64,000 nt of DNA from the sequence record OK272470.1; one strand, given 5' to 3'. Under the pieces are notes generated by a model. That model made no database searches. It saw nothing but the letters and a program-made list of their open reading frames with translations, and had not been told where the DNA came from. How positions within the stretch are numbered: the stretch's first letter is position 1; the number at the start of each line of letters is the position of its first letter. The position numbers and the translations under genes are program-made. Below are positions 1-64,000 of this stretch, one piece after another. The stretch is from Escherichia phage JLBYU50.

Positions 1-106
1 CCACAACAAAATCCAGCGGTTTGTCTGTTACTGTGTTCAGTGCGGAAATAGACAGACCATCACCAGAAATCAGGGTTACGCAAGATTTGAAATTTTTAGC
101 AAACAT
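1..106 (-). CDS. hypothetical protein, N-terminal fragment (gene continues beyond left edge)
   Basis: ATG at 106..104 on minus strand preceded by GAGGAG (rc of 113..118, 6-nt spacer); frame open to position 1; absent from ORF track because truncated. Confidence 0.4.
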   Translation of the reverse strand, partial: MFAKNFKSCVTLISGDGLSISALNTVTDKPLDFVV

Positions 107-116
107 AGTTTTCTCC

Positions 117-395
117 TCAAATAATAACTACAAAATATTTTACACCATCATATTCGACAATATGATCAGGATATTTAAATCCTTTATAAGATTTACCAAA
201 CAGACTAACAGCCTCATTAGCTTTGTTTTGCGGATTACTCAGCCACTGTTCTTCTGTGTAAAACTTAAACTCTGTTCTCTTACCTTCTTTTTCTAAACCA
301 ACAATTTCCTGTGTGATATCTTCAATACCTGCATTCTTCAAGGATTTGATTACCTGACGCAAACCGTGTTTAAAGATATCTTCTGCTGTTAACAT
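117..395 (-). CDS. hypothetical protein (92 aa)
   Basis: ORF track; GGAGG RBS 8 nt upstream of ATG on minus strand. Confidence 0.55.
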   Translation of the reverse strand: MLTAEDIFKHGLRQVIKSLKNAGIEDITQEIVGLEKEGKRTEFKFYTEEQWLSNPQNKANEAVSLFGKSYKGFKYPDHIVEYDGVKYFVVII

Positions 396-407
396 AATAC
401 CTCCAAC

Positions 408-431
408 AAGCCCCCGAAGGGGCTTTATTTC
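408..431. terminator. GC-rich stem-loop AAGCCCC-CGAA-GGGGCTT followed by TATTTCTT
   Basis: perfect 7-bp stem with tetraloop; U-tract lies on the + strand although flanking genes are on minus. Confidence 0.4.
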
Positions 432-1154
432 TTAAGCAATGATTGCTGCGATATTAGGTTTAACAAAGGTAGATGGTTTCATAATTTTACCTTTGTCATC
501 AAAGAATACGTACACCTTTTGAACTTCGTTATATACAGCATGTACCCCAGTATAAGAACCTTCTGCACGATCTTTGCTTCGCATCTCGATAGCATCGCAC
601 TCTTTTTCAAGAGCTTCAATAATATCCTTAGTTTCCCAAATAGCCAGGAGTTGCTTCTTGGTAGGATACTTGGACTCATTGCTATTCAACACTTCACGCA
701 TAACCTTCTTCTCGTTATAAACAGAACGCACCAAAGTATCTCGTGCCATACGTGTAAGTGTAAGAGACATTAAGGCAAATTGCAAGTCATTTTCTACCAT
801 TTTATCAAATTCAATGATAACATCGTAAATGTTTTCTGCCAGAACATCGCCTGTCGGCATTTCCAGAGCTTTATCAACACCTTCTTTACCAAAGAACATA
901 AATGCCAGATAGGATGCTACCACAAAAATATCTGCTGCTGCATCAAGTAATTCAACGTGATCATTTTCCTGTGCTGCTGCTTGAAACTCTTTAAGTTCTT
1001 CTCGTACAAAAGAAAGTTGAGCTTCAAACATCTCTTGAGTAAATTCTGGGGTTACTCCACCGCGTGCCTTAGCATTCCAAGCAACAATTTGATCGGCAGC
1101 TTTGATAAAGAAGCTATTGTCCACTTTTACTTGTTTGAAAAAATTCTCGATCAT
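432..1154 (-). CDS. hypothetical protein; possible all-alpha NTP pyrophosphohydrolase (MazG/HisE-like)
   Basis: ORF track; AAGGAG RBS; acidic motif REELKEFQAAAQENDHVELLDAAADIF resembles the EExxE...E..D metal-binding signature; product weakly supported. Confidence 0.45.
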   Translation of the reverse strand: MIENFFKQVKVDNSFFIKAADQIVAWNAKARGGVTPEFTQEMFEAQLSFVREELKEFQAAAQENDHVELLDAAADIFVVASYLAFMFFGKEGVDKALEMPTGDVLAENIYDVIIEFDKMVENDLQFALMSLTLTRMARDTLVRSVYNEKKVMREVLNSNESKYPTKKQLLAIWETKDIIEALEKECDAIEMRSKDRAEGSYTGVHAVYNEVQKVYVFFDDKGKIMKPSTFVKPNIAAIIA

Positions 1155-1351
1155 TGTTTCTCCTTATTTAAAGTATTGTTCTAACAAAACACTAATGCGA
1201 ACTACCGATTCGCCCATATACGCCCCAGCACAGAGGAAAACAACAAATCTACAAAAATTGCAGTACCATTTGTCCACTGGAAACGAGGTTAACATTATAA
1301 TTGCAATAGCAATTAACATCATAAAAACTGTTACTAATACCATATTACCTC

Positions 1352-2467
1352 TTACTCTGCTGGTTCCCAAGTACCTGGAATCATCTTACGTACACGTACC
1401 CCAACAGGCTTGGTAGGAATACCTTCGTCTGAAAATTCTTCGTACTCTATTTCAACAAATTGACCAATAAGTATCAAAGCATTTTCTTCTTTACGATAGT
1501 TAATGGTTTCATCTGAATCCTTACGCATCAGGAATTCGACTACTTTACCATTTTCCATCTCACCTGTCAATACCCCGTCACCATTTTTATCACGTTTTGC
1601 ACTTACCACCTTAACTTCCAGCGTCTGCCGTGGTTTACGTTTAATAACATCATAAGAACGTTTATCAAACTCGTAAACACCTTGTGCATTACGATACACA
1701 ACACCTTCCGCTTTCTCACGCAGAGCTTTTGCATAGAATTCATCAAACTGCTCTTGGTTTTCAATGTACTCTGTATGTACTACACAAATAAGTTCATCTA
1801 AACCTTTATCTTCAACAACGTCTTTTAGAGCAGCCAAAACTTCAACCCTCTTCTCAAATGGTACAGATGGCACAGGAACATCATATACATAGTATTTAAG
1901 AAGCGGAGTGTTAGCATTATGCTTTTTCCACGCACTATTAATTTGTTGAAGGCTAAGGACACCCAAACCAGCAAAAACTTCACCGTCAAGAGGATGACCA
2001 ACTACTTCTTTAATGAAGGTTGGAATTTCTTTCCAGTGAGGTGGAAGTTTATATACTTCCCCAGCTTTAGATAAACATTCACCTTGCATGTTAATCATTG
2101 AACGTAGACCATTCAATTTATATTGTGCATAACCTGGGAACAAAACACGATCAGCATAATCTTTATAATCCTGACATTTCATGGGTGTGGAAGGAACATG
2201 GTTTTCAGCTTCCTCTTTTGTTTTATAATACCCATTCTTAAGTTGTTTTGTCCATTTGGCAAGAGCTTCTATTTCAGCTTGTTCTTCTGCTGTTGTTTCA
2301 TTTGAGCGACCAATATTTTTAGGTTCTGCTGTATAAGATTTGCTAGTAATCTTTCCACCTAATTGACCATGAGCAACAGTTACAACACTACCTTCGGTAT
2401 AGACTGACCACTGTTTAATTTTACCTGTAGAAGTTTTACCATACAATGTAGGATTAGTTTGTTTCAT
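1352..2467 (-). CDS. ATP-dependent polynucleotide ligase (DNA ligase-like; covalent nucleotidyltransferase superfamily)
   Basis: motif I variant KLNGLR, motif III LDGEVF, motif IV EGVVYR, motif V KRK plus C-terminal OB-like region; start moved to ATG at 2467 (MKQTNPTLYGK) with GGAGG RBS rather than the ORF-track ATG at 2515. Confidence 0.6.
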   Translation of the reverse strand: MKQTNPTLYGKTSTGKIKQWSVYTEGSVVTVAHGQLGGKITSKSYTAEPKNIGRSNETTAEEQAEIEALAKWTKQLKNGYYKTKEEAENHVPSTPMKCQDYKDYADRVLFPGYAQYKLNGLRSMINMQGECLSKAGEVYKLPPHWKEIPTFIKEVVGHPLDGEVFAGLGVLSLQQINSAWKKHNANTPLLKYYVYDVPVPSVPFEKRVEVLAALKDVVEDKGLDELICVVHTEYIENQEQFDEFYAKALREKAEGVVYRNAQGVYEFDKRSYDVIKRKPRQTLEVKVVSAKRDKNGDGVLTGEMENGKVVEFLMRKDSDETINYRKEENALILIGQFVEIEYEEFSDEGIPTKPVGVRVRKMIPGTWEPAE

Positions 2468-2657
2468 CTTTAACCTCCAGTTGCGAAAGAACCCATTTAG
2501 CCATTTCAATTTCACCGTGTAGTCTGCCTAGTTCATAGGCATCATCAATATTACCACCAGTGTAATCATCCACCATAAAGTAAGGATCTTCACTACTGTT
2601 AGGTGCGTTTGCAATTCTCGTTAGTTCTTCAATAAATGTCATAGTTAACCTTACCAA
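2454..2657 (-). CDS. hypothetical protein (67 aa)
   Basis: ORF track; part of tightly packed minus-strand operon. Confidence 0.4.
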   Translation of the reverse strand: MVRLTMTFIEELTRIANAPNSSEDPYFMVDDYTGGNIDDAYELGRLHGEIEMAKWVLSQLEVKDETN

Positions 2658-2875
2658 TTATACACAAGAGTTTGAATTTCTTCCATCAAGTCTTCAAGAT
2701 CTGTATCAACATATTCAGAAGATGTTGCCATAAAGTATGTAATCATTGTGAACCCTTCCGAAGAAAGGGCATCAAGGATATCATTAAACATATCTTCCAT
2801 TTCAGTATTTTCACCAAACGAGAATAACATTTGTTGATCTTCGCTTACACCTTTAACATAGATAGCTGTACTCAT
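2651..2875 (-). CDS. hypothetical protein (74 aa), acidic
   Basis: ORF track; overlaps neighbours by a few nt (operon-style coupling). Confidence 0.4.
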   Translation of the reverse strand: MSTAIYVKGVSEDQQMLFSFGENTEMEDMFNDILDALSSEGFTMITYFMATSSEYVDTDLEDLMEEIQTLVYNW

Positions 2876-2878
2876 ATA

Positions 2879-3199
2879 TTAATCCTTAAGACGTTCATTT
2901 AAATCTGCAATAACATCACCTAAATCTTCACATTCCAGTGTTAACTCTGAAACTTGTTCATTCAAACAAGAAACTTCTTCATTTAGATCTGAAATAATGT
3001 TTTCTAATGAATCTACTTGGTCATCATATGAACGTTTTGTTTCTTCAAGTTCTTCCGTAAGATCATTAATCAAACGGAGCAAAGATAAGATATAGCCGTC
3101 TCCTGTCTCGTTCCTCCACTCACTTCCGTAGCGATAAATAATAATTTCACCATTATCGACTACTGTAAAATACTTACCTTCACCAGAATAAATTTCCAT
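2879..3199 (-). CDS. hypothetical coiled-coil protein (106 aa)
   Basis: ORF track; heptad-rich C-terminal half (LNEEVSCLNEQVSELTLECEDL). Confidence 0.45.
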   Translation of the reverse strand: MEIYSGEGKYFTVVDNGEIIIYRYGSEWRNETGDGYILSLLRLINDLTEELEETKRSYDDQVDSLENIISDLNEEVSCLNEQVSELTLECEDLGDVIADLNERLKD

Positions 3200-3208
3200 A
3201 TACTCTCC

Positions 3209-3613
3209 TTATTGTAGTTTAAGTGAACTGCGAAGACGTTTCTCTTGCTGATCACGAATATGTTGTGGAACCTCATGAATTGAATCGTTACCGTGCCTAT
3301 TTTCAACTACTAAAGAGATAACTTGATAACCAAACTCTTCAGCAAGAGTTAAATAAGGTTTAAGTTCTTTCTCTGTGGTTGAAGTGTTAGAGACAATAAT
3401 CTTTTTAATATTAGATGCCATAGCATCACGAACAATACTCTGACACCATGCGTGTGCTTTACCTACATTCTCTGGCTTCCAATCGTAAACACCACTTTCT
3501 GTGTAATGATATTGATCTGCCTCACAGATAGGCCAATAACCTTCAGAAATAATTTCTGCTACTGTAGATTTACCTGCACCTGAAACACCACGTAAGATGA
3601 TAAGTTGTTTCAT
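3209..3613 (-). CDS. P-loop polynucleotide 5'-kinase-like protein
   Basis: Walker A GVSGAGKST near N-terminus; small single-domain kinase; abuts RNA ligase gene (stop/start adjacent at 3613/3614). Confidence 0.6.
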   Translation of the reverse strand: MKQLIILRGVSGAGKSTVAEIISEGYWPICEADQYHYTESGVYDWKPENVGKAHAWCQSIVRDAMASNIKKIIVSNTSTTEKELKPYLTLAEEFGYQVISLVVENRHGNDSIHEVPQHIRDQQEKRLRSSLKLQ

Positions 3614-4546
3614 TTAGCCTCCAAAGAAGTTTTCTATTTCTTTACGTCGCTCTTGTGGATCTAAAGCAGCCCATTGAGTCTTAGTAAAGTTGTTTCGAAG
3701 CCATTCTAGCAAAGTATAATATTCTTCGTCAACAATTTGTTTAGCATTGTTTGGGTTGTCCCAAATCATATCCCACTTCTTATTGCCACCACGCATAAGG
3801 AATTTTTTAGCAAGATAGTATGGTGACTTAATCTTTAACAGTAAGTTAAACGGGTAGTTTGTTTCACGAACAACAAACCCTTCGTGTTTACAATGTTTAG
3901 ACATTTCAACAACATCTGAAAATTTAATCATCGGATAAACTTCAGGACGTTTAAATTTTGTAATAGATGCAATCCCATCAAGAACACCTTCAGGTAGCAT
4001 GAAACTTGTCCCATCAGGATTTTGAATCCTTGCTCCGATTAAGTATGCGCCTGGTTCTTCTTCAACAATATGTGGATCAGAAGGATCACAGATTTCAAAA
4101 AGAAAAGTTGCTTTTGCACTTTCTGTCCACTTAATGAAATACTCTATGTCGTCACACTCGGAAACAATACGGTTCTTTGCCATAATTGCGAAATCTGATT
4201 CTAGGCTCCCTGTTGTTGATACAACAAGTTTCCCTTTGTACACACCTACAGATGCCATAAAACCGTTTACTTTACGGACAGCATCTACAATTTCGTCTGC
4301 TGGAAGATTTGTACCATTTTCAAAACGATTAAAGATTTTAGTAAAAGGCCAAATAACAACATTGTCTTCTGAGTCAACAACCAACCCACGACAATCTAAA
4401 AGTCGTTTGTCAACGTTCCACAAGTTATCCCAGAATACATTGTTTTTGTATTTAAGTACAGCAAGACCAGCATACTCTCCAGATTTAACTTCTTTTTTAT
4501 GCACTAAACCTTTTGCAATCAGGTCATCACAATTGAACTTAGCCAC
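3614..4546 (-). CDS. RNA ligase, T4 Rnl1-like
   Basis: LLDCRGLVV...KIFNRFENG matches T4 Rnl1 N-terminal block (ALECRGIMF...KFFNLNE); adenylation motif KVNGFM; FLFEICDP and LLKIKSPYY blocks. Confidence 0.75.
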   Translation of the reverse strand: MAKFNCDDLIAKGLVHKKEVKSGEYAGLAVLKYKNNVFWDNLWNVDKRLLDCRGLVVDSEDNVVIWPFTKIFNRFENGTNLPADEIVDAVRKVNGFMASVGVYKGKLVVSTTGSLESDFAIMAKNRIVSECDDIEYFIKWTESAKATFLFEICDPSDPHIVEEEPGAYLIGARIQNPDGTSFMLPEGVLDGIASITKFKRPEVYPMIKFSDVVEMSKHCKHEGFVVRETNYPFNLLLKIKSPYYLAKKFLMRGGNKKWDMIWDNPNNAKQIVDEEYYTLLEWLRNNFTKTQWAALDPQERRKEIENFFGG

Positions 4547-4547
4547 C

Positions 4548-5099
4548 TTAATCTCCTTTGATTATCTTATGATGATCTACAACAATAATATCACGCTTAT
4601 CCATAATAGAGATGATTTCGTCAAAATGCAAGATTTTCCCGTGTGCATCCCAACCAACATCCAACATTTTCCCATACAAATGATCAGGGAATGATCCGTG
4701 AGAGTGTCCGTGTAGCATGATTGATCCATGCCCTTGTTTATTCCAGGCAGCCATAGGGTAATGGCTTAAGACGAAAAACAGCTTCTGATATTTCACTTCG
4801 TCATAATAAACCACTTCTCCATACTCTGCAAGCACTTTTCTGTGTTTACTGTAATCATGGTTCCCAACACAGTAAGTAATATCCCCTTGGAGACGGGAAG
4901 CAATCTTACGGGTATCTTCTTCAGTCCCGAAACAGAAGTCCCCAAGATGGTACATCTTTACTCCTGGTGTTGTGGCACATTTATTCCATGCTTCGATCAG
5001 TGCTTCTGTCATATGCTCCATATCTTCCCACGGACGATATTCAGGAGCAAACTCTCGGATACGTTTGTGCATAAAATGCAAATCACTTGTAATAAACAT
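4548..5099 (-). CDS. calcineurin-like metallophosphoesterase
   Basis: complete metallophosphatase signature: SDLHF, HLGDF, VGNHDY, LHGHSHG. Confidence 0.75.
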   Translation of the reverse strand: MFITSDLHFMHKRIREFAPEYRPWEDMEHMTEALIEAWNKCATTPGVKMYHLGDFCFGTEEDTRKIASRLQGDITYCVGNHDYSKHRKVLAEYGEVVYYDEVKYQKLFFVLSHYPMAAWNKQGHGSIMLHGHSHGSFPDHLYGKMLDVGWDAHGKILHFDEIISIMDKRDIIVVDHHKIIKGD

Positions 5100-5458
5100 T
5101 AGTATAATCCCTCGCTGAATAGTTCACTGTTGTGACCATTTCTTTCGTAATTAATTTGTTTGGCGTTATCTGCAATGATATAAGCATCTTTGCGACTCCA
5201 CCAGTTATAATACTGGTCAATAAACCCTTGATTATCAGGTAAGCAAAACAGTTTATCAATCAATCCTGCATCTTTTAAAACATTAAGTTGTGCAGATAGT
5301 ACAGGATTTGCATGCCTAACACAAGGAATAATTAACTCTTTGCCATTGTTGAGAATATACTTATTCGCAGCGCAGACTATAACACGTTGAGCATAGTGAT
5401 CCTCACCAATCCAAGTAAGAGGTTGGTAACAAATATCATGTTGATTAGTAGCGCACAT
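5099..5458 (-). CDS. hypothetical protein (119 aa)
   Basis: ORF track frame; start placed at ATG 5458 (ORF track used TTG at 5461). Confidence 0.45.
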   Translation of the reverse strand: MCATNQHDICYQPLTWIGEDHYAQRVIVCAANKYILNNGKELIIPCVRHANPVLSAQLNVLKDAGLIDKLFCLPDNQGFIDQYYNWWSRKDAYIIADNAKQINYERNGHNSELFSEGLY

Positions 5459-5607
5459 CAATTTTCTCCATACTCTTTTAATTTATCAGCGAAAAAACTG
5501 TAATCAGGAAGTAAAAGATCATTACTCGTATCGCTACAGTTTTCTTCCTCTTTATAGATAAAATGCCCTTCATCCTCTTCTTGCTCTGACCAAACTGAGT
5601 AATGCAT
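5458..5607 (-). CDS. small acidic hypothetical protein (49 aa)
   Basis: below ORF-track size cut-off; ATG at 5607..5605, stop TGA overlaps ATG of downstream gene (ATGA-type coupling); weak RBS. Confidence 0.3.
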   Translation of the reverse strand: MHYSVWSEQEEDEGHFIYKEEENCSDTSNDLLLPDYSFFADKLKEYGEN

Positions 5608-5616
5608 AATACCTAC

Positions 5617-5991
5617 TTAATAGTTAACACGTTTAATTTCAACACCATAGGATGAAATAAAATTTTCCTTAGCTAACATATATTTACCAGCAGCAGAAGG
5701 ATTTGATGTATGAACATAGATAGTTTTAAGAGCATCCCATTCACCCGCGTACAACATACATTCTACGTCTAAGAACGCATGATATCCTTCTTGATCTTCT
5801 CCAAGATCATTATCGAAGTGTATCTCTGAGATATTATTGAAATTATCTTCATCTGAAACAAAAGATAACCAATCCTCAAAAGATTTTAACCAAATGGCAT
5901 CCTCATAACCATAATCTTTAGGATCTCTTAAATCGTCTAACCAAAGAATTTTAGCCACTATCAACCCCCTTCCTGTTTCTCTTCTTTCCAA
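5617..5991 (-). CDS. hypothetical protein (124 aa)
   Basis: ORF track. Confidence 0.45.
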   Translation of the reverse strand: MERRETGRGLIVAKILWLDDLRDPKDYGYEDAIWLKSFEDWLSFVSDEDNFNNISEIHFDNDLGEDQEGYHAFLDVECMLYAGEWDALKTIYVHTSNPSAAGKYMLAKENFISSYGVEIKRVNY

Positions 5992-6152
5992 GTTTTACCA
6001 TTATCTACCAACTTCTTAGAAACAGCAAATCTTTCTCCATTGATATAAAACAAATAAAGAATAAAGGATTTTCCTATAGTTACAGTATCTGCTACTTCTA
6101 CACGCTTTACACCTTGCATGTATTTGGCTTTACCTGAATAAATAAGAAACAT
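5961..6152 (-). CDS. hypothetical protein (63 aa)
   Basis: ORF track; overlaps neighbours. Confidence 0.3.
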   Translation of the reverse strand: MFLIYSGKAKYMQGVKRVEVADTVTIGKSFILYLFYINGERFAVSKKLVDNGKTWKEEKQEGG

Positions 6153-6430
6153 TACTTATTCCTTTTGTTGTTGATCACATCTAAAGCTGTGTAAGGTTTG
6201 TTTGTACCGCTGTATTCAAGAATAATTGGTGCATGTTCATAGACCAACTCAAAAGTACCATACACAGAATCTGCAACTGAAATAAGCATTTCAGTGCCTT
6301 CATCGTTCTTAATTAATGAAAACCTTGCCCCTGGTTTATTTAGCACTTCATATTTCTTACCTGCTGTCAGCAAACCTGAATACCATTCATTTTGCACAAC
6401 AGACAAACACTTCAGATAGGTTTTTCTCAT
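6152..6430 (-). CDS. hypothetical protein (92 aa)
   Basis: ORF track. Confidence 0.4.
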   Translation of the reverse strand: MRKTYLKCLSVVQNEWYSGLLTAGKKYEVLNKPGARFSLIKNDEGTEMLISVADSVYGTFELVYEHAPIILEYSGTNKPYTALDVINNKRNK

Positions 6431-6768
6431 TTCTTTTTGCTCCTTCTTTTAGGCTTCTCGTATAAACCTAACACAGCAGACTCTTTTGCACAGATAGGAA
6501 CTGACTTCATTCCTCGTTTTTTAGCTTCTGGTAGATTCAAAACCCACCAGCCAAACCAGTACAATTCATCTTCTGTGAAAGGATCTGCCATAGGATCTGC
6601 ATCACGTGCTTCAAATTTAGCAAGAGCTTCTTCTATCTTTTCTATTGGAGTATCAAAGACAAAAGCCTCTGTGTCAAATTTTTGTTTCTTAGGAGCGGCT
6701 TTTGCCGCCCCATCTTTAGATGCGCGCTTTGTTACGGATCGCTTCTTCGGTGTTTTCGCCATCAACAA
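6427..6768 (-). CDS. hypothetical protein with highly basic N-terminus (possible nucleic-acid binding)
   Basis: ORF track; KKRSVTKRASKDGAAKAAPKKQK lysine-rich tail and KRRSKKK C-terminus. Confidence 0.45.
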   Translation of the reverse strand: MLMAKTPKKRSVTKRASKDGAAKAAPKKQKFDTEAFVFDTPIEKIEEALAKFEARDADPMADPFTEDELYWFGWWVLNLPEAKKRGMKSVPICAKESAVLGLYEKPKRRSKKK

Positions 6769-6955
6769 CCTCCATGCGGTGTAAGAAATCTTGCTGGAAT
6801 CGCCAATACTGTTGACCAGTCCTTACATCTTCGTAGATCACAACAGGATCAAATACTTTAGATACACCCGCTGGTTTAGGAAAGCCAACTACACGATATA
6901 AACCGCCTTTGCTAATACAAGAATATGTTACATCAGTTAAAATTTCTTTTTTCAT
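6716..6955 (-). CDS. hypothetical protein (79 aa)
   Basis: ORF track. Confidence 0.4.
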   Translation of the reverse strand: MKKEILTDVTYSCISKGGLYRVVGFPKPAGVSKVFDPVVIYEDVRTGQQYWRFQQDFLHRMEVVDGENTEEAIRNKARI

Positions 6956-7149
6956 TTCTTAATAAACTCCAATACAGGTACGTGATCAGCAGTTAAAGTT
7001 ACACAATTGTAACTTACCTTTTCAACTTCAGAGAATGCTTCAACCCATAGCAAGAAATTCTCTTTAGCTTCTTCATAATTCAATGTTGACTTAACAACAT
7101 GGAACTCACCAAGGATGACTCTATAGATTGTTTGCATAGTTTGATTCAT
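6952..7149 (-). CDS. hypothetical protein (65 aa)
   Basis: ORF track. Confidence 0.4.
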   Translation of the reverse strand: MNQTMQTIYRVILGEFHVVKSTLNYEEAKENFLLWVEAFSEVEKVSYNCVTLTADHVPVLEFIKK

Positions 7150-7215
7150 TTATTTTTCCTTTGTTTAAAATGTGTTAAACAATCGCAAATGCTTGTGACG
7201 CACTTTGTGATCCCA

Positions 7216-7584
7216 CTAATTAATGTCAGCACTATGATTGTTGAGAGTATAGGATACTCCATCGCCCAAGTCAACATGAATCTCAACTCCTAACTGTCTT
7301 TCTAATGGTAAACGTTTTGAGAATTGATAATTACAAAGTTTACAGTCTAAGTCAAGCAACTCATGTTTGCTTAAACCTGGGATGATAACTTTGCTTCCCA
7401 CTGTCCACTCAATACCTTCAAAGTTATCTCTTCTTTTCAAAATGTCAAGTAAGAAGATGATTTGTTGCCATTCCGTAGACAAGTCTTCTTCATAGAACGC
7501 AGAACAAAAAGTTTTATCATCGTAGAAAGCATACATTATGCCTCCATCTATTGTTTCACTTCTAACGTAACGTGTGACCCTCAT
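7216..7584 (-). CDS. hypothetical protein (122 aa), first gene of minus-strand operon
   Basis: ORF track; AGGAGG RBS directly upstream on minus strand. Confidence 0.45.
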   Translation of the reverse strand: MRVTRYVRSETIDGGIMYAFYDDKTFCSAFYEEDLSTEWQQIIFLLDILKRRDNFEGIEWTVGSKVIIPGLSKHELLDLDCKLCNYQFSKRLPLERQLGVEIHVDLGDGVSYTLNNHSADIN

Positions 7585-7715
7585 TATTTCCTCCTGTACG
7601 GCTCTGTAACGAGCTAATAGCCTCTAAGATATGCAACCACCTTACCTCACAGTAAAACTCGTTACAATCGTTTTTAGGAGGTTTAGGTTGTACTTAAAAA
7701 TAATCTAAAAAGGTG

Positions 7716-7744
7716 TTGACAAACGCAAAAAAGTATGCTACCCT
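7716..7744 (+). promoter_or_regulatory. sigma70-like promoter (TTGACA-N17-TGcTACCCT)
   Basis: perfect -35 hexamer at 7716-7721, extended -10 at 7736-7744. Confidence 0.4.
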
Positions 7745-7925
7745 AACCCCCGAAAAACGCCGAGCGCAGCGAGGGGGTGTTATCTAATCTTGTGATACAT
7801 GATCTAACAGACAACTTAGTAGTCTACATATAGCACTATGTTATGTCTATAATACTAACATACATGCTCTATACTAACAATAGATTCTTTATTAATTTTA
7901 TTATTAATTAAATAATAAATATCTA

Positions 7926-7954
7926 TTGACTTTAGATCTATCTGTATGTAGAGT
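7926..7954 (+). promoter_or_regulatory. sigma70-like promoter upstream of Prs-like gene
   Basis: TTGACT at 7926-7931, 17-nt spacer, TAGAGT at 7949-7954; followed by AAGGAG RBS. Confidence 0.5.
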
Positions 7955-7993
7955 AGAGAACATAAAGTCCTAACTCAACTAAGGAGATAAACA

Positions 7994-8887
7994 ATGAAAG
8001 TTAGTATTCTGCATGGTGTTGACTGTTATGTTACTGATGTAGACGTTAAAGTCTTTACATTCTCTGGTGGAGAACAGCATGTTCAACTAGATACGAATCT
8101 ATCAGGTTTCAATCATGCTACAGACAGAATCTTACTCACTTTAGAAGTAAGATCTGCTAAAGACTTGATGACTTTGGTTATGACTAAGAATGCATTGGAC
8201 AATATGCTATATCATAAACCATATTGTGTTGATTTGCTCATGTTGTATGTGCCGTATGCACGACAAGACAGAGTGTGTGAGCCTGGGGAAGCATTCGGAG
8301 TTAAAGCCTTTGCTTCTATAATTAATTCATTAAATTTCTCACGTGTTATCGTTGCTGATCCACATAGTGATGTTACGCCAGCAGTGTTTGACAGACTCTG
8401 TGTAATACCTCAAGAAGAGATTGCTTACGAAACTTTAAAGTGGAAGTTACGTATGGAGAATTTTGCTCTTGTTAGTCCTGATGGTGGTGCTCTTAAGAAA
8501 ATATTTAAATTATCTAAGAAAATGTCTTTAGATGTGTTCTGTGCAGAGAAGGTTAGAGATACTGCAACAGGTGCTATTGTTCGTACAGACATTTCTGTAC
8601 AGGATTTCAATAAGCGTAACCTGATGATCGTAGATGATATCTGTGATGGTGGTAGAACTTTTATCGAATTGGCTAAAGTGCTACGTGCTCGTAACGCAGG
8701 TAAGATTGAGTTATATGTTACACACGGTATCTTTTCTAAAGGTCTTAAAGAGTTAAGTGAGCACTTTGACTGCATTCATTCTCTTAATGTGTGGGAAGAT
8801 AACATCCAAGAAGATTCCGGTGTTCTTGTTAAGAATCAGCCAGATTTGCAACAACAAATTGTATCTCCATACGTGTGGAATTTTTAA
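7994..8887 (+). CDS. ribose-phosphate pyrophosphokinase (Prs)-like protein; candidate PRPP or ADP-ribose pyrophosphokinase
   Basis: YVPYARQDR, VIVADPHS, VSPDGGAL and PRTase-type nucleotide loop LMIVDDICDGGRTF; strong RBS. Confidence 0.8.
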   Translation: MKVSILHGVDCYVTDVDVKVFTFSGGEQHVQLDTNLSGFNHATDRILLTLEVRSAKDLMTLVMTKNALDNMLYHKPYCVDLLMLYVPYARQDRVCEPGEAFGVKAFASIINSLNFSRVIVADPHSDVTPAVFDRLCVIPQEEIAYETLKWKLRMENFALVSPDGGALKKIFKLSKKMSLDVFCAEKVRDTATGAIVRTDISVQDFNKRNLMIVDDICDGGRTFIELAKVLRARNAGKIELYVTHGIFSKGLKELSEHFDCIHSLNVWEDNIQEDSGVLVKNQPDLQQQIVSPYVWNF

Positions 8888-8897
8888 ATAATAAGTG

Positions 8898-8926
8898 TTG
8901 ACAATAGGGAGTATGCTTAGTAAGAT
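8898..8926 (+). promoter_or_regulatory. sigma70-like promoter upstream of Nampt-family gene
   Basis: TTGACA 8898-8903, 17-nt spacer, TAAGAT 8921-8926. Confidence 0.5.
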
Positions 8927-8958
8927 ACTCCCACACTAACAAACAAGGAGACATAACT

Positions 8959-10692
8959 ATGAATATTTTTGCACCTTTTGCTACTGATTGGTATAAACCT
9001 GGTCACAAGCAGATGTACAACCAAAATACAAAACTCATTTTCTCTAATTTAACTCCTCGTAATGATAAAAACTTTGCACACTATGCAGATCGTGAAGCAC
9101 GTGGTGTGATTGTTTTAGGTATTCGTCGAGCAGTTACTGATGCTCTTGTAACTATGTGGGATGGCTTCTTTAAAATGTCTCGTAGTGCAGCAGTAAATAA
9201 ATTTTATCGTATGTCTAAGAATGCATTAGGTGCTTCTGCTCCTTCTGCTGAATGTTGGGGAGAATTGCACGATTTAGGTTATCTTCCGCTAGAAGTTCGA
9301 TCTCTGCCAGAAGGTGTTTTGTGTCCTATTGGTGTTCCTGTGTTTACTGTGCATAACACTTTAGAAAAATTCTTTTGGTTAACTAACTATGTGGAAACAC
9401 TCTTGTCAGATGAAACTTGGAAGACAATGACTAATGCCACAGCAGCTTTTCAGTATAAGCGTATCGCTATGGCGTATGCGATGGCAACGTGTGATAACAT
9501 TGATCACGTTAATTTCCAGTGTCATGATTTTAGTCTACGTGGCTTAAGCAATATCGAAGATGGTTATAAGAGTGGTATCGCTCATTTGGCATCTTTCACA
9601 GGAACAGATAATATTCTGGCTATTGAAACTGTGCATGATTACTATGGTATTGATTATGATCAATTTGTTGCAGGTTCTATTCCGGCAACAGAACATTCAG
9701 TAGCAACGACTAATATTGGAGCTATTGTTGAAGATCTGAAGAAACATTTCCCACATCTTAAAGATGATGTTGATGGGCTTCGTTATGTAGCAGAGAAAGA
9801 GTTTCTTCGCCGCTATATTGAAGAAATTGTTCCAGAAGGTTTTTGTTCATATGTAGCAGATTCTTATGATTACTGGGCTGTCTTGACTCGCATTCTGGTA
9901 GAATTGAAAGAGTCCATTATGTCACGAAATGGTCGTCTTGTTATTCGTCCAGATTCAGGAGATCCGGTTAAAGTTGTTGCAGGATACAATGTTGAATCTT
10001 TTGATAACTATGAAGACCTTTTAAATAATGGTATTGCGACAGCTACTGAAGTAGTTCATTTGGCTGATGTTAATAAGTATTACAATGTTCTTCAGGATTG
10101 TAGCGTTGCTGATTGTATTGATGAAACTTATGAGATTCCTTATTGTGAAGCAGTAGGTTCTATTCAAATCCTTTGGGAAGTGTTTGGCGGTACTATCAAT
10201 CGAAAAGGCTACAAGGTTCTTGATCAGCACATCGGTATGATTTATGGTGATTCTATTACTGTTGAACGAGAACACGAAATCTTACTCCGACTGAAGAAGA
10301 AAGGCTTTGCTGCTTCCAATATTGTATTTGGTGTTGGTAGTTATACTTATCAGTTCAATACACGAGATACTTTTGGTTTTGCTGTTAAAGCAACAGGTAG
10401 TATCATCGGTGAACACGAAATTTTGGTAAGTAAGGAGCCTAAAACTGATCCTGGTAAACGCTCTGCAAAAGGTTTTATTAAGGTTGTTAAGGATACAAAT
10501 GGTAAACTTTCTCTTGTGGATAATCTTTCTTTTAAAGATATTCAAGATGAAGACAATGAGTTAAAAGTTATCTTCAGGGATGGTACGGTTATTACACCAC
10601 AAGTAGAAGGACGTGATGAAACATTTACTGATATCCGCAACCGTGTTGATGTAGAGGTTCTTCGTACTATGGGAACCATCCAGGTTGACTAA
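8959..10692 (+). CDS. nicotinamide phosphoribosyltransferase (Nampt)-family protein
   Basis: block-by-block match to Nampt: ATDWYKPGHKQ, LPEGV..FTVHNT..FWLTNYVETLL, HDFSLRGLS, FTGTDN, PATEHSV, ADSYDYW, VIRPDSGDP, IVFGVGS..NTRD, DPGKRSAKG. Confidence 0.85.
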   Translation: MNIFAPFATDWYKPGHKQMYNQNTKLIFSNLTPRNDKNFAHYADREARGVIVLGIRRAVTDALVTMWDGFFKMSRSAAVNKFYRMSKNALGASAPSAECWGELHDLGYLPLEVRSLPEGVLCPIGVPVFTVHNTLEKFFWLTNYVETLLSDETWKTMTNATAAFQYKRIAMAYAMATCDNIDHVNFQCHDFSLRGLSNIEDGYKSGIAHLASFTGTDNILAIETVHDYYGIDYDQFVAGSIPATEHSVATTNIGAIVEDLKKHFPHLKDDVDGLRYVAEKEFLRRYIEEIVPEGFCSYVADSYDYWAVLTRILVELKESIMSRNGRLVIRPDSGDPVKVVAGYNVESFDNYEDLLNNGIATATEVVHLADVNKYYNVLQDCSVADCIDETYEIPYCEAVGSIQILWEVFGGTINRKGYKVLDQHIGMIYGDSITVEREHEILLRLKKKGFAASNIVFGVGSYTYQFNTRDTFGFAVKATGSIIGEHEILVSKEPKTDPGKRSAKGFIKVVKDTNGKLSLVDNLSFKDIQDEDNELKVIFRDGTVITPQVEGRDETFTDIRNRVDVEVLRTMGTIQVD

Positions 10693-10763
10693 ATAAAAAC
10701 TTCGTGATAAGATTAAGGTAAGGAGAGCCTGCAACTGCCCTGGATGGGCTTCACGAAGGATTT

Positions 10764-10985
10764 ATGAAACAACATAATTTTTATTTTCGTTGCCGAGCCT
10801 GTAACAGACACTTGACTAATCACTCCCGTAGAGACAGGAATGGTAATATTCAAGAGTCGGATCTATGCTCGATTTGTACAAGTTTGGCATTCGACGACAG
10901 TCCCGAAAGGGTTTATCAACATCAAAGTGTAACTGATCTTCTTCTAAATTACACAGCACCAGAGGAGGAATTAGATTTCACATAA
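10764..10985 (+). CDS. small Cys-rich (zinc-ribbon-like) protein
   Basis: ORF track; CRACNRH...CSIC four-Cys arrangement; GAAGGA RBS. Confidence 0.45.
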   Translation: MKQHNFYFRCRACNRHLTNHSRRDRNGNIQESDLCSICTSLAFDDSPERVYQHQSVTDLLLNYTAPEEELDFT

Positions 10986-10998
10986 TTAAGGAAACAGT

Positions 10999-11109
10999 AT
11001 GTCTACAGAAATTATTTTTGGCTTATCTGTTTTTATTGCTATTGTATCTTTTGTATGCGGTTATACACTAGGTTACAGATCAAGAAAAAATATTGTAAAA
11101 ACTAGTTGA
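10999..11109 (+). CDS. possible 36-aa single-pass membrane peptide
   Basis: below ORF-track cut-off; AAGGAAACAGT-ATG; hydrophobic core IIFGLSVFIAIVSFVCGYTLGY then basic tail. Confidence 0.25.
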   Translation: MSTEIIFGLSVFIAIVSFVCGYTLGYRSRKNIVKTS

Positions 11110-11135
11110 CAACATAGCTAGTTATTTGCTAAGAT
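11106..11135 (+). promoter_or_regulatory. sigma70-like promoter
   Basis: TTGACA 11106-11111, 18-nt spacer, TAAGAT 11130-11135; upstream of 11165 CDS. Confidence 0.45.
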
Positions 11136-11164
11136 AAGCACAAGTTAAACAAAAGGAGAAAACT

Positions 11165-11431
11165 ATGACAGAAAATACTTATGGTAAAGAATTGATTGAG
11201 AAGCACGTATTGATTGATAATAAAGGTGGAGCAATCTTTCTTTTTGATCCTGAATCAGTTCTTACTGAAAACGAAAATGGTAGCGTTAGCCTTAAAACAG
11301 AAAGTTTGGTAATTGACTTCCTTGCTCTTCTGGATGAAATGGGGCTTCCTCACGAAGAAGAAGCAGCTATTGCTTTGATTACAGTTCTTCTGGAGAAACG
11401 CGAAGCTGGTGAAATGACCCAGTATGCTTAA
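11165..11431 (+). CDS. hypothetical protein (88 aa)
   Basis: ORF track; AAAAGGAG RBS. Confidence 0.5.
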   Translation: MTENTYGKELIEKHVLIDNKGGAIFLFDPESVLTENENGSVSLKTESLVIDFLALLDEMGLPHEEEAAIALITVLLEKREAGEMTQYA

Positions 11432-11438
11432 TATTCAA

Positions 11439-11514
11439 GGTTCCATAGCTCACTGACGAGAGCGCACACCTCATAAGTGTCGAGGGCAGGGATTGTAACC
11501 CTGGGGAACCACCA
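11439..11514 (+). tRNA. tRNA with CAT anticodon (Met/Ile-type), non-canonical D- and T-loops
   Basis: complete cloverleaf: acceptor GGTTCCA/GGGAACC, D-stem GCTC/GAGC, anticodon loop CTCATAA, T-stem CAGGG/CCCTG, encoded ACCA; T-loop is ATTGTAA rather than TTCRANY. Confidence 0.45.
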
Positions 11515-11545
11515 TTTAAAAGGAGGTGCTATGCATCTCCTATAT

Positions 11546-11631
11546 GCAAGTGTGGTGGAATTGGTGATACACATTGTGCTTAAAACGCAACGCTTAAATG
11601 CTTGAGGGTTCGAATCCCTCCACTTGCACCA
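11546..11631 (+). tRNA. tRNA-Leu (anticodon TAA)
   Basis: acceptor GCAAGTG/CACTTGC, anticodon loop CTTAAAA, long variable arm, T-loop GGTTCGAATCC, ACCA encoded. Confidence 0.8.
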
Positions 11632-11647
11632 ACACCTAAAAAAATAT

Positions 11648-11677
11648 CTTGACATTTACTTAGTTTTTTGTTATAGT
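11648..11677 (+). promoter_or_regulatory. sigma70-like promoter inside tRNA array
   Basis: TTGACA 11648-11653, 18-nt spacer, TATAGT 11672-11677. Confidence 0.45.
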
Positions 11678-11687
11678 TACTATGAAA

Positions 11688-11769
11688 ACGGGGTGTATCT
11701 CACCTGACTTCTAATCAGGCGTTAACCGAGTAATTGGAGTATGCAGGTTCGAATCCTGTCACCCCGGCC
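11688..11769 (+). tRNA. atypical tRNA-like gene, anticodon hairpin reads TCT (Arg-type)
   Basis: perfect acceptor CGGGGTG/CACCCCG, canonical T-arm GCAGG-TTCGAAT-CCTGT, GCCA 3' end, perfect hairpin CCTGA-CTTCTAA-TCAGG; no conventional D-arm fits between acceptor and this hairpin. Confidence 0.4.
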
Positions 11770-11787
11770 AAAAAGTTTTAAAAACTA

Positions 11788-11817
11788 CTTGACAAGCAAG
11801 ATAGTTTTATGTTAGAT
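11788..11817 (+). promoter_or_regulatory. sigma70-like promoter inside tRNA array
   Basis: TTGACA 11788-11793, 18-nt spacer, TAGATT 11812-11817. Confidence 0.4.
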
Positions 11818-11833
11818 TTAAAGTATAATAACT

Positions 11834-11923
11834 GGAAGGTAGGGCGCAGCGGTGCGCAACCAGGTTTGAACCCTGGCCCATTGTAGCGATACGGTGATGG
11901 TTCGACTCCATTATCTTCCTCCA
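11834..11923 (+). tRNA. tRNA-Ser (anticodon TGA)
   Basis: acceptor GGAAGGT/ATCTTCC, anticodon stem CCAGG/CCTGG with loop TTTGAAC, long variable arm, T-loop TTCGACT, TCCA 3' end. Confidence 0.7.
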
Positions 11924-11929
11924 AATTCA

Positions 11930-12094
11930 ATGAGTGATTTTATGAATTATAAAACTATTGGACAGGTTGTTACCGGAGTTAAGATTGTAAATAATAAAGT
12001 TGTTTATGAGTATTCTAATCTTCAACAATCTGAAGATGGTAAGAATATTCGTATGGTAAAAGAAGAACAAAAAGATTCCGGTTGTTTTGAATAA
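11930..12094 (+). CDS. possible small protein (54 aa) between tRNA genes
   Basis: ORF-track ORF 11894..12094 starts inside the tRNA-Ser; first ATG after the tRNA is at 11930; no clear RBS. Confidence 0.25.
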   Translation: MSDFMNYKTIGQVVTGVKIVNNKVVYEYSNLQQSEDGKNIRMVKEEQKDSGCFE

Positions 12095-12102
12095 TTAAAA
12101 AC

Positions 12103-12188
12103 GGTAGATTGGTGAAATGGTAGCCACAACAGTTTGCTAAACTGTCGTCGGAAACGGCGTGTAGGTTCAAGTCCTACATCTACCGCCA
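12103..12188 (+). tRNA. tRNA-Ser (anticodon GCT)
   Basis: acceptor GGTAGAT/ATCTACC, anticodon stem ACAGT/ACTGT loop TTGCTAA, long variable arm, T-arm TAGG-TTCAAGT-CCTA, GCCA. Confidence 0.8.
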
Positions 12189-12315
12189 AGTTATCTTTAA
12201 TGTAGCTTGTCATCTTACTTTAATAGAGTAAACTTTCGGCAGATGGCCCCCCACCATCTTACCGATATCCCATAGTCAAGTGCCGCAAACACTGGCTATT
12301 TTAAAGATAATTTAT

Positions 12316-12391
12316 ACATCGTTAGCTTAGTTGGTAGAGCAAGGGGCTTTTAACTCCAAGGTCGAAGGTTCGAATCCTTCACGATGTACCA
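12316..12391 (+). tRNA. tRNA-Lys (anticodon TTT)
   Basis: acceptor ACATCGT/ACGATGT, D-arm TAGCTTAGTTGGTAGAGC, anticodon loop CTTTTAA, T-loop GGTTCGAATCC, ACCA. Confidence 0.75.
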
Positions 12392-12396
12392 AACAC

Positions 12397-12483
12397 GTAG
12401 GTATCGCATAGCGGCAATTGCTGGAGACTGTAAATCTCTTGCCCTTCGGGGCTTCGTTGGTTCGAGTCCAACTACCTGCACCA
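12397..12483 (+). tRNA. tRNA-Tyr (anticodon GTA)
   Basis: acceptor GTAGGTA/TACCTGC, anticodon loop CTGTAAA, long variable arm, T-arm GTTGG-TTCGAGT-CCAAC, ACCA. Confidence 0.75.
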
Positions 12484-12490
12484 AATTAAA

Positions 12491-12575
12491 GATGGATTGG
12501 CCTAGTGGTTGGGCGACGGACTGTTAATCCGTGAACGAAAGTTCTAGCAAGGTTCAAATCCTTGATCCATCGCCA
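12491..12575 (+). tRNA. tRNA with GTT anticodon (Asn-type) carrying a long variable arm
   Basis: acceptor GATGGAT/ATCCATC, anticodon stem ACGGA/TCCGT loop CTGTTAA, 15-nt variable hairpin GAAC-GAAA-GTTC, T-loop GGTTCAAATCC, GCCA. Confidence 0.55.
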
Positions 12576-12580
12576 AATAG

Positions 12581-12646
12581 TGCTTGTAGAGTTAATAGAA
12601 ACCTCTAGAATTTTCTAGAATTGTAGGTATCAAATCCTACCAAGCA
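12581..12646 (+). other. degenerate tRNA-like remnant
   Basis: acceptor-like TGCTTG/CAAGCA and T-arm-like GTAGG-TATCAAAT-CCTAC, but no foldable anticodon arm and no CCA. Confidence 0.25.
12604..12620. repeat. tandem direct repeat TCTAGAA-TTT-TCTAGAA
   Basis: two copies of TCTAGAA (each containing palindromic TCTAGA) separated by TTT, read directly at 12604-12620. Confidence 0.7.
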
Positions 12647-12654
12647 AATATTTT

Positions 12655-12729
12655 GCTCCTATCGTATAACGGCTATTACGGTTGCCTTGTAAGCAACTTA
12701 TCAGGGTTCGAGTCCTTGTGGGAGCACCA
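12655..12729 (+). tRNA. tRNA-Thr (anticodon TGT)
   Basis: acceptor GCTCCTA/TGGGAGC, anticodon stem GTTGC/GCAAC loop CTTGTAA, T-loop GGGTTCGAGTCC, ACCA. Confidence 0.8.
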
Positions 12730-12751
12730 ATTTAACTCTAAAGGAGTGTAT

Positions 12752-13075
12752 GTGACAGAAAAAGAGTTAGAGGAATATTTTAATATCAATGTTTTCGATG
12801 GTTTTGATGATATTGAAGATGTTGAAAGATATTATGAAGTAGAGTTAGATAAGGATAACATTGTAATTCTTTCTGCAACTTATGATTGTGCATATTATGA
12901 AGGCGAATCTCACGTTTATTTTTATGATATGAAAACATCTTTGTTTTATGAAGTACACGCATATCATTGTTCTTGTTATGGCTTAGAAGGTCAGTGGGAA
13001 CCTGAAGAAATAGGTGATTTGGACTTTACTATTGCATATCTAAACAGACGTGGTGCATCTACTATTTTAAAATAA
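12752..13075 (+). CDS. hypothetical protein (107 aa)
   Basis: ORF-track ORF 12653..13075 starts inside tRNA-Thr; start re-set to in-frame GTG at 12752, 5 nt after AAGGAG. Confidence 0.4.
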   Translation: MTEKELEEYFNINVFDGFDDIEDVERYYEVELDKDNIVILSATYDCAYYEGESHVYFYDMKTSLFYEVHAYHCSCYGLEGQWEPEEIGDLDFTIAYLNRRGASTILK

Positions 13076-13089
13076 ATATCAAAAGCCTC

Positions 13090-13119
13090 TTGACAAAGGG
13101 GCTAATAATATGTTAGAGT
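13090..13119 (+). promoter_or_regulatory. sigma70-like promoter inside tRNA array
   Basis: TTGACA 13090-13095, 18-nt spacer, TAGAGT 13114-13119. Confidence 0.4.
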
Positions 13120-13130
13120 AATATTGTTAA

Positions 13131-13205
13131 GCGGGTATAGTGTTAATGGTAGCATATGAGGTTTCCACCCTCCAGGTGCAGGTTCAAGTCCTGTTACTCG
13201 CTCCA
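13131..13205 (+). tRNA. tRNA-Gly (anticodon TCC)
   Basis: acceptor GCGGGTA/TACTCGC, anticodon loop TTTCCAC, T-arm GCAGG-TTCAAGT-CCTGT, TCCA. Confidence 0.75.
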
Positions 13206-13304
13206 AGATTATTTAAATGGAATCGCTAGAGAAAATTTCTCTTTTCGCTCATGGTTTTCTCCTTCAAACTCTAGCGGTTCTTTTTAAGTGATTTTTAGTT
13301 TTAT

Positions 13305-13379
13305 TGGAGATTAGCCTAGTGGGAAGGCAACGGCCTTTGAAGTCGTGATGACTAGGTTCGATTCCTAGATCTCCAGCCA
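13305..13379 (+). tRNA. tRNA-Gln (anticodon TTG)
   Basis: acceptor TGGAGAT/ATCTCCA, D-arm GCCTAGTGGGAAGGC, anticodon loop CTTTGAA, T-arm CTAGG-TTCGATT-CCTAG, GCCA. Confidence 0.8.
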
Positions 13380-13386
13380 ATATTTA

Positions 13387-13462
13387 CAGTGCGTAGCGCA
13401 GTTGGTAGCGTGGGAGCCTTGGACGCTTCAGGTCGCAGGTTCGAGTCCTGCCGCACTGACCA
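13387..13462 (+). tRNA. tRNA-Pro (anticodon TGG)
   Basis: acceptor CAGTGCG/CGCACTG, D-arm GCGCAGTTGGTAGCGT, anticodon loop CTTGGAC, T-arm GCAGG-TTCGAGT-CCTGC, ACCA. Confidence 0.8.
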
Positions 13463-13467
13463 AATTT

Positions 13468-13542
13468 GCAGAGATAGCTGAGACGGATTAGTGCTACCCT
13501 GAAAAGGTAGAAAGGATGGATCGTTACCATCTCTCTGCACCA
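13468..13542 (+). tRNA. tRNA-Phe (anticodon GAA)
   Basis: acceptor GCAGAGA/TCTCTGC, anticodon stem CTACC/GGTAG loop CTGAAAA, T-stem GATGG/CCATC (loop ATCGTTA), ACCA. Confidence 0.7.
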
Positions 13543-13617
13543 AATATCACCATCCAAGGAGTAGACTTGGTTAACTGTCAATAGCACATTGAGGCTTCTT
13601 ACAGTGGTGTATTTTAT

Positions 13618-13702
13618 GGCTAAGTGGTGGAATGGTATACACGATACGCTTAGAACGTATTGCCCCAAGGGATTGTGAGTTCGAGTCTCACCTTAGCTAC
13701 CA
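13618..13702 (+). tRNA. tRNA-Leu (anticodon TAG)
   Basis: acceptor GGCTAAG/CTTAGCT, anticodon stem ATACG/CGTAT loop CTTAGAA, long variable arm, T-arm GTGAG-TTCGAGT-CTCAC, ACCA. Confidence 0.8.
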
Positions 13703-13780
13703 TATCTAAGAGATATCATAGGGTTTGCAACGGATATCTACCGTCCTGTTAAGGATACCACGCCAAGACGGGTTATAAAG

Positions 13781-13856
13781 GGTTAGCCATTGATAGTGTG
13801 AAGCTGGCGTTTCGAGTGCTTTCATAAGGCATTGCGAGAAGAGTTCGATCCTCTTA
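13781..13856 (+). tRNA. tRNA with CAT anticodon (Met or Ile-lysidine type)
   Basis: perfect acceptor TGATAGT/ACTATCA, anticodon loop TTCATAA, T-arm AAGAG-TTCGATC-CTCTT, ACCA. Confidence 0.65.
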
Positions 13857-13871
13857 CTATCAACCAAATTA

Positions 13872-13950
13872 TTACAGATTGTGCGGGATAGAGGAGTCTG
13901 GTCGTCCTCGCCAGTTTCATATGCTGGAGATCATCGGTTCGAATCCGATT
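13872..13950 (+). tRNA. tRNA with CAT anticodon (Met or Ile-lysidine type), 1:72 mismatch
   Basis: acceptor TGCGGGA/TCCCGCC with unpaired first position, anticodon loop TTCATAT, T-arm ATCGG-TTCGAAT-CCGAT, TCCA. Confidence 0.6.
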
Positions 13951-13994
13951 CCCGCCTCCAATAAATACCTCCCTTCTGGTGTAATGATTAAGTT

Positions 13995-14091
13995 ACATTG
14001 ACACTTCAAGGAACTCATAGCCGGGTAGATTTAAAAGAGTATGGTACTCAATATGGCTCCAAACCATAGATCAGGGGGTTCGATTCCTCAC
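13995..14091 (+). tRNA. tRNA-like element with Trp-type anticodon arm (CCA); 5' half non-canonical
   Basis: perfect anticodon arm TATGG-CTCCAAA-CCATA, T-loop GGTTCGATTCC, GCCA 3' end; no 7-bp acceptor partner at the expected distance, only a 5-bp CAAGG/CCTTG pairing about 40 nt upstream. Confidence 0.35.
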
Positions 14092-14106
14092 CTTGCTGCC
14101 AATTAT

Positions 14107-14182
14107 TGTGGTATCGTACAGATGGTTAGTACACTCGACCGATAATCGAGAAACAACGGTTCGACTCCGTTTACCACGACCA
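14107..14182 (+). tRNA. tRNA-Ile (anticodon GAT)
   Basis: acceptor TGTGGTA/TACCACG, D-arm GTAC-AGATGGTTA-GTAC, anticodon stem CTCGA/TCGAG loop CCGATAA, T-arm AACGG-TTCGACT-CCGTT, ACCA. Confidence 0.75.
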
Positions 14183-14293
14183 AACTCCGTGCCAGCGGTG
14201 TCTTCGAAGAACAAGCCTAGTTCCTTCTGAGATGGAGGGGTGCGACTCCTTAACGCACAATATACTACTACTAAATACTTATCAGGAGATATC

Positions 14294-14563
14294 ATGTATA
14301 CTTTAAAAGTAATTCGCAAGTTTCCTCAAGAAGAGGAAGTAAGAATTTATAACACTGTACCATTCGTAGTAAATGAAGAAGAATTCTTTTATTGCTTAGA
14401 AGATGAAGTAATTATTCAATATCATTGGGAAGGTTACGACAGACAAGATGGTGTTGTAGCTTCTGTGCTTGCTGGTGATAGAGTGTTATTCATTCACAAG
14501 ACTGAATCAGCATATCTAATGAATGATAAAGGACAAACTGTTAAAGTAATTAACAGACCATAA
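14294..14563 (+). CDS. hypothetical protein (89 aa)
   Basis: ORF-track frame; start re-set to ATG 14294 preceded by AGGAGA RBS. Confidence 0.5.
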   Translation: MYTLKVIRKFPQEEEVRIYNTVPFVVNEEEFFYCLEDEVIIQYHWEGYDRQDGVVASVLAGDRVLFIHKTESAYLMNDKGQTVKVINRP

Positions 14564-14574
14564 AGAATTTTATA

Positions 14575-14607
14575 AAAGCCTCCTTTTTGGAGGTTTTTTA
14601 TTATCTA
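14575..14607 (+). terminator. rho-independent terminator
   Basis: GCCTCC-TTTTT-GGAGG stem-loop followed by TTTTTTATTAT. Confidence 0.6.
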
Positions 14608-14669
14608 TAAAATAAAGATCTTTACAAAACGTATAAAATATGTTATCCTTAAGTAAGGAGGTGCATATT

Positions 14670-14960
14670 ATGCCTAAATTGAAAAGAGGTCGAGGTAGAC
14701 CTACAGCCGAAATGCAACAGATTTATGCTATGGATGCTGCACAGGCGCAAGTAAAAGAAATTTTTGCTGGTCGTTATTTAGATGCTATGCGTTACATTGC
14801 AGATCTTGTTGTAGATGAAAAGGCTTCTGCTAATATTAAGTTGACTGCTTCTAAGATCATCAAAGAACAAGTAGAAGAATGGCTGGAAGAACATTATGAA
14901 TCTATGGAAGAAGAAGATATTCTTCCAGAAAATTCTCCCCCTCAAAAAATCGTTATCTAA
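14670..14960 (+). CDS. small protein with AT-hook-like KRGRGRP motif (possible DNA-binding protein)
   Basis: ORF-track frame; start re-set to ATG 14670 after AAGGAGG RBS; PKLKRGRGRPTAE near N-terminus, acidic C-terminus. Confidence 0.5.
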   Translation: MPKLKRGRGRPTAEMQQIYAMDAAQAQVKEIFAGRYLDAMRYIADLVVDEKASANIKLTASKIIKEQVEEWLEEHYESMEEEDILPENSPPQKIVI

Positions 14961-14972
14961 TTCTCCTCTCTT

Positions 14973-15040
14973 GGGAACTTTGTTCCCCCTCTCCTTGTTA
15001 ATTAACACCCCTTTCCGAAAGGTTAGGGGGTTTTTTATTT
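14973..15040 (+). terminator. tandem stem-loops ending in a U-tract
   Basis: GGGAAC-TTT-GTTCCC (14973-14987) then CACCCC...GGGGG hairpin followed by TTTTTTATTTT (15008-15040). Confidence 0.55.
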
Positions 15041-15098
15041 TATACCTATTGCTTTTATATATGTTTTTATGATATGATTAATACAGGAGGACTATAAA

Positions 15099-15272
15099 AT
15101 GAGAAACTATGTAGCTAAACACGATTTTAATAGGGCTTCTTATCACAGAGATAAGAAGAACAGTTATTCGCGTAAATGGGATCTGGAGGAAGAGTTAGAC
15201 TATGATTACAGAAGAACAATGGAAGGAGATTTTGGAGAATGCACAACCGATGGTAGTGAAGAAGATAGTTAA
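15099..15272 (+). CDS. small hydrophilic protein (57 aa)
   Basis: below ORF-track cut-off; ACAGGAGG RBS 8 nt upstream of ATG. Confidence 0.35.
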   Translation: MRNYVAKHDFNRASYHRDKKNSYSRKWDLEEELDYDYRRTMEGDFGECTTDGSEEDS

Positions 15273-15307
15273 TAATTCACCAAATCTGCCTAAAGTAAAA
15301 TTTAAAG

Positions 15308-15739
15308 ATGATGATACTGACTATGTTAATAAACCTACTGAAGAATAAATGGGTTAGGTATTTTGTTCTTATTATAGCACTATTTGGTGGTTTGTATGTT
15401 GGTTTAAACAAATTACACGATGACGTGTATGCACAAGGCTACAACGCAGGTGTTGCTAAACAAGAACAAATATTACAACAAAACCAAATTAAAGCAAAAC
15501 AGCAATTCGATATCTTACAAGCAAAAGCAGATTCAGAAAGATCTAAATTGAATGAAAAAATTCATTCATTAACGAAAGAAAGAAATGATCTTCTTACACA
15601 ACTGGATAAGAAGAGTAATAACATAACACAAGAGAGAATAGATTATGCGAAAACATCTTCTGGCGCTATGTCTTGTTTTAGCCCTAATGATGACGGGTTG
15701 CGCATCATCAACAACAGCTTCCCAGCCTCTACTGATTGA
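15308..15739 (+). CDS. i-spanin (Rz-like): N-terminal TM helix plus periplasmic coiled coil
   Basis: TM segment YFVLIIALFGGLYVGL followed by Q/K-rich heptad region; 3' end overlaps the lipoprotein ORF in another frame; exact start uncertain. Confidence 0.5.
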   Translation: MMILTMLINLLKNKWVRYFVLIIALFGGLYVGLNKLHDDVYAQGYNAGVAKQEQILQQNQIKAKQQFDILQAKADSERSKLNEKIHSLTKERNDLLTQLDKKSNNITQERIDYAKTSSGAMSCFSPNDDGLRIINNSFPASTD

Positions 15740-15974
15740 GCAGTGTAAAGCTGTAGCAACACAACAAATAAAAGCCCCTGATTCTGTCAGTATGGAAAAA
15801 CCATCTACCCCTGTTTTATATACCCCTAATCAAATAAAGAAAGGAGTTACAAGATCAGAGGTAGTTGAGAATCAAACTTTAAACAACGCTTTGTGGGAAA
15901 AAGATAGGATAAAACTTATCAGTTTACAAAACTATATTAAAACATTACAAAGTGAAGGAATAATTTCTAATTAG
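15645..15974 (+). CDS. o-spanin (Rz1-like) outer-membrane lipoprotein
   Basis: signal peptide MRKHLLALCLVLALMMTGC with lipobox Cys; gene starts inside the preceding ORF (15645-15739 overlap). Confidence 0.55.
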   Translation: MRKHLLALCLVLALMMTGCASSTTASQPLLIEQCKAVATQQIKAPDSVSMEKPSTPVLYTPNQIKKGVTRSEVVENQTLNNALWEKDRIKLISLQNYIKTLQSEGIISN

Positions 15975-15982
15975 GAGGAGAT

Positions 15983-18067
15983 GTGGCAAGGAAACCTGTC
16001 AAACAATCTTTTGAAAATGTAGATATTGAAGTTAAAGCCCAACCTGGCAAACAAACACTAGCTATGGATCTTATGCCTGAAGTAATGATTTATGGTGGTG
16101 CGGCAGGTTGTGTTTCAGCAGAAACAGAATACCTAACAAGAGACGGTTGGAAACAAATAAGTGAATATGATGGTGAGGATATTTATCAATACAATCCAAG
16201 AAATAAACGTCTTGAATTAGTTACACCATCTTTTGTAGAATATGATGCTAAAGATAATCTGTATTGTATCACAAACGGAGTAGGTGTCTTCCAAGAATTA
16301 AGTATGGAACATCGCTTTGTTTTCTACAAGAAGAAAAAATCCAAAAAACATTTTGAAATTCTTGTTGGGGATCTTATTGCACTACAGCAAGCAGGACACC
16401 CATTACGAGGATATATTGAAAATCCTTTTGGTAAGCGTGTTCCGTTTAACATTCAAGGTAAACCTAGCACATACCTAAAAATTCATGAGGTAATGACAAG
16501 TGATGATAAGAAATATTGCTTTGAAACTCCAAGCAGTTATGTCGTGTTTAGACGTGGCGATCACATCTTCGTTACTGGGAATAGCGGCAAAAGCCGTCTG
16601 CTACTTCTAAAGGCACTTAAATACGCATATAAAGATCCACTGTTTGGTGGTATTCTTTTCCGTAAAAATACAACAGCTTTACGTAAATCTGGTGGTTTGT
16701 TTACTGAAGCTAAAAAACTTTATCTACCATTAAAGCCTCACGTAAGAGAACAGGCTATGGAGATGGAGTTCAGAGCCACAAAAGGTGGTACACTTAAATT
16801 TGACCATCTTGAAAATGATAACGTAACTGCTGAAACTAACCATCAAGGTACACAGTATTCGATGGTGGGGTTTGACGAACTTACACATTTTACACAATAT
16901 GAAATGCTATATCTGTTAGGGCGTATGCGTTCTGAATCAGAAACGTCTTTTATGCTGTGTACTTGTAACCCTGATGCGGATAGTTGGGTGTTAAAGTGGG
17001 TACTTCCTTATTTGGATGAAGCTGGTTATCCACGAGAAGATATGTGTGGCAAACAGCTATACTTTCTTATTGTACAAGATGAACCAGTATTTGCTGAAAC
17101 AGCAGAAGAGTTGAAAGAAAAGTATCCTGAAAACTGTTTTATGCAAAACCCGAACACAGGTGAAACAGTGGTTATTGAACCACAAACATTTGTGTTCATT
17201 GGTGGTACTATCTTTGATAACCCTGAACTAATAAGACTTAACCCTAAATACTTAGCTTCTTTGAAGGCTCAAACCGCCGTTAAGAGAGCACAGCTTTTAG
17301 ATGGTTGTTGGTTTGCTCGTGCACAAGAAGAGAGTTTCTTTAACAGAGAATGGTTACACGTTATCAAGTTTAAAGATTTACCAAACAATCTTAAATATAT
17401 GCGAGCGTGGGATAAAGCAGTATCTGTTCCAACAGAATCTTATCGTTATCCTGACTACACAACATCTGTTAAAATGGCTAAAGACTCGGATGGAAATTAT
17501 TACATTTTTGGTGATTATGATTATGATGCTCACGATGAAGGTAGTAAGATTTTTGGTAGATTCAGAAGACTACCAGGTGACAGAGATAATTTAATTCTAA
17601 ACCAATGTAAGATTGATGGAGATGAAGTTACAGTTGTATTGCCAAAAGATCCTTCTGGTGCTGGTTTGATTGAATATACAGAATCAGCTAAAAAACTAAT
17701 TGCTGAAGGGTTTGTTGTTAAACCAGATGCTATGCCTGGTAACAAGAAAAAATTACAACGCTTTATGCCATTTAGTAGTGCTTGTCAAAATGGTTTTGTT
17801 TATATTGTAGAAGAATCTTTCCCTAACAAAGAAACTCTTGATCATTTCTATAAAGAGATGGAGTCATTTAATGGAGAAAGATCTACGGCAACATTAAAAG
17901 ATGATATTCCAGATGCTGCTGCATCTTGCTTTAATACTTTGTCAAAAGAACAGATGTTTAAAGCAGTAGCAATACCTTCTGCAACAAATGCATTAACAGG
18001 GTACGGTAAGATGGGTGGAAGATCAAGAAACTCTTTATCTTCTCCATACAGTATCAGAGGAAGATAA
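15983..18067 (+). CDS. terL: terminase large subunit (intein-containing precursor)
   Basis: 694-aa ORF first in the packaging/head block, GTG start after AGGAGG; Walker A GGAAG/SGKS is split by an intein-like insert. Confidence 0.75.
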   Translation: MARKPVKQSFENVDIEVKAQPGKQTLAMDLMPEVMIYGGAAGCVSAETEYLTRDGWKQISEYDGEDIYQYNPRNKRLELVTPSFVEYDAKDNLYCITNGVGVFQELSMEHRFVFYKKKKSKKHFEILVGDLIALQQAGHPLRGYIENPFGKRVPFNIQGKPSTYLKIHEVMTSDDKKYCFETPSSYVVFRRGDHIFVTGNSGKSRLLLLKALKYAYKDPLFGGILFRKNTTALRKSGGLFTEAKKLYLPLKPHVREQAMEMEFRATKGGTLKFDHLENDNVTAETNHQGTQYSMVGFDELTHFTQYEMLYLLGRMRSESETSFMLCTCNPDADSWVLKWVLPYLDEAGYPREDMCGKQLYFLIVQDEPVFAETAEELKEKYPENCFMQNPNTGETVVIEPQTFVFIGGTIFDNPELIRLNPKYLASLKAQTAVKRAQLLDGCWFARAQEESFFNREWLHVIKFKDLPNNLKYMRAWDKAVSVPTESYRYPDYTTSVKMAKDSDGNYYIFGDYDYDAHDEGSKIFGRFRRLPGDRDNLILNQCKIDGDEVTVVLPKDPSGAGLIEYTESAKKLIAEGFVVKPDAMPGNKKKLQRFMPFSSACQNGFVYIVEESFPNKETLDHFYKEMESFNGERSTATLKDDIPDAAASCFNTLSKEQMFKAVAIPSATNALTGYGKMGGRSRNSLSSPYSIRGR
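16109..16582 (+). other. mini-intein (158 aa, no endonuclease domain) in TerL P-loop
   Basis: begins CVSAETEYLT (Cys1), block-B-like SMEHRF, ends HIFVTGN with +1 Ser; excision would give GGAAGSGKSRLL. Confidence 0.7.
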
Positions 18068-18070
18068 ATC

Positions 18071-18100
18071 TTGACAAAACTATTTAAAATATGTTAAAGT
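18071..18100 (+). promoter_or_regulatory. sigma70-like promoter upstream of portal gene
   Basis: TTGACA 18071-18076, 18-nt spacer, TAAAGT 18095-18100. Confidence 0.4.
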
Positions 18101-18164
18101 AGCATTATATGTCTACCCCTTCAATTGGGTAGAGTCATTTGTCCAGCATTAGCGGAGGTTCTGA

Positions 18165-19733
18165 GTGTCTACAGGTAAGCGTAAGTACACTAAAAGATCG
18201 GATTACTGGAACAAAGGCTCAACTGAAAAAGCTGCACTGTCTCCAACACAAAGTGCAACTAAAGAGAAGAACTTGGTACTTTCACCAGAAATAGGTACTA
18301 TTGGTCTTAATTCGATTAAAGCCTTTACGAACTTCATGCAACCGTATGAAACTCGCTTCCCAGAAAACATCCGAACATACAAAGAAATGGGTGAAGACCC
18401 TGACGTAGCTACTGCTCTTGATGCTACGTACATCTTTGTAGATAGAGCATTCTTTGATTTTAAAATAAAATACAATGTTAGTTCAGCTAAGTCAAGACGT
18501 GCTGCAAAGTTTGTAGACTACACACTTCGCAACATGAATGCACCACTAAGACAGTATGTACGCTCCTTGCTAACATATAAGCAATTTGGGTTTGCATTTG
18601 CAGAGAAGGTGTATGAACTTGATGAAGATCCAAAAAGCCCGTATTTTGGTTATTACCGTCTTGTTAAATTGGCGTTTAGACCCCAGGATACAATTGATTT
18701 GGCACAACCTTTCACTTATTCTGATGACGGTCGCACTATTCTTACGGTAAACCAAAACATTACTAATGGAATGGTAAGCCCTGGTACTAACGCTACTCTA
18801 ATAGGAAGAAAAGAAATTCCTATGGAGAAAGTTATTTACGTAGGGAGCAACATTACAGAGAATAATCCATTAGGTGTAAGTCCACTTCTTGCAGTATATA
18901 GAAGTTGGCGTGAAAAATCTCTGATTCAAGAATACGAAGTTGTTGGTGTTTCGAAAGACTTAGGCGGTATGCCAGTGTTGATGGTTCCAAGTGATATTCT
19001 CAACAGGGCATCACTAAACCCAAGCGGAGATGAAGCACAATCTTTACGTGTTCTACAAGCAAATATCGCTAACTTACACGCAGGTGAACAATCTTATATG
19101 GTGTTACCTTCTGATGTTTACGAAGGTACTGTTATGCGCCAATATGATCTTGTATTCCAAGGTGTTGAGGGTAGTGGTAAGCAATTCGATACACAGGCTC
19201 TAATAAAACAACGTAAATTAGATATCTACAACAGATTTGGTGCAGGTGTTCTGATTATGGGTGATGGAGAAGGTGGTAGTTATTCTTTGTCAGATAACAA
19301 ACAAACTCTTCTTTCACATTTTATTGAGCGTGATGTAGATATTATTACAGAAGCACTAAATACTCAAGTAATTCCCCAACTTCTACGTTTGAATGGTATT
19401 TTCTTATCTCAAGAAGATATGCCTAAATTTGTTAGTGATGATATCGGTGATCCTGATATTGAAGTTAATGCTAAGGCAATCCAACAAATCGTAGCTGCTG
19501 GTGCAATACCATTAACGCCAGAAGTGATTAATGAATTCTTCGAACGTTTAGGTTTCAATTATAGAATACCTGATGATATTGTTGCTGATCCAGATAAGTT
19601 CCAAGAATACCTTGAGACTTTTATGCCAGACAAGACTTCAAGATCTGGTGATGGTTTAGCGGCTGGTGCTGGTAATGGAACGTCAACATCTCCTGCTGCA
19701 TTAGATACATCGGCAGCAAATTTGGCAAATTAA
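18165..19733 (+). CDS. portal protein (by position and size)
   Basis: 522-aa ORF immediately after TerL; GTG start after GCGGAGG RBS. Confidence 0.55.
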   Translation: MSTGKRKYTKRSDYWNKGSTEKAALSPTQSATKEKNLVLSPEIGTIGLNSIKAFTNFMQPYETRFPENIRTYKEMGEDPDVATALDATYIFVDRAFFDFKIKYNVSSAKSRRAAKFVDYTLRNMNAPLRQYVRSLLTYKQFGFAFAEKVYELDEDPKSPYFGYYRLVKLAFRPQDTIDLAQPFTYSDDGRTILTVNQNITNGMVSPGTNATLIGRKEIPMEKVIYVGSNITENNPLGVSPLLAVYRSWREKSLIQEYEVVGVSKDLGGMPVLMVPSDILNRASLNPSGDEAQSLRVLQANIANLHAGEQSYMVLPSDVYEGTVMRQYDLVFQGVEGSGKQFDTQALIKQRKLDIYNRFGAGVLIMGDGEGGSYSLSDNKQTLLSHFIERDVDIITEALNTQVIPQLLRLNGIFLSQEDMPKFVSDDIGDPDIEVNAKAIQQIVAAGAIPLTPEVINEFFERLGFNYRIPDDIVADPDKFQEYLETFMPDKTSRSGDGLAAGAGNGTSTSPAALDTSAANLAN

Positions 19734-19764
19734 AAATATTTTTAAAAATTTTTTAATTTAGGTA

Positions 19765-19793
19765 TTGACAAATAAGCAAATATCCTGTAGACT
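19765..19793 (+). promoter_or_regulatory. sigma70-like promoter
   Basis: TTGACA 19765-19770, 17-nt spacer, TAGACT 19788-19793. Confidence 0.4.
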
Positions 19794-19829
19794 AAGATTT
19801 ATGGGATATTTGTTTTTATGAGGAACCGT

Positions 19830-20309
19830 ATGGAACTTAATAAAGACACGCTTTGGGAACTCTATAAAACGTTCAGTGGAACGAAAGAGAAAAAGCAAAC
19901 CCAACAAAATTCCACTCCAGAAGAAACACCTGCTACTATCGTCAAACAAAATAAATTTGACGAAGAAAAAATGCAAGTGATTGAAGTGATGTATTGTCCA
20001 CCAGAACACGATGACCTCCACGGTGAACGTATGTCTGAAATTGAAATCAGAAAGATGGTTGACAACTTCAACGCAAATATTACTAACGTAAGTGGTAATC
20101 TTGGTCATATCAAAAACACCGATAAATTTAAACCAGTTAAGGCTTGGGTTAATGAAGTCGATTGTTATATTGGTGACGAGTTTGTTGTTGAAGGAACACC
20201 ACTCGTTAAAATTCAATTCTATGATCCTGAACTGTATGAAGCAAGAAAGAACGGCGTTCTTAAAGGTTTAAGTATTGGTGCAGTAGGATGTAAAGTGAAG
20301 AAGGATTAA
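19830..20309 (+). CDS. head morphogenesis protein (possible prohead protease)
   Basis: ORF-track frame; start re-set to ATG 19830 with GAGGA RBS; sits between portal and scaffold-like gene. Confidence 0.35.
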   Translation: MELNKDTLWELYKTFSGTKEKKQTQQNSTPEETPATIVKQNKFDEEKMQVIEVMYCPPEHDDLHGERMSEIEIRKMVDNFNANITNVSGNLGHIKNTDKFKPVKAWVNEVDCYIGDEFVVEGTPLVKIQFYDPELYEARKNGVLKGLSIGAVGCKVKKD

Positions 20310-20311
20310 TT

Positions 20312-21427
20312 GTGGCACATACATATCTAGCTGACGTAGACTTTTCGGGTAAAGCTACGGAAGATTCTTGCGGAGCACACATTGCTTACACCTTCGATTT
20401 TCAAGGTGGTGCTGCTTCTGGCTTTAATACCCCTCTACTTTTTAAATCTGGCGACAACCCAGACATTAGCTTCACTAAATTAGAAGCTCTAGAAAAAATG
20501 GGTGAAGACGTTACTGAATTACGTAAATCATATATGAACCAACTTATGGGATCATTATCTGATGCCGTTCGTGAAAAATACGAGTCTGGTTGGGATTGGG
20601 TTTATGTAGTCGATGCCGATTTTGATAATGGCATTGTTATTTTCTGTTCTGACTATGGAATGTTCTCTACCGATTTTACCATTAACGGACTTCTTGTTGA
20701 AGTTGGTGATGTTGCAAAACCAGTGGTACAAACAACGGACTATGAAGTAGTAGACGGTGATGTTTTAGTTTCCCTGGATTTCTTTGATAACTTGATTGAT
20801 GATGCTCTAGGTGATTTAGTTAAGAGCGCAATTAAGTTTGATCACGTAAAAGATTATTTAGTAAAAGCTCACGAAGCTCGTACTAATAAAGACTCTGTGA
20901 TTGCAGAGGATAATCCAGCAGATCTTGAATCTGCAAACACAACCGATATAAATAAAGGAGATACCCCTTTGGAAAATATTAACAAAGAAGAATTCCTGAA
21001 ATCTGCTGAGGTGCAAGACCTTATTAAAGCACAGATTGCAGAAGCGGTAGAAAAAGCTGCTGCTGAAGCTCGTGCAGAGGCAGAAGCTAAAGCACAGGAA
21101 GAAATCAACAAAGCTAAGGCAGAAGCCGAAGAACTTCGTAAAGCAGAAATTGCTCGTATCGAAGAAGACTATACCAATGTAATTAAGTCTTATGGCTATG
21201 TTGAAGAAGACAAAGTTGAAGCACTTGTTAAATACCTAGTAGATAACAAAGAAATTGCTGAAACTGTTGTTACCGCATTTGAAAAAGCTCGCGAAGAAGT
21301 TGAAACAGTTAAGAAAGAATTTGGCAAAGAAGTAGGTGTTGATGTTGAAAACAAAGAACCTGTTGCTAAATCTGCTTCTGAACTGATTCGTCAAAAAGCT
21401 GCTGAACTTAAAAAAGCCCAGAAATAA
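20312..21427 (+). CDS. scaffolding-like protein
   Basis: acidic protein with long Ala/Glu/Lys coiled coil (AEAVEKAAAEARAEAEAKAQEEINKAKAEAEELRKAEIARIEE); GTG start. Confidence 0.55.
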   Translation: MAHTYLADVDFSGKATEDSCGAHIAYTFDFQGGAASGFNTPLLFKSGDNPDISFTKLEALEKMGEDVTELRKSYMNQLMGSLSDAVREKYESGWDWVYVVDADFDNGIVIFCSDYGMFSTDFTINGLLVEVGDVAKPVVQTTDYEVVDGDVLVSLDFFDNLIDDALGDLVKSAIKFDHVKDYLVKAHEARTNKDSVIAEDNPADLESANTTDINKGDTPLENINKEEFLKSAEVQDLIKAQIAEAVEKAAAEARAEAEAKAQEEINKAKAEAEELRKAEIARIEEDYTNVIKSYGYVEEDKVEALVKYLVDNKEIAETVVTAFEKAREEVETVKKEFGKEVGVDVENKEPVAKSASELIRQKAAELKKAQK

Positions 21428-21445
21428 TCTAAGGAGATTTAATTA

Positions 21446-21838
21446 ATGGCAACTGGAATTTCTTTATCAAACTACCGCCAGGAATTTGGACACCTTGTTC
21501 TGGGTGGAGTATTTAGTTCTGACCTAGGTCACTGTGTTCGTGAAGTGAACCTGGTTAAAACTGCAACCATGAAAATTGGTTCTGTACTGAAAGCTGACAA
21601 CACAGAAGCTACTGCTGCTGGTGAAGCTGTTAAAGTTCTGCTGTGGACTGACGCACTGTTCGGGATCGATGATGTTGCAGTAGGTGACACTTTCACCGCA
21701 GTTGTTGGTGTACGTGACCTGACTCTCAACCGCTATGCAGTTTACTACAAGAGTGGTGATCTGATTGATGACGCTGGCGTTGCAGCACTGGAAACTCACG
21801 ATCTGAAACTGACTGAAAAAGTTGTTTTCACTTCTTAA
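21446..21838 (+). CDS. small head protein (possible decoration protein)
   Basis: 130-aa ORF directly upstream of major capsid gene; AAGGAG RBS. Confidence 0.35.
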   Translation: MATGISLSNYRQEFGHLVLGGVFSSDLGHCVREVNLVKTATMKIGSVLKADNTEATAAGEAVKVLLWTDALFGIDDVAVGDTFTAVVGVRDLTLNRYAVYYKSGDLIDDAGVAALETHDLKLTEKVVFTS

Positions 21839-21859
21839 TTTTTAATAGGAGATTTATAC

Positions 21860-22861
21860 ATGCCAGCTATTATCTTAGATCAGGTTGTTGACTTTAGCCC
21901 AATGATTGAGCTACAAGAAACTCCTGATACACTTATCGCAAGTCTGAACCTGTTCGATGTTCAGTACCATGCTACCACTGCTATCGAAATTGGCAGACAG
22001 AAAAATGCAGATGGTCTGATCCCAGCACGTGAACGTGGTGGTGAGCGTAACTTCCTGACTATGGACGCTCCTAGCGTTAAAGTCTTCCGTATTCCGTTCT
22101 TCCCTCTGGATAAGAACATTAAGGCACAGGATATTCAATCCTTCCGTAGCTTCGCTATGGGTGGCATCAATGATAACCTGCGTACCGAAGCGGAAGTTGT
22201 TAACCGCTATATGACTCAAATCCTGCGTGATGTTGCAAAAACTAAAGAAAAAATCTTTGCAGAAGCAGTAATGGGTCGTGCATACAATGGTGTTGGTGGT
22301 GCAGCTAACTCTGCATACAACTGGTACACAGAATGGGGTGCTACCCAGAAATCAGTATCTGTAGATTTCGCTTCTACTACTGTTTCTCCGGCTGCTACCA
22401 TTGAGAAAGAAGCTCGTGCATACATCATCGATCAGAAACAAGACGGTTCTACCGCTACTCGTATCGTTGCTCTGTGCTCTCGTGAGTTCTTTGCTTCTCT
22501 GGTTAACTCTCCGTTTGTTCGCCAGGCTTATCAATACTTCCAAGGTACTCCGAACCTTCTGCGTGACCGCCTAAGCGGTAATATGGACGTTCAGGTATTC
22601 GAATGGAATGGTGTAACCTACATCGAAGATATCCACGGTAACATCCCTGCTGGTGAAGCGTTTGTTCTGCCAATGGGTATTCCAGATATGTTCCAGGCGC
22701 ACTATGCTCCAGCGGATACTCCAGAACTGGCTAACACTGTTGCTCGTGATCTGTATACCTTTATGGTATCTGAACACCGCACTGTACAGCTACAGTCTGA
22801 ATTCTCCCTGCTGGCGGTTAATACCCGTCCAGAACTGGTAGTTAAACTGACTACTGCTTAA
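21860..22861 (+). CDS. major capsid protein (by position, size, codon usage)
   Basis: 333-aa ORF after scaffold/decoration genes, strong RBS AGGAGA, followed by strong terminator. Confidence 0.6.
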   Translation: MPAIILDQVVDFSPMIELQETPDTLIASLNLFDVQYHATTAIEIGRQKNADGLIPARERGGERNFLTMDAPSVKVFRIPFFPLDKNIKAQDIQSFRSFAMGGINDNLRTEAEVVNRYMTQILRDVAKTKEKIFAEAVMGRAYNGVGGAANSAYNWYTEWGATQKSVSVDFASTTVSPAATIEKEARAYIIDQKQDGSTATRIVALCSREFFASLVNSPFVRQAYQYFQGTPNLLRDRLSGNMDVQVFEWNGVTYIEDIHGNIPAGEAFVLPMGIPDMFQAHYAPADTPELANTVARDLYTFMVSEHRTVQLQSEFSLLAVNTRPELVVKLTTA

Positions 22862-22880
22862 TCCTTAACGGGATTCTAAA

Positions 22881-22912
22881 AAGCCTGCCCCTTGCGGGTG
22901 GGCTTTTTTATT
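22881..22912 (+). terminator. rho-independent terminator after capsid gene
   Basis: GC-rich hairpin GCCTGCCCC...GGGTGGGC followed by TTTTTTATT. Confidence 0.6.
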
Positions 22913-22946
22913 ATGTGTCCCACTAACAATGAGAGGAAACACGATT

Positions 22947-23297
22947 ATGGGTAACGCTGTACTGAAAACATATTTTAGCTACCATGAAATGATTATGGAT
23001 TTTGCTTCACTATCTCCTGCCTTAGATGCAGGTAAGACACTTAGTGTTGCTCCACCTATGTCATTCTATACTACAGATGGTAGAGTAGCTCTTGGCGGTA
23101 ACTTTATTCACTTCTTAGTTCGTCTACGTGAAGAGACAGGGATTCAGGTTCATCCTTTCGGAAGTGAAGAACATCCTGGCTACTATCTCGTTAGCTATGA
23201 AGATTATGCCCCTGTAGAATTAAAAACGCAAGATAAAATTGAAGTTAAAGCAGTAGACACACCAGCAAAGAAACGTGCACAGCGCACTAAAAAGTAA
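22947..23297 (+). CDS. hypothetical structural protein (116 aa)
   Basis: ORF-track frame; second ATG chosen (GAGGA 11 nt upstream). Confidence 0.4.
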   Translation: MGNAVLKTYFSYHEMIMDFASLSPALDAGKTLSVAPPMSFYTTDGRVALGGNFIHFLVRLREETGIQVHPFGSEEHPGYYLVSYEDYAPVELKTQDKIEVKAVDTPAKKRAQRTKK

Positions 23298-23309
23298 CAG
23301 GAGGTTTAC

Positions 23310-23858
23310 ATGCTTGTAGCTAGTGACCTTGTACCTATGATCCGCATATTGGTGTTTAATCCTTCACAAGAAACGCTTCCTGATGCAATGATTGAACAGA
23401 TCATTCAAACGTGGATAGATGTGCTAGGAAATGATGATGCCAATAAATGTGCCGTATTGTGGAACAGTCTGATCTCTGTACTTGAATATTTGTGGAATAC
23501 AGACGTACTAAATCATAATACACAGACAGGTGGTGCTCTTTCTAGAAAAGAGAAAGTTGGCGAAGTACAGGTTGAAGTAACCTTTGGTACTGGACAGACA
23601 GAATACATCTCACCTTGGGAAAATATCTATAAAGGATATCTTGATGGTGATATGATGATACCTGGTTGTACTTCTGGTAGAGGTGTAACGAGTAAAGTAT
23701 TAGTTGGTGGTGTTGATGCTCGTGAAATTGATCGTGTCAACAGTGATCCTAATTCAGTAAATGGTTTAGGTGGTGTTGGCAGTGTAGATCGACACACGAG
23801 AAATATCAAGTATGCCAGAAACTATGGCCCCATTGGTTACTACAGAAGGGATAAATAA
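23310..23858 (+). CDS. hypothetical head/neck protein (182 aa)
   Basis: ORF track; AGGAGG RBS. Confidence 0.4.
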   Translation: MLVASDLVPMIRILVFNPSQETLPDAMIEQIIQTWIDVLGNDDANKCAVLWNSLISVLEYLWNTDVLNHNTQTGGALSRKEKVGEVQVEVTFGTGQTEYISPWENIYKGYLDGDMMIPGCTSGRGVTSKVLVGGVDAREIDRVNSDPNSVNGLGGVGSVDRHTRNIKYARNYGPIGYYRRDK

Positions 23859-24346
23859 TGAAATGTGAGATCAAACGTGGCGATGATATGTCGTTAGATG
23901 AATATTTTAGTAAAATGCTGGCTCTGGATAATATAGAAATAGATGCTGGTTTTCTTACTGCTGTTCGCCATCCAGAATCAGATCTCACTATCCCTGCAAT
24001 TGCTGCCATACAACAGTTTGGTAATGAAACAAACAATACTCCTGCACGTCCGTTTTTAACGGACGGTGCAGTCCACGCCAGTAAAGAAATACCTAAGCAT
24101 TTTGATGAAGTGTTTAGAAATTATTTACTTCGTGGAAGGGGTTTAGCTGCCTTTGAACCTATTGCAAAAGTTTCACGAGAATCTATTGCTAAAGCGATTG
24201 CTCTGCAACGTTATAGACCGCTATCTCCTGTGACTATTAAAATCCGTAGAGATAAAGGTAACTACTCTTCTCATATTCTTATTGATACTGGACACTTAAT
24301 TAACAGTATTGAATCAGAAATCAAGAAGGGTCGTTCTAAAAAATAA
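23858..24346 (+). CDS. hypothetical head/neck protein (162 aa)
   Basis: ORF track; start overlaps upstream stop. Confidence 0.4.
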   Translation: MKCEIKRGDDMSLDEYFSKMLALDNIEIDAGFLTAVRHPESDLTIPAIAAIQQFGNETNNTPARPFLTDGAVHASKEIPKHFDEVFRNYLLRGRGLAAFEPIAKVSRESIAKAIALQRYRPLSPVTIKIRRDKGNYSSHILIDTGHLINSIESEIKKGRSKK

Positions 24347-24390
24347 CTTGCAATAAGTCTGTTTTTGATGTATACTAAAAAGGAGATACA

Positions 24391-24807
24391 ATGCTATTAG
24401 ACCAATTTACTCTCCTTGATCTAACAACGTATCAGGGTCGTAAAAGAACCTATGTTCAAGATCCTGATTCGCCAATTTCCAATATGGGTAATACAGTAGC
24501 ATACGAAGACTTTACAATAGAGGCTGCAAGTTTGCAACCAATATCAGGTAGAACACTTCAAGCACTGCCAGAAGGATACAGATCTAAGGCACAATATAGC
24601 TTCTGGACAAAAACAGAAATCAGAGGCATCCAGCAAGGATCAGATCAATTATCTGACCAAATACTAATAGATGGACAATGGTTTTCCATTTATTCTTTGA
24701 AAGACTGGACAAGAACATCTTTCTTAAGACACACACATTGTGTTGCTATTCTAGATGACCAGAATAACACCTACTCATATTCTGAGGAGGGTGGTAATTT
24801 TGGCTAA
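24391..24807 (+). CDS. hypothetical neck/tail protein (138 aa)
   Basis: ORF track; AAAAGGAG RBS. Confidence 0.4.
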   Translation: MLLDQFTLLDLTTYQGRKRTYVQDPDSPISNMGNTVAYEDFTIEAASLQPISGRTLQALPEGYRSKAQYSFWTKTEIRGIQQGSDQLSDQILIDGQWFSIYSLKDWTRTSFLRHTHCVAILDDQNNTYSYSEEGGNFG

Positions 24808-25456
24808 TATCTATGAACAAATTGAATTGTATGAAAATACGATATTATTAAATATCGCTAAGTTCTTACAAAGACTAGTGGGGCTTCCGGTTTATGTTAT
24901 GGATAAACCATTTGTTAAACCAACAACCCCATATCTGACATTACGTATTGTATCATCTGATGATTCAGGTGGTTGGTCACAAAAATATTCTTTTAGTGAA
25001 GATGCGTTTTCCTATCTAATGGACAATAAGTATGAAATAGAACTTATGGCTTTTAGAGGAAGACCCATGACACTTTTAAGTTATGTTCTTGCGGCACTTC
25101 GTGGTGCAGATGAATTAAAATACCAGTATCTTTATTCCAAAGGTATTAGCTTCTTATCTGCAACAAATGTTGCACAGGCTAACACTGTTCTGGATGGAGA
25201 TAAAACTGAACAAAGAGCGAGAATATTTCTTACATTCAATACTACGATGGTTATTGAGGATTTAGTAACTACCGAAATTGAAGCAATTAATATGAACATT
25301 CATTCGTTCAGAGATGATTACGATGATCCTACTCCAATAGATCTTCCTTTGGATAAGATTTACATTGTTGCTCACAGAAGTAAAACTTATTACTTTACGA
25401 CGACTGATGATGGATCATTAATTAAGTATATCCCAACGGATAATTCATTGGAATAA
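24800..25456 (+). CDS. hypothetical neck/tail protein
   Basis: ORF-track frame; probable TTG start at 24800, 9 nt after GAGGAGGG, overlapping upstream stop. Confidence 0.4.
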   Translation: MANIYEQIELYENTILLNIAKFLQRLVGLPVYVMDKPFVKPTTPYLTLRIVSSDDSGGWSQKYSFSEDAFSYLMDNKYEIELMAFRGRPMTLLSYVLAALRGADELKYQYLYSKGISFLSATNVAQANTVLDGDKTEQRARIFLTFNTTMVIEDLVTTEIEAINMNIHSFRDDYDDPTPIDLPLDKIYIVAHRSKTYYFTTTDDGSLIKYIPTDNSLE

Positions 25457-25476
25457 AGTTTCTAACAGGAGCATAA

Positions 25477-26883
25477 ATGGCAACTTTTCGTGATAAGGTA
25501 GTTTCCGTAACCCTTACCTACGGTGCTACTTCAATTAGTGAAACACAGTTTGATATCCCTCTAATTCTTACAGGGCATAACGTTACTGGCAATCTTGTAG
25601 ATTATTTCACTTCTTCAGACGCACTTCTGCAAGCAGGTTTTGGCACTGCCGATCCAGCTTATAAAATGGCAAAACTACTATTTGACGGTCTGTTCGCACC
25701 AGAACAAGTTATCGTCGGTAAGCGTGATGTTTCTAAAACAACTCTAACTCCAGTAGTTGAAGATAGTGCAACTTACGTTATCACTATTAAAGCAAATTCA
25801 AAAAGCAAGGACTTCAAGTTTGTTGCCGATGATACTGCAACTGCTCAAGAGATTGTTGTTGGTTTAACAGAAATGATCAACGCAGACGTAGTGTATAAAG
25901 AATTTTTCACTGTGTCAAACGATGGTAGTGTTATCACTGTAACCCCAGTTGCAGGTAAATACGCTACTATGGATAGTTCAGGATTCACAACTAATGTAGA
26001 ATATGCAAATGATATCTTAGAAGATATTGCTAAAATTGCAGACTATGAAAACAGTTGGTTCTGGTTACTATCTGATTCTCACGCAGAACAAGATATTATC
26101 GATCTAGCAGGTTATGTAGAAGAGCACGATAAAGTGTATTTCTTCTCTACCTCGCAACCAGGTGTTCTAACTAAAGAAGAAGATAACATTCTAGAACGCT
26201 TAGGTGATATGGGCTACAATAACACTTGTATGGCATTGTGGATGACTAACGCTGACACAGTGTTCCCAGAGGCTGCTGTAGTTGGTTCTATCTGCTCTGC
26301 AACACCAGGTACTACTACCCTGCATGGTAAAACCCTTGTTGGTATCGAGATTGAAAAACTTGGTCAGACAGCAGAAAACTTTATTGTTCAACAGAATGGT
26401 AATATTTACCGTAAAGAACACGGTGTTCTGTTCTACCGTGATGGCTTCATGGTTAGTGGTTTCTATGTTGACTATGTGGTACACGCTCTGTGGTTCAAAG
26501 CTCGCGTAGAAGAATCTCTGTTCGCTCTATTCAAACAGCAATCTATGCTTGGTAGTGGTGTTAGAGCAACTTCTGCTGGTCTTGCTTTGATTCGTCAGGC
26601 TGTTACTGCAAACCCAATCCAAGTAGGTATTAACAATGGTTCTATTGCCAATGAGGTAGTAACTTCAGAGGAAACAGGACTTCTGGTAAGCCTTAAACCT
26701 ACTATCTATATCCCATCTCGTGCAGATATGACTGATGCTCAAATCAATGCACGTTTGGTTGATGGTATGGTTATTGAATACGTATATGCTGGATTCTTCC
26801 ACTATGTTAAAGTGCAGGTAAACGTTCTGACGAACCGCACTGCAAATAGCCAGAATTCCAATAGCTCTACTGTATCTTCATAA
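25477..26883 (+). CDS. tail sheath protein (by size and position)
   Basis: 468-aa ORF immediately upstream of a 159-aa tube-sized ORF, then chaperone and tape measure: canonical contractile-tail order. Confidence 0.55.
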   Translation: MATFRDKVVSVTLTYGATSISETQFDIPLILTGHNVTGNLVDYFTSSDALLQAGFGTADPAYKMAKLLFDGLFAPEQVIVGKRDVSKTTLTPVVEDSATYVITIKANSKSKDFKFVADDTATAQEIVVGLTEMINADVVYKEFFTVSNDGSVITVTPVAGKYATMDSSGFTTNVEYANDILEDIAKIADYENSWFWLLSDSHAEQDIIDLAGYVEEHDKVYFFSTSQPGVLTKEEDNILERLGDMGYNNTCMALWMTNADTVFPEAAVVGSICSATPGTTTLHGKTLVGIEIEKLGQTAENFIVQQNGNIYRKEHGVLFYRDGFMVSGFYVDYVVHALWFKARVEESLFALFKQQSMLGSGVRATSAGLALIRQAVTANPIQVGINNGSIANEVVTSEETGLLVSLKPTIYIPSRADMTDAQINARLVDGMVIEYVYAGFFHYVKVQVNVLTNRTANSQNSNSSTVSS

Positions 26884-26891
26884 TTAAAAGC

Positions 26892-26912
26892 AGCGGGGGC
26901 AACCCCGCTTAT
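26892..26912 (+). terminator. stem-loop AGCGGGG-GCAA-CCCCGCT (weak U-tract)
   Basis: perfect 7-bp GC stem after sheath gene; downstream tract is TATATG, so more likely attenuator or stability element. Confidence 0.3.
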
Positions 26913-26941
26913 ATGAAAAGTAGTATAAAAGGAGATCCACT

Positions 26942-27421
26942 TTGGATAAAATGCTTACTGGCGTAATGGCCTATGATCCTTCTCAAGTAATCCTGTCTTT
27001 GGGTGGTTGGGAACCTTGGGGTTTCGCCGCAGATACCAAAATTGTTATTAACAAAACTAACGATATTATCAACCCATATTCAGGTACTGATGGTGACGTT
27101 TCCTTGGCGCTTAGTCGTAACCGTTTAGGTACGCTAACAATGTCACTGCAACGTACTTCCCCAGCAAACGAAGTTCTTGCTGCTTATGCACAAACGATGT
27201 ATTCTACTCGTCAAGTAGCATTTAGCGTATATCTAGAAGACCCTCGCGGATATTATATCAGCACAATTGGTTGGATTCAAAGCCAACCGGACGACACTAT
27301 TGGTGAAACTATTCAAGAAAACCAATGGGTAATTGGTCTTAAAGATGCAAGCCTACTTCGTTCTACTGTAGGTGTTGGTGTTAACGCACTTAACTCTATT
27401 AGTGCTCTAACTATTCAGTAA
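26942..27421 (+). CDS. tail tube protein (by size and position)
   Basis: 159-aa ORF after sheath gene; AAAGGAG RBS; followed by terminator. Confidence 0.5.
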   Translation: MDKMLTGVMAYDPSQVILSLGGWEPWGFAADTKIVINKTNDIINPYSGTDGDVSLALSRNRLGTLTMSLQRTSPANEVLAAYAQTMYSTRQVAFSVYLEDPRGYYISTIGWIQSQPDDTIGETIQENQWVIGLKDASLLRSTVGVGVNALNSISALTIQ

Positions 27422-27424
27422 CAA

Positions 27425-27450
27425 AAAGGGCAGAAATGCCCTTTATTTTT
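27425..27450 (+). terminator. rho-independent terminator after tube gene
   Basis: AAAGGGCA-GAAA-TGCCCTTT followed by ATTTTTA. Confidence 0.6.
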
Positions 27451-27464
27451 AAAGAGAGGAAATA

Positions 27465-27947
27465 ATGGAACAACAAAAAGATAATACTATTGCAAAATTT
27501 GCTCGTCCAGAAGTAATGGTTGAAATTGATCTGGATGAAGGACGCAGTGTAAAATTTAGAGTTCTCAAGTGGAGTCCAACTAAAGTTTTTGAAAGGATTC
27601 CAGAACTAGGTAGTGTACTAGCTGTTCCTATGACAATGTATAATACTGCTCTTATGTCAGCAGATGAAGATCTAGAAGCTCGTATTGCTATGGCGCTGAT
27701 CCAGTTATTCAGTGGTCTGGAAGAAAAAAACTTAGCCGCATTCTTACGTAAAATTTTAGATGAAGTTTACACAGAAGCAGGTCACAGTGTTTCCGATAAT
27801 TTTGATGAATTGTTTTTTGCTCACCCAGAATTAGTTGTTGACTTAGCTGCAAAAGTTCTTGAGGTGAACTATGCCCCTTTTTTCAAACGAGGTTTCGGAA
27901 AACTGTTGACCCAATTTCAAGGAATAGAGACTCTAGCGAAGAGTTAA
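27465..27947 (+). CDS. tail assembly chaperone (short, in-frame product)
   Basis: 160-aa acidic ORF between tube and tape-measure genes. Confidence 0.5.
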   Translation: MEQQKDNTIAKFARPEVMVEIDLDEGRSVKFRVLKWSPTKVFERIPELGSVLAVPMTMYNTALMSADEDLEARIAMALIQLFSGLEEKNLAAFLRKILDEVYTEAGHSVSDNFDELFFAHPELVVDLAAKVLEVNYAPFFKRGFGKLLTQFQGIETLAKS

Positions 27948-28222
27948 GTCCGGCAATTAAATCAGCAATTGAAATTGCCTCACAAACCCTTAGCTTGACA
28001 TGGTATGAAGTAATTCTTTGTAAGGTAATTAAGAATACCTCCGAAACCTTGTCCTCGTTAGATAATTACGGTGTAGATTATCTACTTAAAATTTATGAAT
28101 ATTTAACATTTGAAGACTATGTACAAGATCTTCACGTTAAAGATGCGGATATTAAACGTGGTCAACAGAGAACAATAAGAGAACTGGATACGGCTATGAA
28201 AAAATTAATTCCAGATTCATAA
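27465..28222 (+). CDS. tail assembly chaperone, predicted -1 frameshift fusion product
   Basis: joins 27465..27884 to -1 frame 27884..28222 (no stops in the shifted frame across 27878-27995). Confidence 0.4.
27878..27884 (+). other. slippery heptamer T_TTT_TTC (candidate -1 programmed frameshift site)
   Basis: X_XXY_YYZ heptamer in the zero frame of the chaperone gene; the -1 frame is open from here to 28222. Confidence 0.45.
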
Positions 28223-28241
28223 GTAATACGGAGGATTACCC

Positions 28242-30221
28242 TTGTTAGAAATTAACACTTCCAAGATTAAGAATACAGTAACGTTTACTGTAGATAAAGA
28301 CAGTTTAAAAAATACTAAAGACGCAATTAAAAACCTTAAAACTTTTACAGAATCTATTGAACCATCTTTAAATATGACTAAAATGCGTCGTCAGTTTAAA
28401 AGTATGGAAGAGTATGCTAAAAGAATAAGGCAGCAAATGTCAGGTCTTGGCGGCGGTAATCCTCCACCAATCCCACCAACCGGAGGTTCAAGTGGTGGTG
28501 GAAAAGGAGGAAGTGGCAGAGGTGGTTCTGGATCTTCTGGAGGACGTAAGACACCGGAGGAAAGAGCCGCAGAAGCCGCCGCTAAACGTGCAGCACTTGC
28601 TAATATGAAGCAAGACGATTTTAGTTTTAAAGCTATGCCTTTTACAAAAGCAGACAGCAGAATTCTAGAAAAATCTAAAAAGATTGTAGAAGAAACTCTT
28701 GAACTTTATCGTAAAGGCGTGATTACTAGCCAACAAATGAACAATACTTTGGCTAGACAGTTAGAAGAACTACGCAGATCTCATAGAGAGAAGAATGCAC
28801 AACTTCTTGATGAAGAGAGAGCTAGACGTAGAATTGCCCGTCTGCAAGAAGCAGAAGATAAAAGAAGACAGCGTGTTCGAGAAAGAGAAAGAAAGGAGTT
28901 CGAACGTCAGCAAAGGAGAGAAAAAGAAGCAAGACAGCGAGATAGACAACGTAAGCTATCTGGTGTAGGTAATGCTGCTATTGCTCTTAACCCTGCTATG
29001 TTTGGTGCTGCTCTTTTAGGTGCTGGTTTATATCAAGGCATAAGCAAAATAGCTGAAAGTATCACAACTGCGGCAGAACGTATTAATATGGTTAGTAAAG
29101 GTGGTCAGAACGTACAGGTAAACCCTAATGCAATTTTAACAATGCGTACTTGGGGTGAGATGAACGGTGTAGACTCTGCCAGCATTATTAAAGCCATTGA
29201 CAATATTAAAGACGTTCGTGAACGTTTAGGTAATACTGTACTCCACTCTGAATTTGATGAAAAATCAGGTAAATGGAAAGGTGGAGATAGTGGTATTAAT
29301 GAAATCATGAACCAATTTGGTTGGTCGAAAGAAGATGTTGCTAAATTCCAGAACAGACCTTTAGACTTTGTTCAAGCACTTGTTAATGAAGGTCAAAAAA
29401 GAGGAATGAACTCCGCGCAAATTGGTCGTTTGATGGAAAACCTTGGTGATGACTTAATGCACTACCAACGTATGTTTTTGGATAACGGTAAAGAGTACAT
29501 GAAAGTCTTGGATATGTTAAAAAATTCAGGAGCCACTCTTAACGATGAAAACATCAAAGCAGCACAAGATTTTGTTAAGCTAAGAGCACAAATTAGTGCA
29601 GCAGGAGAAGGTTTTACCAATAACTTACTTATAGGATTTATGGATGGTTTAAAATCTGCACCAGATTTTGCAGAGAATATGAAAACTTTCCAAGAAGCTG
29701 CTCGTGGTCTTGGTGAAATGTCTGGTAGTATTGTAAGTAGCCTTGCAAAAATTGCGAAATATTTCCTTGATTTTTCAAATAAGGTTGGGCCAAAAAACAA
29801 TACTAAAGAAGCTGTAAGAGATTATTATAATGGTACGCAGTATGGGTACGATGCACAGGTTGGTGGTAATCCTTGGGCTTATTGGCCTATTGGAAGAGAT
29901 CAACATCTACCTGAAAATCAACCTTTAGGTAACTTTGATAGTAGTTTCTTAACTAGTGCCTTAAACCCAAGTGCTTCTAGTATCGGTTACAATAGACCTG
30001 ATTTAACAGCATCTATGCTAACACCACGCCAAGGTGTTCCAGTACCGTTAAGTGTAGAGAATACGGTTGTTATCCCAGACAACGCATTCCAGATTAATGT
30101 TATTCCAGATGGCTATGGTTTTAGTAATTATCTAGATGCGACAATGAATACCAGTTTTAGTAACTTCTCACAAGGCTTAACTCTTCAGTTAAGCAGTGGA
30201 CAATCTTCTACTGGTGGTTAA
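28242..30221 (+). CDS. tail tape measure protein
   Basis: 659-aa ORF after chaperone pair; Gly-rich tract GGGNPPPIPPTGGSSGGGKGGSGRGGSGSSGG, Arg/Glu-rich coiled coil; TTG start after ACGGAGGA. Confidence 0.65.
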   Translation: MLEINTSKIKNTVTFTVDKDSLKNTKDAIKNLKTFTESIEPSLNMTKMRRQFKSMEEYAKRIRQQMSGLGGGNPPPIPPTGGSSGGGKGGSGRGGSGSSGGRKTPEERAAEAAAKRAALANMKQDDFSFKAMPFTKADSRILEKSKKIVEETLELYRKGVITSQQMNNTLARQLEELRRSHREKNAQLLDEERARRRIARLQEAEDKRRQRVRERERKEFERQQRREKEARQRDRQRKLSGVGNAAIALNPAMFGAALLGAGLYQGISKIAESITTAAERINMVSKGGQNVQVNPNAILTMRTWGEMNGVDSASIIKAIDNIKDVRERLGNTVLHSEFDEKSGKWKGGDSGINEIMNQFGWSKEDVAKFQNRPLDFVQALVNEGQKRGMNSAQIGRLMENLGDDLMHYQRMFLDNGKEYMKVLDMLKNSGATLNDENIKAAQDFVKLRAQISAAGEGFTNNLLIGFMDGLKSAPDFAENMKTFQEAARGLGEMSGSIVSSLAKIAKYFLDFSNKVGPKNNTKEAVRDYYNGTQYGYDAQVGGNPWAYWPIGRDQHLPENQPLGNFDSSFLTSALNPSASSIGYNRPDLTASMLTPRQGVPVPLSVENTVVIPDNAFQINVIPDGYGFSNYLDATMNTSFSNFSQGLTLQLSSGQSSTGG

Positions 30222-30226
30222 TGCAT

Positions 30227-30256
30227 AAAGCCTCGCTTCGGCGGGGCTTTTTATTT
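30227..30256 (+). terminator. rho-independent terminator after tape measure gene
   Basis: AAAGCCTCGC-TTCG-GCGGGGCTTT followed by TTATTT. Confidence 0.65.
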
Positions 30257-30259
30257 GTC

Positions 30260-30289
30260 TTGACAAAGAGTTGTTTTTCGTGATAAAAT
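30260..30289 (+). promoter_or_regulatory. sigma70-like promoter with extended -10
   Basis: TTGACA 30260-30265, 18-nt spacer, TGaTAAAAT 30281-30289. Confidence 0.5.
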
Positions 30290-30336
30290 GAGTGATAAGG
30301 GAGAATGTTTCTTATCACATTAAGAGGTAAAATTAT

Positions 30337-31047
30337 ATGGCAGCAAACACTCCAGAACAACACGTTCAAGCGGTTTATAAAGCGGAACAAGATATAAATT
30401 CTACAAAAAACACAAATAACTCTGCCTCTACTGTGAAAGGGGAGAATGGTTTTTGTATTTTAGCAAGTGTTTACAATAGTGCAAGTGATCAATATATTCA
30501 AAACTACCAAGCTATAGTTTTTGATGCTGTTCCAAATATCGGTGTAAAACGTCAAGCAGATGTAACTAGTTATCCTGTAGAAAATGGAGCTAACGTATCG
30601 GATCACGTTCAAGTTAAAAATAATACTTTCTCTTTATCAGGAATGATTACAGAGACACCTGTAAGATTAATGCGAGATATGCTATATAGTGCTGGTGTTA
30701 ACGGTACTCGTATCAGTCAAGCAATTACTTACTTAGATAAAATATTTGATGAAAGACAGCCTATCATTTTAATAACAGAACATAAGGTGTATGAGAATGT
30801 TATTTTGAAAGGCATATCATATGAATATCAAACAGAATATGCAATGCAATTTGACTTGGAATTTGAACAAGTAAGATTAGTTTCTTACGGGGAAACAAAT
30901 GCTATTGCACTTAAGACAAAACCAAATAAGAATACAGGTGTTAAAAACAAGAAAGGTACTAGTCCAGATGCTGATTTGGATGCAAGAACAGGGAAAGCAA
31001 CTGGCACAGAACATCTTAGTGATCACAGTGCAGATGGTAAAAAATAA
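30337..31047 (+). CDS. baseplate/tail structural protein (236 aa)
   Basis: ORF track; RBS AGAGG; position in baseplate block. Confidence 0.4.
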   Translation: MAANTPEQHVQAVYKAEQDINSTKNTNNSASTVKGENGFCILASVYNSASDQYIQNYQAIVFDAVPNIGVKRQADVTSYPVENGANVSDHVQVKNNTFSLSGMITETPVRLMRDMLYSAGVNGTRISQAITYLDKIFDERQPIILITEHKVYENVILKGISYEYQTEYAMQFDLEFEQVRLVSYGETNAIALKTKPNKNTGVKNKKGTSPDADLDARTGKATGTEHLSDHSADGKK

Positions 31048-31058
31048 GGAGAAAATTT

Positions 31059-31478
31059 TTGGCTATTTCATCTTATTCAAAGATCAGTAGAAGCACATCT
31101 AATAGTGGCTACAATGCAGTATTTATTGATCGAAATTTAGGTTATTATTCTTGGTACTTACCTACAGAACAGTACCCAGACCAAACATATACAGTAACTC
31201 TCGATGGAGTAGATTATGATATACGTTTGAGATGGAATACAAGAGATCAAGCGTGGCAAATGCAATTAGGGTTATCAGGAGACAACCCTAGTGTAACTTT
31301 TAAAGTAACCAATGGTTTAGATCTTCTAGAACCATATAAGTATATAGAATCTGTGCCGGATGGTCAACTTTATTTGGTAGATACTGTTAAAATAAATGGT
31401 AGACCTAATTACTATGACACAGGTGTAGATAAAAGATTTGCTTTGGTTTATATCGACGCTCTTCCATATCAAGCATGA
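31059..31478 (+). CDS. baseplate/tail structural protein (139 aa)
   Basis: ORF track; TTG start after AAGGAGA. Confidence 0.4.
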   Translation: MAISSYSKISRSTSNSGYNAVFIDRNLGYYSWYLPTEQYPDQTYTVTLDGVDYDIRLRWNTRDQAWQMQLGLSGDNPSVTFKVTNGLDLLEPYKYIESVPDGQLYLVDTVKINGRPNYYDTGVDKRFALVYIDALPYQA

Positions 31479-31494
31479 TAAAAGGAGTTTTTAA

Positions 31495-32505
31495 ATGGCA
31501 GAAGAAAGAAATTACACAAAAGCTCCTGCACCCAATCTAAACAGAGCATACAAACTGTTAATAGGTACAGCTACTAATACTAAAGAAAAAAGGACAAAAA
31601 ATTCCTCTTTCAAATCTACAGTAGACTTAGATACTAAACTAGGGGATGCTAAAAAATCAACCCCTAATTTGTATGTTATTACGGAGCACCAAATATCTTT
31701 CACAATAAGAAAAGATAATAATAAAGATCCTAATCAAGCCGAGATAACTATTTATAACCTAAGCGATGATACTGTTAATTATATTAACAAAGGTATTCGT
31801 AACAACTTGGCGGTTGCTTTAGCGGTAGGTTATGAAGGTCAAGAGTTAATTATGATCTTTAAGGGAACGGTGCAATGGGTGAGTGATACTTTTAACAATA
31901 CAGACAGACGTACAGTGTTACATTGTCTGGATGGTGGTATTAACATCTCCGAAGCAAGGACAAGCAGAAGCTATCCGAAAGGTACAAAAGTAAGTAAGGT
32001 TGTTAAAGACTTAGTTAAAGATTTAGGTACTACAGAAGGTAATATTCACGTAGACACAGAGAAAACTTTATCATCTGCAACAGCTATGTGTGGTAACACA
32101 TCACATTACTTAGAAAGTATCTGTAAAGGTATTGATCATAATGTGTCAATACAAGATGGATCTGTTTACGTAACACCAAGATCACAAATGTCTAGTGCAA
32201 GATGCGCATATATTAGTGCAGAAACAGGTTTAATTGGTAGTCCAGAACCTTTCCACAACGATATTAAACCGACACAAAAAGTAACTAAATCTTCCAAGAA
32301 AGCTAAAAAGCCTACAGATGGTGTTAAGTTCAGATGTGAAATGAACGGTGCTATCTTACCAGAAAAAACTGTTTGGCTCAAGAGTCATAACTATGATGGT
32401 GGTTTTAAGGTGGTGTCTGTTGTTCATACAGGAGATAGGGAAGGTAAAGACTGGACAACTGAAGTAGAGTCTGTATCTGTATCTGCAATTATTAAGAAGG
32501 GATAG
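31495..32505 (+). CDS. baseplate/tail structural protein (336 aa)
   Basis: ORF track; AAAAGGAG RBS. Confidence 0.4.
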   Translation: MAEERNYTKAPAPNLNRAYKLLIGTATNTKEKRTKNSSFKSTVDLDTKLGDAKKSTPNLYVITEHQISFTIRKDNNKDPNQAEITIYNLSDDTVNYINKGIRNNLAVALAVGYEGQELIMIFKGTVQWVSDTFNNTDRRTVLHCLDGGINISEARTSRSYPKGTKVSKVVKDLVKDLGTTEGNIHVDTEKTLSSATAMCGNTSHYLESICKGIDHNVSIQDGSVYVTPRSQMSSARCAYISAETGLIGSPEPFHNDIKPTQKVTKSSKKAKKPTDGVKFRCEMNGAILPEKTVWLKSHNYDGGFKVVSVVHTGDREGKDWTTEVESVSVSAIIKKG

Positions 32506-32507
32506 AA

Positions 32508-33245
32508 ATGGATGCTTTAAATTTTGTAACAGCAATCCGTGGATTAATCAACGAGCAAGTTGCGGAAGTACATACATCTTTACCTGTAAGGGTAATTGGT
32601 GTAGATTATGGATCTAAGACAGTAACTTTAGAATCTATCGTAAAAAATACCAGATCTACTGAAGATGAAATAGATTACCCAACATTCCACGATGTTCCTT
32701 TTATGGTAAATGGTGGTGGTACAGGTAGAATTTCATTTCCAATTAAAGCAGGAGATATTGGTGTTGTTGTCTTTTCAGAAAGAGATCCGTCGAATGCTTT
32801 CCAGACAGATGGAGATACAGCCAGCAGCGGAACATTAATTCAACCTTGCGGTTTGTATCCAGCCTGTTTTATTCCTAAGATAGCAACAGCTACAGATTCT
32901 TCAGAAGAAGTAGATTCTGAAAAAGTTGTTATCTCAAATAATAAGCAAACTTACGCTTCGTTTGATCCTAACGGTAATATATCTGTGTACAACACACAAG
33001 GTATGAAAATAGATATGACACCAAACAGTATCGTTCTTACTGATGCAGGAGGAGGAAAACTTACACTGCAAGGCGGGACTATGACATATAAAGGTGGCAC
33101 TGTAAATTTAAACGGTTTAACAATCACACCTGACGGTCGTATGAAAGATAGTGGTGGCATTGGTTTACACACACATACACACCCTGTACGCGGTGTTGAA
33201 ACTGGTGGTAGCACTGTTACTTCCGACAAACCAAATGGAGGTTAA
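32508..33245 (+). CDS. baseplate central spike-like protein with His-rich tip motif
   Basis: 245-aa ORF; C-terminal LHTHTHP (33163-33185), plausible metal-binding spike apex. Confidence 0.45.
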   Translation: MDALNFVTAIRGLINEQVAEVHTSLPVRVIGVDYGSKTVTLESIVKNTRSTEDEIDYPTFHDVPFMVNGGGTGRISFPIKAGDIGVVVFSERDPSNAFQTDGDTASSGTLIQPCGLYPACFIPKIATATDSSEEVDSEKVVISNNKQTYASFDPNGNISVYNTQGMKIDMTPNSIVLTDAGGGKLTLQGGTMTYKGGTVNLNGLTITPDGRMKDSGGIGLHTHTHPVRGVETGGSTVTSDKPNGG

Positions 33246-33248
33246 CAG

Positions 33249-33884
33249 ATGGGAATACCATTTGATTTAAAACTTGATGGTTCTAACGATTTAGTAATGG
33301 TAGATGGTGATTTAACACTAACCACAACTAAAAGTGAAATTGCAGCACAGACGCTTGGAATAACACTTAGAACTTTCCGTGGAGAATGGTTCCTCAATTC
33401 TAATTTTGGGGTTCCATATCTGCAAGAGATTATTGGTGTTGCCAAGAAGAAAGAGATTGTTGATCGCATTTTCTTATCAACTATCGCAAGTAATGTTTAT
33501 ATAGATAATATTAATTCCTACACATCCTCTTATGATAGAGATGATAGGTATTACTCAATGAACGTTACTGTTACAGTTGGTGAACAAGTTGTTAGTGCTC
33601 TATTCAGTACACAGCCGTCTGAAGAATATATCTATCCAGAAGCTGGTGACGATAATGCAGCAATCACTTGTGAAGCATTTGAAATTGTTGAATCTGCAAA
33701 TAGACTCTATCGCTTTATTAACATTGTTGGTCTTCCTAAAGATACTTATTCTACTTGGTGGAATGAGTGGTCTAACGAGGCATTGCTTGAAAAATACCTT
33801 GTTAACGAAGCCAATAAAGGTCTTGCAACCAATTACAACTATGCTATAACAGCAACAATGGGAGCTACAAATAATAATGGCTGA
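33249..33884 (+). CDS. baseplate protein (211 aa)
   Basis: ORF track; AATGGAGG RBS. Confidence 0.4.
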   Translation: MGIPFDLKLDGSNDLVMVDGDLTLTTTKSEIAAQTLGITLRTFRGEWFLNSNFGVPYLQEIIGVAKKKEIVDRIFLSTIASNVYIDNINSYTSSYDRDDRYYSMNVTVTVGEQVVSALFSTQPSEEYIYPEAGDDNAAITCEAFEIVESANRLYRFINIVGLPKDTYSTWWNEWSNEALLEKYLVNEANKGLATNYNYAITATMGATNNNG

Positions 33885-34350
33885 TTTAACTACAATCAAG
33901 GTGTCTGATCTACCTGTAACAACATCTGTTTCAGACACAGATTATTTTGTAACAGATCAATCAGGCATCACTAAGAAAACATCATTACGTGTTCTTCTTG
34001 CGGGTGCTGGTGTTACACGAAATCGTCTTTCTGCAAGGGGTACTGTTACAAATACCCTAGCTTTAGATATTAGCACGGCAGAGTATTTCTCTGCCACTTT
34101 ATCTAGTCCAACTTGCAGTATTTCATTTAGTAATGTTCCAGTTACAACTAACATTGTTCAAAACTTTACACTATCCCTACGTCAAGGCAGTGGAGCAAAT
34201 AAAGTAACGTGGCCTCAATCTGTTAAATGGAGTTTTGGTCGCGCTCCTGTTTTGAGTTATAAACAGGGAGCTACAGATATTTTTGAATTTGTTAGTTATG
34301 ATAATGGAGCTACCTGGATAGGTAGTTTAGTGATGGCAGGAGTGATTTAA
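33877..34350 (+). CDS. baseplate/tail protein (157 aa)
   Basis: ORF track; start overlaps upstream gene end. Confidence 0.4.
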   Translation: MADLTTIKVSDLPVTTSVSDTDYFVTDQSGITKKTSLRVLLAGAGVTRNRLSARGTVTNTLALDISTAEYFSATLSSPTCSISFSNVPVTTNIVQNFTLSLRQGSGANKVTWPQSVKWSFGRAPVLSYKQGATDIFEFVSYDNGATWIGSLVMAGVI

Positions 34351-37226
34351 TGTCAAGAATTAAGCACAGAATTGACAATGTTTTTCAACTGATCGATGGA
34401 CATATTCAGTTCTTAGATCGTAATACAGGTTTAACTGTAGATCCTACAGTGCAACACTATGTATTAAACCCACAAAACGTTCTAGCTAATAACAGACACT
34501 TTATAAACTGGACTGCTCAAGAAGGGCAACCAAACGGGGATGCTACAACAGAAGGTCAATCCGTGCTTATTCTTGGTTGCGCTTATGCATACCTGGCTTC
34601 CGGCGATACAAAGTATTTAGACTCTGCTAAAAAATATTGGCAAGCCTATATAGATTACTTCTTTGGTGGTCAACCTATCCCAGATCCGCCAGCAAAGTAT
34701 CGCCCTAACTGGATTATTAACGGTAAAGAACCACGTCTTGCACATTATCCTCTTACAGATGATGGCTACCCTACACACGGAGGTTTTAAGGGTAGCTTAA
34801 TGACGTGGACTAACGGTAGAACAGTTATTCCTCATGGTGCTCCACATTGGGGAGAATACCTTGACAAAGCATGGTTTGCTTTTAATGGTAATCTAGGATG
34901 GAACTCTGTAAACGCTACAGTATATGCTGTTAATGCAGATGGTACAACAGATTGGTCTAAGAAGGGAGATCAATGGGATGTTGATTGGATCATTGATCGT
35001 CTAGGACGTAAAGTTGATTGGGATGGAAATATCTTAGAAGAAGGTTTTCCAACATCTCAATACGGAACAGTTCAACTAAAAAATACTTCTGTAAATGGTA
35101 CATATAAATTTAACTACGCGACTTGTAACCCTGTTGAACACGGTGGTTATTTAATGGAGCGTAACACTATGTGGCATAACAGACCAGTTAACGTTCCGGT
35201 AGAAATGGGCTTTCAGGATAATGCGTCAGATGCCGAAACTTGGTGGTGTGATGCTAATTACCTGATGTACCAAATTACAGGGGAAAGAAAATATTGGCTA
35301 TGCTGGCAGTCTTCACTGTTAGTGTGTCAAGATTATTCAAACATTGATATGTTTGATAAATTCTTCCGTAAGTCTACATATGCAACTATTCCGTTTACAG
35401 ATGGCATCTCTTACGATTATTCGTATCCATCTACAGCAATACCTAAATATTCAAGAGATACTTTAGGTTATATTGTTATTAGACAAGATGTTGCTGCTCA
35501 AACAACATTAGAACAGCAAGCCATTTGGTTTAAAGTTGATCAGAACTCTAAGTTACGAGTCCAGTTTCAAGGTGTAGATGACGCAGGACAGGGTATTCTT
35601 TTCCGTCCAGAGTTGGAATTAAGTAAGACCAAAGATGAAAATAACACAGTAACTTACCGCTGTGGCTTACCACTAGGTACAGCTAATATGACAAGCATGG
35701 ATATTCCACTATCCAGCTTTATGAGAAGTACCCCTCCTAGTGGTGGAACATATATTATCGCAGATCCGCGAATTATTGTTGACTGGGGTGACAATACTGT
35801 GGTACAATATAAGTATGTAACAGGTATTGCTGGAACTAATAATGACCAGATTGTTACTGCATCAATGGATACGGATGGTGGTATCACTGTTGGTTTTTGG
35901 TTAACTCCTACATCAAAAGCTAATGTTAAGTCTATTACATATAGAACATATGAAGATGACTTTAACATGACTATCACGGATGCTCAAGGTTGGAGATGGT
36001 GGGTTATGCTTCCTAAAACACAAGGAGCATGGAGTACGAAGACTTTATCAGCTTCTGATTTTAAGTTAAGTGCTTACCAGCCTAATCATCCAGATACAGA
36101 TCCTAAACCTTCAGCAATAAATCTTACTGCGGTAGATCAGGTAAATTTAGTTCTTGATACGGCTCCTGTAAATGGTTTAACAGGAACAATAGATTTCTAT
36201 TGTATTAACGATGTACCTGAAAGATATTCGTCATCTTCTGGTGATGATTATACCATGTACTTCCGTATTACTGTACAGGCTTCAAGTCCTCATACTGCTA
36301 AATTAGGTGATTGTACTATTATTGACTATAAATTAAATAGTCTTAATTACACACCAGGAATAATTCCATTCTCTAATATCAGTGACCCAAACACTGCATT
36401 ATACGATGGATGGCGTGGTATTCCATACCCAGGATACCAGTATCCTTCCTTATACTGTTTCGCAGGTAGGGATATTGATTGGACACGTTTAAACAACAGT
36501 ATTGATTTCTTGTATGATGCTCAAATGTGGTTTTATAACACGTTTGATCCTGTGATGCCTGGGCCTATGGCACAAGCATATGTGTGGGATCGTTGGGATG
36601 CAAGAAAATACGGTGAACCTAATACGTTTACAATGAAACACTGGAATGAAAAAGCGTGGGATGGTTATGAAGCTCGTGCATTCTACTGTGCTTGTCATGC
36701 TGTATACGAACTTGTACAAAGAGGAGAAACACCTCCTGAAAAACTAGTAACTGTTTGTAAAAATTGGATCAACTACCTTAAATGGTTCCAAGACAATAAT
36801 GATGGAAGAACACCAACTATCTTTAACCCAGATGGTACAGTTCTTGCTCCTATAGATGACTTTACTAGTCATATGTCTGCACTGTTTATGGCGGGTTGTT
36901 CAATCATGGGCTTGGCAGGTTATGATTCACAAATTCCAAACATTGGTATTGTAGCAGACAGATGTTTTGATCTGATTCAGCAAAACTATATTGTGCTTTC
37001 CCCTAACCATCCGATGAATGGTTCCTGGAGTGTTGCACCACGCCCAGATTCAGATAACGGAATGTTCTTTGGTTTCCATGCTGGAGAACTATTACGTGGT
37101 TTTGGTTTATATGCCTTGTATCGTAAACTAAACCCTCAAAACGCTTTACCAATTTTGGATAATAGTAACATACCAACACTAACTGTTCTAACTATGAATG
37201 ATATTAGTGTTGATGTAACCAAATAA
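34350..37226 (+). CDS. large tail/baseplate protein (958 aa), Trp/Tyr-rich
   Basis: ORF track; AGGAG RBS; start overlaps upstream stop. Confidence 0.45.
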   Translation: MSRIKHRIDNVFQLIDGHIQFLDRNTGLTVDPTVQHYVLNPQNVLANNRHFINWTAQEGQPNGDATTEGQSVLILGCAYAYLASGDTKYLDSAKKYWQAYIDYFFGGQPIPDPPAKYRPNWIINGKEPRLAHYPLTDDGYPTHGGFKGSLMTWTNGRTVIPHGAPHWGEYLDKAWFAFNGNLGWNSVNATVYAVNADGTTDWSKKGDQWDVDWIIDRLGRKVDWDGNILEEGFPTSQYGTVQLKNTSVNGTYKFNYATCNPVEHGGYLMERNTMWHNRPVNVPVEMGFQDNASDAETWWCDANYLMYQITGERKYWLCWQSSLLVCQDYSNIDMFDKFFRKSTYATIPFTDGISYDYSYPSTAIPKYSRDTLGYIVIRQDVAAQTTLEQQAIWFKVDQNSKLRVQFQGVDDAGQGILFRPELELSKTKDENNTVTYRCGLPLGTANMTSMDIPLSSFMRSTPPSGGTYIIADPRIIVDWGDNTVVQYKYVTGIAGTNNDQIVTASMDTDGGITVGFWLTPTSKANVKSITYRTYEDDFNMTITDAQGWRWWVMLPKTQGAWSTKTLSASDFKLSAYQPNHPDTDPKPSAINLTAVDQVNLVLDTAPVNGLTGTIDFYCINDVPERYSSSSGDDYTMYFRITVQASSPHTAKLGDCTIIDYKLNSLNYTPGIIPFSNISDPNTALYDGWRGIPYPGYQYPSLYCFAGRDIDWTRLNNSIDFLYDAQMWFYNTFDPVMPGPMAQAYVWDRWDARKYGEPNTFTMKHWNEKAWDGYEARAFYCACHAVYELVQRGETPPEKLVTVCKNWINYLKWFQDNNDGRTPTIFNPDGTVLAPIDDFTSHMSALFMAGCSIMGLAGYDSQIPNIGIVADRCFDLIQQNYIVLSPNHPMNGSWSVAPRPDSDNGMFFGFHAGELLRGFGLYALYRKLNPQNALPILDNSNIPTLTVLTMNDISVDVTK

Positions 37227-37234
37227 GGAAAATA

Positions 37235-39394
37235 ATGAAACAGGCTATTTTTACTGTAACTCGAAATACGAGAGTAAATGCCAGTTCATTCAGCTATAAG
37301 ACCGTCGATGGAACGGCGGTCGCTGGTAGAGATTATGTAGCTAAACAGGGAACAGTAACGTTCCCTTCTGATGCAGATTCTGCTACTGTAGTGGTTGATG
37401 TATATGAACGTCCGGCAAACTCTTTAGATCTTTATTTTACTCTTGAGATTACTAGCATAAGTCAAAATAACATGATGATCAACGAAGAAATTCGTTGTGT
37501 TATTACGACTGATCAATCGAATACAACCCCACTAACTTGGCCTGTTGTGAAGTCTAGAATGTTTGATCCTAAGTTTTGGACAATAGATTCTCAAGCAACA
37601 GAGAGCTGTTCTATTATCTCTAATGGTGATTCTTTCACAGCAAGAATGGTTAATAGGACAGTGGCTGGTCTTGCTGGGATTATTTGGTCAACTTACGATA
37701 AATATGATCACAAAGGATTAGGCTACCAAGAACATTCTGACTTAAGTAAAGAGAAACTTTGGTTTAAAATGGAACTTAGTCAAGGTGTTCCTGGATTAAA
37801 AGAAGAAAAATTATTGCCATCCTTAACAGTGACACTGAAGGATGAAACAGTTCATTATGTATCTCTAAACTTTTATGCAGAAGAAGTTTCAGAGGACGGT
37901 AAAACAGCAACAATAAAATTAGATTTCTCAAATTTAAAATCTGGGCCAGAAAATGATATTGTTGTTGACACTACACAGATAGATAATATGTTCTTCTCCT
38001 TGATCTCCACAAGGTATCAAGAAATTGAAGATGTTATACCTGTAGACAATATGGATCTTTCCTTTAAGTTTACCATACTAGAGCCTGATACTGGTTACAG
38101 TATGATGAATATGGGTAATTTAAATGTTCCGGCGCACACCATAAGAATGTGTACATCTTATGATGATATGTATAACCTAACCCCAGAGCGAGTTATTTCT
38201 AACACCTATAGATTAGGTTATAGAGATATGATTAACCATTATAATGGTATGTCACACTATTATCAATTTAGTTGGGATGCTGGATCTAATAAATGGGCTT
38301 TGAACAGAACAGAATATTTAAACCCAGCAACAGAAGCCTGGTTTGACAATTTCCACGCTAATGCAAAAGCTATGGGCTACACAGTAATGAACTCCTTAAG
38401 TTTTGAACTTATGAGTACAGTGTGTCCTGTAGAATGGGTACAACATGCTTGGAATGATGATCTTGCTGCTACAGGTTATGAGCCACCAAGTTATGTTTTA
38501 TCTCCTTCAATTGATGAAGGGATGAATTATTTACAAGGTGTAATAAATAAGATAGCTTCTATATCCGCTGCCAATGATCTTCCTGTTATTATTCAGGTTG
38601 GTGAACCGTGGTGGTGGTATAACACAGCTACCAATCTACCGTGTATTTATGATTATACAACCAAAGTTGCATTTAATAATGAAACTGGATTATATGCACA
38701 AGATGTTGGTACAGTTAAGAATTATAAAACTGGTACACCATATGATGAATATTATGCATTCCTATCTAAAACATTAGGACTACGTGTTGCTAAGTTTGCA
38801 ACGGATACTAGATTAGCATATCCTGGAGCGAAAGTTACATTGTTACCATTTGTGCCATCCATTTTGGGTAATGGTATGATGGAGTTTGTTAACTTCCCTA
38901 AAGATTATTATATCCCAGAAAACTTTGACTTTTATTGTTCAGAATGTTATGACTGGTTGTTGGAAGGCAAGATGGAAAGATCTTTCGACGCTATCACAAT
39001 ACCTAATGAGCAACTAGGTTTTAGTTACGATAAGATACATTATCTTGCAGGGTTTGTTCCAGATGCAACTCTAGCACCATTATATGGCTTTGATCCTGAA
39101 TCAAACTATAGAACATATTTGTGGAAAATGATTATAGGCAATATTGTATTGAATGACCAGAAGTTTGTTGGTTTATATCAATACATATGGGCTTACCCAC
39201 AAATAATGCATGATTCAATAACTGTTCTTAATTCAAAATCCCAAGTGTTTTATATGGGTAATGTGCCTTTGAATTGCTACTTGCAAGATATCACTCTTAA
39301 ACAGGTAAATGTTGAGATTGCCACTATAAGTGGAATTACATTAGCCACTAAATCTGGAGAAGATTTAGTAACAACACAAAAATTTTATATATAG
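37235..39394 (+). CDS. tail/baseplate protein (719 aa)
   Basis: ORF track; AAGGAA RBS. Confidence 0.45.
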   Translation: MKQAIFTVTRNTRVNASSFSYKTVDGTAVAGRDYVAKQGTVTFPSDADSATVVVDVYERPANSLDLYFTLEITSISQNNMMINEEIRCVITTDQSNTTPLTWPVVKSRMFDPKFWTIDSQATESCSIISNGDSFTARMVNRTVAGLAGIIWSTYDKYDHKGLGYQEHSDLSKEKLWFKMELSQGVPGLKEEKLLPSLTVTLKDETVHYVSLNFYAEEVSEDGKTATIKLDFSNLKSGPENDIVVDTTQIDNMFFSLISTRYQEIEDVIPVDNMDLSFKFTILEPDTGYSMMNMGNLNVPAHTIRMCTSYDDMYNLTPERVISNTYRLGYRDMINHYNGMSHYYQFSWDAGSNKWALNRTEYLNPATEAWFDNFHANAKAMGYTVMNSLSFELMSTVCPVEWVQHAWNDDLAATGYEPPSYVLSPSIDEGMNYLQGVINKIASISAANDLPVIIQVGEPWWWYNTATNLPCIYDYTTKVAFNNETGLYAQDVGTVKNYKTGTPYDEYYAFLSKTLGLRVAKFATDTRLAYPGAKVTLLPFVPSILGNGMMEFVNFPKDYYIPENFDFYCSECYDWLLEGKMERSFDAITIPNEQLGFSYDKIHYLAGFVPDATLAPLYGFDPESNYRTYLWKMIIGNIVLNDQKFVGLYQYIWAYPQIMHDSITVLNSKSQVFYMGNVPLNCYLQDITLKQVNVEIATISGITLATKSGEDLVTTQKFYI

Positions 39395-39402
39395 GAGTAA
39401 AA

Positions 39403-41976
39403 ATGTCAACTACAATTACTAATTTACCCGAAACATCAAAAGTTAATGGTTCTGATTACCTGGTTTTAGACCAACCTGATAAGACTGTTAAAAGCACAGT
39501 TTCCAACTTTCTTGCTGACACTGGGGTGGTTTTAGCCACCCAGTTGAAAGATACAGATGGAGCAGATTTAATACAATCCTCAAATGGTAATACTGTTCAG
39601 GAAGAGTTGAATAACAATCTTCTTAATGATCGTGAACAGTGGCATCGTAGTCTTGCTGAGGCAGGGTTAACCCTTGTCAACGGTAGCTTTGAAGAAGGGG
39701 CTACAGTAAACAATAAGACGGATGCTGTTTGGCATATTGCTGGTGGGCAGTGCTATACGTGGGGTGGTGAATTTCCTAAAACAGTAGCTGCTGGTTCAAC
39801 TCCAGAAACATCTGGTGGCATTGGTCTTGGTGCATGGGTTAGTGTTGTGGATATGTCATTAAGGGATAATCTTTCAAACTCCAGTAATGATAATTACGGT
39901 GATGCGCTGGTAGCAGTTAAGCAGCCGTATACTACCGCAATAAGTAGAACGCAGCATGATAAAAATGCTGATGTACTTGATATTTCGGATTTTGGTGTAG
40001 ACATAACTGGTGCTTCTGATGAGGGTAGTAAGTTACAACAGATATTTAATGAGTTGGCCGCAGCAGGCAAGACTATTCGTATGCGCGGTTCTGTAAAGAC
40101 TACTATTAACCTAGATATAAGGTGTAACGTGCTGTTTGAGCAGGGTTTCAAACTAACTGGCGTGAAACTAGAAACTGGACCTCAGACTTACATTAATATT
40201 TTTAATCGTAATGTAGATGTAAGCCATATTATCCTAGATGGTATTGTTATGTGTTTCTACCCCGTAAGTTCCACTACTACTGTTAGAAACAAAAGATGTA
40301 TTACGTTTACATCCAACACGTTAGAAGATTCATGTGTTCAGGTGGGCGGTAATAACCTATCTGTACGTAACGTGTTAATTTCTAACAATACTTTTAAGAA
40401 CTCTGGGTCACGTATTCCAACAGCAATTCGCCTAACTAATGTCTCAAATATTGAGGTGAGTTTTAACCTTATCCATGAGTATGGTAGACCTATTTACCAA
40501 ACAGCAACCCGCTCTTTCTCCAACTACAATGTCAATATACACCACAATAATATGGTTTGTGAGTATGGTATAACTCTTGCGGGTACTACTGCTTTTAGGG
40601 TTAGTAAGTTCACAATTGCTGACAATGACATTGTTTGCGAGGTAAGAAATACAGCAACAGGTGGTCGGGATGGTATTGATGTAGTTTATGGTACTAGTGG
40701 TTTGATTACTAACAATAACATAAGGACAAACGGAAGAAGCCTTAGACTGTCTAATACTAAGGTAGATGTACTGTTTAACGATATGATATCCAGCGCAACC
40801 AGTGCATTCTCAGTATTAATGGCGAGTTGTTATGAGTCATCATTTGTTGGTAACACTGTTTTCAATAACTCAACTGCTGAAATTATTGTTGTACATGTGC
40901 AGGATGAAGCTGGTGGGCTTTACCGGAGTAATAACATTCGTGTGGAATCTAATACAATCAAGGGATTTGGTAGGCTGATTCGGGTATTAGATACAAAGGA
41001 TTATGTTGTCATCAATAACAGATTAATCAGAACATCAAACAATGGTAATGCAGTTATTATTGCGGATGGGACTAGTGACAGAGGCCAGGTGCATAGCAAT
41101 GTGGTAGTTGGTCCTGCTGGAGTGGTAGTATCTGATATAGGCGGAACCAACAATGCAACAACCCCTGCTGATACACTGCTGAGTGTTGCAGCTAACAGCA
41201 AGACCATAACAGCCGTGGCGAATGGATTAGTTGATCCAGACTTGAATAATTCGAAGGCATTCATCTTCAATGTTCAGGTGTCTGATGTTCAACTATTACG
41301 TGCGGTATCTTCTACAGGCTCAGGAAATGCTAAAACCGTATCTCAGTTCATGTCGGGTATAACTGGGGCAACTCTGGCATGGAATGGTACTGCCTTCCTA
41401 TCAGAGATGTCTGGACCACCAGATATATTTGTGAATGGTGTACTTCAAGATTCCTATGGTGCAGAAGACTATGTGTTCTACAGATCAGGGATGCTTATTG
41501 ATTCCCAGAATAAACTCAGTGTTAGAGACTTCCAGTGTATTGGGGATGGGGATACCATAAACGATGGGACTGGTAATATGACCCTTCGTAATATGGCAGC
41601 AGCACAATCGGCTGAGGGCGCTATTCACAGTGCTTTCTTCCGTGCTCCTCTTGTTATGAATGGCTCAGTGTATGACCCTACAGTAACAGGTATTGCATCT
41701 TCAGATTTGTTTAGCACAGCTCTAGATCCAAGAATGGCTATAGGACAAAAAGCTGATGGAACCTACGTTATTATTTGTGTTAATGGCAGAAACGCAGATG
41801 GGGTAAGTCCAGGCTGCACTATGCAGCAGCTAGCTTCTAAGTTTGTAGCCCTTGGTTGTATCAACGCAATGAATTTGGATGGCGGCGGTTCAGCTACTCT
41901 TTGGTATAACGGTGCTATCATTAATGACCCGGCGGATGGAAGTGAACGCCCTGTTTACCATTGTATGTATGTGTAA
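39403..41976 (+). CDS. tailspike-like protein: beta-helix body plus C-terminal NLDGGGS domain
   Basis: N/V/I-rich repetitive beta-helix-like middle region; C-terminal ...CINAMNLDGGGSATLWYNGAIINDPADGSERPVYHCM resembles the phosphodiester-glycosidase (NAGPA/DUF2233-type) signature. Confidence 0.55.
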   Translation: MSTTITNLPETSKVNGSDYLVLDQPDKTVKSTVSNFLADTGVVLATQLKDTDGADLIQSSNGNTVQEELNNNLLNDREQWHRSLAEAGLTLVNGSFEEGATVNNKTDAVWHIAGGQCYTWGGEFPKTVAAGSTPETSGGIGLGAWVSVVDMSLRDNLSNSSNDNYGDALVAVKQPYTTAISRTQHDKNADVLDISDFGVDITGASDEGSKLQQIFNELAAAGKTIRMRGSVKTTINLDIRCNVLFEQGFKLTGVKLETGPQTYINIFNRNVDVSHIILDGIVMCFYPVSSTTTVRNKRCITFTSNTLEDSCVQVGGNNLSVRNVLISNNTFKNSGSRIPTAIRLTNVSNIEVSFNLIHEYGRPIYQTATRSFSNYNVNIHHNNMVCEYGITLAGTTAFRVSKFTIADNDIVCEVRNTATGGRDGIDVVYGTSGLITNNNIRTNGRSLRLSNTKVDVLFNDMISSATSAFSVLMASCYESSFVGNTVFNNSTAEIIVVHVQDEAGGLYRSNNIRVESNTIKGFGRLIRVLDTKDYVVINNRLIRTSNNGNAVIIADGTSDRGQVHSNVVVGPAGVVVSDIGGTNNATTPADTLLSVAANSKTITAVANGLVDPDLNNSKAFIFNVQVSDVQLLRAVSSTGSGNAKTVSQFMSGITGATLAWNGTAFLSEMSGPPDIFVNGVLQDSYGAEDYVFYRSGMLIDSQNKLSVRDFQCIGDGDTINDGTGNMTLRNMAAAQSAEGAIHSAFFRAPLVMNGSVYDPTVTGIASSDLFSTALDPRMAIGQKADGTYVIICVNGRNADGVSPGCTMQQLASKFVALGCINAMNLDGGGSATLWYNGAIINDPADGSERPVYHCMYV

Positions 41977-42016
41977 TTATCTGGTGGGACTATGCTAATG
42001 GCGTAGATTTCATAGC

Positions 42017-42045
42017 AAAAAAAAACCCCGCTTCGGCGGGGTAAT
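42017..42045. terminator. GC stem-loop CCCCGC-TTCG-GCGGGG flanked by A-run upstream
   Basis: perfect 6-bp stem; A8 run on the 5' side means the U-tract is on the minus strand although flanking genes are on +. Confidence 0.4.
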
Positions 42046-42071
42046 CATTGAGAATAACAATAGGAGTACAT

Positions 42072-42170
42072 ATGGAATCTCAACTCAGTCAACCTAAGCA
42101 GGTTATCAACGTCAAAGTGAACAAGCAGAGTATCGCTCATGATTTAAAAAGTAATGAGAACGCACTATGA
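42072..42170 (+). CDS. small protein (32 aa)
   Basis: below ORF-track cut-off; AGGAG RBS 6 nt upstream; stop TGA overlaps ATG of next gene (ATGA). Confidence 0.3.
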   Translation: MESQLSQPKQVINVKVNKQSIAHDLKSNENAL

Positions 42171-42412
42171 GAAAATTTTTAATAGGTATGTTCTGTACAT
42201 ATCCTGATAATAAAGTCAGTTCTACTAAAGTTTGGAATGCTATTGGTATGATTGTTATGTCCAGTATGTTTATTTATTTGGGAATTGATAAAGAAATTCC
42301 TGAATGGATGGGCTGGGCTTTTGTTTTTATGATCACACCATCCAGACTAATGAAGAATTTAATAGATTTACGTTGGGGCAGATCACCTGCTCCTGATAAG
42401 GAGGATAACTAA
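42167..42412 (+). CDS. small membrane protein with two predicted TM helices (holin-like topology)
   Basis: 81 aa; hydrophobic segments IGMIVMSSMFIYLGI and WMGWAFVFMITP, charged C-terminus. Confidence 0.45.
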   Translation: MRKFLIGMFCTYPDNKVSSTKVWNAIGMIVMSSMFIYLGIDKEIPEWMGWAFVFMITPSRLMKNLIDLRWGRSPAPDKEDN

Positions 42413-43899
42413 TGGCAGATTATGGTTTAACAGATGCTGGTTTTGTAATTCCAACGTTTGATGATATTTTAAATAATTATATGACAGCATTGAAAAACAC
42501 TTTCGGTGCAGATACAGCTACATCTGAAGATACTGTCTTTGGTCAACTGTTTCGTATTATTGCATATACAGATTACACCCTTTGGGAAGGTATGCAAGGT
42601 GTTTACAATACCCAAACCTTAGATGGTGCAGAAGGTATTTACCTTGATGAAATCTTCTCTAAAAGAGGTTTTTATCGTAAAGCTGCTTCTGCTGGTAGTG
42701 GTTATGCTTATGTTAAATCTAACAATAAGGCAGCTTGGACTTATGAACTAAGCACAGATGTTTATTTTAATGCTGATAACGATTTAACATATTATGTCAG
42801 TGCACCGACAATGTTGAATGCTAAGATTGGAGCATATACCATTTCTAAAGCAAACGCAACAGCTTCTGGTGAAACTTCCATTACTTTCTACATTCAAAGT
42901 GCCATTGATGGTGGGCTTAACAGTAAAACACTAAGTCCTAGCAATACAAACTTTATTGTAGACCTCACGAATTTCATTAAAGCTAACGTATCAACAACAG
43001 ATCGTGCTTTAGTATGGAATGATGCTAGTAATGTTTACATGGGTTATAATCCAGAAGATAATGTTAACCCAGTAGGTCTAGTAACACCAGTGAAATTTTA
43101 CGCATCTATTGCAATAGGTACAAAATGGAGTGAAATTCCAGTTACGTGTTCAGACGTTGGTTATAATCCAGTAGGTACAGAAAGTATTACAGGTATTTCT
43201 TCAACGTTTACAGGCTTTTTAGATACAGGTAACTTCTATCCGTTCTCTCCAGGTACAGATGTTGAAACAGATGCAGAATTCCGTTCTCGTTTCAATGATA
43301 ATATGGATGAAGCTAATGCTGCTACTCGTGCTGCTATTGTTAAAGCTCTATTACTGACAGATGGTGTGACAAAGGTTAAGATTTATGATAACCCTACACT
43401 ACACGATCAGGAACATGCTCCAGCTATGACATTCCAGACTATTGTGTATGGTGGTACAGCAGAAGAAGTTGCACAGGTTATTTATAATACTAAGCCTATT
43501 AACACCTTAACTTATGGTACGACAGCAATTACTATCATAACAGAAGATGGTGGTCAAGAAGTAATTCGTTTTTCTCCTGGGGATAATGCGGAATACTCGC
43601 TTAAACTGGTGTATCAAACTGGCAATGGTAGTGTGTTAAGTACAACAGAAAGGGAAAATATTGTTTCTGCTCTTGCAAACTTACAGGCTTATTTTGAATT
43701 AGGGTCAACAGTAACTAACGACCAGATAAAAGGTGTAATTTATTCTGCACTTGCGTTCGGACGCTTGACTTCTCTCCGTGTTTATGTTAAACTTAATACT
43801 GAGGATGACAGTAAATATAATGAGGGAGATATCACTCCAGCGTACAATGTTGTACCATCCTTTGACCTTGATAATATTTCCTACGAGTACGGAGTCTAA
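42412..43899 (+). CDS. baseplate/tail structural protein (495 aa)
   Basis: ORF track; AAGGAGG RBS; start overlaps upstream stop. Confidence 0.45.
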   Translation: MADYGLTDAGFVIPTFDDILNNYMTALKNTFGADTATSEDTVFGQLFRIIAYTDYTLWEGMQGVYNTQTLDGAEGIYLDEIFSKRGFYRKAASAGSGYAYVKSNNKAAWTYELSTDVYFNADNDLTYYVSAPTMLNAKIGAYTISKANATASGETSITFYIQSAIDGGLNSKTLSPSNTNFIVDLTNFIKANVSTTDRALVWNDASNVYMGYNPEDNVNPVGLVTPVKFYASIAIGTKWSEIPVTCSDVGYNPVGTESITGISSTFTGFLDTGNFYPFSPGTDVETDAEFRSRFNDNMDEANAATRAAIVKALLLTDGVTKVKIYDNPTLHDQEHAPAMTFQTIVYGGTAEEVAQVIYNTKPINTLTYGTTAITIITEDGGQEVIRFSPGDNAEYSLKLVYQTGNGSVLSTTERENIVSALANLQAYFELGSTVTNDQIKGVIYSALAFGRLTSLRVYVKLNTEDDSKYNEGDITPAYNVVPSFDLDNISYEYGV

Positions 43900-43901
43900 A
43901 A

Positions 43902-44531
43902 ATGGCAGTGAGTGTTGACCATGTGACAACGTGGGATAGTATCAATGAAGATGTTAAAGACCTACTGATTGAAGATTTTAAATCTTCTCCGAACATTGTC
44001 AAACTACTCTATATCATTTCTAGCGAAAAACAAAAGATAGATCAGGCAATGATCTATCTTGCCAAACACCGCTTAATCTCTACTGCAACTGGTAAGTATT
44101 TAGATCTTATTGGTGAAGAAATGGGGATGGAAAGAAATGGTGCTACAGATGAAGAGTATCGTACAATATTAAAAATCAGGGCTTATCGTGTTGCGTCTTC
44201 TGGTACGCGAGATGATATCATTGATATGTTCGCTCGTTTTACAGGAACAGAAAAAGAAACGATTAATACATACGTTGGATTAAATAAAACATTCGACGTA
44301 TTCTTTTATAATTTGTGTCTACAATCCGATCAGGCAGTAGCACAGTTACTTAACGTTTTCCCGATCCTAAGTAGTTATCGCTTAGGTGCGAAAGCGGGTT
44401 CAGCCTTTGGTTTCACTTCCTATTATGCCACAAAGCCACCTCATGGTATAGGTGGTTTAGGTTCTCTTTACACAGAGGCTGAAGGAGATGATACAGGGCG
44501 AATGACTATGCTGATAGCTCAAATAGAATAA
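43902..44531 (+). CDS. tail protein (209 aa)
   Basis: ORF track. Confidence 0.4.
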   Translation: MAVSVDHVTTWDSINEDVKDLLIEDFKSSPNIVKLLYIISSEKQKIDQAMIYLAKHRLISTATGKYLDLIGEEMGMERNGATDEEYRTILKIRAYRVASSGTRDDIIDMFARFTGTEKETINTYVGLNKTFDVFFYNLCLQSDQAVAQLLNVFPILSSYRLGAKAGSAFGFTSYYATKPPHGIGGLGSLYTEAEGDDTGRMTMLIAQIE

Positions 44532-44544
44532 GGAGTTACCCTTA

Positions 44545-45528
44545 ATGGCAAAGCCACAATACTACCCTGACTGGGCGACACAAACAGTAACCCTCCCAGG
44601 AACGGGAAACACAAACAAGATTAGACCAAAAGAAACCATCCGTAATGTTGGTATGGACTTTGGTCAGATTATGACTTGTGAAGAAATGAACTGGATCTTA
44701 AACAATATTGGGTCTTGGATTCGCTATATGCAAGATGAATTCTTCCCAACATTGCCTACGACATATCTTCCTATAGTCGGTACTAAAATTACAATGGCAG
44801 GTGATGCTACAGGTGAAGTTACATGGAATGGTAATGCTGCTGTAACATTGTCTATTCAAGTAGTAGATAACAGCCATAATCACTTATCAGCTAACATTAC
44901 AGACGCAACATCAAACCAAGTTGTAGGGAATGTCCTTGTTAAGCGTGATAATGGTGGTGCTATCTATGCAGGTGATATTTACACTTGTGGTACAGGTGCT
45001 ACAGATCCTGCAACATTATTTTTTAGAAACTACAACGGACAAACAGTAGGTAATATGTCCTCTGAACCAGGTGCAGGTGGTCAACTCTATATTTATAGAA
45101 TAAATCCATCTACTGGAGGAACATCTTGTGGAGTCCGTTTGTATGATGCAGGTTATGTTTTAATAGACAATCCTCGTTCTAATTCTGGTCAAGATACTGG
45201 TAATGGTAATGCTCTTGTAAGATTAGATTATCTTAACTCAAGACTAAACTCATTGCAAAGCACACTGCAAAATAATATTAACAACGTTAATAGCAACTTG
45301 CAAGGCCAAATTAATAACATTAACAATAGAGTTTCTTCTGTTGTGTCTGGTATTCGTCTAGGAGCACGTATCCAAGCTGGTGTGTCTGAGTCTCGTTTCT
45401 ATGCTGGTCACGTGATCACAGGTTGGGGCTTTGGTGATAAGAAAGAACTTCGTGGTGCTTGGTATTGGTCAGCCCCGCTACAATATTATATTAATGGTAG
45501 CTGGATAACAGTAACCAACGTTTCATAA
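44545..45528 (+). CDS. tail fibre protein (327 aa)
   Basis: ORF track; AAGGAG RBS; Gly/Asn/Ser-rich repetitive region and N/Q-rich coiled segment. Confidence 0.5.
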   Translation: MAKPQYYPDWATQTVTLPGTGNTNKIRPKETIRNVGMDFGQIMTCEEMNWILNNIGSWIRYMQDEFFPTLPTTYLPIVGTKITMAGDATGEVTWNGNAAVTLSIQVVDNSHNHLSANITDATSNQVVGNVLVKRDNGGAIYAGDIYTCGTGATDPATLFFRNYNGQTVGNMSSEPGAGGQLYIYRINPSTGGTSCGVRLYDAGYVLIDNPRSNSGQDTGNGNALVRLDYLNSRLNSLQSTLQNNINNVNSNLQGQINNINNRVSSVVSGIRLGARIQAGVSESRFYAGHVITGWGFGDKKELRGAWYWSAPLQYYINGSWITVTNVS

Positions 45529-45537
45529 GGAGAGTCT

Positions 45538-46089
45538 ATGAAAAAAGATGTTATTTTTACAGGTTTTGAATTGTACGAACCGGAATTAACAGAGGAAAAC
45601 ATTCTTTATCTTTCTGTTGGCGGTGGTTTTTTGCAAGACAAGGATGGTAATGATTGGTATCAACTTCAAAAAACCTTGATGGCTGAATATCCCGACGCTT
45701 ATTTTATTACCTTAGATGATAATAATATTGTACGTGGTGCTACTAAAGATGTTACTACCTATTTCCCTGCCGGACAATCTATTTTAGTTACATATAATGC
45801 ACCAGATAAAATAGAAGATGAAAGTAATATTGGCTCTTGGCAATATGTTAAAGGTAAATTTGTTCCTCACAATAGTCTTGCTATTGAAGATGCTACTCTT
45901 AAGTTAGAAAAGGAGTTAACTTGGGCTACGAATCAAGTGTCTGCGATTCAAGATTTAGAGGAATTACAAGGTTTATCTGAAGAACAAAAAGATTGGTTAG
46001 GAAAAGTTAAACTCTATCGTGCAACATTAATTCAAATTAACGTTGAAGATGCACCTAATATAACTTGGCCTACAAGACCTAAGAAATAG
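45538..46089 (+). CDS. tail fibre assembly/accessory protein (183 aa)
   Basis: ORF track; immediately downstream of fibre gene; AAGGAGAG RBS. Confidence 0.4.
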   Translation: MKKDVIFTGFELYEPELTEENILYLSVGGGFLQDKDGNDWYQLQKTLMAEYPDAYFITLDDNNIVRGATKDVTTYFPAGQSILVTYNAPDKIEDESNIGSWQYVKGKFVPHNSLAIEDATLKLEKELTWATNQVSAIQDLEELQGLSEEQKDWLGKVKLYRATLIQINVEDAPNITWPTRPKK

Positions 46090-46098
46090 GGGCAATGT

Positions 46099-46440
46099 AT
46101 GGAGCTAACAGAAGTATGGGATATCGCTAAAGAGGCGATTATCCCTCTTATTGGCGTAATCTGGGTGGTCTTCAAACAGAAGATAGATGATATGGCAAGT
46201 GATTTGGATAAAATGGAAGACAAATACCGCGAACTAGAAAAGAAGTTGGTGTTTGTTGAATCCACTTATGCTACCAAAGCGGAACTTGCTCAAATGCTTA
46301 ACCAGATCAACTCTACATTAATGGCAAATAACACTGCCTTAGAACAGAAGATTGAAAAAATAATGGATTTAAAAAATGCTCCTGTTCAATTAATGTTAGA
46401 GGAGATTACGAAGCGCACACAAAGTAAGGACAAAAATTAA
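46099..46440 (+). CDS. small protein with N-terminal hydrophobic helix and coiled coil (113 aa)
   Basis: ORF track; IIPLIGVIWVVF segment then heptad-rich region. Confidence 0.4.
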   Translation: MELTEVWDIAKEAIIPLIGVIWVVFKQKIDDMASDLDKMEDKYRELEKKLVFVESTYATKAELAQMLNQINSTLMANNTALEQKIEKIMDLKNAPVQLMLEEITKRTQSKDKN

Positions 46441-48854
46441 TGGCGAATTTTCCAACATATCCTGCTACGACACTAGAACAAGGTGTTGATCTGGTTATAT
46501 TCTCGTCTAACCAGATGCATGATGTTATTAATGGGGATGCTACAGCAACTGTAGAAACCGAAACAGGTTTAATACCTACACTGCGTAAAGCACTTGTTGA
46601 TAACTTCTTCTTTAAGAGTCCTGTTGCTTGGTCAGCAGGATCAACTGAAACTGTATTTAACCAGTTACGTTATTTTGAAAACGGTATCTTGAGTGGGTAC
46701 TATTATGCCCCATCTGCCACTACTGCGAACCCTGTACCTATGCAGGGAACACCTGTAGGAGACAGTAACTGGACTCTGTACGCTCTTAAAACTGAACAGT
46801 TAGCTTCAGATGTGTATCCTTGGTATTTTAAAGGTGCTACAGGATATGAAACAGAAATCAGTCCTCCTTATATCTTTGATAATGCTATTGTCACCATTAA
46901 CGGTGTAATTCAGATTCAAGGTGAAGCATTTACTATCAAAGATAGTAAAATTATTCTGGCAGAACCATTAGGTTTAGATCCGTCTACTGGTCTACCTAAC
47001 AAATTGTTTGCTTTTATTGGTAAAACAACAGCCTCTACTTCTTACGTAGAGAAAAACCTTTTGTCATCCACCACTGGTGCAGCAATGGTTGGTCTTCCAT
47101 CTGGAGGCAACCTGTTACAAGCTCAATACTTTGTAACGCCTGAGCAGTTTGGTGCAATTGGTGATGGAGTTACCGATGATACTCAAGCAATTTTAAAAAC
47201 CATTACTTTCGCTAACACGAATAACATTCAAGTACGTGCAGATAAGAATTATAGATTCACAAGCTCAATTGCTATGTCTGGTATTCGTTGGTATGGTGGT
47301 ACATTCACTGGTAACGGTGGAACAATGATTTCTACTGTGTCCTGTTGGATGGAAAACGTTCGCTTTGAAAAATGTTATGTTAAGATGTTAGGTGGTGATT
47401 GCCGATTCTATCGTAATATCTTCTCCAATGCAACATCTACAGCAGCATTCTTAATGCAAGCAATGACAAGTGAAGGTACGTTGGACTTCAGTTACAACGA
47501 AATGTATGGTTGTAAATATGCGATCCTGCAACAAGGTACTGGAGAAGTAATGACCTACGGGCGTTACTCTAACAACTATATTCACGATATTAAAGGTGAT
47601 GCTATTGAACTTAACGTAGTTCAAAAACACTACACTGAAGGTTTGATTATCGAGAATAACCACATTGCTAACGTAGATGCTTCTGGACAAGGGGCAAACT
47701 GGGGTATTGGTATTGGTGTAGCAGGTAGTGGCCCATATGGTGTTGATGTTCCTGATTCACAATATGTACGTAATTTCAGTATCGTTGGGAATAGGGTTTA
47801 CAATTGCCGTCAATGTTTACACGTTGAAATGGGTAAAAACTTCACAATACGTGATAATGAAGTTTATCCTAACACAGCAGTTTCAACAGGTACAGGTTTA
47901 ACTACTTGTGGTGTTGCATTATACGGATGCCAAGATTTTGAAGTTGATGGTTTAACTGGTTATCTGCTTAATGATCCATCTGTTTCAACACGCATGGTCT
48001 TTATTGACTGGGGTGTTAACAGTGGAAGATATGCGGGGCCACCAATTAACTTTACAATTAAGAATTTGGATATTCCAGAATCTTCAATTGAGATTGCAAC
48101 ATCTGGATCAGATGACTGGGAAAACTCTACAATTGTTAGTAATATCAATTGTAATGTTTTTAAATGGCGTGGGCTACCATCTAGCTCTACCTTTAATAAT
48201 ATTCGTTGCCGTAGTATTGACTTTATTGGTCAACACGGAAGCGGAGAAGGAAGTGGTGGCGGTTTCTATACTCGCAGCCAATTCACGTATATGAAGTGGG
48301 TAGGATGTACAGCACTTAGCGGAGATGAAACAACAGTTTCTTTTGCTAAAATCTACACTGATCGTTGCGATCAGGTTGGAAATAACTTTGGTGTTCCAAC
48401 TGCTGTTGATGGTACAGGTCATCGTGGGCCAGTTTTAACTACTATTTCTGAACAATATTTTACAGCTTATGATGAATTCCCAGGTGGGCGTGAATTCCCT
48501 ACTGGAACAGTTATTCATTGTGCAAGCGGTAAAAAACATGTTGTTACAGTAGGTGGTGCTTTCTTTAGTGCCAACGAGAAAATAAAAGCAACTGTTACAG
48601 GTCAAACCTATCTACAGTCTAATGCTTTAAACTGGGCTAGTAATGGCTACGCTAAAGCAGCAGGTACTAAGATTGTTATTCCAGGTGCAGGTGCAAATGG
48701 CGGCGATCTTGTGACAACTATAGCACGTGCTACATATGTGACAAATAGTTTGTACACAATAGATATTGCAGATCCAATTGTAACACCTACAGCAGAGAAT
48801 ACACAAATTAAAGCTCTGAACCCTGTTACTTTTGTTACTGTCAATAATGCTTAA
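46440..48854 (+). CDS. tailspike with pectate-lyase-type beta-helix (depolymerase-like)
   Basis: FGAIGDGVTDDTQAI near 47147-47190, hallmark N-terminal cap of pectate-lyase-fold tailspikes; 804 aa. Confidence 0.65.
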   Translation: MANFPTYPATTLEQGVDLVIFSSNQMHDVINGDATATVETETGLIPTLRKALVDNFFFKSPVAWSAGSTETVFNQLRYFENGILSGYYYAPSATTANPVPMQGTPVGDSNWTLYALKTEQLASDVYPWYFKGATGYETEISPPYIFDNAIVTINGVIQIQGEAFTIKDSKIILAEPLGLDPSTGLPNKLFAFIGKTTASTSYVEKNLLSSTTGAAMVGLPSGGNLLQAQYFVTPEQFGAIGDGVTDDTQAILKTITFANTNNIQVRADKNYRFTSSIAMSGIRWYGGTFTGNGGTMISTVSCWMENVRFEKCYVKMLGGDCRFYRNIFSNATSTAAFLMQAMTSEGTLDFSYNEMYGCKYAILQQGTGEVMTYGRYSNNYIHDIKGDAIELNVVQKHYTEGLIIENNHIANVDASGQGANWGIGIGVAGSGPYGVDVPDSQYVRNFSIVGNRVYNCRQCLHVEMGKNFTIRDNEVYPNTAVSTGTGLTTCGVALYGCQDFEVDGLTGYLLNDPSVSTRMVFIDWGVNSGRYAGPPINFTIKNLDIPESSIEIATSGSDDWENSTIVSNINCNVFKWRGLPSSSTFNNIRCRSIDFIGQHGSGEGSGGGFYTRSQFTYMKWVGCTALSGDETTVSFAKIYTDRCDQVGNNFGVPTAVDGTGHRGPVLTTISEQYFTAYDEFPGGREFPTGTVIHCASGKKHVVTVGGAFFSANEKIKATVTGQTYLQSNALNWASNGYAKAAGTKIVIPGAGANGGDLVTTIARATYVTNSLYTIDIADPIVTPTAENTQIKALNPVTFVTVNNA

Positions 48855-48857
48855 TTA

Positions 48858-48882
48858 AAAAGGGGCGAAAGCCCCTTTATAA
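48858..48882 (+). terminator. rho-independent terminator-like hairpin
   Basis: AAAGGGGC-GAAA-GCCCCTTT followed by ATAAAAGG. Confidence 0.5.
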
Positions 48883-48895
48883 AAGGAGTAGTAAA

Positions 48896-50857
48896 GTGAT
48901 TTTAACACGTCCAAATAGTGCCATTGCAGACATGGTAGAGTCTCGCTATAGAAAGCGTAGAAGTTTTGCAAGTGGTTTTACCTTAAGAGATGCTCGTGAA
49001 GCATTGCTCTTTGAAGCTGACGGTAACTACTATCAGTGGAAAGGTTCTCTACCTAAAGTTGTACCTGCTAACTCTACTCCTACATCTACTGGAGGGATTT
49101 CAGATACAGCTTGGAAAAATGTGGGTAATGCAGATGACATTGCTCAAATAGAATCAGAATTAGATGCTATTGAAGCTGAAATTGAAGATCTTAGAGAATC
49201 CATTCCAGAAGCTGGTAAATCAGCTTACCAGATTGCCGTAGACAATGGTTTCCAAGGTACTGAGACAGACTGGTTGGCTTCTTTAAAAGGTGATCCAGGT
49301 GCTCCATTAAAGCTGCTAGGGACGCTATCTAATACCAACCAATTACCTACAACTGGAAACAATGCAGGAGATGCATGGATTGTAGGCGAGAATATGTATG
49401 CTTGGGATGGTACTGCTTGGAGAAAAGTAAACTCACAGGGGCCAGAAGGTAAATCAGCTTATCAAGTTTGGCTTGCAGCAGGAAACCAAGGTACAGAACT
49501 AGATTATCTTGCTTCAATTAAAGGTGATAAAGGGGAACCTGGCCCAGAGGGGCCACAAGGTGTGCCAGGTAACAATGCTAATGGTTTTGATTACCAAGGT
49601 GCAGCTAATTCCGTTTCAGATCTTCCTTCTGCATCTCCTGGAAACACATCTCAAGCATGGAGTATTGGTACATATCTATACGTGTCAAACGGTGTAGAAT
49701 GGATCAATATGGGCGCTATAGTGGGGCCAAAAGGAGATAAAGGCGACAAAGGAGATAAGGGTAACACTGGTGATTCTGCTTATCAAGTCTGGTTAAATGC
49801 TGGTAACGTTGGTACTATTGACGAATATATTGCCTCTCTGAAAGGAGAAAAAGGTGATAAGGGAGACAAGGGTGATCAAGGTGAGCAGGGTATACAAGGC
49901 TTGACGGGGCCAACTGGTGCAGGGTTGACAATTATTGATATTCTGACTGACACTTCTGAACTACCACAAACTGGAGAAGATGGTGATGGTTATCTGATCA
50001 ATAATGAACTTTGGGTTTGGTTGCAAGGAGCCACACAGTGGACAAATGTTGGTCGTTTAGCTGGTACTCCAATCACTGCAAAAGGACACGTTGCGTCTGC
50101 AAGTGCACTTCCTCCTACAGCCAATTACGGTGATGCTTATCTGACGGAAGATACAGGTCATCTTTACATTTACACCTATGATGAACAAACTCAAACTGCT
50201 GAATATGTAGATATGGGTAGTTTGAAAGGTGATAAGGGTGAAAAAGGTGACGCTGGTACTAACGGTACAGACGGTGCAACTTGGATTGTTAAAACAACAG
50301 ATCCAATCTCTAGTGATGGTAAACAAGGTGATTATGCCTTTAATATCTCCACTGGCGAGGTGTTCTTAAAAACATCTGCAACTGCCTGGACTTCTCAAGG
50401 TACACTGCCTAGCATCACAGATGCACCTAGTGACGGTAAAATTTATGCTCGTAAAGATGGAGCATGGGAAGAACTCACTAGTTCTGTAGATGGTCAAGAT
50501 ATAGTTCCAACAAAAGTAACAGCTAATTTTATAGAGGTTACAGCATACACCAACAACTCTGTTACAGGTGACTGGACACCTCCAGGAACACATAACATGA
50601 ATGTGTTGAATCTTACTGGTAACGCTACTATAAAAGCATGGCCTGGTGTCGAAGATAGCACAAAACCTAAACCATTCTCTGCAATAGTTTATCTTATCCA
50701 AGATGCCACTGGGGGTCATACTGTTACTTTAGATCCATCTTACAAAGTAATTGGTTCTAGTGATATTAATACAGATCCTAACGGAGTAACAATACTACAA
50801 CTAACATATTGTGGTATTGGCGATTACGTGGATGCTATTGTTGCTAAACGCACATAA
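48896..50857 (+). CDS. tail fibre with collagen-like G-X-Y tracts and internal triplication
   Basis: GTG start after AAAGGAG; GDKGEPGPEGPQGVPG, GPKGDKGDKGDKGNTGDS, KGEKGDKGDKGDQGEQGIQGLTGPTGAG, GDKGEKGDAGTNGTDGA; three copies of SAYQ.W..AGN.GT..DY.AS.KG. Confidence 0.6.
   Translation: MILTRPNSAIADMVESRYRKRRSFASGFTLRDAREALLFEADGNYYQWKGSLPKVVPANSTPTSTGGISDTAWKNVGNADDIAQIESELDAIEAEIEDLRESIPEAGKSAYQIAVDNGFQGTETDWLASLKGDPGAPLKLLGTLSNTNQLPTTGNNAGDAWIVGENMYAWDGTAWRKVNSQGPEGKSAYQVWLAAGNQGTELDYLASIKGDKGEPGPEGPQGVPGNNANGFDYQGAANSVSDLPSASPGNTSQAWSIGTYLYVSNGVEWINMGAIVGPKGDKGDKGDKGNTGDSAYQVWLNAGNVGTIDEYIASLKGEKGDKGDKGDQGEQGIQGLTGPTGAGLTIIDILTDTSELPQTGEDGDGYLINNELWVWLQGATQWTNVGRLAGTPITAKGHVASASALPPTANYGDAYLTEDTGHLYIYTYDEQTQTAEYVDMGSLKGDKGEKGDAGTNGTDGATWIVKTTDPISSDGKQGDYAFNISTGEVFLKTSATAWTSQGTLPSITDAPSDGKIYARKDGAWEELTSSVDGQDIVPTKVTANFIEVTAYTNNSVTGDWTPPGTHNMNVLNLTGNATIKAWPGVEDSTKPKPFSAIVYLIQDATGGHTVTLDPSYKVIGSSDINTDPNGVTILQLTYCGIGDYVDAIVAKRT
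49520..50280 (+). repeat. collagen-like triplet-repeat coding tracts (GGT/GAT/AAR-rich)
   Basis: repetitive ggtgataarggngan units at about 49522-49570, 49724-49775, 49840-49925 and 50228-50280. Confidence 0.6.
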
Positions 50858-50860
50858 TCA

Positions 50861-50886
50861 AAGCCCCTTCGGGGGCTTATTGTTTA
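50861..50886 (+). terminator. rho-independent terminator
   Basis: AAGCCCC-TTCG-GGGGCTT followed by ATTGTTT. Confidence 0.55.
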
Positions 50887-50896
50887 AGGAGATTAA

Positions 50897-53716
50897 ATGT
50901 ATCCTATTCCTTTATTTATGTCAACAACATCAGCTTCAGTAGTAACAGCTACATCTATAACCACTTCCTCTATTGGTATTGCAATAGTTGGTAGTAAAAA
51001 GCAACTGACATACACAGTTTCACCGGAAGATGGTGCGTTATTTGATATAGCTTTTTCATCTTCAGATAATACCAAAATGGTTATAGATAATAGTGGTATG
51101 ATGGAGTTTGTTGCCGAAGGTGGTTTTGATGCAATAATGACAGCTAAAAATAATTTAGGTGCTGTCTTAACTGATCAATCTGGTGGTTATGCTTCAGAAT
51201 TAAGCGTGTACACTGAAAGTCTATCAGCTATGGATGTAGGCACTACTCAACAGTTGGTTGCTACAATCAGTCCAGAAGGTGCTAAAGATCTTCCAGACAT
51301 GGTAATTACGTACACCACAACAGATCCAGAAGTAGCTACTGTAAGCCCTACAGGATTAATAACTGCTCTTAAAGATGGTAATTGCCGTATAGGTTGTACT
51401 GCAACTTATCAAGGAACAGTGGTGGCCTCTGATAGTTCTTATTTAGGTGTTAATGCTATTCCTGTTATTTCTAATGTAACAGCCGTGGCAAACAGCTATG
51501 GAGACGTTCGTGTTGCTTGGGATGTAGCTGATCCGCTAGATGGTGATACTTATACTGTAGAAGTATTAGATTTAAGTAATAATAGTGTTCAGTGGACTAC
51601 AACAACCACGAATACTTACGCTTACTTTGATATCTCTGACTCTATTCCTCTTTATGGGTTTGCTCCAACATACCTTAAAATTAGCGTTAAGAGCACCAAA
51701 GCAGCAGCCGTTATCTTTAATAACTCAATAGCTACAGATGATTCGTTCATTAAAGAAGTTATTGTTTTTGCTGGACAAGATAACGTAAATGCACACTTTA
51801 CAGAACTATCTGGTGCAAATAAAGCAGCAATGAGTAGCACAACAGCCCGTAATGCATATGCTACGCAACGTGGTTTAGCAAATGCTGAAGTTCTTCCGTT
51901 AAATACAGCTTCTGGATCATCAGCAGCAGATAAATATGCTGACGATAAAGCTGGAACAGGTACACCAGACAACTACTGGTATGATCTGGATAACACAGCA
52001 GATGGGCCATGCTTAACTAACTTTATCACTAAAGTCACACCTTATGCAAGTAAGGTTAAAGCCATTATTTGGGGACAAGGTGAAAATGATGCTGTATCAT
52101 CATCTTCAACTGTTGCAGGTAGATACAGTAACACTACACGTTACCATGATGCTACGATAGCTATCTTTGATAAGATGCGTACAATAGTTCCTGCTTCTCA
52201 AGCAAAAATTGTTTGGCAGATCCTGGGACGTTCTTATTTATATGGTGTAGAAGTTAATGGTGTGGATTGGCAGAAGTACAGAAATGTACAAAGAACCATC
52301 TCTACAGCACGTGATGATGTTATCATTGGTTCTTGGGTAGATGGTGCTGAACGTTACAGTGGTTATGTTTATGAAGAAGGTATTGATGGTCGTATCCATT
52401 ATATTTCTTCTGTATACCAAACAGCAGCTACAAAACTTGCTAAATCAGCAGCAGACGGTACAGACCTAACATCAACGTCACCTGTTTGGGTTGATATGGC
52501 TGTTCCAACTGGAGCAACAGCTACTTCCCAATCTAATCAAGATACAATTTTAGTATGGGATGCTCAAGGCTATAGTAAACACTACTTCCGTAATATTAAC
52601 GTCTTAACAGCATCTGTATTAACTGAACAAACGCTTAATACGAACAGCTATACGTTTACCTATGCAGATCAAGTAGAACAATATGGTTTTGCAGCAGGAA
52701 CTACTATATTTGATGTTGCATATTATGATGAAGCAAATGATGTGTTATCTCCTTTAGTACGTTTTAATGTTAACGTTACAGCAGGAACCGTAGAAGATAA
52801 ACCTGTAGTGATGGATTATGATTTAACACAAGAAACTCTTCCATCAGATGTTAAGGTTAATGGTGGGAACTCTTTTGCTCGTGCTTCTGGAGATACACTT
52901 GTAGCCACTAACACCTTGGTTGCTCCGTTGGAGTATGTTGGCACTACCCCTGTAGGTAGACGTGTAACAGCTAACACAGCTACACAAATTTTTGTCAACA
53001 ACGCCTTAACAAGCGCAAGCCCGTGGGTAAAGACCAACTTAACTGTTTCAACTTCATCTGATAAATCTCCGGCTGGAACTACTGCCAATGTATTCAAATT
53101 AACTCCGACTACAACATCTGGTAGTCATATCTTAACTGCAACATATACTAACGCGTACAACATATATGCCGGACGTAACTGGTCTGCCTCTGTTTTCTTG
53201 AAAGCGAACGGGATTACTAAGGCCAAACTAAGATTAAAAGCAGGAACTGAAGTTAATGAGGGTACTTTTGATTTAGCAGCAGGTACATTTACAGGAAGTG
53301 AAGCTAATATTATATCTATGGGTAACGGTTGGTATCGTGCTATTCTGCATAAAACAGGGATAGCCAAACAGTCCTCCATAAGTTTTGAAATAATTGCCTT
53401 GGATGCAACTGGTGCGGAGATTTTCGCTGGGGATGGTACTAGTAACCTTGCAGTTTGGTTGCCACAGCTTGAAGGTGCTCCTACAGGAGAAACATCAAAA
53501 GCTGGAGCGCCTTATGTCTGCACATATCCTGGAAGTTTAGGAGGAGTATCCTTCACTATACCAAGGAACGGACATACTGGTGTGGATGTTTACTATTCCA
53601 ACGGGGACGTTGTTCGTGACGTATTCTCTGGTACGGCATCTACTTGGACAATAAACTACTCCAGCTTGTACGATTGGGGATCAGTCTTTATTACAGGTTT
53701 GAAATATTACGACTAA
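50897..53716 (+). CDS. tail fibre/adhesin with Ig-like (Big_2-type) segment and SGNH/SASA-like esterase-fold domain
   Basis: 939 aa; VGTTQQLVATISPEG...ATVSPTGLITALKDGNCRIGCTATYQG resembles Big_2; VIVFAGQDN (about 51771) and IWGQGENDA (about 52071) resemble sialate-O-acetylesterase blocks I and III. Confidence 0.55.
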   Translation: MYPIPLFMSTTSASVVTATSITTSSIGIAIVGSKKQLTYTVSPEDGALFDIAFSSSDNTKMVIDNSGMMEFVAEGGFDAIMTAKNNLGAVLTDQSGGYASELSVYTESLSAMDVGTTQQLVATISPEGAKDLPDMVITYTTTDPEVATVSPTGLITALKDGNCRIGCTATYQGTVVASDSSYLGVNAIPVISNVTAVANSYGDVRVAWDVADPLDGDTYTVEVLDLSNNSVQWTTTTTNTYAYFDISDSIPLYGFAPTYLKISVKSTKAAAVIFNNSIATDDSFIKEVIVFAGQDNVNAHFTELSGANKAAMSSTTARNAYATQRGLANAEVLPLNTASGSSAADKYADDKAGTGTPDNYWYDLDNTADGPCLTNFITKVTPYASKVKAIIWGQGENDAVSSSSTVAGRYSNTTRYHDATIAIFDKMRTIVPASQAKIVWQILGRSYLYGVEVNGVDWQKYRNVQRTISTARDDVIIGSWVDGAERYSGYVYEEGIDGRIHYISSVYQTAATKLAKSAADGTDLTSTSPVWVDMAVPTGATATSQSNQDTILVWDAQGYSKHYFRNINVLTASVLTEQTLNTNSYTFTYADQVEQYGFAAGTTIFDVAYYDEANDVLSPLVRFNVNVTAGTVEDKPVVMDYDLTQETLPSDVKVNGGNSFARASGDTLVATNTLVAPLEYVGTTPVGRRVTANTATQIFVNNALTSASPWVKTNLTVSTSSDKSPAGTTANVFKLTPTTTSGSHILTATYTNAYNIYAGRNWSASVFLKANGITKAKLRLKAGTEVNEGTFDLAAGTFTGSEANIISMGNGWYRAILHKTGIAKQSSISFEIIALDATGAEIFAGDGTSNLAVWLPQLEGAPTGETSKAGAPYVCTYPGSLGGVSFTIPRNGHTGVDVYYSNGDVVRDVFSGTASTWTINYSSLYDWGSVFITGLKYYD

Positions 53717-53720
53717 TAAA

Positions 53721-53750
53721 AAAGGAGCCTAATGGCTCCTTTTCTTTTAT
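53721..53750. terminator. bidirectional terminator at convergent junction
   Basis: AAGGAGCC-TAAT-GGCTCCTT flanked by AATAAAAAA upstream and TTTCTTTTAT downstream; separates last + strand gene from first convergent minus-strand gene. Confidence 0.65.
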
Positions 53751-53751
53751 C

Positions 53752-54183
53752 TTAATCAGTGAAAATTACGCTTACATCTTCTTTAGAAAAGAGTTTATGA
53801 TCTTCACCTTTTGTCTCAAGAGTTTCATACAGGTTAAGAAGTTCTGAAACATCTTTCTCTACCAGTTTCTTCAATGTTGCAATTTTCTGTTTGCGATTCT
53901 TAATACGTTCAGCTACAACCTTACGTTGGTATCCAGCAGTACGATAACCTGAGAAAGTTACACCAGTGAGACTTGCAGTTACAGGATCGTAATGACGTTC
54001 AATCTGAAATTTATTAAAAGGTACAGCGTCATCACGAATAATCTTCCCGCCATTACTTACTTGACGAAGACCAGTAACTTGTTCTAGTCGTGCCATAGAA
54101 ATCTTTGGAGACAGACCAGAGTCTAGGTTCATACCATTGTTAATCAGTGCTTTCAGGGTGATTTTGCTGTTCAGTGTACTCAT
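53752..54183 (-). CDS. hypothetical protein (143 aa)
   Basis: ORF track; 5' end overlaps the methyltransferase gene by 44 nt, so the true start may be the internal Met (MNLDSGL). Confidence 0.4.
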   Translation of the reverse strand: MSTLNSKITLKALINNGMNLDSGLSPKISMARLEQVTGLRQVSNGGKIIRDDAVPFNKFQIERHYDPVTASLTGVTFSGYRTAGYQRKVVAERIKNRKQKIATLKKLVEKDVSELLNLYETLETKGEDHKLFSKEDVSVIFTD

Positions 54184-54871
54184 TTAGTCGTTCCTCCGCT
54201 TGCTTAAAAATATTTACATCGGCTTCACAGCCTAAGTATTCTCTACCTGTTAAAAGTGCCGCAACTTGTGTTGTTGCACTTCCAGAGAAGAAGTCTAAGA
54301 CTACATCTCCTTCGTTGGTGTGTATATTAATAAGGTCACAAAACAAAGTCAAGTGTTTTTGTGTTGGATGAAAACGATCTGCTCCTTGATAGATAGGATA
54401 CTCAAACACACCCTTATGGTAGGAAGCATTGAAGGTTGGCTTAGAACCTTTAACACAAACAATAGCCATTTCTTTAGCGTTACTAAGGTAGTTAACACCA
54501 CTGTTGATGGGTACAGGGTTTGTTTTAATCCATTCAATAGTACGGAACATACGAAAACCAAGCGGTTCAAGGATTTCACGTAGCTCCTGGATCTTCCAGA
54601 TATCATACCAAACTATGCAAGTACCACCTTTTCTAAGCACCCTGTAGGCTTCTTTGAATACTTCTTTAAAGTAAGGAATATCTACAACATCCCAATCACC
54701 AAAGTTGTAAGATACACGGAATCTATCCGTATCTTTTCCAGTAGGCTCTCCAGATTGAAAATTTGTGTCACGAGAAATAGCATATGGTGGGTCAGTAAGA
54801 ATCAAATCTACACTATTGCTTTCGAGGGTTTGCAGGTAGTTTAATGCGGTGTTGTTTACAAATTCGCTCAT
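54140..54871 (-). CDS. DNA N6-adenine (amino) methyltransferase, beta-class
   Basis: catalytic DPPY (LILTDPPYAI) near N-terminus, HPTQKHL block, SAM-binding FFSGSATT near C-terminus; motif order IV before I. Confidence 0.75.
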   Translation of the reverse strand: MSEFVNNTALNYLQTLESNSVDLILTDPPYAISRDTNFQSGEPTGKDTDRFRVSYNFGDWDVVDIPYFKEVFKEAYRVLRKGGTCIVWYDIWKIQELREILEPLGFRMFRTIEWIKTNPVPINSGVNYLSNAKEMAIVCVKGSKPTFNASYHKGVFEYPIYQGADRFHPTQKHLTLFCDLINIHTNEGDVVLDFFSGSATTQVAALLTGREYLGCEADVNIFKQAEERLNEYTEQQNHPESTD

Positions 54872-54879
54872 TATATCTC

Positions 54880-54910
54880 CTTCAAAGAAAAGGAGCCGTT
54901 AGGCTCCTTA
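54880..54910 (-). terminator. rho-independent terminator (minus strand)
   Basis: AAGGAGCC-GTTA-GGCTCCTT; on minus strand followed by TTTTCTTTGAA. Confidence 0.55.
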
Positions 54911-54931
54911 TATTCACACAATATTTAACTA

Positions 54932-55879
54932 TTAGAAACAGTGCAGGAAGTTTCGACCATACTGCAAACCAATAGGAGCAAATGGGATATCATCATCGAA
55001 ATCTTGAACAACAGGTTCTGGTTCTTTCGGTGCTGGCTCTTTCTTCTCTACTTTTTTAGTTTCTTTCTTAACTTCTTGTACTGGGGTAGACATTCCACGG
55101 ATAGCAGCAGCTACTTTATCAGACAAAGCAAGAACTTCACGAGCAGCTTCAATAATCTCTTCTGCCGTTACAGTTTTACCTGTATGATCACGACAAGCGT
55201 TAAGAATTGCGTGTCCAACTGAAGCACCAAGATCATAATCAGTCACATCAACGCCACGATCTTTAGCAATTTCTGCTTTCAGAGTAACAGTTGCAGATTG
55301 TACCACACCAGCCAAGTCGAAAGCATCACCTTTCACACCAGCACGTAGAAGCTCCAGAGCGCCGTTTACAGCGTGTCCTGTTTCAATCCCTACGGTATCA
55401 CGTTTTTTGTAGTTAGGCTTGCTACCTTCGTTATTAGATGGCTTATTTCCACCTTTTGAAGAAGATTGTGCTTGCTGAACACCTTCTGTTGAAAGAATAG
55501 TGATTTTACCTTTAGAGGAATTGTAGTATGTTTTGCCATTCCATTCAGAAGGTTTAACATCCATAGTTAGTTCTACACCTTTTTCGATAGTAACCCACTT
55601 GTCACCATCTTTAACTTGCAGGTTTTCATGTTCTGGATGCAGTTTAACTTCACCTAGGCTAACCCAAACACCTTTATCATCAGCACTAGCACCTTTCTCT
55701 TTAATAAGCAGAGATGCTTTGTGAGTTGATTCAATTTTCTTATCTGGCTGACCTGCAACCTTAATATAAGAGACTTTCATTTCATCAAACTTATCCAGTT
55801 TGACATATTCAACGATACCTTCAGCCCAGAATGCTTCTTTTTTAGTACGACGGTCGATTTCAGAATTAATTACTGGCAT
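54932..55879 (-). CDS. ssb: single-stranded DNA-binding protein with internal acidic DFDDDIPF motif
   Basis: OB-fold-like N-terminal half, Gly/Ser/Asn-rich linker, acidic DFDDDIPF identical to bacterial SSB C-terminal tip, followed by 15 extra residues. Confidence 0.65.
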   Translation of the reverse strand: MPVINSEIDRRTKKEAFWAEGIVEYVKLDKFDEMKVSYIKVAGQPDKKIESTHKASLLIKEKGASADDKGVWVSLGEVKLHPEHENLQVKDGDKWVTIEKGVELTMDVKPSEWNGKTYYNSSKGKITILSTEGVQQAQSSSKGGNKPSNNEGSKPNYKKRDTVGIETGHAVNGALELLRAGVKGDAFDLAGVVQSATVTLKAEIAKDRGVDVTDYDLGASVGHAILNACRDHTGKTVTAEEIIEAAREVLALSDKVAAAIRGMSTPVQEVKKETKKVEKKEPAPKEPEPVVQDFDDDIPFAPIGLQYGRNFLHCF

Positions 55880-55895
55880 AAATTCTCCTCTATAA

Positions 55896-56294
55896 TTACA
55901 TTACTTTAACACAAAACTCTCGTAAAAGAGTAGCGTCAGTTTCTTCCAACAGGTATTTACCAAGACCAATACCAAATCCTATTTCACCACTTTCAAAATG
56001 GAGGATTTGTATCTTTTCTCCACCAAGATTAATTACTTTTGCTTTTCCAGGATTATCCAAAACATCTCGTATTGTATCCTGTAGTAGCATAAGCTCACGT
56101 TTTGTGATAGTGGTTTCAGATATCTCTTTGTTTTCTACTCTCACTGTTAAACGATTGTATCCACCAAAGAGACATAGTATTTGAATAAAAAAGGTATTAT
56201 CTTGAGGTTCAACATCTTTTTTGGTTAGCTCAAGACGATTAGTTTCTCTACTGTAGAACGTCTCGACTAAGATTTTAGAACGATTATCTGTCAT
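55896..56294 (-). CDS. hypothetical protein (132 aa)
   Basis: ORF track. Confidence 0.45.
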   Translation of the reverse strand: MTDNRSKILVETFYSRETNRLELTKKDVEPQDNTFFIQILCLFGGYNRLTVRVENKEISETTITKRELMLLQDTIRDVLDNPGKAKVINLGGEKIQILHFESGEIGFGIGLGKYLLEETDATLLREFCVKVM

Positions 56295-56304
56295 TCAAGT
56301 CCTC

Positions 56305-56334
56305 ATAATAACACATAATTATAATGTTTGTCAA
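56305..56334 (-). promoter_or_regulatory. sigma70-like promoter (minus strand)
   Basis: rc reads TTGACA (56334..56329), 18-nt spacer, TATTAT; upstream of 55896..56294 gene. Confidence 0.4.
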
Positions 56335-56337
56335 CAC

Positions 56338-56931
56338 TTAAATCTTAAATTCTTCGTTGTTAAATGAATCTAGTGTACGTACTTCTGGCTCTTTGGGAAT
56401 GAAAACGTCTTTTACAAAGCGGAACATAGGGAAACGTTCTGCCATTTTACGGACGTGTGCTTCTTTACCTGTGTATCGGTGATTAATAGTACAAATATTA
56501 GTTTTCAGTGCAAATTCAAAATCTGGATGATATACATAATTTTGACCATCCCAGTAACACAAGCAAATAGCTACATCAAAGTTCCATACGATTTCACTGC
56601 GTACACCTTCTTCCATGATCATAAAGTTAAACTTAAGATCTTTATAGTATGCTTCAAATACCCATTTCAAATGTGGTAGTTCGGCATAAGTGTGTTCTGT
56701 TTGCTTAGTAAGTTGTTTAACATTACGTGCACCAACACCCAACATCAAAAATTTCTCTACTAGTACGATTGTATTGTGGTTAGGCATACGCAAGTAAATA
56801 TCAATATCTTGCGCAGGTTTCTCTAATCGCCAATCACGTACAGCGCCGCCAGCTACAATTGCAAACGGATCTACCAGTTGGCACATACGTAACACTTCTA
56901 AAGCTCGTACTTTTTGATCTTCAATATTCAT
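56338..56931 (-). CDS. Pol-beta-superfamily nucleotidyltransferase (CCA-adding/poly(A) polymerase head-domain-like)
   Basis: IVAGGAVRDWRL followed by DIDIY: GGxVRD glycine loop plus DxD carboxylates typical of class II tRNA nucleotidyltransferase/PcnB heads; only 197 aa. Confidence 0.55.
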   Translation of the reverse strand: MNIEDQKVRALEVLRMCQLVDPFAIVAGGAVRDWRLEKPAQDIDIYLRMPNHNTIVLVEKFLMLGVGARNVKQLTKQTEHTYAELPHLKWVFEAYYKDLKFNFMIMEEGVRSEIVWNFDVAICLCYWDGQNYVYHPDFEFALKTNICTINHRYTGKEAHVRKMAERFPMFRFVKDVFIPKEPEVRTLDSFNNEEFKI

Positions 56932-56959
56932 ATTTTCTCCTATCTCTTATGGTCTTTGC

Positions 56960-57045
56960 GTTATTCTAGATGTTCAAACATCTAATTATGAAATGGTTTA
57001 AAAGTGTGGAACAACCTTGGCAATAATAGGTTGTCCCACATAAAA
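56960..57045. other. pair of stem-loops downstream of DNA polymerase gene
   Basis: TAGATGTT-CA-AACATCTA (about 56968-56985) and GGAACAACCT...AGGTTGTCC (about 57013-57040). Confidence 0.35.
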
Positions 57046-57068
57046 ACTCCTTTAAAATCAAAGAGATG

Positions 57069-59648
57069 TCAGTGACAACTAGCCCATGAGTTACCAACAT
57101 CGTAACCAGCAGTGAGAGGTACATTAAGATTGTAATACTCACCAGCTTTATTAACAGCAATAGATGCTAATTCTCCAGCACGACTGTAGGCTGTAAACCA
57201 ACCACCTTTCGGAGATTCATGTACGTTAGCCCAAATCTTGCCAGTACGTTTCTCTTCCTCTTCTTTCCAGGTATTAACTTTATCCAAACATTCTTTATCA
57301 ATTTTCTTTTGTTCTTCTGGATCATCAACTTGAGTCCAACCTAAAGATTCTTTAGAGAACCATTTAAAATGCACCAGATCACGAGTTACTTCAAGCTGTG
57401 CTTCATCGTGGTATGCAATCATTTGTTGAACGAATGACTTATTTTTCCAGTCATCAACAAAAAAGTCAACAGCTAATCCTTCTTCTTCGATAAGATCATC
57501 GTAGATAACCATTGCTCTTTTTGCACAAATAACACCACCACTCTGGAACAGAGAGTTAAGTATTGCGTGTGCAGATCGTGTAGGTACTTTCCTTCCATCA
57601 ATACCAAGAATGTATTTCTTACCTGTTTTAACCCAAAAATCATGCAGACGTTCTTTAAGAAGAGCAAGAGGTTTTGCAGCTTCCCAGAAAGCATCGTATA
57701 CAAGCTGTCCTGTATACATATCACTACCAATGGTTTTTGCTACTTTTGCAGCTTGAGCACCATAAGTAATACCATACTTAACAGATTTAGCAGGGCTTCG
57801 TTCAAACTTACGACCAATAGTATCAGAAATACGTCGAGCCATCATTGTATGAACATCATTAGGTTTTTCCAACAATAGAGCATTACAATATTCGTGTGGT
57901 TCCTGCTCGTACCGCCAACAGTAGTGTGATTCTATTTTTGCCTCAAGAGAATCAAAGTCATAACCAATTTGGAAGTATTTTGGAACTTCTACACCAAATA
58001 AGTTACGCATTTCATATCCGTACAGAGATGTTACACGTGGGATATTTGCTACTAACCTATGTTTCATACGAGATGTAGCTGCATCACACGTTGCAGCAGG
58101 AGTTGGTATACGACCATCAGCCCTTACTGCTGCCAGATAACCTTTATCGTAATCCTCTTCATCTTCTTCCCAATCAGCACCACCCCCTAAAATAGAGTTC
58201 CTACGGTGTTTATACGTAAGATACTGCACAATCTGCGTAGCATAAGGAAACTTTTCACCTAGTGCTTCCAAGTTAGGACAAATATCTTTCTCTTGCCCTT
58301 TTGTAAAGGAAGGGTTAGTAAGCACTTTAACACCACGACCTTTAGCTTTAGCAATACGATCTCTTAGTTTCCATTCCAAAGTTTCTGGTGTGCACTCCAG
58401 ATGATCACATCTGTCCTGGCAGAAGTTAGATGCTAATGTTTGATCAACGTAGTCACGAATAGCTTTCTCCATTTGTGCTTCATCTTTCTTAATCTTAGTG
58501 CCAGATTTAAGAGTGATATCTTTATCTTTATATTCAGATGGACTCCAACCTAAACCAACTAACCAGTTTTTAATATGTGTAGTGTCATCTAAAGTAGCAG
58601 GTACTGTAGGATCACAAATAGGTTCTTCTGCTGGAATAGGGAGTTTAAACTCTTTACCTAATGCAAATAACCACCAACCATCTTCTTTTTGTACAAGTTC
58701 ACCAGAATGTTTCTCTGCAAACTTTATCATGTTACTTGAAGGTTCACCATTCTTTTTAAACTGTAGTTTAGGTGGAATGAATGATTTCAAATAACCTTTA
58801 GTAGCAGGTTTGGGAGGTAGTACAGGTTCTGCCTCTAAACGACATGCTTCCATTCGAGCATCCAGATCACGAATATTATCTTCTGCTTGTTTCATATTGA
58901 AAGCAAAGCCACGGTGCTCTTGACGTGTAATAATATCAGCTACACGTTGTTCTAAGTTAAATGGTTCAGACCACTTATTATAATCACCCCACTCTTCCAT
59001 CAAATAACGGAACACTGCGGTGTTAGCTTTGTTATCGTAAATACAGTAATACAGCATATCTGCTGCAAATGTTTTAAATCTTTCAGTTTCAGGAATGTTT
59101 TTTCTAAAATCAATTTTAACATCCCCTCCAGCTTTCTTAGATAACTCTGCCAGACTATGACCACCGAAGCGATCAGGGTTTAGTGTCTTACTTAAGATCA
59201 TAGTATCACAAATTTCAATGTTACTATTACCCCAAGTATTGTACTTAATACTATAGTTGAGTTTAAAAAATAATTTAATTGCCAGTAAGTCGAAGTTAAT
59301 GATGTTGTGTCCAACTACTTTGGTAATTTTATAGTTTGAATTACCTTTAAATTTACCTGTTCCATTTACAAAATCAGGAAAATCTTTAAGAGGGAAATGG
59401 GTATATTCTAAATGCTCATATTCCTCCAGTCGGTATTCATACTTTCCGTCAGTCTCAATATACGGACGACCATCGAAAAGATATTTATCACCATCATGGA
59501 AAGCAATAATCTCTCCAGTATCATGACTTTCGCACACAATACAGTGCATTGCAAAACTATCTTTTAAACGATATGGACTTGCCAAGTAATCTACACTTTC
59601 GTCATTAAGCAAGTTGTTACTTTCAATGTCGAAAGTAAAAGCTCCCAT
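57069..59648 (-). CDS. DNA polymerase, family A, with 3'-5' exonuclease
   Basis: Exo I FDIES near N-terminus; motif A DFDSLEAKI, motif B KSVKYGITYG, motif C YHDEAQ in canonical order. Confidence 0.8.
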   Translation of the reverse strand: MGAFTFDIESNNLLNDESVDYLASPYRLKDSFAMHCIVCESHDTGEIIAFHDGDKYLFDGRPYIETDGKYEYRLEEYEHLEYTHFPLKDFPDFVNGTGKFKGNSNYKITKVVGHNIINFDLLAIKLFFKLNYSIKYNTWGNSNIEICDTMILSKTLNPDRFGGHSLAELSKKAGGDVKIDFRKNIPETERFKTFAADMLYYCIYDNKANTAVFRYLMEEWGDYNKWSEPFNLEQRVADIITRQEHRGFAFNMKQAEDNIRDLDARMEACRLEAEPVLPPKPATKGYLKSFIPPKLQFKKNGEPSSNMIKFAEKHSGELVQKEDGWWLFALGKEFKLPIPAEEPICDPTVPATLDDTTHIKNWLVGLGWSPSEYKDKDITLKSGTKIKKDEAQMEKAIRDYVDQTLASNFCQDRCDHLECTPETLEWKLRDRIAKAKGRGVKVLTNPSFTKGQEKDICPNLEALGEKFPYATQIVQYLTYKHRRNSILGGGADWEEDEEDYDKGYLAAVRADGRIPTPAATCDAATSRMKHRLVANIPRVTSLYGYEMRNLFGVEVPKYFQIGYDFDSLEAKIESHYCWRYEQEPHEYCNALLLEKPNDVHTMMARRISDTIGRKFERSPAKSVKYGITYGAQAAKVAKTIGSDMYTGQLVYDAFWEAAKPLALLKERLHDFWVKTGKKYILGIDGRKVPTRSAHAILNSLFQSGGVICAKRAMVIYDDLIEEEGLAVDFFVDDWKNKSFVQQMIAYHDEAQLEVTRDLVHFKWFSKESLGWTQVDDPEEQKKIDKECLDKVNTWKEEEEKRTGKIWANVHESPKGGWFTAYSRAGELASIAVNKAGEYYNLNVPLTAGYDVGNSWASCH

Positions 59649-59716
59649 TCTCCCTCCTTAAAATATTTCTAAAGTCTTAATTTGTTAATACTGTACCATA
59701 AATTAATTGTTTTGTA

Positions 59717-59745
59717 AAGGGGCTTTCGCCCCTTCTTGTTATTTA
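59717..59745. terminator. GC stem-loop AAGGGGC-TTTC-GCCCCTT with T-rich tract on + strand
   Basis: perfect 7-bp stem between two minus-strand genes; U-tract orientation is + strand. Confidence 0.35.
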
Positions 59746-60134
59746 TTGTCAGCACTTAATTGTACTTTAATAAGGCAATTAGGGACACCATTGGTATTTC
59801 TCAAGCCTACACGTTCAATTTTAACTGTCCCTGTTAAGCCACTAAAAGTGGAAACAATGTTATTAATGTTTTCATCCTTACTAGCGATATCAAGAACAAC
59901 TTTATCACTAACATTTTTCAACATACGATCTACAAGCTCTCCCACAAAACCACTGGTAGTTTGAATGAGAAGGTATAGACAACCATCCTCAAACCACAAA
60001 TGTTCACCATAAGCATAACCGTATGGTTCTAACTCCGATCCATCTTGAAATTTAAACTTAGCAATAGTTTTCGTATAATCATACCCTAACGCAGAAGGGG
60101 ATACCCCATAGAGGATATTTTCGTTGTCTTTCAT
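59739..60134 (-). CDS. hypothetical protein (131 aa)
   Basis: ORF-track frame; start re-set to ATG 60134 (MKDNENILYG) with AAGGAGAG RBS, just downstream of primase-helicase stop at 60145. Confidence 0.45.
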   Translation of the reverse strand: MKDNENILYGVSPSALGYDYTKTIAKFKFQDGSELEPYGYAYGEHLWFEDGCLYLLIQTTSGFVGELVDRMLKNVSDKVVLDIASKDENINNIVSTFSGLTGTVKIERVGLRNTNGVPNCLIKVQLSADNK

Positions 60135-60144
60135 ATTTCTCTCC

Positions 60145-61917
60145 TTAATAAGAACCATCAGGAATATTCTCTGGGTTACTTGTGTATTGATCGTAATCGT
60201 GAAGTGTAGCTGTTTTAATCTCATAGAAGAAACTACCTGCTGCACCAGTCTCTGAGAACTCACGGTTCTTTAGAATGTAGCAATATGTGCGGTTACGTTC
60301 CATAGGATCTTCAGCTTGTTTATCACGCTCCAGCGCAATTGTGATACCAGCACCTTTAGCAAGGAAGCTACTACCCATTGCATCATCTTCTACAATATGT
60401 TCATTACTATTGTTAGAAGACTTTTTAACGTGTGAAATTACAACAATGGTAATTGCGTACTCTTTCATAATGCGTTTGAGCCACGTCGCAAGTTCCTCTT
60501 GTTGTGACACGTCCATACCAGAAAGCAAGTCAGAATAAGGGTCGATAACAAGAATGGTTACTCCGAAATAAATAATCATTTCCAGAACCTTCTCTTTAAT
60601 CACATCTACGTTAGCTCCACGATCATCACAAACATAGAAACGTGGTGTTCCATCTTCTCGTTCGTAAAAATCACGAATCTTTTCTTCATTATCTTTTAAA
60701 ATCTTTTCCTTCTCTTCTTTCGTTTTACGGTGAAGAGGGATATGCAAGAATGAAGACAGTAAGTTACGAGAATACTTCTTATACGTTGCCTCCAAAGATA
60801 AAATACCAAGAGTATGTTCTGGGTGTGCAAGAATAATGTGCTTCGTAATCTCGTTAACCAACAGTGTTTTACCGATACTTGTTTTTGCAAGTATAACAGT
60901 AATTTCTTCTTCTACCAAGCCTCCACCTAACATATTAGAAGCAACACGCATGAATGGAGGAAGGGTGATCATTTTAGCTTCCAGGCATTCCAAGGCTGCT
61001 TCATACAGTACGTTAGAAGCGTAAACACCAGCAGGTGTGTACAGTTTAGCTTTGAAAAAGCGATCAATAAAATGATCAATTTTTCCTTCTACTAGTGCCT
61101 GGTTAGGATCTTTAACATCAGTTAGTTCCATCACGTAAACTTTATTACGTGGTAAGATTTTAACACATTTCTCAACTGCTGCACGTCCAGCGTCATCATT
61201 GTCCATACATAGAACAATCTTTTTAAATTGGTCTAAGAATTTATAACGATGTTGAAGCTGCTTATGCAGAGATGTTTCGCCACAAGTACCAGATACTACA
61301 GCAGGAACAGGATATTTACCACCCTTGTTATAATCTTTTAGCATCTGTGTTGCAGCCAGCATATCGTGTTCACCACCAACGATTAGAATAGTACCGCTGT
61401 GGTTACGATATTTAAACTCCCCAAAAAGATCACAATCCTTTCCTGTTTCACCGATAGGATGTGAGAAATCTTTTGGATCGATACGTTGTTTATACCCCGC
61501 AATATTGTAATCTTTAGTTGTAGGGTATAGTGTTGAAATTACTTCGCCAGTAGCTTCATCGTACATATAACGTACACCGAAAGGCTTAGAGATATCTTCA
61601 CGAATACCGCGATAACCTTTTGGATTAGTTCCAGTGCTGGCTTTTAGTTTATCATGTACTTCTGGATTAAACTCACTACCCAAGATATCCTCCTCTTCAA
61701 TTTCTTCGCCGTGTGCATTTAACCATTTTTGATCAGGGATAGTAAAGCCACAAGAAAAACAATGTGCGCCTCGATGGTCTTCATCGGCATCTAAGCCATA
61801 TACCATCAAATTGTTTTGTGATCGATCACGCCCTCCTTTCATACAACGAGGACACCCAGTATGTCCTTCTTGACTTAGATCAATGTTATACCCATATTTA
61901 TTTACAACATAAGACAC
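60145..61917 (-). CDS. primase-helicase (zinc-ribbon primase fused to DnaB-like helicase)
   Basis: N-terminal Cys4 CPRC...CFSC, central region, C-terminal Walker A AKTSIGKTLL; 590 aa. Confidence 0.75.
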   Translation of the reverse strand: MSYVVNKYGYNIDLSQEGHTGCPRCMKGGRDRSQNNLMVYGLDADEDHRGAHCFSCGFTIPDQKWLNAHGEEIEEEDILGSEFNPEVHDKLKASTGTNPKGYRGIREDISKPFGVRYMYDEATGEVISTLYPTTKDYNIAGYKQRIDPKDFSHPIGETGKDCDLFGEFKYRNHSGTILIVGGEHDMLAATQMLKDYNKGGKYPVPAVVSGTCGETSLHKQLQHRYKFLDQFKKIVLCMDNDDAGRAAVEKCVKILPRNKVYVMELTDVKDPNQALVEGKIDHFIDRFFKAKLYTPAGVYASNVLYEAALECLEAKMITLPPFMRVASNMLGGGLVEEEITVILAKTSIGKTLLVNEITKHIILAHPEHTLGILSLEATYKKYSRNLLSSFLHIPLHRKTKEEKEKILKDNEEKIRDFYEREDGTPRFYVCDDRGANVDVIKEKVLEMIIYFGVTILVIDPYSDLLSGMDVSQQEELATWLKRIMKEYAITIVVISHVKKSSNNSNEHIVEDDAMGSSFLAKGAGITIALERDKQAEDPMERNRTYCYILKNREFSETGAAGSFFYEIKTATLHDYDQYTSNPENIPDGSY

Positions 61918-61929
61918 ATGATTCTCCTA

Positions 61930-62199
61930 CTAAAATGATTCGTTTGTCTCCATAATATATTGCATTTCCAAATCTTCCATATGTTTCTTAAATTGGTAAA
62001 CAATTTCCGATGGGGAAATATCTATATCAAAAAGTTCTTTTGTACCAGAATAAAATCTAATACCATCAACAATAAGACCACCATAATAATCCCAATCACT
62101 TTCTCGTGAGAAAGGGTTAGGTTCTTCATAATAGTAATCTACTTCAACAATAATAGGTTCTTTATTATCTTGTTTATACTCAAAATCAAAAGTGTTCAT
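61930..62199 (-). CDS. hypothetical protein (89 aa), acidic
   Basis: ORF track. Confidence 0.4.
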   Translation of the reverse strand: MNTFDFEYKQDNKEPIIVEVDYYYEEPNPFSRESDWDYYGGLIVDGIRFYSGTKELFDIDISPSEIVYQFKKHMEDLEMQYIMETNESF

Positions 62200-63143
62200 T
62201 ATAAATCCTCGATAAGCAGTCTGCGGGTTTCATTTAAATCATCAATATTGTAGTTATCTCTTACATACTTAGCAAGAGCCAATCCTTTCTCAATACAAAC
62301 ATCAGGGGATTCGATTAAGTATTCTACAATATCTTTCCACTCTTTAACTGAATCAGCAAAGAAGATTAGATCTTTAAATTCTTCAGTATAGTAGTTCTCT
62401 CGTGGTGAACAAACGAGTGGCAAACCTTTAGCACCAGCTTCAAGAATTTTTAAATTACTTTTGGCATTATTAAAATGATTATTTACTAACGGAGCTATGG
62501 AGATTTGATGACCATCGTATGCTTCCATATAGCACTCATAAGGACGAATACCTTCATAAACACAATTTGGTTGAATATCTTCTTTAATTTGCAACCATTG
62601 AGCACTACTTAACTCTTCGTGATCTCTACGAAATCCACATAAAGTTAAATCTTTACCAAAACTAGGAAGAATAGCTAAATCATGTTTATGTGTTTCACTT
62701 CCCGCCCAAACCAGTGGACTTTTAGAATAACGATCTTTAGTAAGAACAAACTGTCCTTCATCAAAAGGTAGTCCGTTAGGCACAATATGTACATTATCAT
62801 TGTATTGGCTTAATTCAACCTTTAATGCTGGAGTTGTTGTAGTTACAAGATCGCTTCTTTCAAGGAACCATTTTAGGTCATCTCGGATTTGATTTTCAAA
62901 TAATCCTTCCAGCATATGCCCTTCAGGAATAATTAAAGAATCATCCAGATCCATTACCAATTTAAACCCAAGTTGTTTAAGAGCCAGGAAACCTGGCTTT
63001 CCACGGGTTGGTACTCCATTGAACACAAAAATATTATGCTTAGGATTAATGGTCAGTTTGCGTTTATATGGCAAAATGATTCTGTGAAAATCACATACAC
63101 TATACTTTTCATTTCCGCGTGTGTCAAGAATAATATTAGGCAT
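62199..63143 (-). CDS. GT-B fold glycosyltransferase-like protein (paralog 1)
   Basis: C-terminal SNLKILEAGAKGLPLVCSP resembles GT-B E-x7-E/Gly-loop donor-binding block; paralogous to adjacent gene. Confidence 0.55.
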   Translation of the reverse strand: MPNIILDTRGNEKYSVCDFHRIILPYKRKLTINPKHNIFVFNGVPTRGKPGFLALKQLGFKLVMDLDDSLIIPEGHMLEGLFENQIRDDLKWFLERSDLVTTTTPALKVELSQYNDNVHIVPNGLPFDEGQFVLTKDRYSKSPLVWAGSETHKHDLAILPSFGKDLTLCGFRRDHEELSSAQWLQIKEDIQPNCVYEGIRPYECYMEAYDGHQISIAPLVNNHFNNAKSNLKILEAGAKGLPLVCSPRENYYTEEFKDLIFFADSVKEWKDIVEYLIESPDVCIEKGLALAKYVRDNYNIDDLNETRRLLIEDL

Positions 63144-63154
63144 ATCGCTCCTTA

Positions 63155-64000
63155 TTAAAGACTTTCAATAACTTGACGACGCAGTTCATTGGCATCTGCA
63201 AGATTATAATTAAGACGAACGTGTTCTGCAAGCATCATACCACGATCTTCTGTGTATCTAGGGTTCCTCATTAGCTTGACAACTTCATAATGCCAAGATG
63301 CTTTAGAGTCTGCATAGATAACAGCCTTTGCATCTACCGGATTGAAGTACGGCAGCACAGGAGAACAGATAATAGGAAGACCCTTTGCACCTGCTTCCAA
63401 AATCTTCAAATTGCTTTTACAGTTGTTGAAGTCATTATCTACCAGAGGAGCAATTGCAATACTGTGACCGTCATACACAGACATATACTCACCTAAATTT
63501 TTAATAGCTGGTTTATACTGTGCATTTGGAATTTTACGTTTTACTTTAACCCACTCCGCAGTAGTTAGATACTGACTATTATTTCCAACAGGTGCAGAAG
63601 GATACACTTCATACCCTGCAATTGTCAATAGTGTATCATCAAATGTATTAGCTACAAGAGATAAATCAGGCTCATGGCTTGCTCCTCCAGCCCAAACAAT
63701 AGGCGTGTCAGAATAACGGTCTTTTGTTAAAGTAAATTGACCTTCGTCGTAAGGCAGTGCGTTTCTAATAACGACAACATTACGATTTAAATGACGAATT
63801 TTGTAAGCTAGGTATTCTGTTGTTACTGTAACAACATCTGCTAACTTAACCATCTCTACAATAGTCTTTGAGTGATTAGTAAATACGCCAGCCATATAAT
63901 GTTCAGGATTAAGCGAATAAAAATCATCTAAATCAACAATAATCTTAACACCTTGTGCCTTCAGGCGTTTAACTTCGTCTGATCCACGAGAATACACTCT
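63155..64000 (-). CDS. GT-B fold glycosyltransferase-like protein (paralog 2; N-terminus beyond window edge)
   Basis: shares LPYDEGQFTLTKDRYS..WAG, YDGH.I.IAPLV.N.FNN.KSNLKILEAGAKGLP with paralog 1; alignment implies about 35 residues lie beyond position 64000. Confidence 0.5.
   Translation of the reverse strand, partial: RVYSRGSDEVKRLKAQGVKIIVDLDDFYSLNPEHYMAGVFTNHSKTIVEMVKLADVVTVTTEYLAYKIRHLNRNVVVIRNALPYDEGQFTLTKDRYSDTPIVWAGGASHEPDLSLVANTFDDTLLTIAGYEVYPSAPVGNNSQYLTTAEWVKVKRKIPNAQYKPAIKNLGEYMSVYDGHSIAIAPLVDNDFNNCKSNLKILEAGAKGLPIICSPVLPYFNPVDAKAVIYADSKASWHYEVVKLMRNPRYTEDRGMMLAEHVRLNYNLADANELRRQVIESL

Follow-up and report, generated by a model that had tools for sequence, protein, structure and literature searches.

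The array element tRNA-Arg(UCU) at position 11689 is, by its sequence and covariation, a member of a large, phage-restricted class of tRNAs with a rewired core that has so far been overlooked. It lies in the window, the 64-kb stretch of DNA analyzed here, which derives from a phi92-like Escherichia coli myophage (Justusliebigvirus) that is AT-rich (38% GC). At the DNA level the window is 97-99% identical to Justusliebigvirus genomes that have the array annotated, and as an array the locus is already known, ordinary, and annotated in GenBank relatives. In the relatives' records, 11689-11770 is mostly unannotated and was interpreted in no record compared; one, that of phage Antha, labels the element 'tRNA-OTHER'.

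Composition of the tRNA array

ARAGORN identified 16 tRNA genes in 11439-14182, all on the plus strand and all encoding the 3' CCA, and called no further tRNA in the rest of the 64 kb (Table 1). An earlier note, made from the letters of this DNA, had described a dense array of about 19 genes, most encoding CCA, and proposed an ARAGORN search; the array is real, the tRNAs and every anticodon named agree with the ARAGORN calls, and the count is close to the 18 tRNA-type genes and one relic found here. At the gathering score, Rfam detected 14 tRNAs in the array, without Met 11439, Ser(TGA) 11834, and Met 13791, all three of which ARAGORN called, but with an extra element at 11689-11767. The total of 18 thus comprises the 16 ARAGORN genes, Arg(UCU) 11689, and a Trp-CCA-like gene at 14019, the latter two being absent from the ARAGORN calls and from most records. 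In the tRNA-like relic, the acceptor-like and T-arm-like stems covary, and both an anticodon loop and CCA are lacking. The locus, gene order, and anticodons are held in common with the tRNA clusters of phi92 and other Stephanstirmvirinae, which, like the T4, T5, and Felix O1 arrays, are likewise dense with small ORFs, and with homing endonucleases in some relatives. Relatives also hold additional tRNAs (Asp, Glu, Val, and Ala, among others) that are not present here.

The three internal sigma70-like promoters noted earlier were recovered as TTGACA-type sequences, and a fourth was found at 11106, upstream of a small ORF (11165-11431) and the first tRNAs. The promoter at 11649 ends 11 nt upstream of the rewired tRNA-Arg, and the terminator that follows ORF 14294-14563 likely closes the last transcription unit. 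The 18 tRNA-type genes probably form at least four sigma70-driven units, and two small ORFs and several structured RNAs in the spacers lie among them. Among the latter, the four-way-junction RNA fills the Ser-Lys spacer exactly and displays compensatory changes relative to phAPEC8 in alifold analysis, with no match in Rfam, while the long hairpin at 13207 has covarying stems and a nearly invariant interior.

Table 1. Features of the tRNA array and its surroundings, in order of position
Feature	Position	Strand	Evidence
sigma70-like promoter TTGACA-18-TAAGAT, 10/12, TG before -10	11106..11135	+	promoter scan
tRNA-Met(CAT) no. 1, doubtful	11439..11514	+	ARAGORN
strong 9-bp hairpin between Met and Leu	11521..11541	+	z-score -4.55; annotated terminator in phage Paula
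tRNA-Leu(TAA), class II	11546..11631	+	ARAGORN, Rfam
near-consensus promoter TTGACA-17-TATAGT, 11/12, extended -10	11649..11677	+	promoter scan
rewired-core tRNA-Arg(UCU), 82 nt	11689..11770	+	Rfam tRNA model 38.6 bits; ARAGORN none
promoter, 10/12, upstream of Ser(TGA)	11789..11818	+	promoter scan
tRNA-Ser(UGA), 8/4 Sec-like	11834..11923	+	ARAGORN; tRNA-Sec model 35 bits
small ORF, Phi92_gp111 homologue	11942..12094	+	
tRNA-Ser(GCT)	12103..12188	+	ARAGORN, Rfam
conserved four-way-junction RNA	12190..12311	+	z-score -4.91; spacer fold
tRNA-Lys(TTT)	12316..12391	+	ARAGORN, Rfam; loop compared with host
tRNA-Tyr(GTA), class II	12397..12483	+	ARAGORN, Rfam; loop compared with host
tRNA-Asn(GUU)	12491..12575	+	ARAGORN; compensatory changes
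tRNA-like relic	12581..12646	+	fold and covariation
tRNA-Thr(TGT)	12655..12729	+	ARAGORN, Rfam
ORF, Phi92_gp112 homologue	12752..13075	+	
promoter, 10/12, upstream of Gly	13090..13119	+	promoter scan
tRNA-Gly(TCC)	13131..13205	+	ARAGORN, Rfam
conserved long hairpin	13207..13293	+	z-score -4.13
tRNA-Gln(TTG)	13305..13379	+	ARAGORN, Rfam
tRNA-Pro(TGG)	13387..13462	+	ARAGORN, Rfam
tRNA-Phe(GAA)	13468..13542	+	ARAGORN, Rfam
tRNA-Leu(TAG), class II	13618..13702	+	ARAGORN, Rfam
tRNA(CAT) no. 2	13791..13866	+	ARAGORN
tRNA(CAT) no. 3, initiator-like	13882..13960	+	ARAGORN, Rfam
tRNA-Trp(CCA)-like	14019..14101	+	homologues; ARAGORN none
tRNA-Ile(GAT)	14107..14182	+	ARAGORN, Rfam
intrinsic terminator after ORF 14294-14563	14574..14598	+	scan; annotated terminator in phage Paula

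A tRNA-Arg with a rewired core

Arg(UCU) 11689, which scored 100 bits with a covariance model, lacks a D hairpin, and a 3-bp helix (11-13/40-42) encloses its anticodon arm. The acceptor stem (1-7/72-78) leads through U8, A9, and U10 to this helix and the anticodon arm (15-31, loop CUUCUAA), which is followed by a 7-nt bulge, CGUUAAC, and a D-loop-like segment, UAAUUGGAGUAU, that runs directly into the T arm, and the 3' end carries G73 and CCA. Both the T arm and the anticodon loop are nearly equal to those of E. coli argU. Compensatory changes were observed in every stem across six phage groups. Among 60 unique phage sequences, pair 12:41 is UA in 37, AU in 12, GC in 10, and CG in 1, and pair 13:40 is CG in 48, GC in 7, and UA in 5, with neither pair broken in any sequence. 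The structure as a whole was 94% paired, whereas shuffled controls reached 64% and slid ones 34-46%. The search patterns prescribed the first helix pair and some of the D-loop-like segment, and these positions therefore look invariant partly by construction. From folding energy, RNAalifold gave no prediction of the 3-bp helix, and the support for this putative helix comes through covariation only.

In canonical numbering, the 3' half of the D stem would stand directly after U8-A9, followed by the anticodon arm and the 7-nt linker, and the 5' half would come after this linker, followed by the D-loop-like segment (A14, A15, U16, U17, G18, G19, A20 ... A21, U48) and the T stem; the net effect would be a circular permutation of positions 10-47. 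The core and elbow contacts U8-A14, R15-Y48, and G18/G19 with the T loop would be retained, together with A20, known as an ArgRS identity element, as would the 7/5 acceptor-T minihelix, the anticodon loop, and the purine at 73. Since no nucleotide that these canonical contacts require has been lost, an L-shape is plausible, and we infer that the RNA would be processed by RNase P, charged by the host ArgRS, and used by the ribosome.

Known unusual tRNAs resemble this RNA in part. Mitochondrial tRNA-Ser(AGY/AGN) and the engineered 'mini HisT' likewise pass from the acceptor to the anticodon arm with no intervening D hairpin and share the extended anticodon helix, and the latter is tolerated by E. 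coli EF-Tu and ribosomes (PMC11551756). Unlike these miniaturised, D-arm-lacking tRNAs, the phage RNAs are longer than normal (82 nt) and keep a full D-loop-like GG segment, U8, A14, R15-Y48, and A20, with the D-loop-like elements relocated 3' of the anticodon arm. The permuted tRNA genes of Cyanidioschyzon merolae share a permuted sequence order, but in those genes the permutation lies at the acceptor ends and is undone by processing, which yields a canonical mature tRNA (PMC3978253), whereas in the rewired tRNA-Arg the 5' and 3' acceptor strands follow the usual order and the rearrangement appears to be internal (D and anticodon module) and permanent.

A search pattern with an unconstrained anticodon gave 61 unique matches, every one of which carried TCT or CCT. 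Across bacteria and archaea (one genome per species, 185,579 species), only 5 contigs matched, all from metagenome-assembled genomes; the class is found in viral contigs and almost never in cellular genomes, and no description of it was found in the literature searched. A covariance model and a structural scan detected this wiring in RNAs whose anticodons are Ile GAT, Ile TAT, or Arg ACG, and a second scan returned 86 unique members of a sister subtype (GAT 32, ACG 30, TAT 18, TCT 5, CAT 1), in which a Levitt-like pair covaries (A-U 63, G-C 15). The anticodons of the class are Arg or Ile only.

Other non-canonical tRNAs and the CAT genes

The earlier note had also set apart four atypical elements, two or more of which are conserved tRNAs of non-canonical structure, one of these having the rewired core. 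The Trp-like gene has an acceptor stem AGCCGGG/CCUUGCU with a C4xU69 mismatch, an 11-nt connector, a minimal D arm consisting of a 5-bp hairpin with a 3-nt UGG loop, the anticodon loop CUCCAAA, G73, and CCA. It is without annotation in the genus Justusliebigvirus, and its homologues, one of which is annotated as tRNA-Trp in PVP-SE1, display compensatory D-hairpin changes; the tRNA-Sec model gave only 22 bits. Ser(UGA) 11834, flagged as a pseudogene in the phi92 record, combines an 8-bp acceptor and a 4-bp T stem with a D stem of 5 bp (4-nt loop), a variable arm of 7 bp, and U73, and it shows covariation at 8:65 and within the D stem. Its acceptor and T stem lengths, long D stem, 4-nt loop, long variable arm, and U73 are all traits of (8/4) allo-tRNA/tRNA-Ser, and Mukai et al. 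2017 reported (8/4) tRNA-Ser in phages (PMC5389517). In contrast with (8/4) allo-tRNA, its anticodon is that of normal serine, and therefore no recoding is implied; the (8/4) architecture does not describe the rewired tRNA-Arg.

Asn(GUU) 12491 has G73 and a long variable arm (4-bp stem and GAAA loop) that is supported by compensatory changes and widespread in phages. It retains G34, U35, U36, and G73, the identity nucleotides of tRNA-Asn in E. coli, and is probably still an Asn tRNA. In its long variable arm and non-Leu/Ser/Tyr anticodon it resembles the nematode class II nev-tRNAs, which differ in being charged with Leu against their own anticodon (PMC3333845). In the T loop of Phe 13468 (AUCGUUA), A54/U58 replaces U54/A58, a coordinated swap found in 51 of 1581 phage tRNAs.

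Three CAT genes exist as described, although the starts given for two of them (13781 and 13872) lay 10 nt too early. Their assignment as an initiator, elongator, and Ile-lysidine trio holds in part: CAT 13882 is initiator-like, while Met 11439 and CAT 13791 are not separable into Met and Ile2 by sequence. CAT 13882 has a U1xC72 mismatch, A11:U24, and a D arm that we count as an initiator hallmark from by-eye comparison with the E. coli fMet sequence; it also has U73 and an anticodon stem without the three G-C pairs, and it is annotated tRNA-Pseudo-CAT in phAPEC8. CAT 13791 (A73, U4:A69, A5:U68), absent from phi92, could be either elongator Met or Ile2. Met 11439 has a D loop without GG, the T loop ATTGTAA (A54/U58), a 7:66 mismatch, and a 4-bp anticodon stem; it occurs in Justusliebigvirus loci only, where phi92 labels it 'hypothetical tRNA', and no tRNA-model match to it is listed in the Rfam scans. 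Both Met 11439 and CAT 13882 may be non-functional.

Role of the array

Comparison of phage and host codon usage, another check proposed earlier, indicated that the anticodons track the most phage-enriched codons. Relative to E. coli, these are ACA (3.5x), AGA (3.0x), ACU (2.8x), CUA (2.5x), and CCU (2.4x), and a matching phage anticodon is present for every one, the sole candidate AGA reader in the array being the rewired tRNA-Arg. Plain compensation for codon usage is a very good fit to the anticodon set. The main job of the array would be to supply decoders for ACA, AGA, CUA, CCU/CCA, UCU/UCA, GGA, CAA, and UUA, all of them used much more heavily by the phage than by the host.

It is possible, though doubtful, that the array instead mainly replaces host tRNAs cut by anticodon nucleases (for example PrrC, RloC, PARIS, retron effectors, or colicin-like toxins), or supplies resistant versions of them. 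On this reading, such enzymes would fail to recognise the odd bodies of the rewired Arg, the long-arm Asn, the 8/4 Ser, and the minimal-D Trp. In T5-like phages, tRNA-Tyr and tRNA-Lys provide rescue from retron-Eco7 and PrrC by replenishing cleaved host tRNAs, and a T5 tRNA neutralises PARIS (PMC11555353). Consistent with such a role, the Lys, Tyr, and Asn tRNAs adjoin each other, strong promoters could yield a high copy number, and at least four tRNAs have a body architecture unlike the host's. However, the 7-nt anticodon loops of the phage Lys, Tyr, Asn, and Arg(UCU) tRNAs match their E. coli K-12 counterparts exactly, as does almost the whole Asn anticodon stem-loop, so the 'mutated loop' signature of other phages is absent and loop-recognising enzymes would still cut; the anticodon set, moreover, closely follows the codon-usage differences. 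The earlier proposal of escape from nucleases or translation shut-off, for which anticodon loops were to be compared with the host's, thus finds no sequence support, and codon compensation fits. We know of no defence system that targets Arg(UCU) or Ile tRNAs via the D arm. By analogy with the T5-like phages, simple replenishment of cleaved host tRNAs is possible.

We consider it unlikely that the rewired Arg and Ile RNAs merely resemble tRNAs and serve a purpose other than decoding, for instance as a decoy or sponge for a synthetase, modification enzyme, or nuclease, or a processing or regulatory RNA. A canonical Arg(TCT) does persist alongside the rewired form at two loci, the restriction to two amino-acid identities could indicate a specific protein partner, and the same array holds further tRNA-shaped RNAs without assigned function. 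Against this, the anticodon loop, U33, a purine at 37, the 7/5 acceptor-T helix, and the discriminator are retained, CCA is encoded in most copies, AGA is 3-fold enriched in this phage, and in arrays of 20-28 tRNAs the rewired tRNA-Arg is usually the sole AGA reader. Least probable is that Arg 11689, Trp-like 14019, Met 11439, Ser(TGA), and Phe are pseudogenes decaying from a larger ancestral array: while phi92 and phAPEC8 annotators marked Ser(TGA), Phe, and one CAT gene as pseudo, a true relic is present, relatives' Asp, Glu, Val, and Ala tRNAs are missing, and Met 11439 is limited to one genus, all stems of the rewired tRNA-Arg are preserved by compensatory changes in at least 60 unique sequences from unrelated phage groups, as are the Trp-like D hairpin, the Ser(TGA) D stem and 8:65, and the Asn variable arm, Arg 11689 has its own near-consensus promoter, and A54/U58 T loops recur as a coordinated swap. 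For Arg, Trp-like, Ser(TGA), and Asn, covariation largely refutes decay.

Taken together, a known array with its own promoters that serves codon usage, with the rewired tRNA-Arg as its AGA decoder, is the explanation we regard as likely. Canonical Arg(TCT) accompanies the rewired form at only 2 of 92 loci (one being L065), and there the two forms could be non-equivalent.

Gene content and annotation of the tRNA array

Across the 64-kb window, ARAGORN called 16 tRNA genes, every one of them plus-strand and within 11439-14182, confirming the dense tRNA array that an earlier note had described from the sequence alone, and every anticodon listed in that note was recovered. The three CAT genes it reported are all present, but two of them had been given starts 10 nt too early. 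The CCA end is encoded in all 16 called genes. At gathering thresholds, Rfam found 14 tRNAs in the window; it missed Met 11439, Ser-TGA 11834 and Met 13791, and it returned one match, at 11689-11767 (38.6 bits), where there is no ARAGORN call. The internal sigma70-like promoters proposed in the same note were also detected, as TTGACA-type promoters, by a promoter scan (see table). A further TTGACA, at 13999, was rejected as a promoter: its spacer is 22 nt, it received no call in the scan, and it overlaps the Trp(CCA)-like gene.

Features of the array region, with the elements of the rewired tRNA-Arg in chain order
Feature	Position	Description	Source
Promoter	11106	Fourth TTGACA-type	Promoter scan
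tRNA-Met	11439-11514
Promoter	11649	11/12 matches, extended -10; best of region	Promoter scan
Rewired tRNA-Arg(UCU)	11689-11770	82 nt
Acceptor stem, rewired Arg		7 bp, CGGGGUG / CACCCCG
Acceptor-to-anticodon-stem gap, rewired Arg		Only 7 nt, UAUCUCA
Anticodon arm, rewired Arg		CCUGA-CUUCUAA-UCAGG, anticodon UCU
Anticodon-to-T-stem gap, rewired Arg		23 nt
T arm, rewired Arg		GCAGG-UUCGAAU-CCUGU
Discriminator and 3' end, rewired Arg		G73, CCA
Promoter	11789	TTGACA-type	Promoter scan
tRNA-Ser(UGA)	11834-11923
Four-way-junction RNA	12190-12311	About 122 nt
tRNA-Asn(GUU)	12491-12575
tRNA-like relic	12581-12646
Promoter	13090	TTGACA-type	Promoter scan
Long hairpin	13207-13293
tRNA-Phe	13468-13542
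CAT gene	13791
CAT gene	13882-13960
Trp(CCA)-like gene	14019-14101
Segment downstream of Ile(GAU)	14183-14262
Terminator	14574		Promoter scan

The array as such is already known, and routine, because it is annotated gene by gene in dozens of phi92-like E. coli myophage genomes (Justusliebigvirus, Stephanstirmvirinae) that are 97-99% identical to this region. The authors of phi92 flagged Ser-TGA and Phe as pseudogenes and labelled Met 11439 a 'hypothetical tRNA'. More distant relatives (phAPEC8, Klebsiella phage phi1_175008 and PVP-SE1) have syntenic arrays with different tRNA content. Some differences among individual copies were also observed. The Lys gene has a normal CUUUUAA loop in the window and in phage Paula, unlike that of the phi92 reference (L002 2724-2799), which has a 6-nt anticodon loop and to which ARAGORN assigns a 2-base anticodon, 'tt'; the CAT gene at 13791 is absent from phi92. 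In PVP-SE1, an 86-nt gene annotated as tRNA-Lys (L006 3348-3433) is reported by ARAGORN as undetermined with a 4-base anticodon, 'ggca', and a CUUUUAA loop lies further downstream in its sequence; the gene resembles a Lys tRNA in which an insertion precedes the anticodon arm. The value of the array lies in a hidden tRNA-Arg gene with a rewired core and in three further structurally unusual tRNAs.

A tRNA-Arg(UCU) with a rewired core

With the region's best promoter 11 nt upstream, the hidden gene conforms in large part to a cloverleaf. The acceptor stem sits on a 5-bp T stem with a 7-nt UUCRANY loop, and the T arm is nearly identical to that of E. coli argU; among 60 unique sequences, the acceptor stem is 99.3% paired, with six of its seven pairs covarying, and the T stem is 98.7% paired. 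The 5-bp anticodon stem carries a 7-nt loop with U33 and a purine at 37, the CUUCUAA loop being found in 49 of 61 unique sequences, and all five pairs of this stem covary. However, there is no D hairpin (10-13/22-25 plus loop) before the anticodon stem, and the corresponding pairing is instead long-range, joining 11-13 with 40-42.

Along the chain, U8-A9-U10 is followed by a strand that runs straight into the 5' side of the anticodon stem, and which we read as playing the role of canonical 22/23-25. The anticodon arm leads into a conserved 7-nt linker, CGUUAAY, and the strand 3' of this linker can be read as the partner of the first, standing in for positions 10-13; it is followed by UAAYUGGAGUAU and the T stem. 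We read UAAYUGGAGUAU as N13, A14, A15, Y16, U17, G18, G19, A20, G, U, A21 and U48. Wired in this way, the molecule would have canonical positions 10-47 circularly permuted, with 22 as the new start; the two D-stem strands would lie on either side of the anticodon arm, and the D loop would lead straight into the T stem. The core nucleotides are all present, including U8-A14, an R15-Y48 Levitt pair, G18/G19 for T-loop contacts, and A20. An L-shaped fold is plausible on indirect evidence, namely the conserved equivalents of U8, A14, G18 G19 and A21 and the covariation of the R15-Y48-like pair.

Covariation in the rewired core

An alignment of six phage groups displayed compensatory changes in all three stems and suggested that CUC before the anticodon arm pairs with GAG after it, a pairing that in a Streptomyces phage is CGC/GCG. 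Scans of IMG/VR yielded 21 and then 60 unique sequences. In these 60, pair 12:41 is UA in 37, AU in 12, GC in 10 and CG in 1, and pair 13:40 is CG in 48, GC in 7 and UA in 5, with neither unpaired in any sequence; the first helix pair, C11-G42, and part of the next segment were fixed by the search pattern and are uninformative either way. The whole structure is 94.4% paired in the same set, compared to 64% with shuffled partners and 34-46% with slid partners. The Levitt-like pair is invariably A-U in the window's subtype (60 sequences), G-C in three other class members, and, in a second group of rewired-core tRNAs (the sister subtype), A-U in 63 and G-C in 15 among the matches listed, indicating that it covaries across the wider class.

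RNAfold favours a local hairpin, CCGA-GUAA-UUGG, within the 23-nt region of the window copy. This hairpin is not conserved in L016, L018 and Enygma, three copies in which the long-range helix is kept, and it was rejected. RNAalifold does not recover the 3-bp helix, the support for which comes from the pair counts. The different wiring of the core is well supported, being backed by covariation in more than 140 unique sequences.

Distribution and anticodons of the rewired-core class

Full-length homologues of the rewired Arg (at least 80% of the query) were found in 240 phage records, in groups that include Justusliebigvirus, Felixounavirus, Sugarlandvirus, Mydovirus, jumbo phages of 310-360 kb and a Streptomyces phage. 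Nearly all copies are without any annotation; one record has 'tRNA-OTHER'. When the anticodon was left free in the search pattern, the 61 unique matches comprised 60 with UCU and one with CCU, and the same pattern matched only five contigs, all from metagenome-assembled genomes, among 185,579 bacterial and archaeal species, each represented by one genome.

A covariance model built from the 60 sequences was searched against 96 loci gathered for an unrelated reason, and returned matches of 38-52 bits with the same wiring and the anticodons GAU and UAU (Ile) and ACG (Arg). Scanning for this sister subtype with the pattern UAUACC...GAAAGGUUA gave at least 86 unique well-formed members, and the anticodons among the matches listed were GAU (32), ACG (30), UAU (18), UCU (5) and CAU (1). 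Apart from that single CAU, only Arg (UCU, CCU, ACG) and Ile (GAU, UAU) anticodons were found in the class among the matches listed, a restriction that constitutes a concrete, testable puzzle.

Canonical Arg(UCU) co-occurs with the rewired UCU form in only 2 of 92 loci, and the arrays of 20-28 tRNAs in these loci otherwise hold only CGN-reading Arg tRNAs. In locus L065 (minus strand), at about 1520-1700, a canonical tRNA-Arg(UCU) directly adjoins the rewired one, an arrangement that would fit either an origin by tandem duplication and later trimming or a division of roles between the two. The rewired architecture was not found described in the full-text literature searched, which is weak evidence of novelty given the incomplete coverage.

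Other noncanonical tRNAs

Ser(UGA) is fitted better by the tRNA-Sec model (35 bits) than by the tRNA model. It has an 8-bp acceptor stem and a 4-bp T stem, an arrangement adopted because 8:65 pairs where 49:65 cannot in its homologues in PVP-SE1 (G8-C65, A49) and locus L180 (A8-U65, C49); the window copy has A8-U65. Further Sec-like features are U73, a long variable arm with a 7-bp stem, and a long D stem with a 4-nt loop (GCGCA-GCGG-UGCGC, 5 bp), which covaries among phages as GGCUA/UAGCC, GCGUA/UACGC and GUCCA/UGGAC. The gene is of the '(8/4) tRNA-Ser' kind reported earlier from phages (PMC5389517).

Asn(GUU) carries a class II variable stem-loop, GAAC-GAAA-GUUC, of 4 bp closed by GAAA, with an anticodon that lies outside the class II isotypes of bacteria (Leu, Ser and Tyr). 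The arm takes the forms GUUC/GAAC, GAGA/UCUC, GAGU/ACUC and GAGC/GCUC in relatives, and its stem has changed in a compensatory way in phAPEC8, the Klebsiella phage and PVP-SE1. A viral scan recovered 119 stretches, and 92 unique GUU tRNAs of at least 82 nt. Because G73 and the host Asn anticodon arm are retained, the gene probably still has Asn identity. We also considered that it might be a serine-accepting missense tRNA, derived from Ser(GCU) or Tyr(GUA) and cross-charged by SerRS; the variable-arm format that it has in common with the phage's own Ser(GCU), as well as its G73, would be in keeping with this, but it carries the host's full Asn anticodon arm. A long-arm phage tRNA-Asn was not described in the literature searched, which is weak evidence since coverage was incomplete.

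Variable arms of unexpected length were also seen elsewhere. Felixounavirus and several other phages have tRNA-Leu genes of only 76-79 nt that lack the long variable arm (L004 3668-3744, 4247-4324 and 5069-5147; also L006, L009, L010 and other loci), and other viral contigs encode long-arm Lys(UUU) and Glu(UUC) tRNAs of 85-89 nt. Swaps between the short-arm and long-arm classes seem to be common in phage arrays.

The Trp(CCA)-like gene received no ARAGORN call and is without annotation in the records of the genus examined; its homologue in PVP-SE1 is annotated as tRNA-Trp. It has an 11-nt connector after the acceptor stem, a D arm with a 5-bp stem and a 3-nt UGG loop, a conserved C4xU69 mismatch, G73 and CCA. 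The D stem of its homologues has undergone compensatory changes (GAGUA/UACUC, GAGCG/CGCUC, UGCAG/CUGCA, UCUUC/GAAGA). The C4xU69 mismatch is common to the window gene and its homologues in L006, L119, L144 and L210, although pairs 1-3 vary, and the anticodon stem is apparently 4 bp in those of PVP-SE1, L005 and L119.

Phe and Met 11439 both have A54/U58 in the T loop instead of U54/A58. Among 1581 unique phage tRNAs from the fetched loci, positions 54/58 are U/A in 1501, A/U in 51 and anything else in 29. A/U, a coordinated swap of the reverse-Hoogsteen pair, recurs in many isotypes, and, since it is the second commonest state, A54/U58 in Phe reads as a recurrent variant rather than damage. 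Met 11439 additionally lacks the D-loop GG and is found in only one genus, and its status as a tRNA is doubtful.

Of the CAT genes, 13882 has no Watson-Crick 1:72 pair (U1xC72) and has A11:U24, as in initiators, but it does not have three G-C pairs at the bottom of the anticodon stem (stem CCAGU/GCUGG, loop UUCAUAU), and it carries U73. Its D stem is GAGG/CCUC, and the D arm resembles, by eye, that of E. coli fMet. This gene appears to be initiator-derived, with an uncertain function. The gene at 13791 has A73, U4:A69 and A5:U68, which are features of E. coli elongator Met. The earlier note had assigned the three CAT genes to an initiator, elongator and Ile2 trio; the initiator hallmarks in 13882, in part, and the Met-like pairs in 13791 agree with this, but no Ile2 (lysidine) gene is assignable from sequence, and the trio is plausible but unproven.

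RNA structures in the spacers

The whole Ser(GCU)-Lys spacer is filled by a conserved four-way-junction RNA (z-score about -4.9), with a 17-bp closing stem and three hairpins, that has compensatory changes relative to phAPEC8 and no Rfam match. In this it is reminiscent of the stable RNAs, other than tRNAs, that the T4 tRNA cluster encodes. The conserved long hairpin has stems that covary with its Klebsiella-phage homologues and an interior of about 35 nt that is almost invariant; phi92 has an insertion just downstream of it. The tRNA-like relic lacks a 7-nt anticodon loop and CCA, and its acceptor-like and T-arm-like stems are kept by compensatory changes in phAPEC8 and L042. It may be a processing signal as opposed to a decoder. 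No significant or conserved fold was found in the spacers at 13543-13617, 13703-13790 and 14183-14270. The segment downstream of Ile(GAU) shares 90% identity with phAPEC8 and 82% with the Klebsiella phage, and has neither a significant fold nor tRNA features.

Codon usage and the purpose of the array

The window has a GC content of 38%. Codon usage in 40 non-overlapping ORFs of at least 150 codons was compared to an E. coli K-12 codon table, and on this basis the most phage-enriched codons were ACA (3.5-fold) and AGA (3.0-fold), followed by ACU, CUA, CCU, UCU, GUA and CCA. A matching phage tRNA exists for 9 of the 10 most enriched codons in this comparison, GUA being the exception. Anticodons starting with U account for 9 of the 17 identified elongator anticodons (Thr-UGU, Leu-UAG, Pro-UGG, Ser-UGA, Gly-UCC, Gln-UUG, Leu-UAA, Lys-UUU and Arg-UCU) and read exactly those A-ending codons. 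This pattern is that of classic codon compensation.

It is possible that over-expression of the array replenishes host tRNAs, as phage tRNAs have been demonstrated to do in T5-like phages (PMC11555353). The earlier note had suggested that the array may supply isoacceptors that escape host tRNA-targeting nucleases. Comparison with E. coli K-12 lysT, tyrT, asnT and argU gave no loop-mutation signature, because phage Lys, Tyr, Asn and Arg(UCU) have exactly the host's 7-nt anticodon loops, and the whole Asn anticodon stem-loop matches asnT except at position 27. The anti-nuclease reading, which would call for phage copies that differ from the host tRNAs at the nuclease recognition site, is unsupported by the sequence.

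Proposed function and implications of the rewired tRNA-Arg

Described here is a conserved, promoter-driven tRNA-Arg(UCU) with a permuted core, carried by a member of a well-studied group of E. coli phages. Its class is large, phage-restricted, confined to Arg and Ile among the matches listed apart from one CAU, and not found described in the literature searched. The structure of the rewired Arg is well supported by covariation; its role in translation we infer. The most economical reading is that it would decode AGA, because canonical Arg(UCU) so rarely accompanies it, the other Arg tRNAs are CGN readers, and AGA is enriched 3-fold. A20 is the major identity element for E. coli ArgRS, together with C35, U36 (or G36) and A73 or G73. 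All four elements are found in the rewired Arg, where the GGA motif provides A20, the anticodon is UCU and the discriminator is G (G or A in most members), and charging is predicted on these grounds.

We hold it quite possible, without yet favouring it, that phages of many lineages (for example phi92-like, Felix O1-like, T5-related, jumbo and Streptomyces phages) encode an undescribed class of working tRNAs, Arg and Ile only, with a permuted D/anticodon module, and that the member in the window, charged by E. coli ArgRS, serves as an AGA decoder on E. coli ribosomes. Independent work shows that a tRNA lacking a D arm is tolerated by HisRS, EF-Tu and the ribosome of E. coli, and states that all known bacterial tRNAs are cloverleaves (PMC11551756). 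If the AGA-decoder reading is true, the rewired Arg would be the first known case of a natural tRNA that functions in bacterial translation without being a cloverleaf. Were it charged and decoding AGA, a permuted chain could build the L-shape, such wiring would be acceptable to ArgRS, IleRS, RNase P, EF-Tu and the ribosome, and a natural scaffold would be available for the design of orthogonal tRNAs. It would also follow that phage tRNAs are systematically under-counted by standard finders, given that ARAGORN misses the rewired Arg.

Follow-up and report, generated by a model that had tools for sequence, protein, structure and literature searches.

What kind of gene lies in a phage tRNA array if its acceptor stem and T-arm are canonical but no D-arm can be folded between the acceptor strand and the anticodon arm? 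According to a 2024 paper, all known bacterial tRNAs are cloverleaves, and natural arm-less tRNAs are found only in mitochondria (PMC11551756). Textbooks likewise describe any tRNA of bacteria or of the cytosol as a cloverleaf with four arms. The locus that raises the question belongs to Escherichia phage JLBYU50 (OK272470.1), of which a stretch of 64,000 nucleotides, here called the window, was analysed as a whole. Its phi92-like coliphage tRNA array houses a non-cloverleaf tRNA-Arg gene at 11689–11770 (+). An earlier note on this DNA had set the span one base too early (11688–11769) and had offered three descriptions of it: a D-arm-less tRNA, a tRNA with an unusual insertion, or a tRNA-derived regulatory RNA.

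The 2.9-kb tRNA array of the window is 97–99% identical to that of Escherichia phage phi92 and its relatives (Justusliebigvirus, Stephanstirmvirinae). ARAGORN called 16 tRNA genes in the window, all on the + strand between 11439 and 14182 and none of them for arginine; it made no call at 11689–11770, where the gene is flanked by tRNA-Leu(UAA) and a 90-nt tRNA-Ser(UGA). In phi92 and most of its relatives the gene carries no annotation, and a few records list it as tRNA-OTHER or tRNA-Undet. The elements that the earlier note had picked out by eye were all recovered in the sequence. These are a perfect acceptor stem of seven Watson-Crick pairs, a 5-bp hairpin with an anticodon-like TCT that begins 7 nt past the acceptor strand (connector TATCTCA, 11696–11702), a stretch given as about 23 nt that proved to be exactly 23 nt (11720–11742), a canonical T-arm whose first pair is G-U, and an encoded GCCA (11767–11770). 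Element by element, the locus reads as follows.

11649–11677 (+): promoter-like site of the sigma-70 type (TTGACA, 17 nt, TG-TATAGT), with 11/12 consensus matches and an extended −10 TG; a consensus match only
11689–11695 (+): 5' strand of the acceptor stem, CGGGGUG (CGGGGTG in the DNA), pairing with CACCCCG at 11760–11766
11696–11698 (+): connector U-A-U, the equivalents of U8 and A9 plus one U; invariant in 55/55 Arg-type genes and in 88/88 of the listed Ile/Met-type genes, an invariance partly imposed by the search patterns and filter
11699–11702 (+): 5' strand of a candidate helix, helix X (CUC), followed by A11702, which is unpaired in the window copy and forms a fourth pair in 13/55 relatives
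11703–11719 (+): anticodon arm CCUGA-CUUCUAA-UCAGG (stem strands 11703–11707 and 11715–11719, loop 11708–11714), with the anticodon UCU at 11710–11712 and with U33 and A37 present
11720–11727 (+): bulge CGUUAACC on the 3' side, between the anticodon stem and helix X, with invariant C, U, A and A
11728–11730 (+): 3' strand of helix X, GAG, covarying with CUC at 11699–11701
11731–11742 (+): D-loop-like single strand UAAUUGGAGUAU, invariant in the Arg family, an invariance partly imposed by the search patterns
11743–11759 (+): T-arm GCAGG-UUCGAAU-CCUGU, with a canonical T-loop
11760–11770 (+): 3' strand of the acceptor stem, CACCCCG, then discriminator G73 and the encoded CCA, as read from the sequence

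The locus has the general hallmarks of a tRNA: a 7-bp acceptor and a 5-bp T-stem, a T-loop of the consensus UUCRANY, a discriminator followed by CCA, and a 5-bp anticodon stem closing a 7-nt loop (CUUCUAA) with U33 and a purine at 37. The local hairpin between positions 9 and 26 that completes a four-arm cloverleaf is missing. The covariance-model search that had been suggested as a check matched the Rfam tRNA model (RF00005) over its full length (model positions 1–71) with 38.6 bits against a gathering score of 29; the corresponding E-value of 1.4e-4 for the whole window indicates a match far beyond chance. In the Rfam alignment of 11689–11770 the D-arm was deleted, with 4 nt in place of 15 model positions, and 20 nt were inserted in the variable region. 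Sequence, Rfam alignment and folding all bore out the earlier claim that the space from the acceptor strand to the anticodon arm holds no foldable D hairpin. A standard cloverleaf, one of the outcomes named beforehand as refuting that claim, was recovered by neither ARAGORN, the Rfam tRNA model nor inspection.

Other parts of the array also depart from the ordinary. The tRNA-Ser(UGA) at 11834–11923 (+), about 65 nt downstream, is 90 nt long and folds with acceptor, T- and D-stems of 8, 4 and 5 bp, the D-stem being closed by a tetraloop, and with a long variable arm. Its sole Rfam match was to tRNA-Sec, at 35.3 bits and thus below the gathering score of 47, and the phi92 record marks it as a pseudogene; it resembles the tRNA-Ser of (8/4) geometry that Mukai et al. 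2017 described from phages (PMC5389517). The 85-nt tRNA-Asn(GUU) at 12491–12575 (+) has a class-II-like stem-loop variable arm, which is unusual for Asn. Two ARAGORN calls of tRNA-Met(CAU), at 11439–11514 and 13791–13866 (+), had no Rfam tRNA match even at E ≤ 1, and in the former the T-loop departs from the consensus (GATTGTAA); both may be unusual tRNAs or else spurious calls. Between tRNA-Met and tRNA-Ile, positions 14024–14100 (+) gave a weak tRNA-Sec-like match (22.4 bits, E = 0.28) and no ARAGORN call, and the phi92 locus-tag series skips t016 at the matching gap. Compared with window positions 11400–14300, the arrays of phi92 relatives differ by insertions, so that matches are split into two to four pieces, and HNH endonuclease genes are annotated under these matches, which suggests homing-endonuclease traffic inside the tRNA cluster of these phages.

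Comparison of relatives was used to examine the fold. At least 55 distinct relatives of the gene were found in unrelated phage groups (IMG/VR and GenBank phages), and BLAST against 50,697 phage records returned 254 that carry at least 80% of the gene. The Arg set of 55 distinct sequences was built by IMG/VR pattern scans on top of the BLAST matches and then aligned; search patterns and extraction filter account in part for the invariance of the TAT columns 8–10, the CTTCTAA loop, CGTTAA and GGAGTATG, the last of which was fixed in two of the patterns. Annotated carriers include Justusliebigvirus, Felixounavirus (heid), Vequintavirinae (BIS47, W70), the 361-kb jumbo phage Turkey3 and the 70-kb phage ManiMatter_Bas94; in heid, BIS47, W70, Turkey3 and ManiMatter_Bas94 the gene is either unannotated or lies under a called CDS. 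Deposited CDSs run across it in heid (L002, 1546–1944, the start of an ‘HNH endonuclease’) and in BIS47 (L005, 1413–1535, a ‘hypothetical protein’), and these are probably mis-called starts or spurious ORFs. At several loci the gene is the sole tRNA called nearby. Among 5,426 complete E. coli genomes there was no match to the family. A pattern scan of bacterial and archaeal genomes returned 120 stretches, of which 116 were due to chance and four were real, the latter in dense phage-like tRNA arrays on MAG contigs. A relaxed pattern for extra anticodons was also tried, and nearly all of its additional matches were due to chance. A side observation concerns the T5-like Salmonella phage GSP044, whose 87-nt tRNA-Thr(UGU) (L114, 376–462), with a 15-nt variable region, has anticodon stem and T-arm sequence in common with the window gene.

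The standard helices are strongly constrained in the 55-sequence alignment. The acceptor stem is paired in 99% of cells, with both-side changes in 7/7 pairs and with wholly different sequences between lineages; the anticodon stem is paired in 94.5% and the T stem in 99.3% of cells. For all helices together, 94.5% of cells are paired and 19/21 pairs show both-side changes. CCA is encoded in 35/55 relatives, including the window copy, and the second position of the anticodon loop is invariantly U. A covariance model specific to the family scored its members at 81–101 bits and the window gene at 97.6 bits, compared with at most 43 bits for ordinary tRNAs. Relaxed constraint, broken stems or a missing half, the marks of a pseudogene or fragment, were not seen.

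The same alignment changes the description of the two unassigned stretches. The absence of a local D hairpin stands, but neither ‘D-arm-less tRNA’ nor ‘tRNA with an unusual insertion’ captures the comparative result: the 7-nt connector and the 23-nt stretch are not spacers, since three nucleotides of each pair with one another and covary. Alignment columns 11–13 (CUC, 11699–11701) form standard pairs with columns 40–42 (GAG, 11728–11730) in 165/165 cells, 33 of which are changed on both sides. There are 15 strand combinations, and the middle pair occurs as UA, GC, AU and CG. The covariation score of helix X was 0.638, compared with 0.134 after shuffling, and 0/500 shuffles reached 0.638; slid registers were just 16–41% paired. 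For columns 12:41 and 13:40 the mutual information is 1.44 and 0.97 bits, respectively, which lies within the range of the canonical stem pairs, and G11728 covaries perfectly with C11701. On the 5' side, helix X stacks straight onto the anticodon stem, while on the 3' side a conserved 7–8-nt bulge, CGUUAAN(N), intervenes; the bulge is UCA in a shorter-bulge Arg(ACG) variant (L048) and NGAAA in Ile/Met-type relatives. A mutual-information scan of the Arg family for further tertiary covariation returned helix pairs only, everything else being invariant.

Thermodynamic prediction did not favor helix X. Nearest-neighbour evaluation of the window RNA gave −21.4 kcal/mol with helix X and −22.7 kcal/mol for the three standard helices alone, a cost of 1.3 kcal/mol, and the minimum-free-energy (MFE) fold reached −26.3 kcal/mol. 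RNAalifold, applied to the 55-sequence alignment, predicted the three standard helices only, with neither helix X nor the variable hairpin discussed below. Because of this unfavourable energy and the absence from the RNAalifold prediction, support for helix X is purely comparative. Given that the connector pairs with the 23-nt stretch in 100% of cells and with compensatory changes, the D-arm of this phage tRNA-Arg appears better described as rewired than as absent, with helix X predicted to prolong the anticodon stem.

If the D-stem has moved, where is the D-loop? The 12-nt strand UAAUUGGAGUAU resembles the D-loop of E. coli argU (AGUUGGAUA), and its order can be read as A14, R15, Y16, Y17, G18, G19, A20, ..., A21. 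We propose that it holds the equivalents of A14 (11732), R15 (11733), G18 and G19 (11736–11737), A20 (11738), A21 (11741) and Y48 (11742), the last of which lies directly before the T-stem, as position 48 does in a normal tRNA. In the Arg family the R15/Y48 pair is invariantly A-U and thus shows no variation.

A sister family with the same architecture provided that variation. Ile-type relatives first surfaced in the search with the family covariance model, and a dedicated IMG/VR scan then brought the Ile/Met type to at least 88 distinct phage genes (for example L123, 5506–5582; L152, 5865–5940 (−); and L327–L443). ARAGORN made 0 calls among the 88 listed genes, whose anticodons are UAU (54), CAU (19) and GAU (15). 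Helix X is paired in 88/88 of them, in eight sequence types, and the U-A-U connector is kept. Across the listed genes the strand takes the form UA-R-...-GG-U-...-C-A-Y, with the U after GG in 84/88, and the discriminator is A in 88/88. The R15 and Y48 equivalents covary, being A-U in 41, G-C in 36 and other combinations in 11 of the 88 listed genes (Fisher p = 1.6e-17), and both states recur within the same helix-X and anticodon subgroups. This covariation, as read from the alignment, is the signature of a Levitt pair, which argues that the tRNA core is kept. Moreover, the nucleotide after GG (UGGA in the Arg type) is always A in the Arg family and U in the Ile/Met type (84/88 listed). In bacteria, U20 is an Ile determinant and A20 the main determinant for E. 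coli ArgRS (PMC9976931). The A versus U contrast after GG thus matches that between Arg A20 and Ile U20, supporting the reading of this strand as a D-loop.

All 55 anticodons of the family are arginine anticodons (UCU in 51, UCG in two, CCU in one and ACG in one), and the discriminator is G in 27, A in 24 and U in four genes. The identity set of bacterial tRNA-Arg comprises A20, C35, U/G36 and A/G/U73 (PMC9976931); C35, U or G at 36, and an A, G or U discriminator were found in 55/55. Where a phage has a large tRNA set, the family gene supplies an arginine anticodon otherwise missing from that set. One locus has canonical tRNA-Arg genes with GCG, UCG and CCU anticodons and a family UCU gene (L199); another has canonical UCU and ACG and a family UCG gene (L123); four combine a canonical ACG with a family UCU gene (L016, L021, L128 and L204); and in the window and in Felix-like loci there is no tRNA-Arg besides the family gene. 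The exception, and the only co-occurrence of its kind seen, is L026, where a canonical tRNA-Arg(UCU) adjoins a family UCU gene (1525–1598 (−) and 1614–1692 (−)), so that redundancy-free complementation is not universal. With an arginine anticodon in every member, complementing co-resident canonical tRNA-Arg genes, the tRNA-derived regulatory RNA is the least supported of the three descriptions put forward earlier. In the long ORFs of the window (38% G+C), AGA accounts for 28% of Arg codons, or 11.1 per 1000, and AGA is among the rarest codons of E. coli. The promoter-like site ends 11 nt upstream of the mature 5' end, which would leave a leader of only about 4–5 nt.

[quoted passage not shown] Taking this tolerance together with the arginine anticodons, the identity set, the complementarity, the AGA demand and the promoter-like site, we conclude that the locus is probably (at a rough probability of 0.7) a functional, aminoacylatable tRNA-Arg(UCU), an AGA decoder charged by host ArgRS, with a swapped D-arm connectivity. 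Such a tRNA would let the phage read AGA, a codon that it uses often and its host rarely, and probably AGG too. In the proposed fold, CUC, following U8-A9-U, pairs with GAG 3' of the anticodon arm to form the D-stem-like helix X, which would lengthen the anticodon stem. The strand UAAUUGGAGUAU would then reach the T-stem and take over the role of the D-loop, with A14 pairing with U8, R15 pairing with the nucleotide that precedes the T-stem (the Levitt pair), GG docking onto the T-loop, and the A after GG serving as the A20 determinant read by ArgRS. The sequence order, [1–9], [D-stem strand, 26, anticodon arm, bulge], [D-stem strand, D-loop], [48, T-arm, acceptor], implies that the canonical blocks 10–21 and 22–48 would have exchanged places. 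An L-shape would still be possible, with an acceptor/T branch of 12 bp and an anticodon branch of about nine stacked layers. From the observed helices, conservation, arginine-only anticodons and complementarity with co-resident tRNA-Arg genes, we infer the 3D threading of the strand as well as transcription, RNase P processing, charging by host ArgRS and use on the ribosome.

Several other readings of the locus have to be weighed against a rewired AGA decoder. It could simply lack a D-arm, as mitochondrial tRNA-Ser(AGY) does, with an unstructured connector in its place and a class-II-like variable hairpin (CCGA-GUAA-UUGG). This hairpin, with its GNRA-like tetraloop, is present in both the MFE (−26.3 kcal/mol) and the centroid fold of the window RNA, and in the Rfam alignment the stretch appears as extra nucleotides of the variable region. 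Across the 55 relatives, however, only 71% of its cells are paired, with essentially no both-side changes and 10–26 broken cells per pair; it is absent from the RNAalifold prediction, C11701 covaries with G11728, and Ile/Met-type relatives do without such a hairpin. A conserved variable-region stem-loop, as in a class II tRNA, was thus not found, and we regard this reading as very unlikely. Somewhat better placed, if still unlikely, is a non-decoding tRNA mimic, which would act as a decoy or antidote against a tRNA-Arg nuclease or a tRNA-sensing defence, or as a sponge or regulator of ArgRS or a modification enzyme. Defence systems are now known to cut tRNAs in anticodon loops, in stems, in D-loops and in tails, cleavage of D-loops being reported for some of them (PMC12916289), and there are known cases in which phage tRNAs neutralise defences directed at tRNAs (PARIS, retrons). 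Selection for a task other than fitting the ribosome could account for the odd fold, and in L026 a canonical tRNA-Arg(UCU) is already adjacent. Yet a decoy needs no covarying acceptor, Arg-compatible discriminator, CCA, canonical T-loop or perfect 7-nt anticodon loop, and has no need to track four arginine anticodons that fill gaps beside canonical tRNA-Arg genes; nor would it account for the Ile/Met identity marks A73 and U20 kept in the sister family. Counter-defence and decoding are, moreover, compatible with each other.

The missing D-arm and the lack of an ARAGORN call would also fit a decaying tRNA-Arg pseudogene or a fragment left by a rearrangement, as would the GenBank records, most of which are blank or labelled tRNA-OTHER or tRNA-Undet, and the flagging of a neighbouring tRNA as a pseudogene in phi92. 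Decay is contradicted by the pattern of covariation and selection: the 55 distinct sequences, whose acceptor stems differ completely between unrelated lineages, are under strong purifying and compensatory selection, neither acceptor strand is missing, and a promoter-like site precedes the gene. We give this explanation hardly any credence. Equally hard to credit is a mischarging tRNA that would insert serine or another residue at AGA in the manner of an allo-tRNA. Bacterial allo-tRNAs with AGA/AGG anticodons exist (PMC5389517), the stretch from anticodon arm to T-arm is long, the window copy has G73 as tRNA-Ser does, and an (8/4) tRNA-Ser-like gene adjoins. But the family does not conserve the variable hairpin that SerRS needs, its discriminator may be G, A or U, the acceptor/T lengths are 7/5 rather than 8/4 or 9/3, neither the A20 equivalent nor C35 varies, and AGA occurs in phage ORFs at ordinary arginine frequencies.

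The rewired tRNA-Arg can be compared with known tRNAs element by element. E. coli argU and phage T5 tRNA-Arg(UCU) share with it G73-CCA, the D-loop motif A-R-U-U-G-G-A and a presumed AGA-reading role. The argU anticodon loop (CUUCUAA) is identical to that of the window gene; the T-arm is identical in the T5 tRNA and near-identical in argU (GCAGG-UUCGAAU-CCUGY), and the acceptor 5' strand of the T5 tRNA (CGGGGUG) is identical, with one base different in the 3' strand. Both of these tRNAs have their D-stem 5' of the anticodon arm, where it closes the D-loop, whereas in the rewired gene the D-stem-like helix would close the anticodon arm, the D-loop-like strand lies 3' of that arm, and a 5-nt variable loop is lacking. 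Permuted and split tRNA genes (Cyanidioschyzon, Nanoarchaeum) likewise have a non-canonical order of segments, but processing or trans-splicing restores a normal cloverleaf; the rewired gene shows no sign of such processing, and its covarying helices fit the RNA as encoded.

For D-arm-lacking mitochondrial tRNAs, extra pairs extending the anticodon stem have been proposed. Mitochondrial tRNA-Ser(AGY/AGN) lacking the D-arm are the nearest natural analogues (PMC4013460). Arm-lacking mitochondrial tRNAs are short, with degenerate T-loops, a lost elbow, a Y-like shape and co-evolved machinery (PMC11551756); the phage RNA, in contrast, has about 78 nt plus CCA, a canonical T-loop and a GG-containing D-loop-like strand, and so is not of the mitochondrial type, in which a D-replacement loop stands without any D-stem or D-loop equivalent and the elbow is lost. 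No conserved partner protein was found near the rewired gene, the neighbourhoods of which vary among phage groups; in the lack of a conserved partner gene, the phage tRNA must use unmodified host machinery. The synthetic, D-arm-less mini HisT on which evolved E. coli relies (Edelmann et al., NAR 2024) carries an engineered deletion of nucleotides 11–25 with no replacement for the D-stem or D-loop, and a PNPase mutation was needed for its accumulation, whereas the phage tRNA is natural and would retain counterparts of the D-stem and D-loop, only reordered. Allo-tRNAs and (8/4) and (9/3) tRNAs (Mukai et al., NAR 2017, PMC5389517) resemble it in their non-standard geometry, their occurrence in phage tRNA clusters and their being overlooked by annotation; they differ in that their stem lengths are altered with the cloverleaf order kept, while the rewired gene keeps 7/5 and alters the connectivity. 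In the openly searchable full-text literature on D-arm-less, non-canonical and unusual phage tRNAs, we found no description of this RNA, which would make this a non-cloverleaf design without a found report for tRNAs working in bacterial cells.

A broader reading takes the fold beyond decoding. Tailed phages of many lineages would carry a rewired tRNA class (Arg, Ile and Met/Ile2 at least), with D-loop and anticodon arm swapped in position, whose fold was selected to satisfy host synthetases, EF-Tu and the ribosome and yet to escape host tRNA-directed immunity, in the form of nucleases recognising D-arm, elbow or anticodon-stem context, or else the phage's own enzymes that destroy host tRNAs. 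We put this forward tentatively, as a speculative extension and on balance a doubtful one. A dual role, with decoding combined with insensitivity to tRNA-directed host nucleases, is a possibility. Were the immune-escape reading true, it would constitute a structural escape route distinct from the known anticodon-loop mutations.

If the rewired tRNA-Arg is charged and used, coliphages as common in the laboratory as phi92 and the Felix O1-like and rV5-like phages have always run a non-cloverleaf tRNA through unmodified E. coli translation. It would then offer a natural and genetically tractable test of the connectivity needs of ArgRS, RNase P, the CCA-adding and modification enzymes, EF-Tu and the ribosome, for which the canonical and rewired tRNA-Arg(UCU) genes side by side in L026 are a useful natural comparison, and orthogonal tRNAs could be built on a new kind of scaffold. 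Phage tRNA annotation would prove to overlook such genes systematically, most GenBank records leaving this one blank or covering it with a CDS, which biases studies of phage codon compensation, and the idea would arise that tRNA architecture itself is a battleground between phages and tRNA-targeting defence systems.

What the first reader, a model, noticed from the sequence alone, without database searches (positions are those of the whole stretch)
12491..12646. GTT-anticodon tRNA with a type-II long variable arm, next to a degenerate tRNA-like remnant with tandem TCTAGAA repeats
Seen: 12491..12575 folds with anticodon loop CTGTTAA (GTT, normally a type-I Asn tRNA) yet has a 15-nt variable hairpin (GAAC-GAAA-GTTC) typical of Leu/Ser/Tyr tRNAs. 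Directly downstream (12581..12646) is an acceptor-like and T-arm-like sequence with no anticodon arm, containing TCTAGAA-TTT-TCTAGAA. Inference: either an unusual functional tRNA (possible identity switch or suppressor) plus a decayed duplicate, or a recombination scar.
Basis: seen in the sequence. Interest (0 to 1): 0.5.

Follow-up and report, generated by a model that had tools for sequence, protein, structure and literature searches.

The report
Long-armed phage asparagine tRNA plus RNA3
A coliphage carries an intact asparagine tRNA with an extra hairpin arm normally seen only in Ser/Leu/Tyr tRNAs, followed by a conserved tRNA-like RNA rather than a dead gene; this arm turns out to be common in phage asparagine tRNAs and may help them escape bacterial immune enzymes that cut tRNAs.

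Summary
Window 12491..12575 is an 85-nt tRNA with anticodon GTT and a 15-nt variable region (4-bp stem, GAAA loop). ARAGORN and Rfam both call it, and phi92-like phages annotate it as tRNA-Asn.

The "identity switch or suppressor" reading is unlikely:
- It has the E. coli AsnRS identity set (GUU anticodon plus G73).
- Its anticodon arm matches host tRNA-Asn at 16 of 17 positions.
- It has canonical 7/5 acceptor/T geometry.
- It lacks G2-C71 and Ser-type arm geometry, and it lacks the A73 needed by TyrRS and LeuRS.

The extra arm is conserved with compensatory changes across phi92-, phAPEC8-, PVP-SE1- and T5-like phages. About 12% of viral tRNA-Asn genes in a database-order sample are long-armed, and the form also occurs in bacterial tRNA arrays. 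I found no paper describing this.

The downstream "remnant" (12580..12648) is not decayed. It is the homologue of phage T5 "RNA3, putative tRNA-like RNA". It is single-copy, always sits directly after tRNA-Asn, and has covarying acceptor and T stems. The TCTAGAA repeat is the two strands of a palindromic hairpin.

The tRNA lies in a Lys-Tyr-Asn-RNA3-Thr block. Lys, Asn and Thr match the host tRNAs cut by PARIS, and Tyr matches the retron-associated nuclease target. That the arm shields the tRNA from such nucleases is an untested inference.

The parts
12491..12575 (+). tRNA-Asn(GUU) with a long variable arm, 85 nt, with encoded CCA. Layout: acceptor 12491-12497 / 12565-12571; D arm 12500-12514; anticodon arm 12516-12532; T arm 12548-12564.
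   Evidence: ARAGORN; Rfam tRNA 56.5 bits; annotated tRNA-Asn in phi92, PHI92_t008; 100% of cells paired and 14 of 25 pairs compensatory in 9 distinct homologues.
12523..12525 (+). Anticodon GTT within the loop CTGTTAA. Positions 36-41 read TAATCC, identical to host tRNA-Asn.
   Evidence: Host sequence verified in 5425 of 5426 E. coli genomes.
12533..12547 (+). Variable region GAAC-GAAA-GTTC-TAG: 4-bp stem, GNRA tetraloop, 3 unpaired nt on the 3' side.
   Evidence: Three of the 4 stem pairs change on both sides among homologues while the GAAA loop stays constant.
12572..12575 (+). Discriminator G73 followed by the encoded CCA end.
   Evidence: Read directly from the sequence.
12580..12648 (+). 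tRNA-like RNA, homologue of phage T5 RNA3. Layout: acceptor-like stem 12581-12586 / 12641-12646; invariant TGTAGAGTTAA segment 12585-12595; central hairpin; T-arm-like hairpin 12623-12640.
   Evidence: nhmmer E = 1e-13; covariance model 62.8 bits; T5 record misc_RNA rna3 'putative tRNA-like RNA'; stems 94% paired with 7 of 12 pairs compensatory; RNAalifold agrees; no Rfam tRNA hit at E <= 10.
12604..12619 (+). Central hairpin TCTAGA-ATTT-TCTAGA, in the place of an anticodon arm. It is 8 nt shorter than in the phAPEC8-type copy.
12316..12391 (+). tRNA-Lys(UUU), 5 nt upstream of tRNA-Tyr. Positions 36-41 read TAACTC, against host UAAUCA.
   Evidence: Host site as quoted in PMC12409363.
12397..12483 (+). 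tRNA-Tyr(GUA), 7 nt upstream of tRNA-Asn.
12655..12729 (+). tRNA-Thr(UGU), 8 nt downstream of the RNA3-like element. Positions 36-41 read TAAGCA, against host UAAUCA.
   Evidence: Host site as quoted in PMC12409363.

Best explanation
**The tRNA.** Window 12491..12575 is a working phage tRNA-Asn. It is transcribed as part of a tightly packed run of tRNAs (Lys, Tyr, Asn, RNA3-like, Thr, with spacers of 4-8 nt) and cut out by the host tRNA-processing enzymes. Host asparaginyl-tRNA synthetase most likely charges it with asparagine, because that enzyme reads the GUU anticodon and discriminator G73, and both are present. It then decodes AAC and AAU.

Its variable region carries a conserved mini-hairpin (3-4 bp capped by a GNRA loop, here GAAC-GAAA-GTTC). 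AsnRS does not need this region, so the hairpin can be tolerated.

**Why the arm is kept (inference, about 0.3).** The arm may change the shape of the tRNA core next to the 3' strand of the anticodon stem. Host immune nucleases that recognise host tRNA-Asn would then fail on the phage copy, letting it replace the host tRNA when that is destroyed. An example is PARIS AriB, which cuts host tRNA-Lys(UUU), Thr(UGU) and Asn(GUU) between positions 40 and 41.

**The downstream element.** Window 12580..12648 is the homologue of T5 RNA3. It is a conserved tRNA-shaped RNA without an anticodon loop that travels with tRNA-Asn. It is most likely excised like a tRNA. Its function is unknown, but a processing helper or a decoy are the most plausible roles.

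**Shown:** gene structure, conservation, covariation, identity elements and distribution. **Inferred:** charging, expression and any anti-nuclease role.
For: **Real tRNA**
- ARAGORN and Rfam both call it.
- Across 9 distinct homologues from phi92-, phAPEC8-, PVP-SE1-, T5-like, Providencia and Klebsiella phages, all 222 pair cells are standard pairs. 14 of 25 pairs change on both sides, including 3 of 4 in the extra arm. Slid controls give 31-51% paired.

**Asn identity**
- Bacterial Asn identity is the anticodon plus G73, and it can be transplanted into tRNA-Lys (review PMC9976931). Both elements are present.
- The anticodon arm matches host tRNA-Asn at 16 of 17 positions.
- In the first, capped viral scan, nearly all of the 105 long GTT tRNAs have G73. 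Of the 116 unique long GTT tRNAs pooled from the viral and genome scans, 78 begin with U1, as bacterial tRNA-Asn does.

**Not Ser, Tyr, Leu or allo-tRNA**
- It has A2-U71, whereas G2-C71 is absolutely conserved in E. coli tRNA-Ser.
- Arm geometry is 3-4 bp with 3-4 unpaired 3' nt. tRNA-Ser from the same loci has mostly 4-7 bp with 0-1 unpaired nt.
- G73 is an antideterminant for LeuRS and TyrRS.
- Acceptor/T geometry is 7/5, not 8/4 or 9/3.

**Widespread**
- 13 of 108 viral tRNA-Asn genes in a database-order sample are long-armed.
- 11 of the 16 long GTT tRNAs confirmed in cellular genomes lie in arrays of 10-36 tRNAs.

**Defence context**
- AriB's main targets are host Lys(UUU), Thr(UGU) and Asn(GUU), cut at 40|41.
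- In the window, the adjacent Lys and Thr carry substitutions at positions 39-41. Asn keeps the host site but has the arm.
- An RNA ligase/kinase/phosphoesterase repair set lies 7 kb upstream.
- Bas33 carries intact long-arm tRNA-Asn and long-arm tRNA-Thr(UGU). It was rescued under PARIS by T5 tRNA-Lys alone, whereas T7, which has no tRNAs, also needed tRNA-Thr.

**RNA3-like element:**
Against: - I found no expression, charging or cleavage data for any long-arm tRNA-Asn.
- The published PARIS rescue and the amber-suppressor note concern T5's own tRNA-Asn, which is a 78-nt short-arm gene.
- tRNA genes of Bas63, which is identical to the window here, were mostly non-essential on four laboratory strains.
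- T4 and T7 did not need a supplied tRNA-Asn under PARIS, and host tRNA-Asn is only a minor AriB target. Selection from PARIS on Asn may therefore be weak.
- Long arms also occur at about 4.6% in other normally short viral tRNA types, and a third of viral tRNA-Leu lack the arm. This fits general structural looseness rather than a specific device.
- Outside the anticodon arm, the body is only about 50% identical to host tRNA-Asn and has no clear nearest relative.
- From my own knowledge, class II synthetases approach tRNA from the variable-loop side, so an arm could hinder AsnRS. This was not tested.
Confidence: 0.7

Rival explanations
1. Tolerated structural drift. The extra hairpin has no function of its own. 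AsnRS reads only the anticodon and G73, so an insertion in the variable region was neutral. Once present, it had to stay a stable hairpin to avoid misfolding. The tRNA is simply a supplementary tRNA-Asn for codon supply.
For: - Variable-arm length is generally plastic in viral tRNAs. 31 of 675 other normally short tRNAs are 80 nt or longer, and 23 of 70 tRNA-Leu are short.
- LeuRS and AsnRS are known not to need this region.
- Bas63 tRNAs are mostly dispensable in the laboratory.
- Covariation in the arm is equally expected if the only constraint is correct folding.
Against: - The arm is retained with the same build across several phage families despite about 25% sequence divergence.
- Many unrelated long tRNA-Asn lineages share the architecture: tetraloop in 73 of 116, GNRA in 61 of 116, and a 3-4 nt 3' spacer.
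- Asn is long about 2.4 times more often than other short types.
- Long-arm copies often coexist with a normal tRNA-Asn on the same contig (20 loci). That is odd for a neutral variant.
Confidence: 0.3
2. Identity switch or deliberate mistranslation. The long arm recruits seryl-tRNA synthetase (or TyrRS), so AAC/AAU codons are partly read as Ser (or Tyr). This would resemble allo-tRNAs or the nematode long-arm tRNAs that carry the wrong amino acid.
For: - SerRS identity rests mainly on the long arm and ignores the anticodon, and G73 and G1-C72 are shared with tRNA-Ser.
- T5-like copies also have G2-C71.
- Some metagenomic long GTT tRNAs have a clearly Ser-like D arm, for example L040 and L060.
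- Allo-tRNAs show that such tRNAs exist and insert Ser in E. coli.
Against: - The window copy has A2-U71.
- Its arm is short (4 bp) with 3 unpaired 3' nt, unlike the Ser arms from the same loci.
- Its D arm is a compact type-I-like 4-bp stem with a 7-nt loop.
- The full Asn identity set and a host-identical anticodon arm are conserved.
- 78 of the 116 long GTT tRNAs carry U1.
- A73, required by TyrRS and LeuRS, is absent.
- Proteome-wide Asn-to-Ser substitution would be costly for a lytic phage.
Confidence: 0.05
3. The downstream element is a dead tRNA gene. It would be a decaying duplicate or recombination scar with no function, conserved only because the phages are close relatives.
For: - It has no anticodon loop, an aberrant 8-nt T loop and no encoded CCA in the window.
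- ARAGORN and Rfam tRNA do not detect it.
- The window lineage has an 8-nt deletion in the central arm.
- It is absent from PVP-SE1, PR1, KP2025 and SelmaRatti.
- T5 annotates it only as 'putative'.
Against: - It is kept next to tRNA-Asn in T5-like siphoviruses and in phi92- and phAPEC8-like myoviruses.
- Its acceptor and T stems are 94% paired, and 7 of 12 pairs change on both sides. Slid controls give 29-43%.
- A T5-type variant (L338) has two compensatory double changes in the central hairpin.
- An 11-nt segment, TGTAGAGTTAA, is invariant.
- It is spaced like a real tRNA, 4 and 8 nt from its neighbours.
Confidence: 0.2

Closest known systems
Host (E. coli) tRNA-Asn(GUU), a type-I tRNA
   Same: Same anticodon, same G73 discriminator, and an anticodon arm identical at 16 of 17 positions, including the AriB site U36-A-A-U-C-C41. 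Acceptor/T geometry is 7/5 and CCA is encoded.
   Different: The host has a 5-nt variable loop, and the phage has a 15-nt hairpin arm. The host has U1-A72, and the window copy has G1-C72. The acceptor, D and T sequences are only about 50% identical.
Bacterial class II (type II) tRNAs: Ser, Leu, Tyr
   Same: A stem-loop in the variable region. The arm geometry (3-4 bp, about 1 unpaired nt on the 5' side and 3 on the 3' side) is closest to bacterial tRNA-Tyr.
   Different: The anticodon belongs to a type-I family. It has G73 rather than the A73 of Tyr and Leu. It lacks the G2-C71 and the long 4-7 bp arm of Ser. The D arm is compact, and GNRA loops are far more frequent (61 of 115, against 4 of 43 in Tyr).
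Allo-tRNAs and selC*-like tRNAs (Mukai et al. 2017, PMC5389517)
   Same: Long variable arm combined with anticodons of non-Ser families. Found in bacteria and phage tRNA clusters.
   Different: Allo-tRNAs are defined by 8/4 or 9/3 acceptor/T geometry and Ser or Ala identity elements. This tRNA is 7/5 and carries the Asn identity set.
[quoted passage not shown]
   Same: The same three isoacceptors are encoded together in a phage tRNA cluster. The window's Lys and Thr, like T5 tRNA-Lys, have substitutions at positions 39-41.
   Different: T5's own tRNA-Asn is a 78-nt short-arm tRNA with a diverged, mismatched anticodon stem. The window's tRNA-Asn keeps the host stem and has the extra arm instead. 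Resistance of the long-arm form has not been tested.
Phage T5 RNA3, 'putative tRNA-like RNA' (GenBank AY543070, misc_RNA rna3); more loosely, the small stable RNAs in the T4 and T5 tRNA clusters
   Same: The window element 12580..12648 is a sequence and structure homologue at the same position, directly 3' of tRNA-Asn.
   Different: The window copy lacks the CCA-like 3' end of the T5 copy. Its acceptor and T-stem sequences differ but remain compensated, and its central hairpin is shortened. No function is known for any member.

Membership tests
Canonical elongator tRNA (Rfam RF00005) | Cloverleaf with a 7-bp acceptor stem, 5-bp T stem, GTTCRANYC T loop, GG in the D loop, and a 7-nt anticodon loop with U33 and purine 37 | tested here: met
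   56.5 bits against a gathering score of 29, full-length model match. ARAGORN drawing. All pairs kept in 9 homologues.
tRNA-Asn (E. coli AsnRS identity set) | Anticodon G34 U35 U36 and discriminator G73 | tested here: met
   Read from the sequence. Rule from PMC9976931.
tRNA-Asn (E. coli AsnRS identity set) | Actual aminoacylation with asparagine | not testable with these tools
   Needs an in vitro charging assay or acid-gel Northern blots or tRNA-seq from infected cells.
Class II (long variable arm) tRNA architecture | Variable region longer than 10 nt forming a base-paired stem-loop | tested here: met
   15 nt, 4 bp plus a GAAA loop. Three of 4 pairs covary.
tRNA-Ser identity (E. coli SerRS) | G2-C71 acceptor pair, absolutely conserved in E. 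coli tRNA-Ser | tested here: not met
   The window copy has A2-U71. Rule. T5-like homologues do have G2-C71.
tRNA-Ser identity (E. coli SerRS) | Ser-type long arm and tertiary structure (longer stem, at most 1 unpaired nt before the T stem) | tested here: not met
   The arm is 4 bp with 3 unpaired 3' nt. Ser tRNAs of the same loci have mostly 4-7 bp with 0-1 unpaired nt.
tRNA-Tyr and tRNA-Leu identity (E. coli TyrRS, LeuRS) | Discriminator A73 | tested here: not met
   It has G73, which is listed as an antideterminant against LeuRS and TyrRS.
Allo-tRNA | 8/4 or 9/3 acceptor/T-stem composition | tested here: not met
   It is 7/5. Definition from PMC5389517.
Suppressor tRNA | Anticodon complementary to a stop codon | tested here: not met
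   The anticodon is GTT, which reads AAC/AAU.
T5 RNA3 family (downstream element) | Sequence and structure homology to T5 rna3, and position directly 3' of tRNA-Asn | tested here: met
   nhmmer E = 1e-13. Covariance model 62.8 bits, single copy. T5 annotation.
T5 RNA3 family (downstream element) | Accumulates as a stable small RNA | not testable with these tools
   No expression data are available here, and T5 itself labels RNA3 only as 'putative'.
Canonical tRNA (downstream element) | Anticodon arm with a 7-nt loop; detectable by tRNA models | tested here: not met
   No ARAGORN call. No Rfam tRNA hit at E <= 10. The central arm is a 6-bp hairpin with a 4-nt loop.
Bacterial Y RNA (YrlA-like) with a Ro60 partner (downstream element) | Match to a Y RNA model, and a nearby Ro60/TROVE gene | tested here: not met
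   No Rfam Y-RNA hit. No TROVE domain in the 15 flanking ORFs tested within 432..18067. The idea came from PMC11482910.

The most novel reading that the evidence does not exclude
Phages may routinely bolt small GNRA-capped hairpins onto otherwise host-like tRNAs. Examples seen here are the variable region of tRNA-Asn and tRNA-Thr, and the D loop of tRNA-Lys in PVP-SE1. These would act as structural shields that keep synthetase identity intact while blocking recognition by tRNA-cutting immune nucleases such as PARIS AriB. The long-arm tRNA-Asn would be the commonest example of this second escape route, which is distinct from the anticodon-stem and anticodon-loop point mutations described so far. 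The co-travelling RNA3-like RNA could be a decoy or a processing partner.
Probability: 0.25. Interest if true: 0.75.

Novelty: new variant of a known kind. Interest (0 to 1): 0.55.

Why it matters
Textbook bacterial tRNA classification reserves the long variable arm for Leu, Ser, Tyr and Sec. Here a conserved long-arm tRNA-Asn sits in well-studied coliphage groups (phi92/Bas63, phAPEC8, PVP-SE1 and many T5-like phages). Roughly one in eight viral tRNA-Asn genes sampled has the arm, as do copies in bacterial tRNA arrays.

**If the arm is only tolerated:** the variable region is free to vary whenever the synthetase ignores it. That matters for tRNA annotation, because isotype models may flag such genes as mismatched.

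**If the arm protects against tRNA-targeting immunity:** it is a new, structure-based counter-defence principle. It is directly testable with existing reagents: purified AriB, BASEL phages Bas32, Bas33 and Bas63, and the PARIS strains.

**Side result:** Bas34's annotated tRNA-Asn looks like a broken chimera. That would explain why Bas34 needed T5 tRNA-Asn supplied under PARIS.

Tried and rejected
1. **T5 experiments as evidence for the long-arm form.** I first assumed T5's tRNA-Asn was long-armed. Reading the T5 record showed a 78-nt short-arm gene, so the PARIS rescue and amber-suppressor data do not apply.
2. **Bas34 as a test.** I first mistook IrisVonRoten for Bas34; it is Bas32. The real Bas34, SelmaRatti, has an annotated 77-nt tRNA-Asn that is a 5'-truncated call on a chimeric gene with a broken acceptor stem. 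ARAGORN does not call it. It says nothing about arm function.
3. **Ro60/Y-RNA idea from the Bas63 knockout paper.** I found no TROVE domain in the flanking ORFs tested and no Y-RNA hit.
4. **Nearest-neighbour analysis of the tRNA body.** This was meant to find a Ser, Leu, Tyr or Asn ancestor. It was indecisive, with all identities about 50-70%.
5. **blastn of the tRNA against E. coli genomes.** No match, so there is no prophage or host copy at that sensitivity.
6. **A loose DNA pattern for RNA3 in viral contigs.** It gave mostly chance hits, so I replaced it with nhmmer and a covariance model.
7. **Literature searches for a described long-arm tRNA-Asn.** Nothing found. The pre-open-access T5-era literature is not searchable here.
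8. **TCTAGAA as a meaningful repeat.** The word is not enriched.
Full report
**What the window is.** The 2.9-kb stretch around the finding is 97-99% identical to phi92-like Escherichia phages (Justusliebigvirus: PATM, Paula, outra, phi92, Bas63/EmilieFrey). The finding lies inside a cluster of 16 ARAGORN-called tRNA genes, all on the + strand, at 11439..14182. Rfam adds one more at 11689..11767.

**Checking the tRNA.**
- ARAGORN calls 12491..12575 as tRNA-Asn(gtt), 85 nt.
- Rfam's tRNA model matches full-length at 56.5 bits (gathering score 29) and puts the extra bases in the variable region.
- ARAGORN draws a 7-bp acceptor stem and a 3-bp D stem; Rfam and the MFE fold add a fourth, U13-G22 pair. 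It also draws a 5-bp anticodon stem with loop CTGTTAA, a variable hairpin GAAC-GAAA-GTTC followed by TAG, a 5-bp T stem with loop TTCAAAT, discriminator G and an encoded CCA.
- The free-energy fold gives the same structure.
- phi92 annotates it as tRNA-Asn, PHI92_t008.

**The arm is conserved, not a one-off.**
- A 177-nt query covering the tRNA and the downstream element finds 188 phage records.
- Long tRNA-Asn genes of 82-86 nt are annotated in phAPEC8-like (ukendt), T5-like (Lindwurm, IrisVonRoten/Bas32, HildyBeyeler/Bas33), PVP-SE1, Providencia PR1 and Klebsiella KP2025 phages.
- On an alignment of nine distinct sequences, every one of 222 pair cells of the cloverleaf-plus-arm is a standard pair.
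- 14 of 25 pairs show changes on both sides. In the extra arm, 3 of 4 pairs covary: GAAC/GTTC, GTTC/GAAC, GTC/GAC, GAGT/ACTC, GAGA/TCTC.
- The GAAA loop is constant. Sliding the partners gives only 31-51% pairing.

**Which amino acid?**
- According to the tRNA identity review, bacterial Asn identity is the anticodon plus G73 and can be transplanted into tRNA-Lys. The phage tRNA has both.
- I confirmed the host tRNA-Asn sequence in 5425 of 5426 complete E. coli genomes. The phage anticodon arm differs from it at a single position, G27 to A.
[quoted passage not shown] The window tRNA has A2-U71.
- Its arm differs in geometry from Ser arms. Among 115 long GTT tRNAs the arm is typically 3-4 bp with 3-4 unpaired nt on the 3' side. 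In 59 Ser tRNAs from the same loci it is mostly 4-7 bp with 0-1 unpaired nt. Tyr has 3 bp with 3 unpaired nt.
- TyrRS and LeuRS need A73, and G73 is a listed antideterminant against both.
- Acceptor/T geometry is 7/5, so this is not an allo-tRNA.
- The body outside the anticodon arm has no clear nearest relative, at 50-70% identity to everything. Its origin cannot be resolved.

I conclude it is most likely charged with Asn. This remains an inference.

**How common are long-arm GTT tRNAs?**
- A capped scan of IMG/VR for the Asn anticodon loop followed by an over-long variable region gave 105 ARAGORN-confirmed GTT tRNAs of 79 nt or more, from very diverse contigs. Twenty loci also hold a normal-length tRNA-Asn.
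- Nearly all of these have G73.
- Of 116 unique long GTT tRNAs (viral and genome scans pooled), 78 start with U1, 73 have a tetraloop and 61 have a GNRA loop, GAAA in 38.
- A second scan that accepted any variable length, read in database order, gave 13 long among 108 tRNA-Asn genes (12%). The long ones sit in denser tRNA clusters.
- In the same loci, other normally short isotypes are 80 nt or longer in 31 of 675 cases (4.6%), and 23 of 70 tRNA-Leu are short. Asn is enriched but not unique.
- In one-genome-per-species bacterial and archaeal contigs, only 16 of 120 pattern hits were real long GTT tRNAs. Eleven of those lie in arrays of 10-36 tRNAs per 8 kb, and three look like intron-bearing archaeal genes.
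- No paper in the searchable library describes a long-arm tRNA-Asn.

**Defence context.**
- PARIS AriB depletes and cuts host tRNA-Lys(UUU), Thr(UGU) and, less efficiently, Asn(GUU) between positions 40 and 41. T5 tRNA-Lys, Thr and Asn together neutralise it.
- A retron-associated nuclease targets tRNA-Tyr, and phage tRNA-Tyr rescues.
- The window encodes exactly Lys(UUU)-Tyr-Asn-[element]-Thr(UGU), with spacers of 4-8 nt.
- Its Lys and Thr read TAACTC and TAAGCA at positions 36-41, against the host UAAUCA. These are changes at the positions shown to block AriB.
- Its Asn reads TAATCC, identical to the host site, and carries the extra arm instead.
- Seven kilobases upstream lies an RNA-repair set: a T4 Rnl1-type ligase, a kinase, a phosphoesterase and a cyclic-phosphate-processing domain. 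NAD-salvage genes lie just before the cluster.

This makes an anti-defence role for the block plausible. It also suggests, but does not show, that the arm is an alternative escape route.

**Corrections made along the way.**
- T5 itself has a 78-nt short-arm tRNA-Asn with a diverged anticodon stem. The published experiments therefore did not test a long-arm form.
- Bas34 (SelmaRatti) has an annotated tRNA-Asn that is really the 5' part of a long-arm gene fused to a foreign 3' end. Three of 7 acceptor pairs are mismatched, and ARAGORN does not call it. That may explain why Bas34 needed T5 tRNA-Asn.
- Bas33 (HildyBeyeler) has intact long-arm tRNA-Asn (86 nt) and long-arm tRNA-Thr(UGU) (87 nt). 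It was rescued under PARIS by T5 tRNA-Lys alone, whereas tRNA-less T7 also needed tRNA-Thr. This is indirect support that long-arm versions of normally short tRNAs work and survive AriB. It is stronger for Thr than for Asn, because T4 and T7 did not need extra Asn.

**The downstream element.**
- The T5 GenBank record annotates the sequence directly after its tRNA-Asn as misc_RNA rna3, 'RNA3, putative tRNA-like RNA'.
- The window element aligns to it.
- A profile search finds 20 copies in the fetched loci, in three sequence types (phi92-type, phAPEC8-type, T5-type), each directly after a tRNA-Asn.
- A covariance model finds exactly one copy per genome, 12580..12648 in the window at 62.8 bits. 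It finds none in PVP-SE1, PR1, KP2025 or SelmaRatti.
- The acceptor-like and T-like stems are 94% paired, and 7 of 12 pairs change on both sides. Slid controls give 29-43%. RNAalifold predicts the same stems.
- The central hairpin varies in length. In the T5-type variant L338 it carries two compensatory double changes. The window lineage has lost 8 nt there, leaving TCTAGA-ATTT-TCTAGA.
- An 11-nt segment, TGTAGAGTTAA, is invariant.
- The element is not detected by tRNA models, and TCTAGAA is not enriched in the window.

This is a conserved tRNA-shaped RNA of unknown function, not a decaying duplicate. With only three lineages, the number of independent substitution events is small.

**Verdict.**
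- 'Identity switch or suppressor' is unlikely.
- 'Decayed remnant' is not supported.
- The genes are already annotated in public records, but the class-II-like architecture of a tRNA-Asn, its breadth in phages and tRNA arrays, and its possible link to tRNA-targeting immunity appear undescribed.
- The mechanism of the arm remains open between a structural shield (about 0.25-0.3) and tolerated variation (about 0.3).

Noticed in passing
window 3209..5991 (- strand): An RNA-repair gene set: AAA_33 kinase (3209..3613), T4 Rnl1-type RNA ligase PF09511 (3614..4546), Metallophos_2 phosphoesterase (4548..5099) and a cyclic-phosphate-processing receiver domain (5617..5991). It resembles the T4 Pnk/Rnl1 toolkit that mends tRNAs cut by anticodon nucleases.
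   Followed up: partly
window 7994..10692 (+ strand): A PRPP-synthetase-like protein (7994..8887) and an NAPRTase-family protein (8959..10692) lie directly upstream of the tRNA cluster. They look like an NAD-salvage pair, possibly countering NAD-depleting defences.
   Followed up: no
window 11689..11767 and 14024..14100 (+ strand): Rfam calls a tRNA at 11689..11767 (38.6 bits) that ARAGORN misses and phi92 does not annotate. There is also a weak tRNA-Sec-like match (22 bits, E = 0.3) at 14024..14100, between tRNA-Met and tRNA-Ile. These may be further aberrant or tRNA-like RNAs in the cluster.
   Followed up: no
window 11834..11923 (+ strand): The tRNA-Ser(tga) is not reported by the general Rfam tRNA model. 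It matches only the tRNA-Sec model, below threshold (35 bits against 47), and it is flagged as a pseudogene in phi92.
   Followed up: no
L251 17598..17681 (Escherichia phage SelmaRatti = Bas34, MZ501103): The annotated 77-nt tRNA-Asn is a 5'-truncated call on a chimeric gene. Its 5' part is identical to the long-arm tRNA-Asn of Lindwurm, but its 3' acceptor strand ACCCGCT cannot pair with GGGTCGT. ARAGORN does not call it. It is probably a deletion pseudogene, which may explain why Bas34 needed T5 tRNA-Asn under PARIS.
   Followed up: yes
L479 7551..7636 and 12775..12861 (Escherichia phage HildyBeyeler = Bas33, MZ501074): Bas33 carries an intact long-arm tRNA-Asn (86 nt, GCAA loop) and a long-arm tRNA-Thr(UGU) (87 nt). 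A T5-like IMG/VR contig (L054) also has an 87-nt tRNA-Thr(UGU). T5 itself has short forms of both.
   Followed up: partly
L004 248..333 (Salmonella phage PVP-SE1): The annotated 86-nt tRNA-Lys(UUU) owes its length to a GAC-GCAA-GTC mini-hairpin inserted in the D loop, not to the variable region. ARAGORN cannot type it. The D loop is the second AriB contact proposed in PMC12409363.
   Followed up: no
IMG/VR loci L008..L127 and L371..L477: Variable-arm length is plastic in viral tRNAs. Long-arm forms of Thr(UGU), Met, Ile(UAU/GAU) and Lys occur, and about one third of viral tRNA-Leu are under 80 nt, so they lack the long arm.
   Followed up: partly
genome loci L133, L142, L156, L174, L178, L199, L202, L210, L230, L235, L240: Long-arm tRNA-Asn(GUU) also sits in dense tRNA arrays (10-36 tRNAs per 8 kb) of Thermoguttaceae, Mycobacterium, Saprospiraceae, Verrucosispora, Haliscomenobacter and others. 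Some arrays also hold long tRNA-Lys(UUU) of 88-90 nt.
   Followed up: partly
L248 (phage T5, AY543070) 26000..42000: The T5 record lists eight further small RNAs in its tRNA region: RNA1 and RNA2 ('tRNA-like stable RNA'), RNAI, RNAIII, RNAIV, RNA2H, RNAX and RNA3. All are of unknown function. Only RNA3 has a homologue in the window by the covariance-model search.
   Followed up: partly
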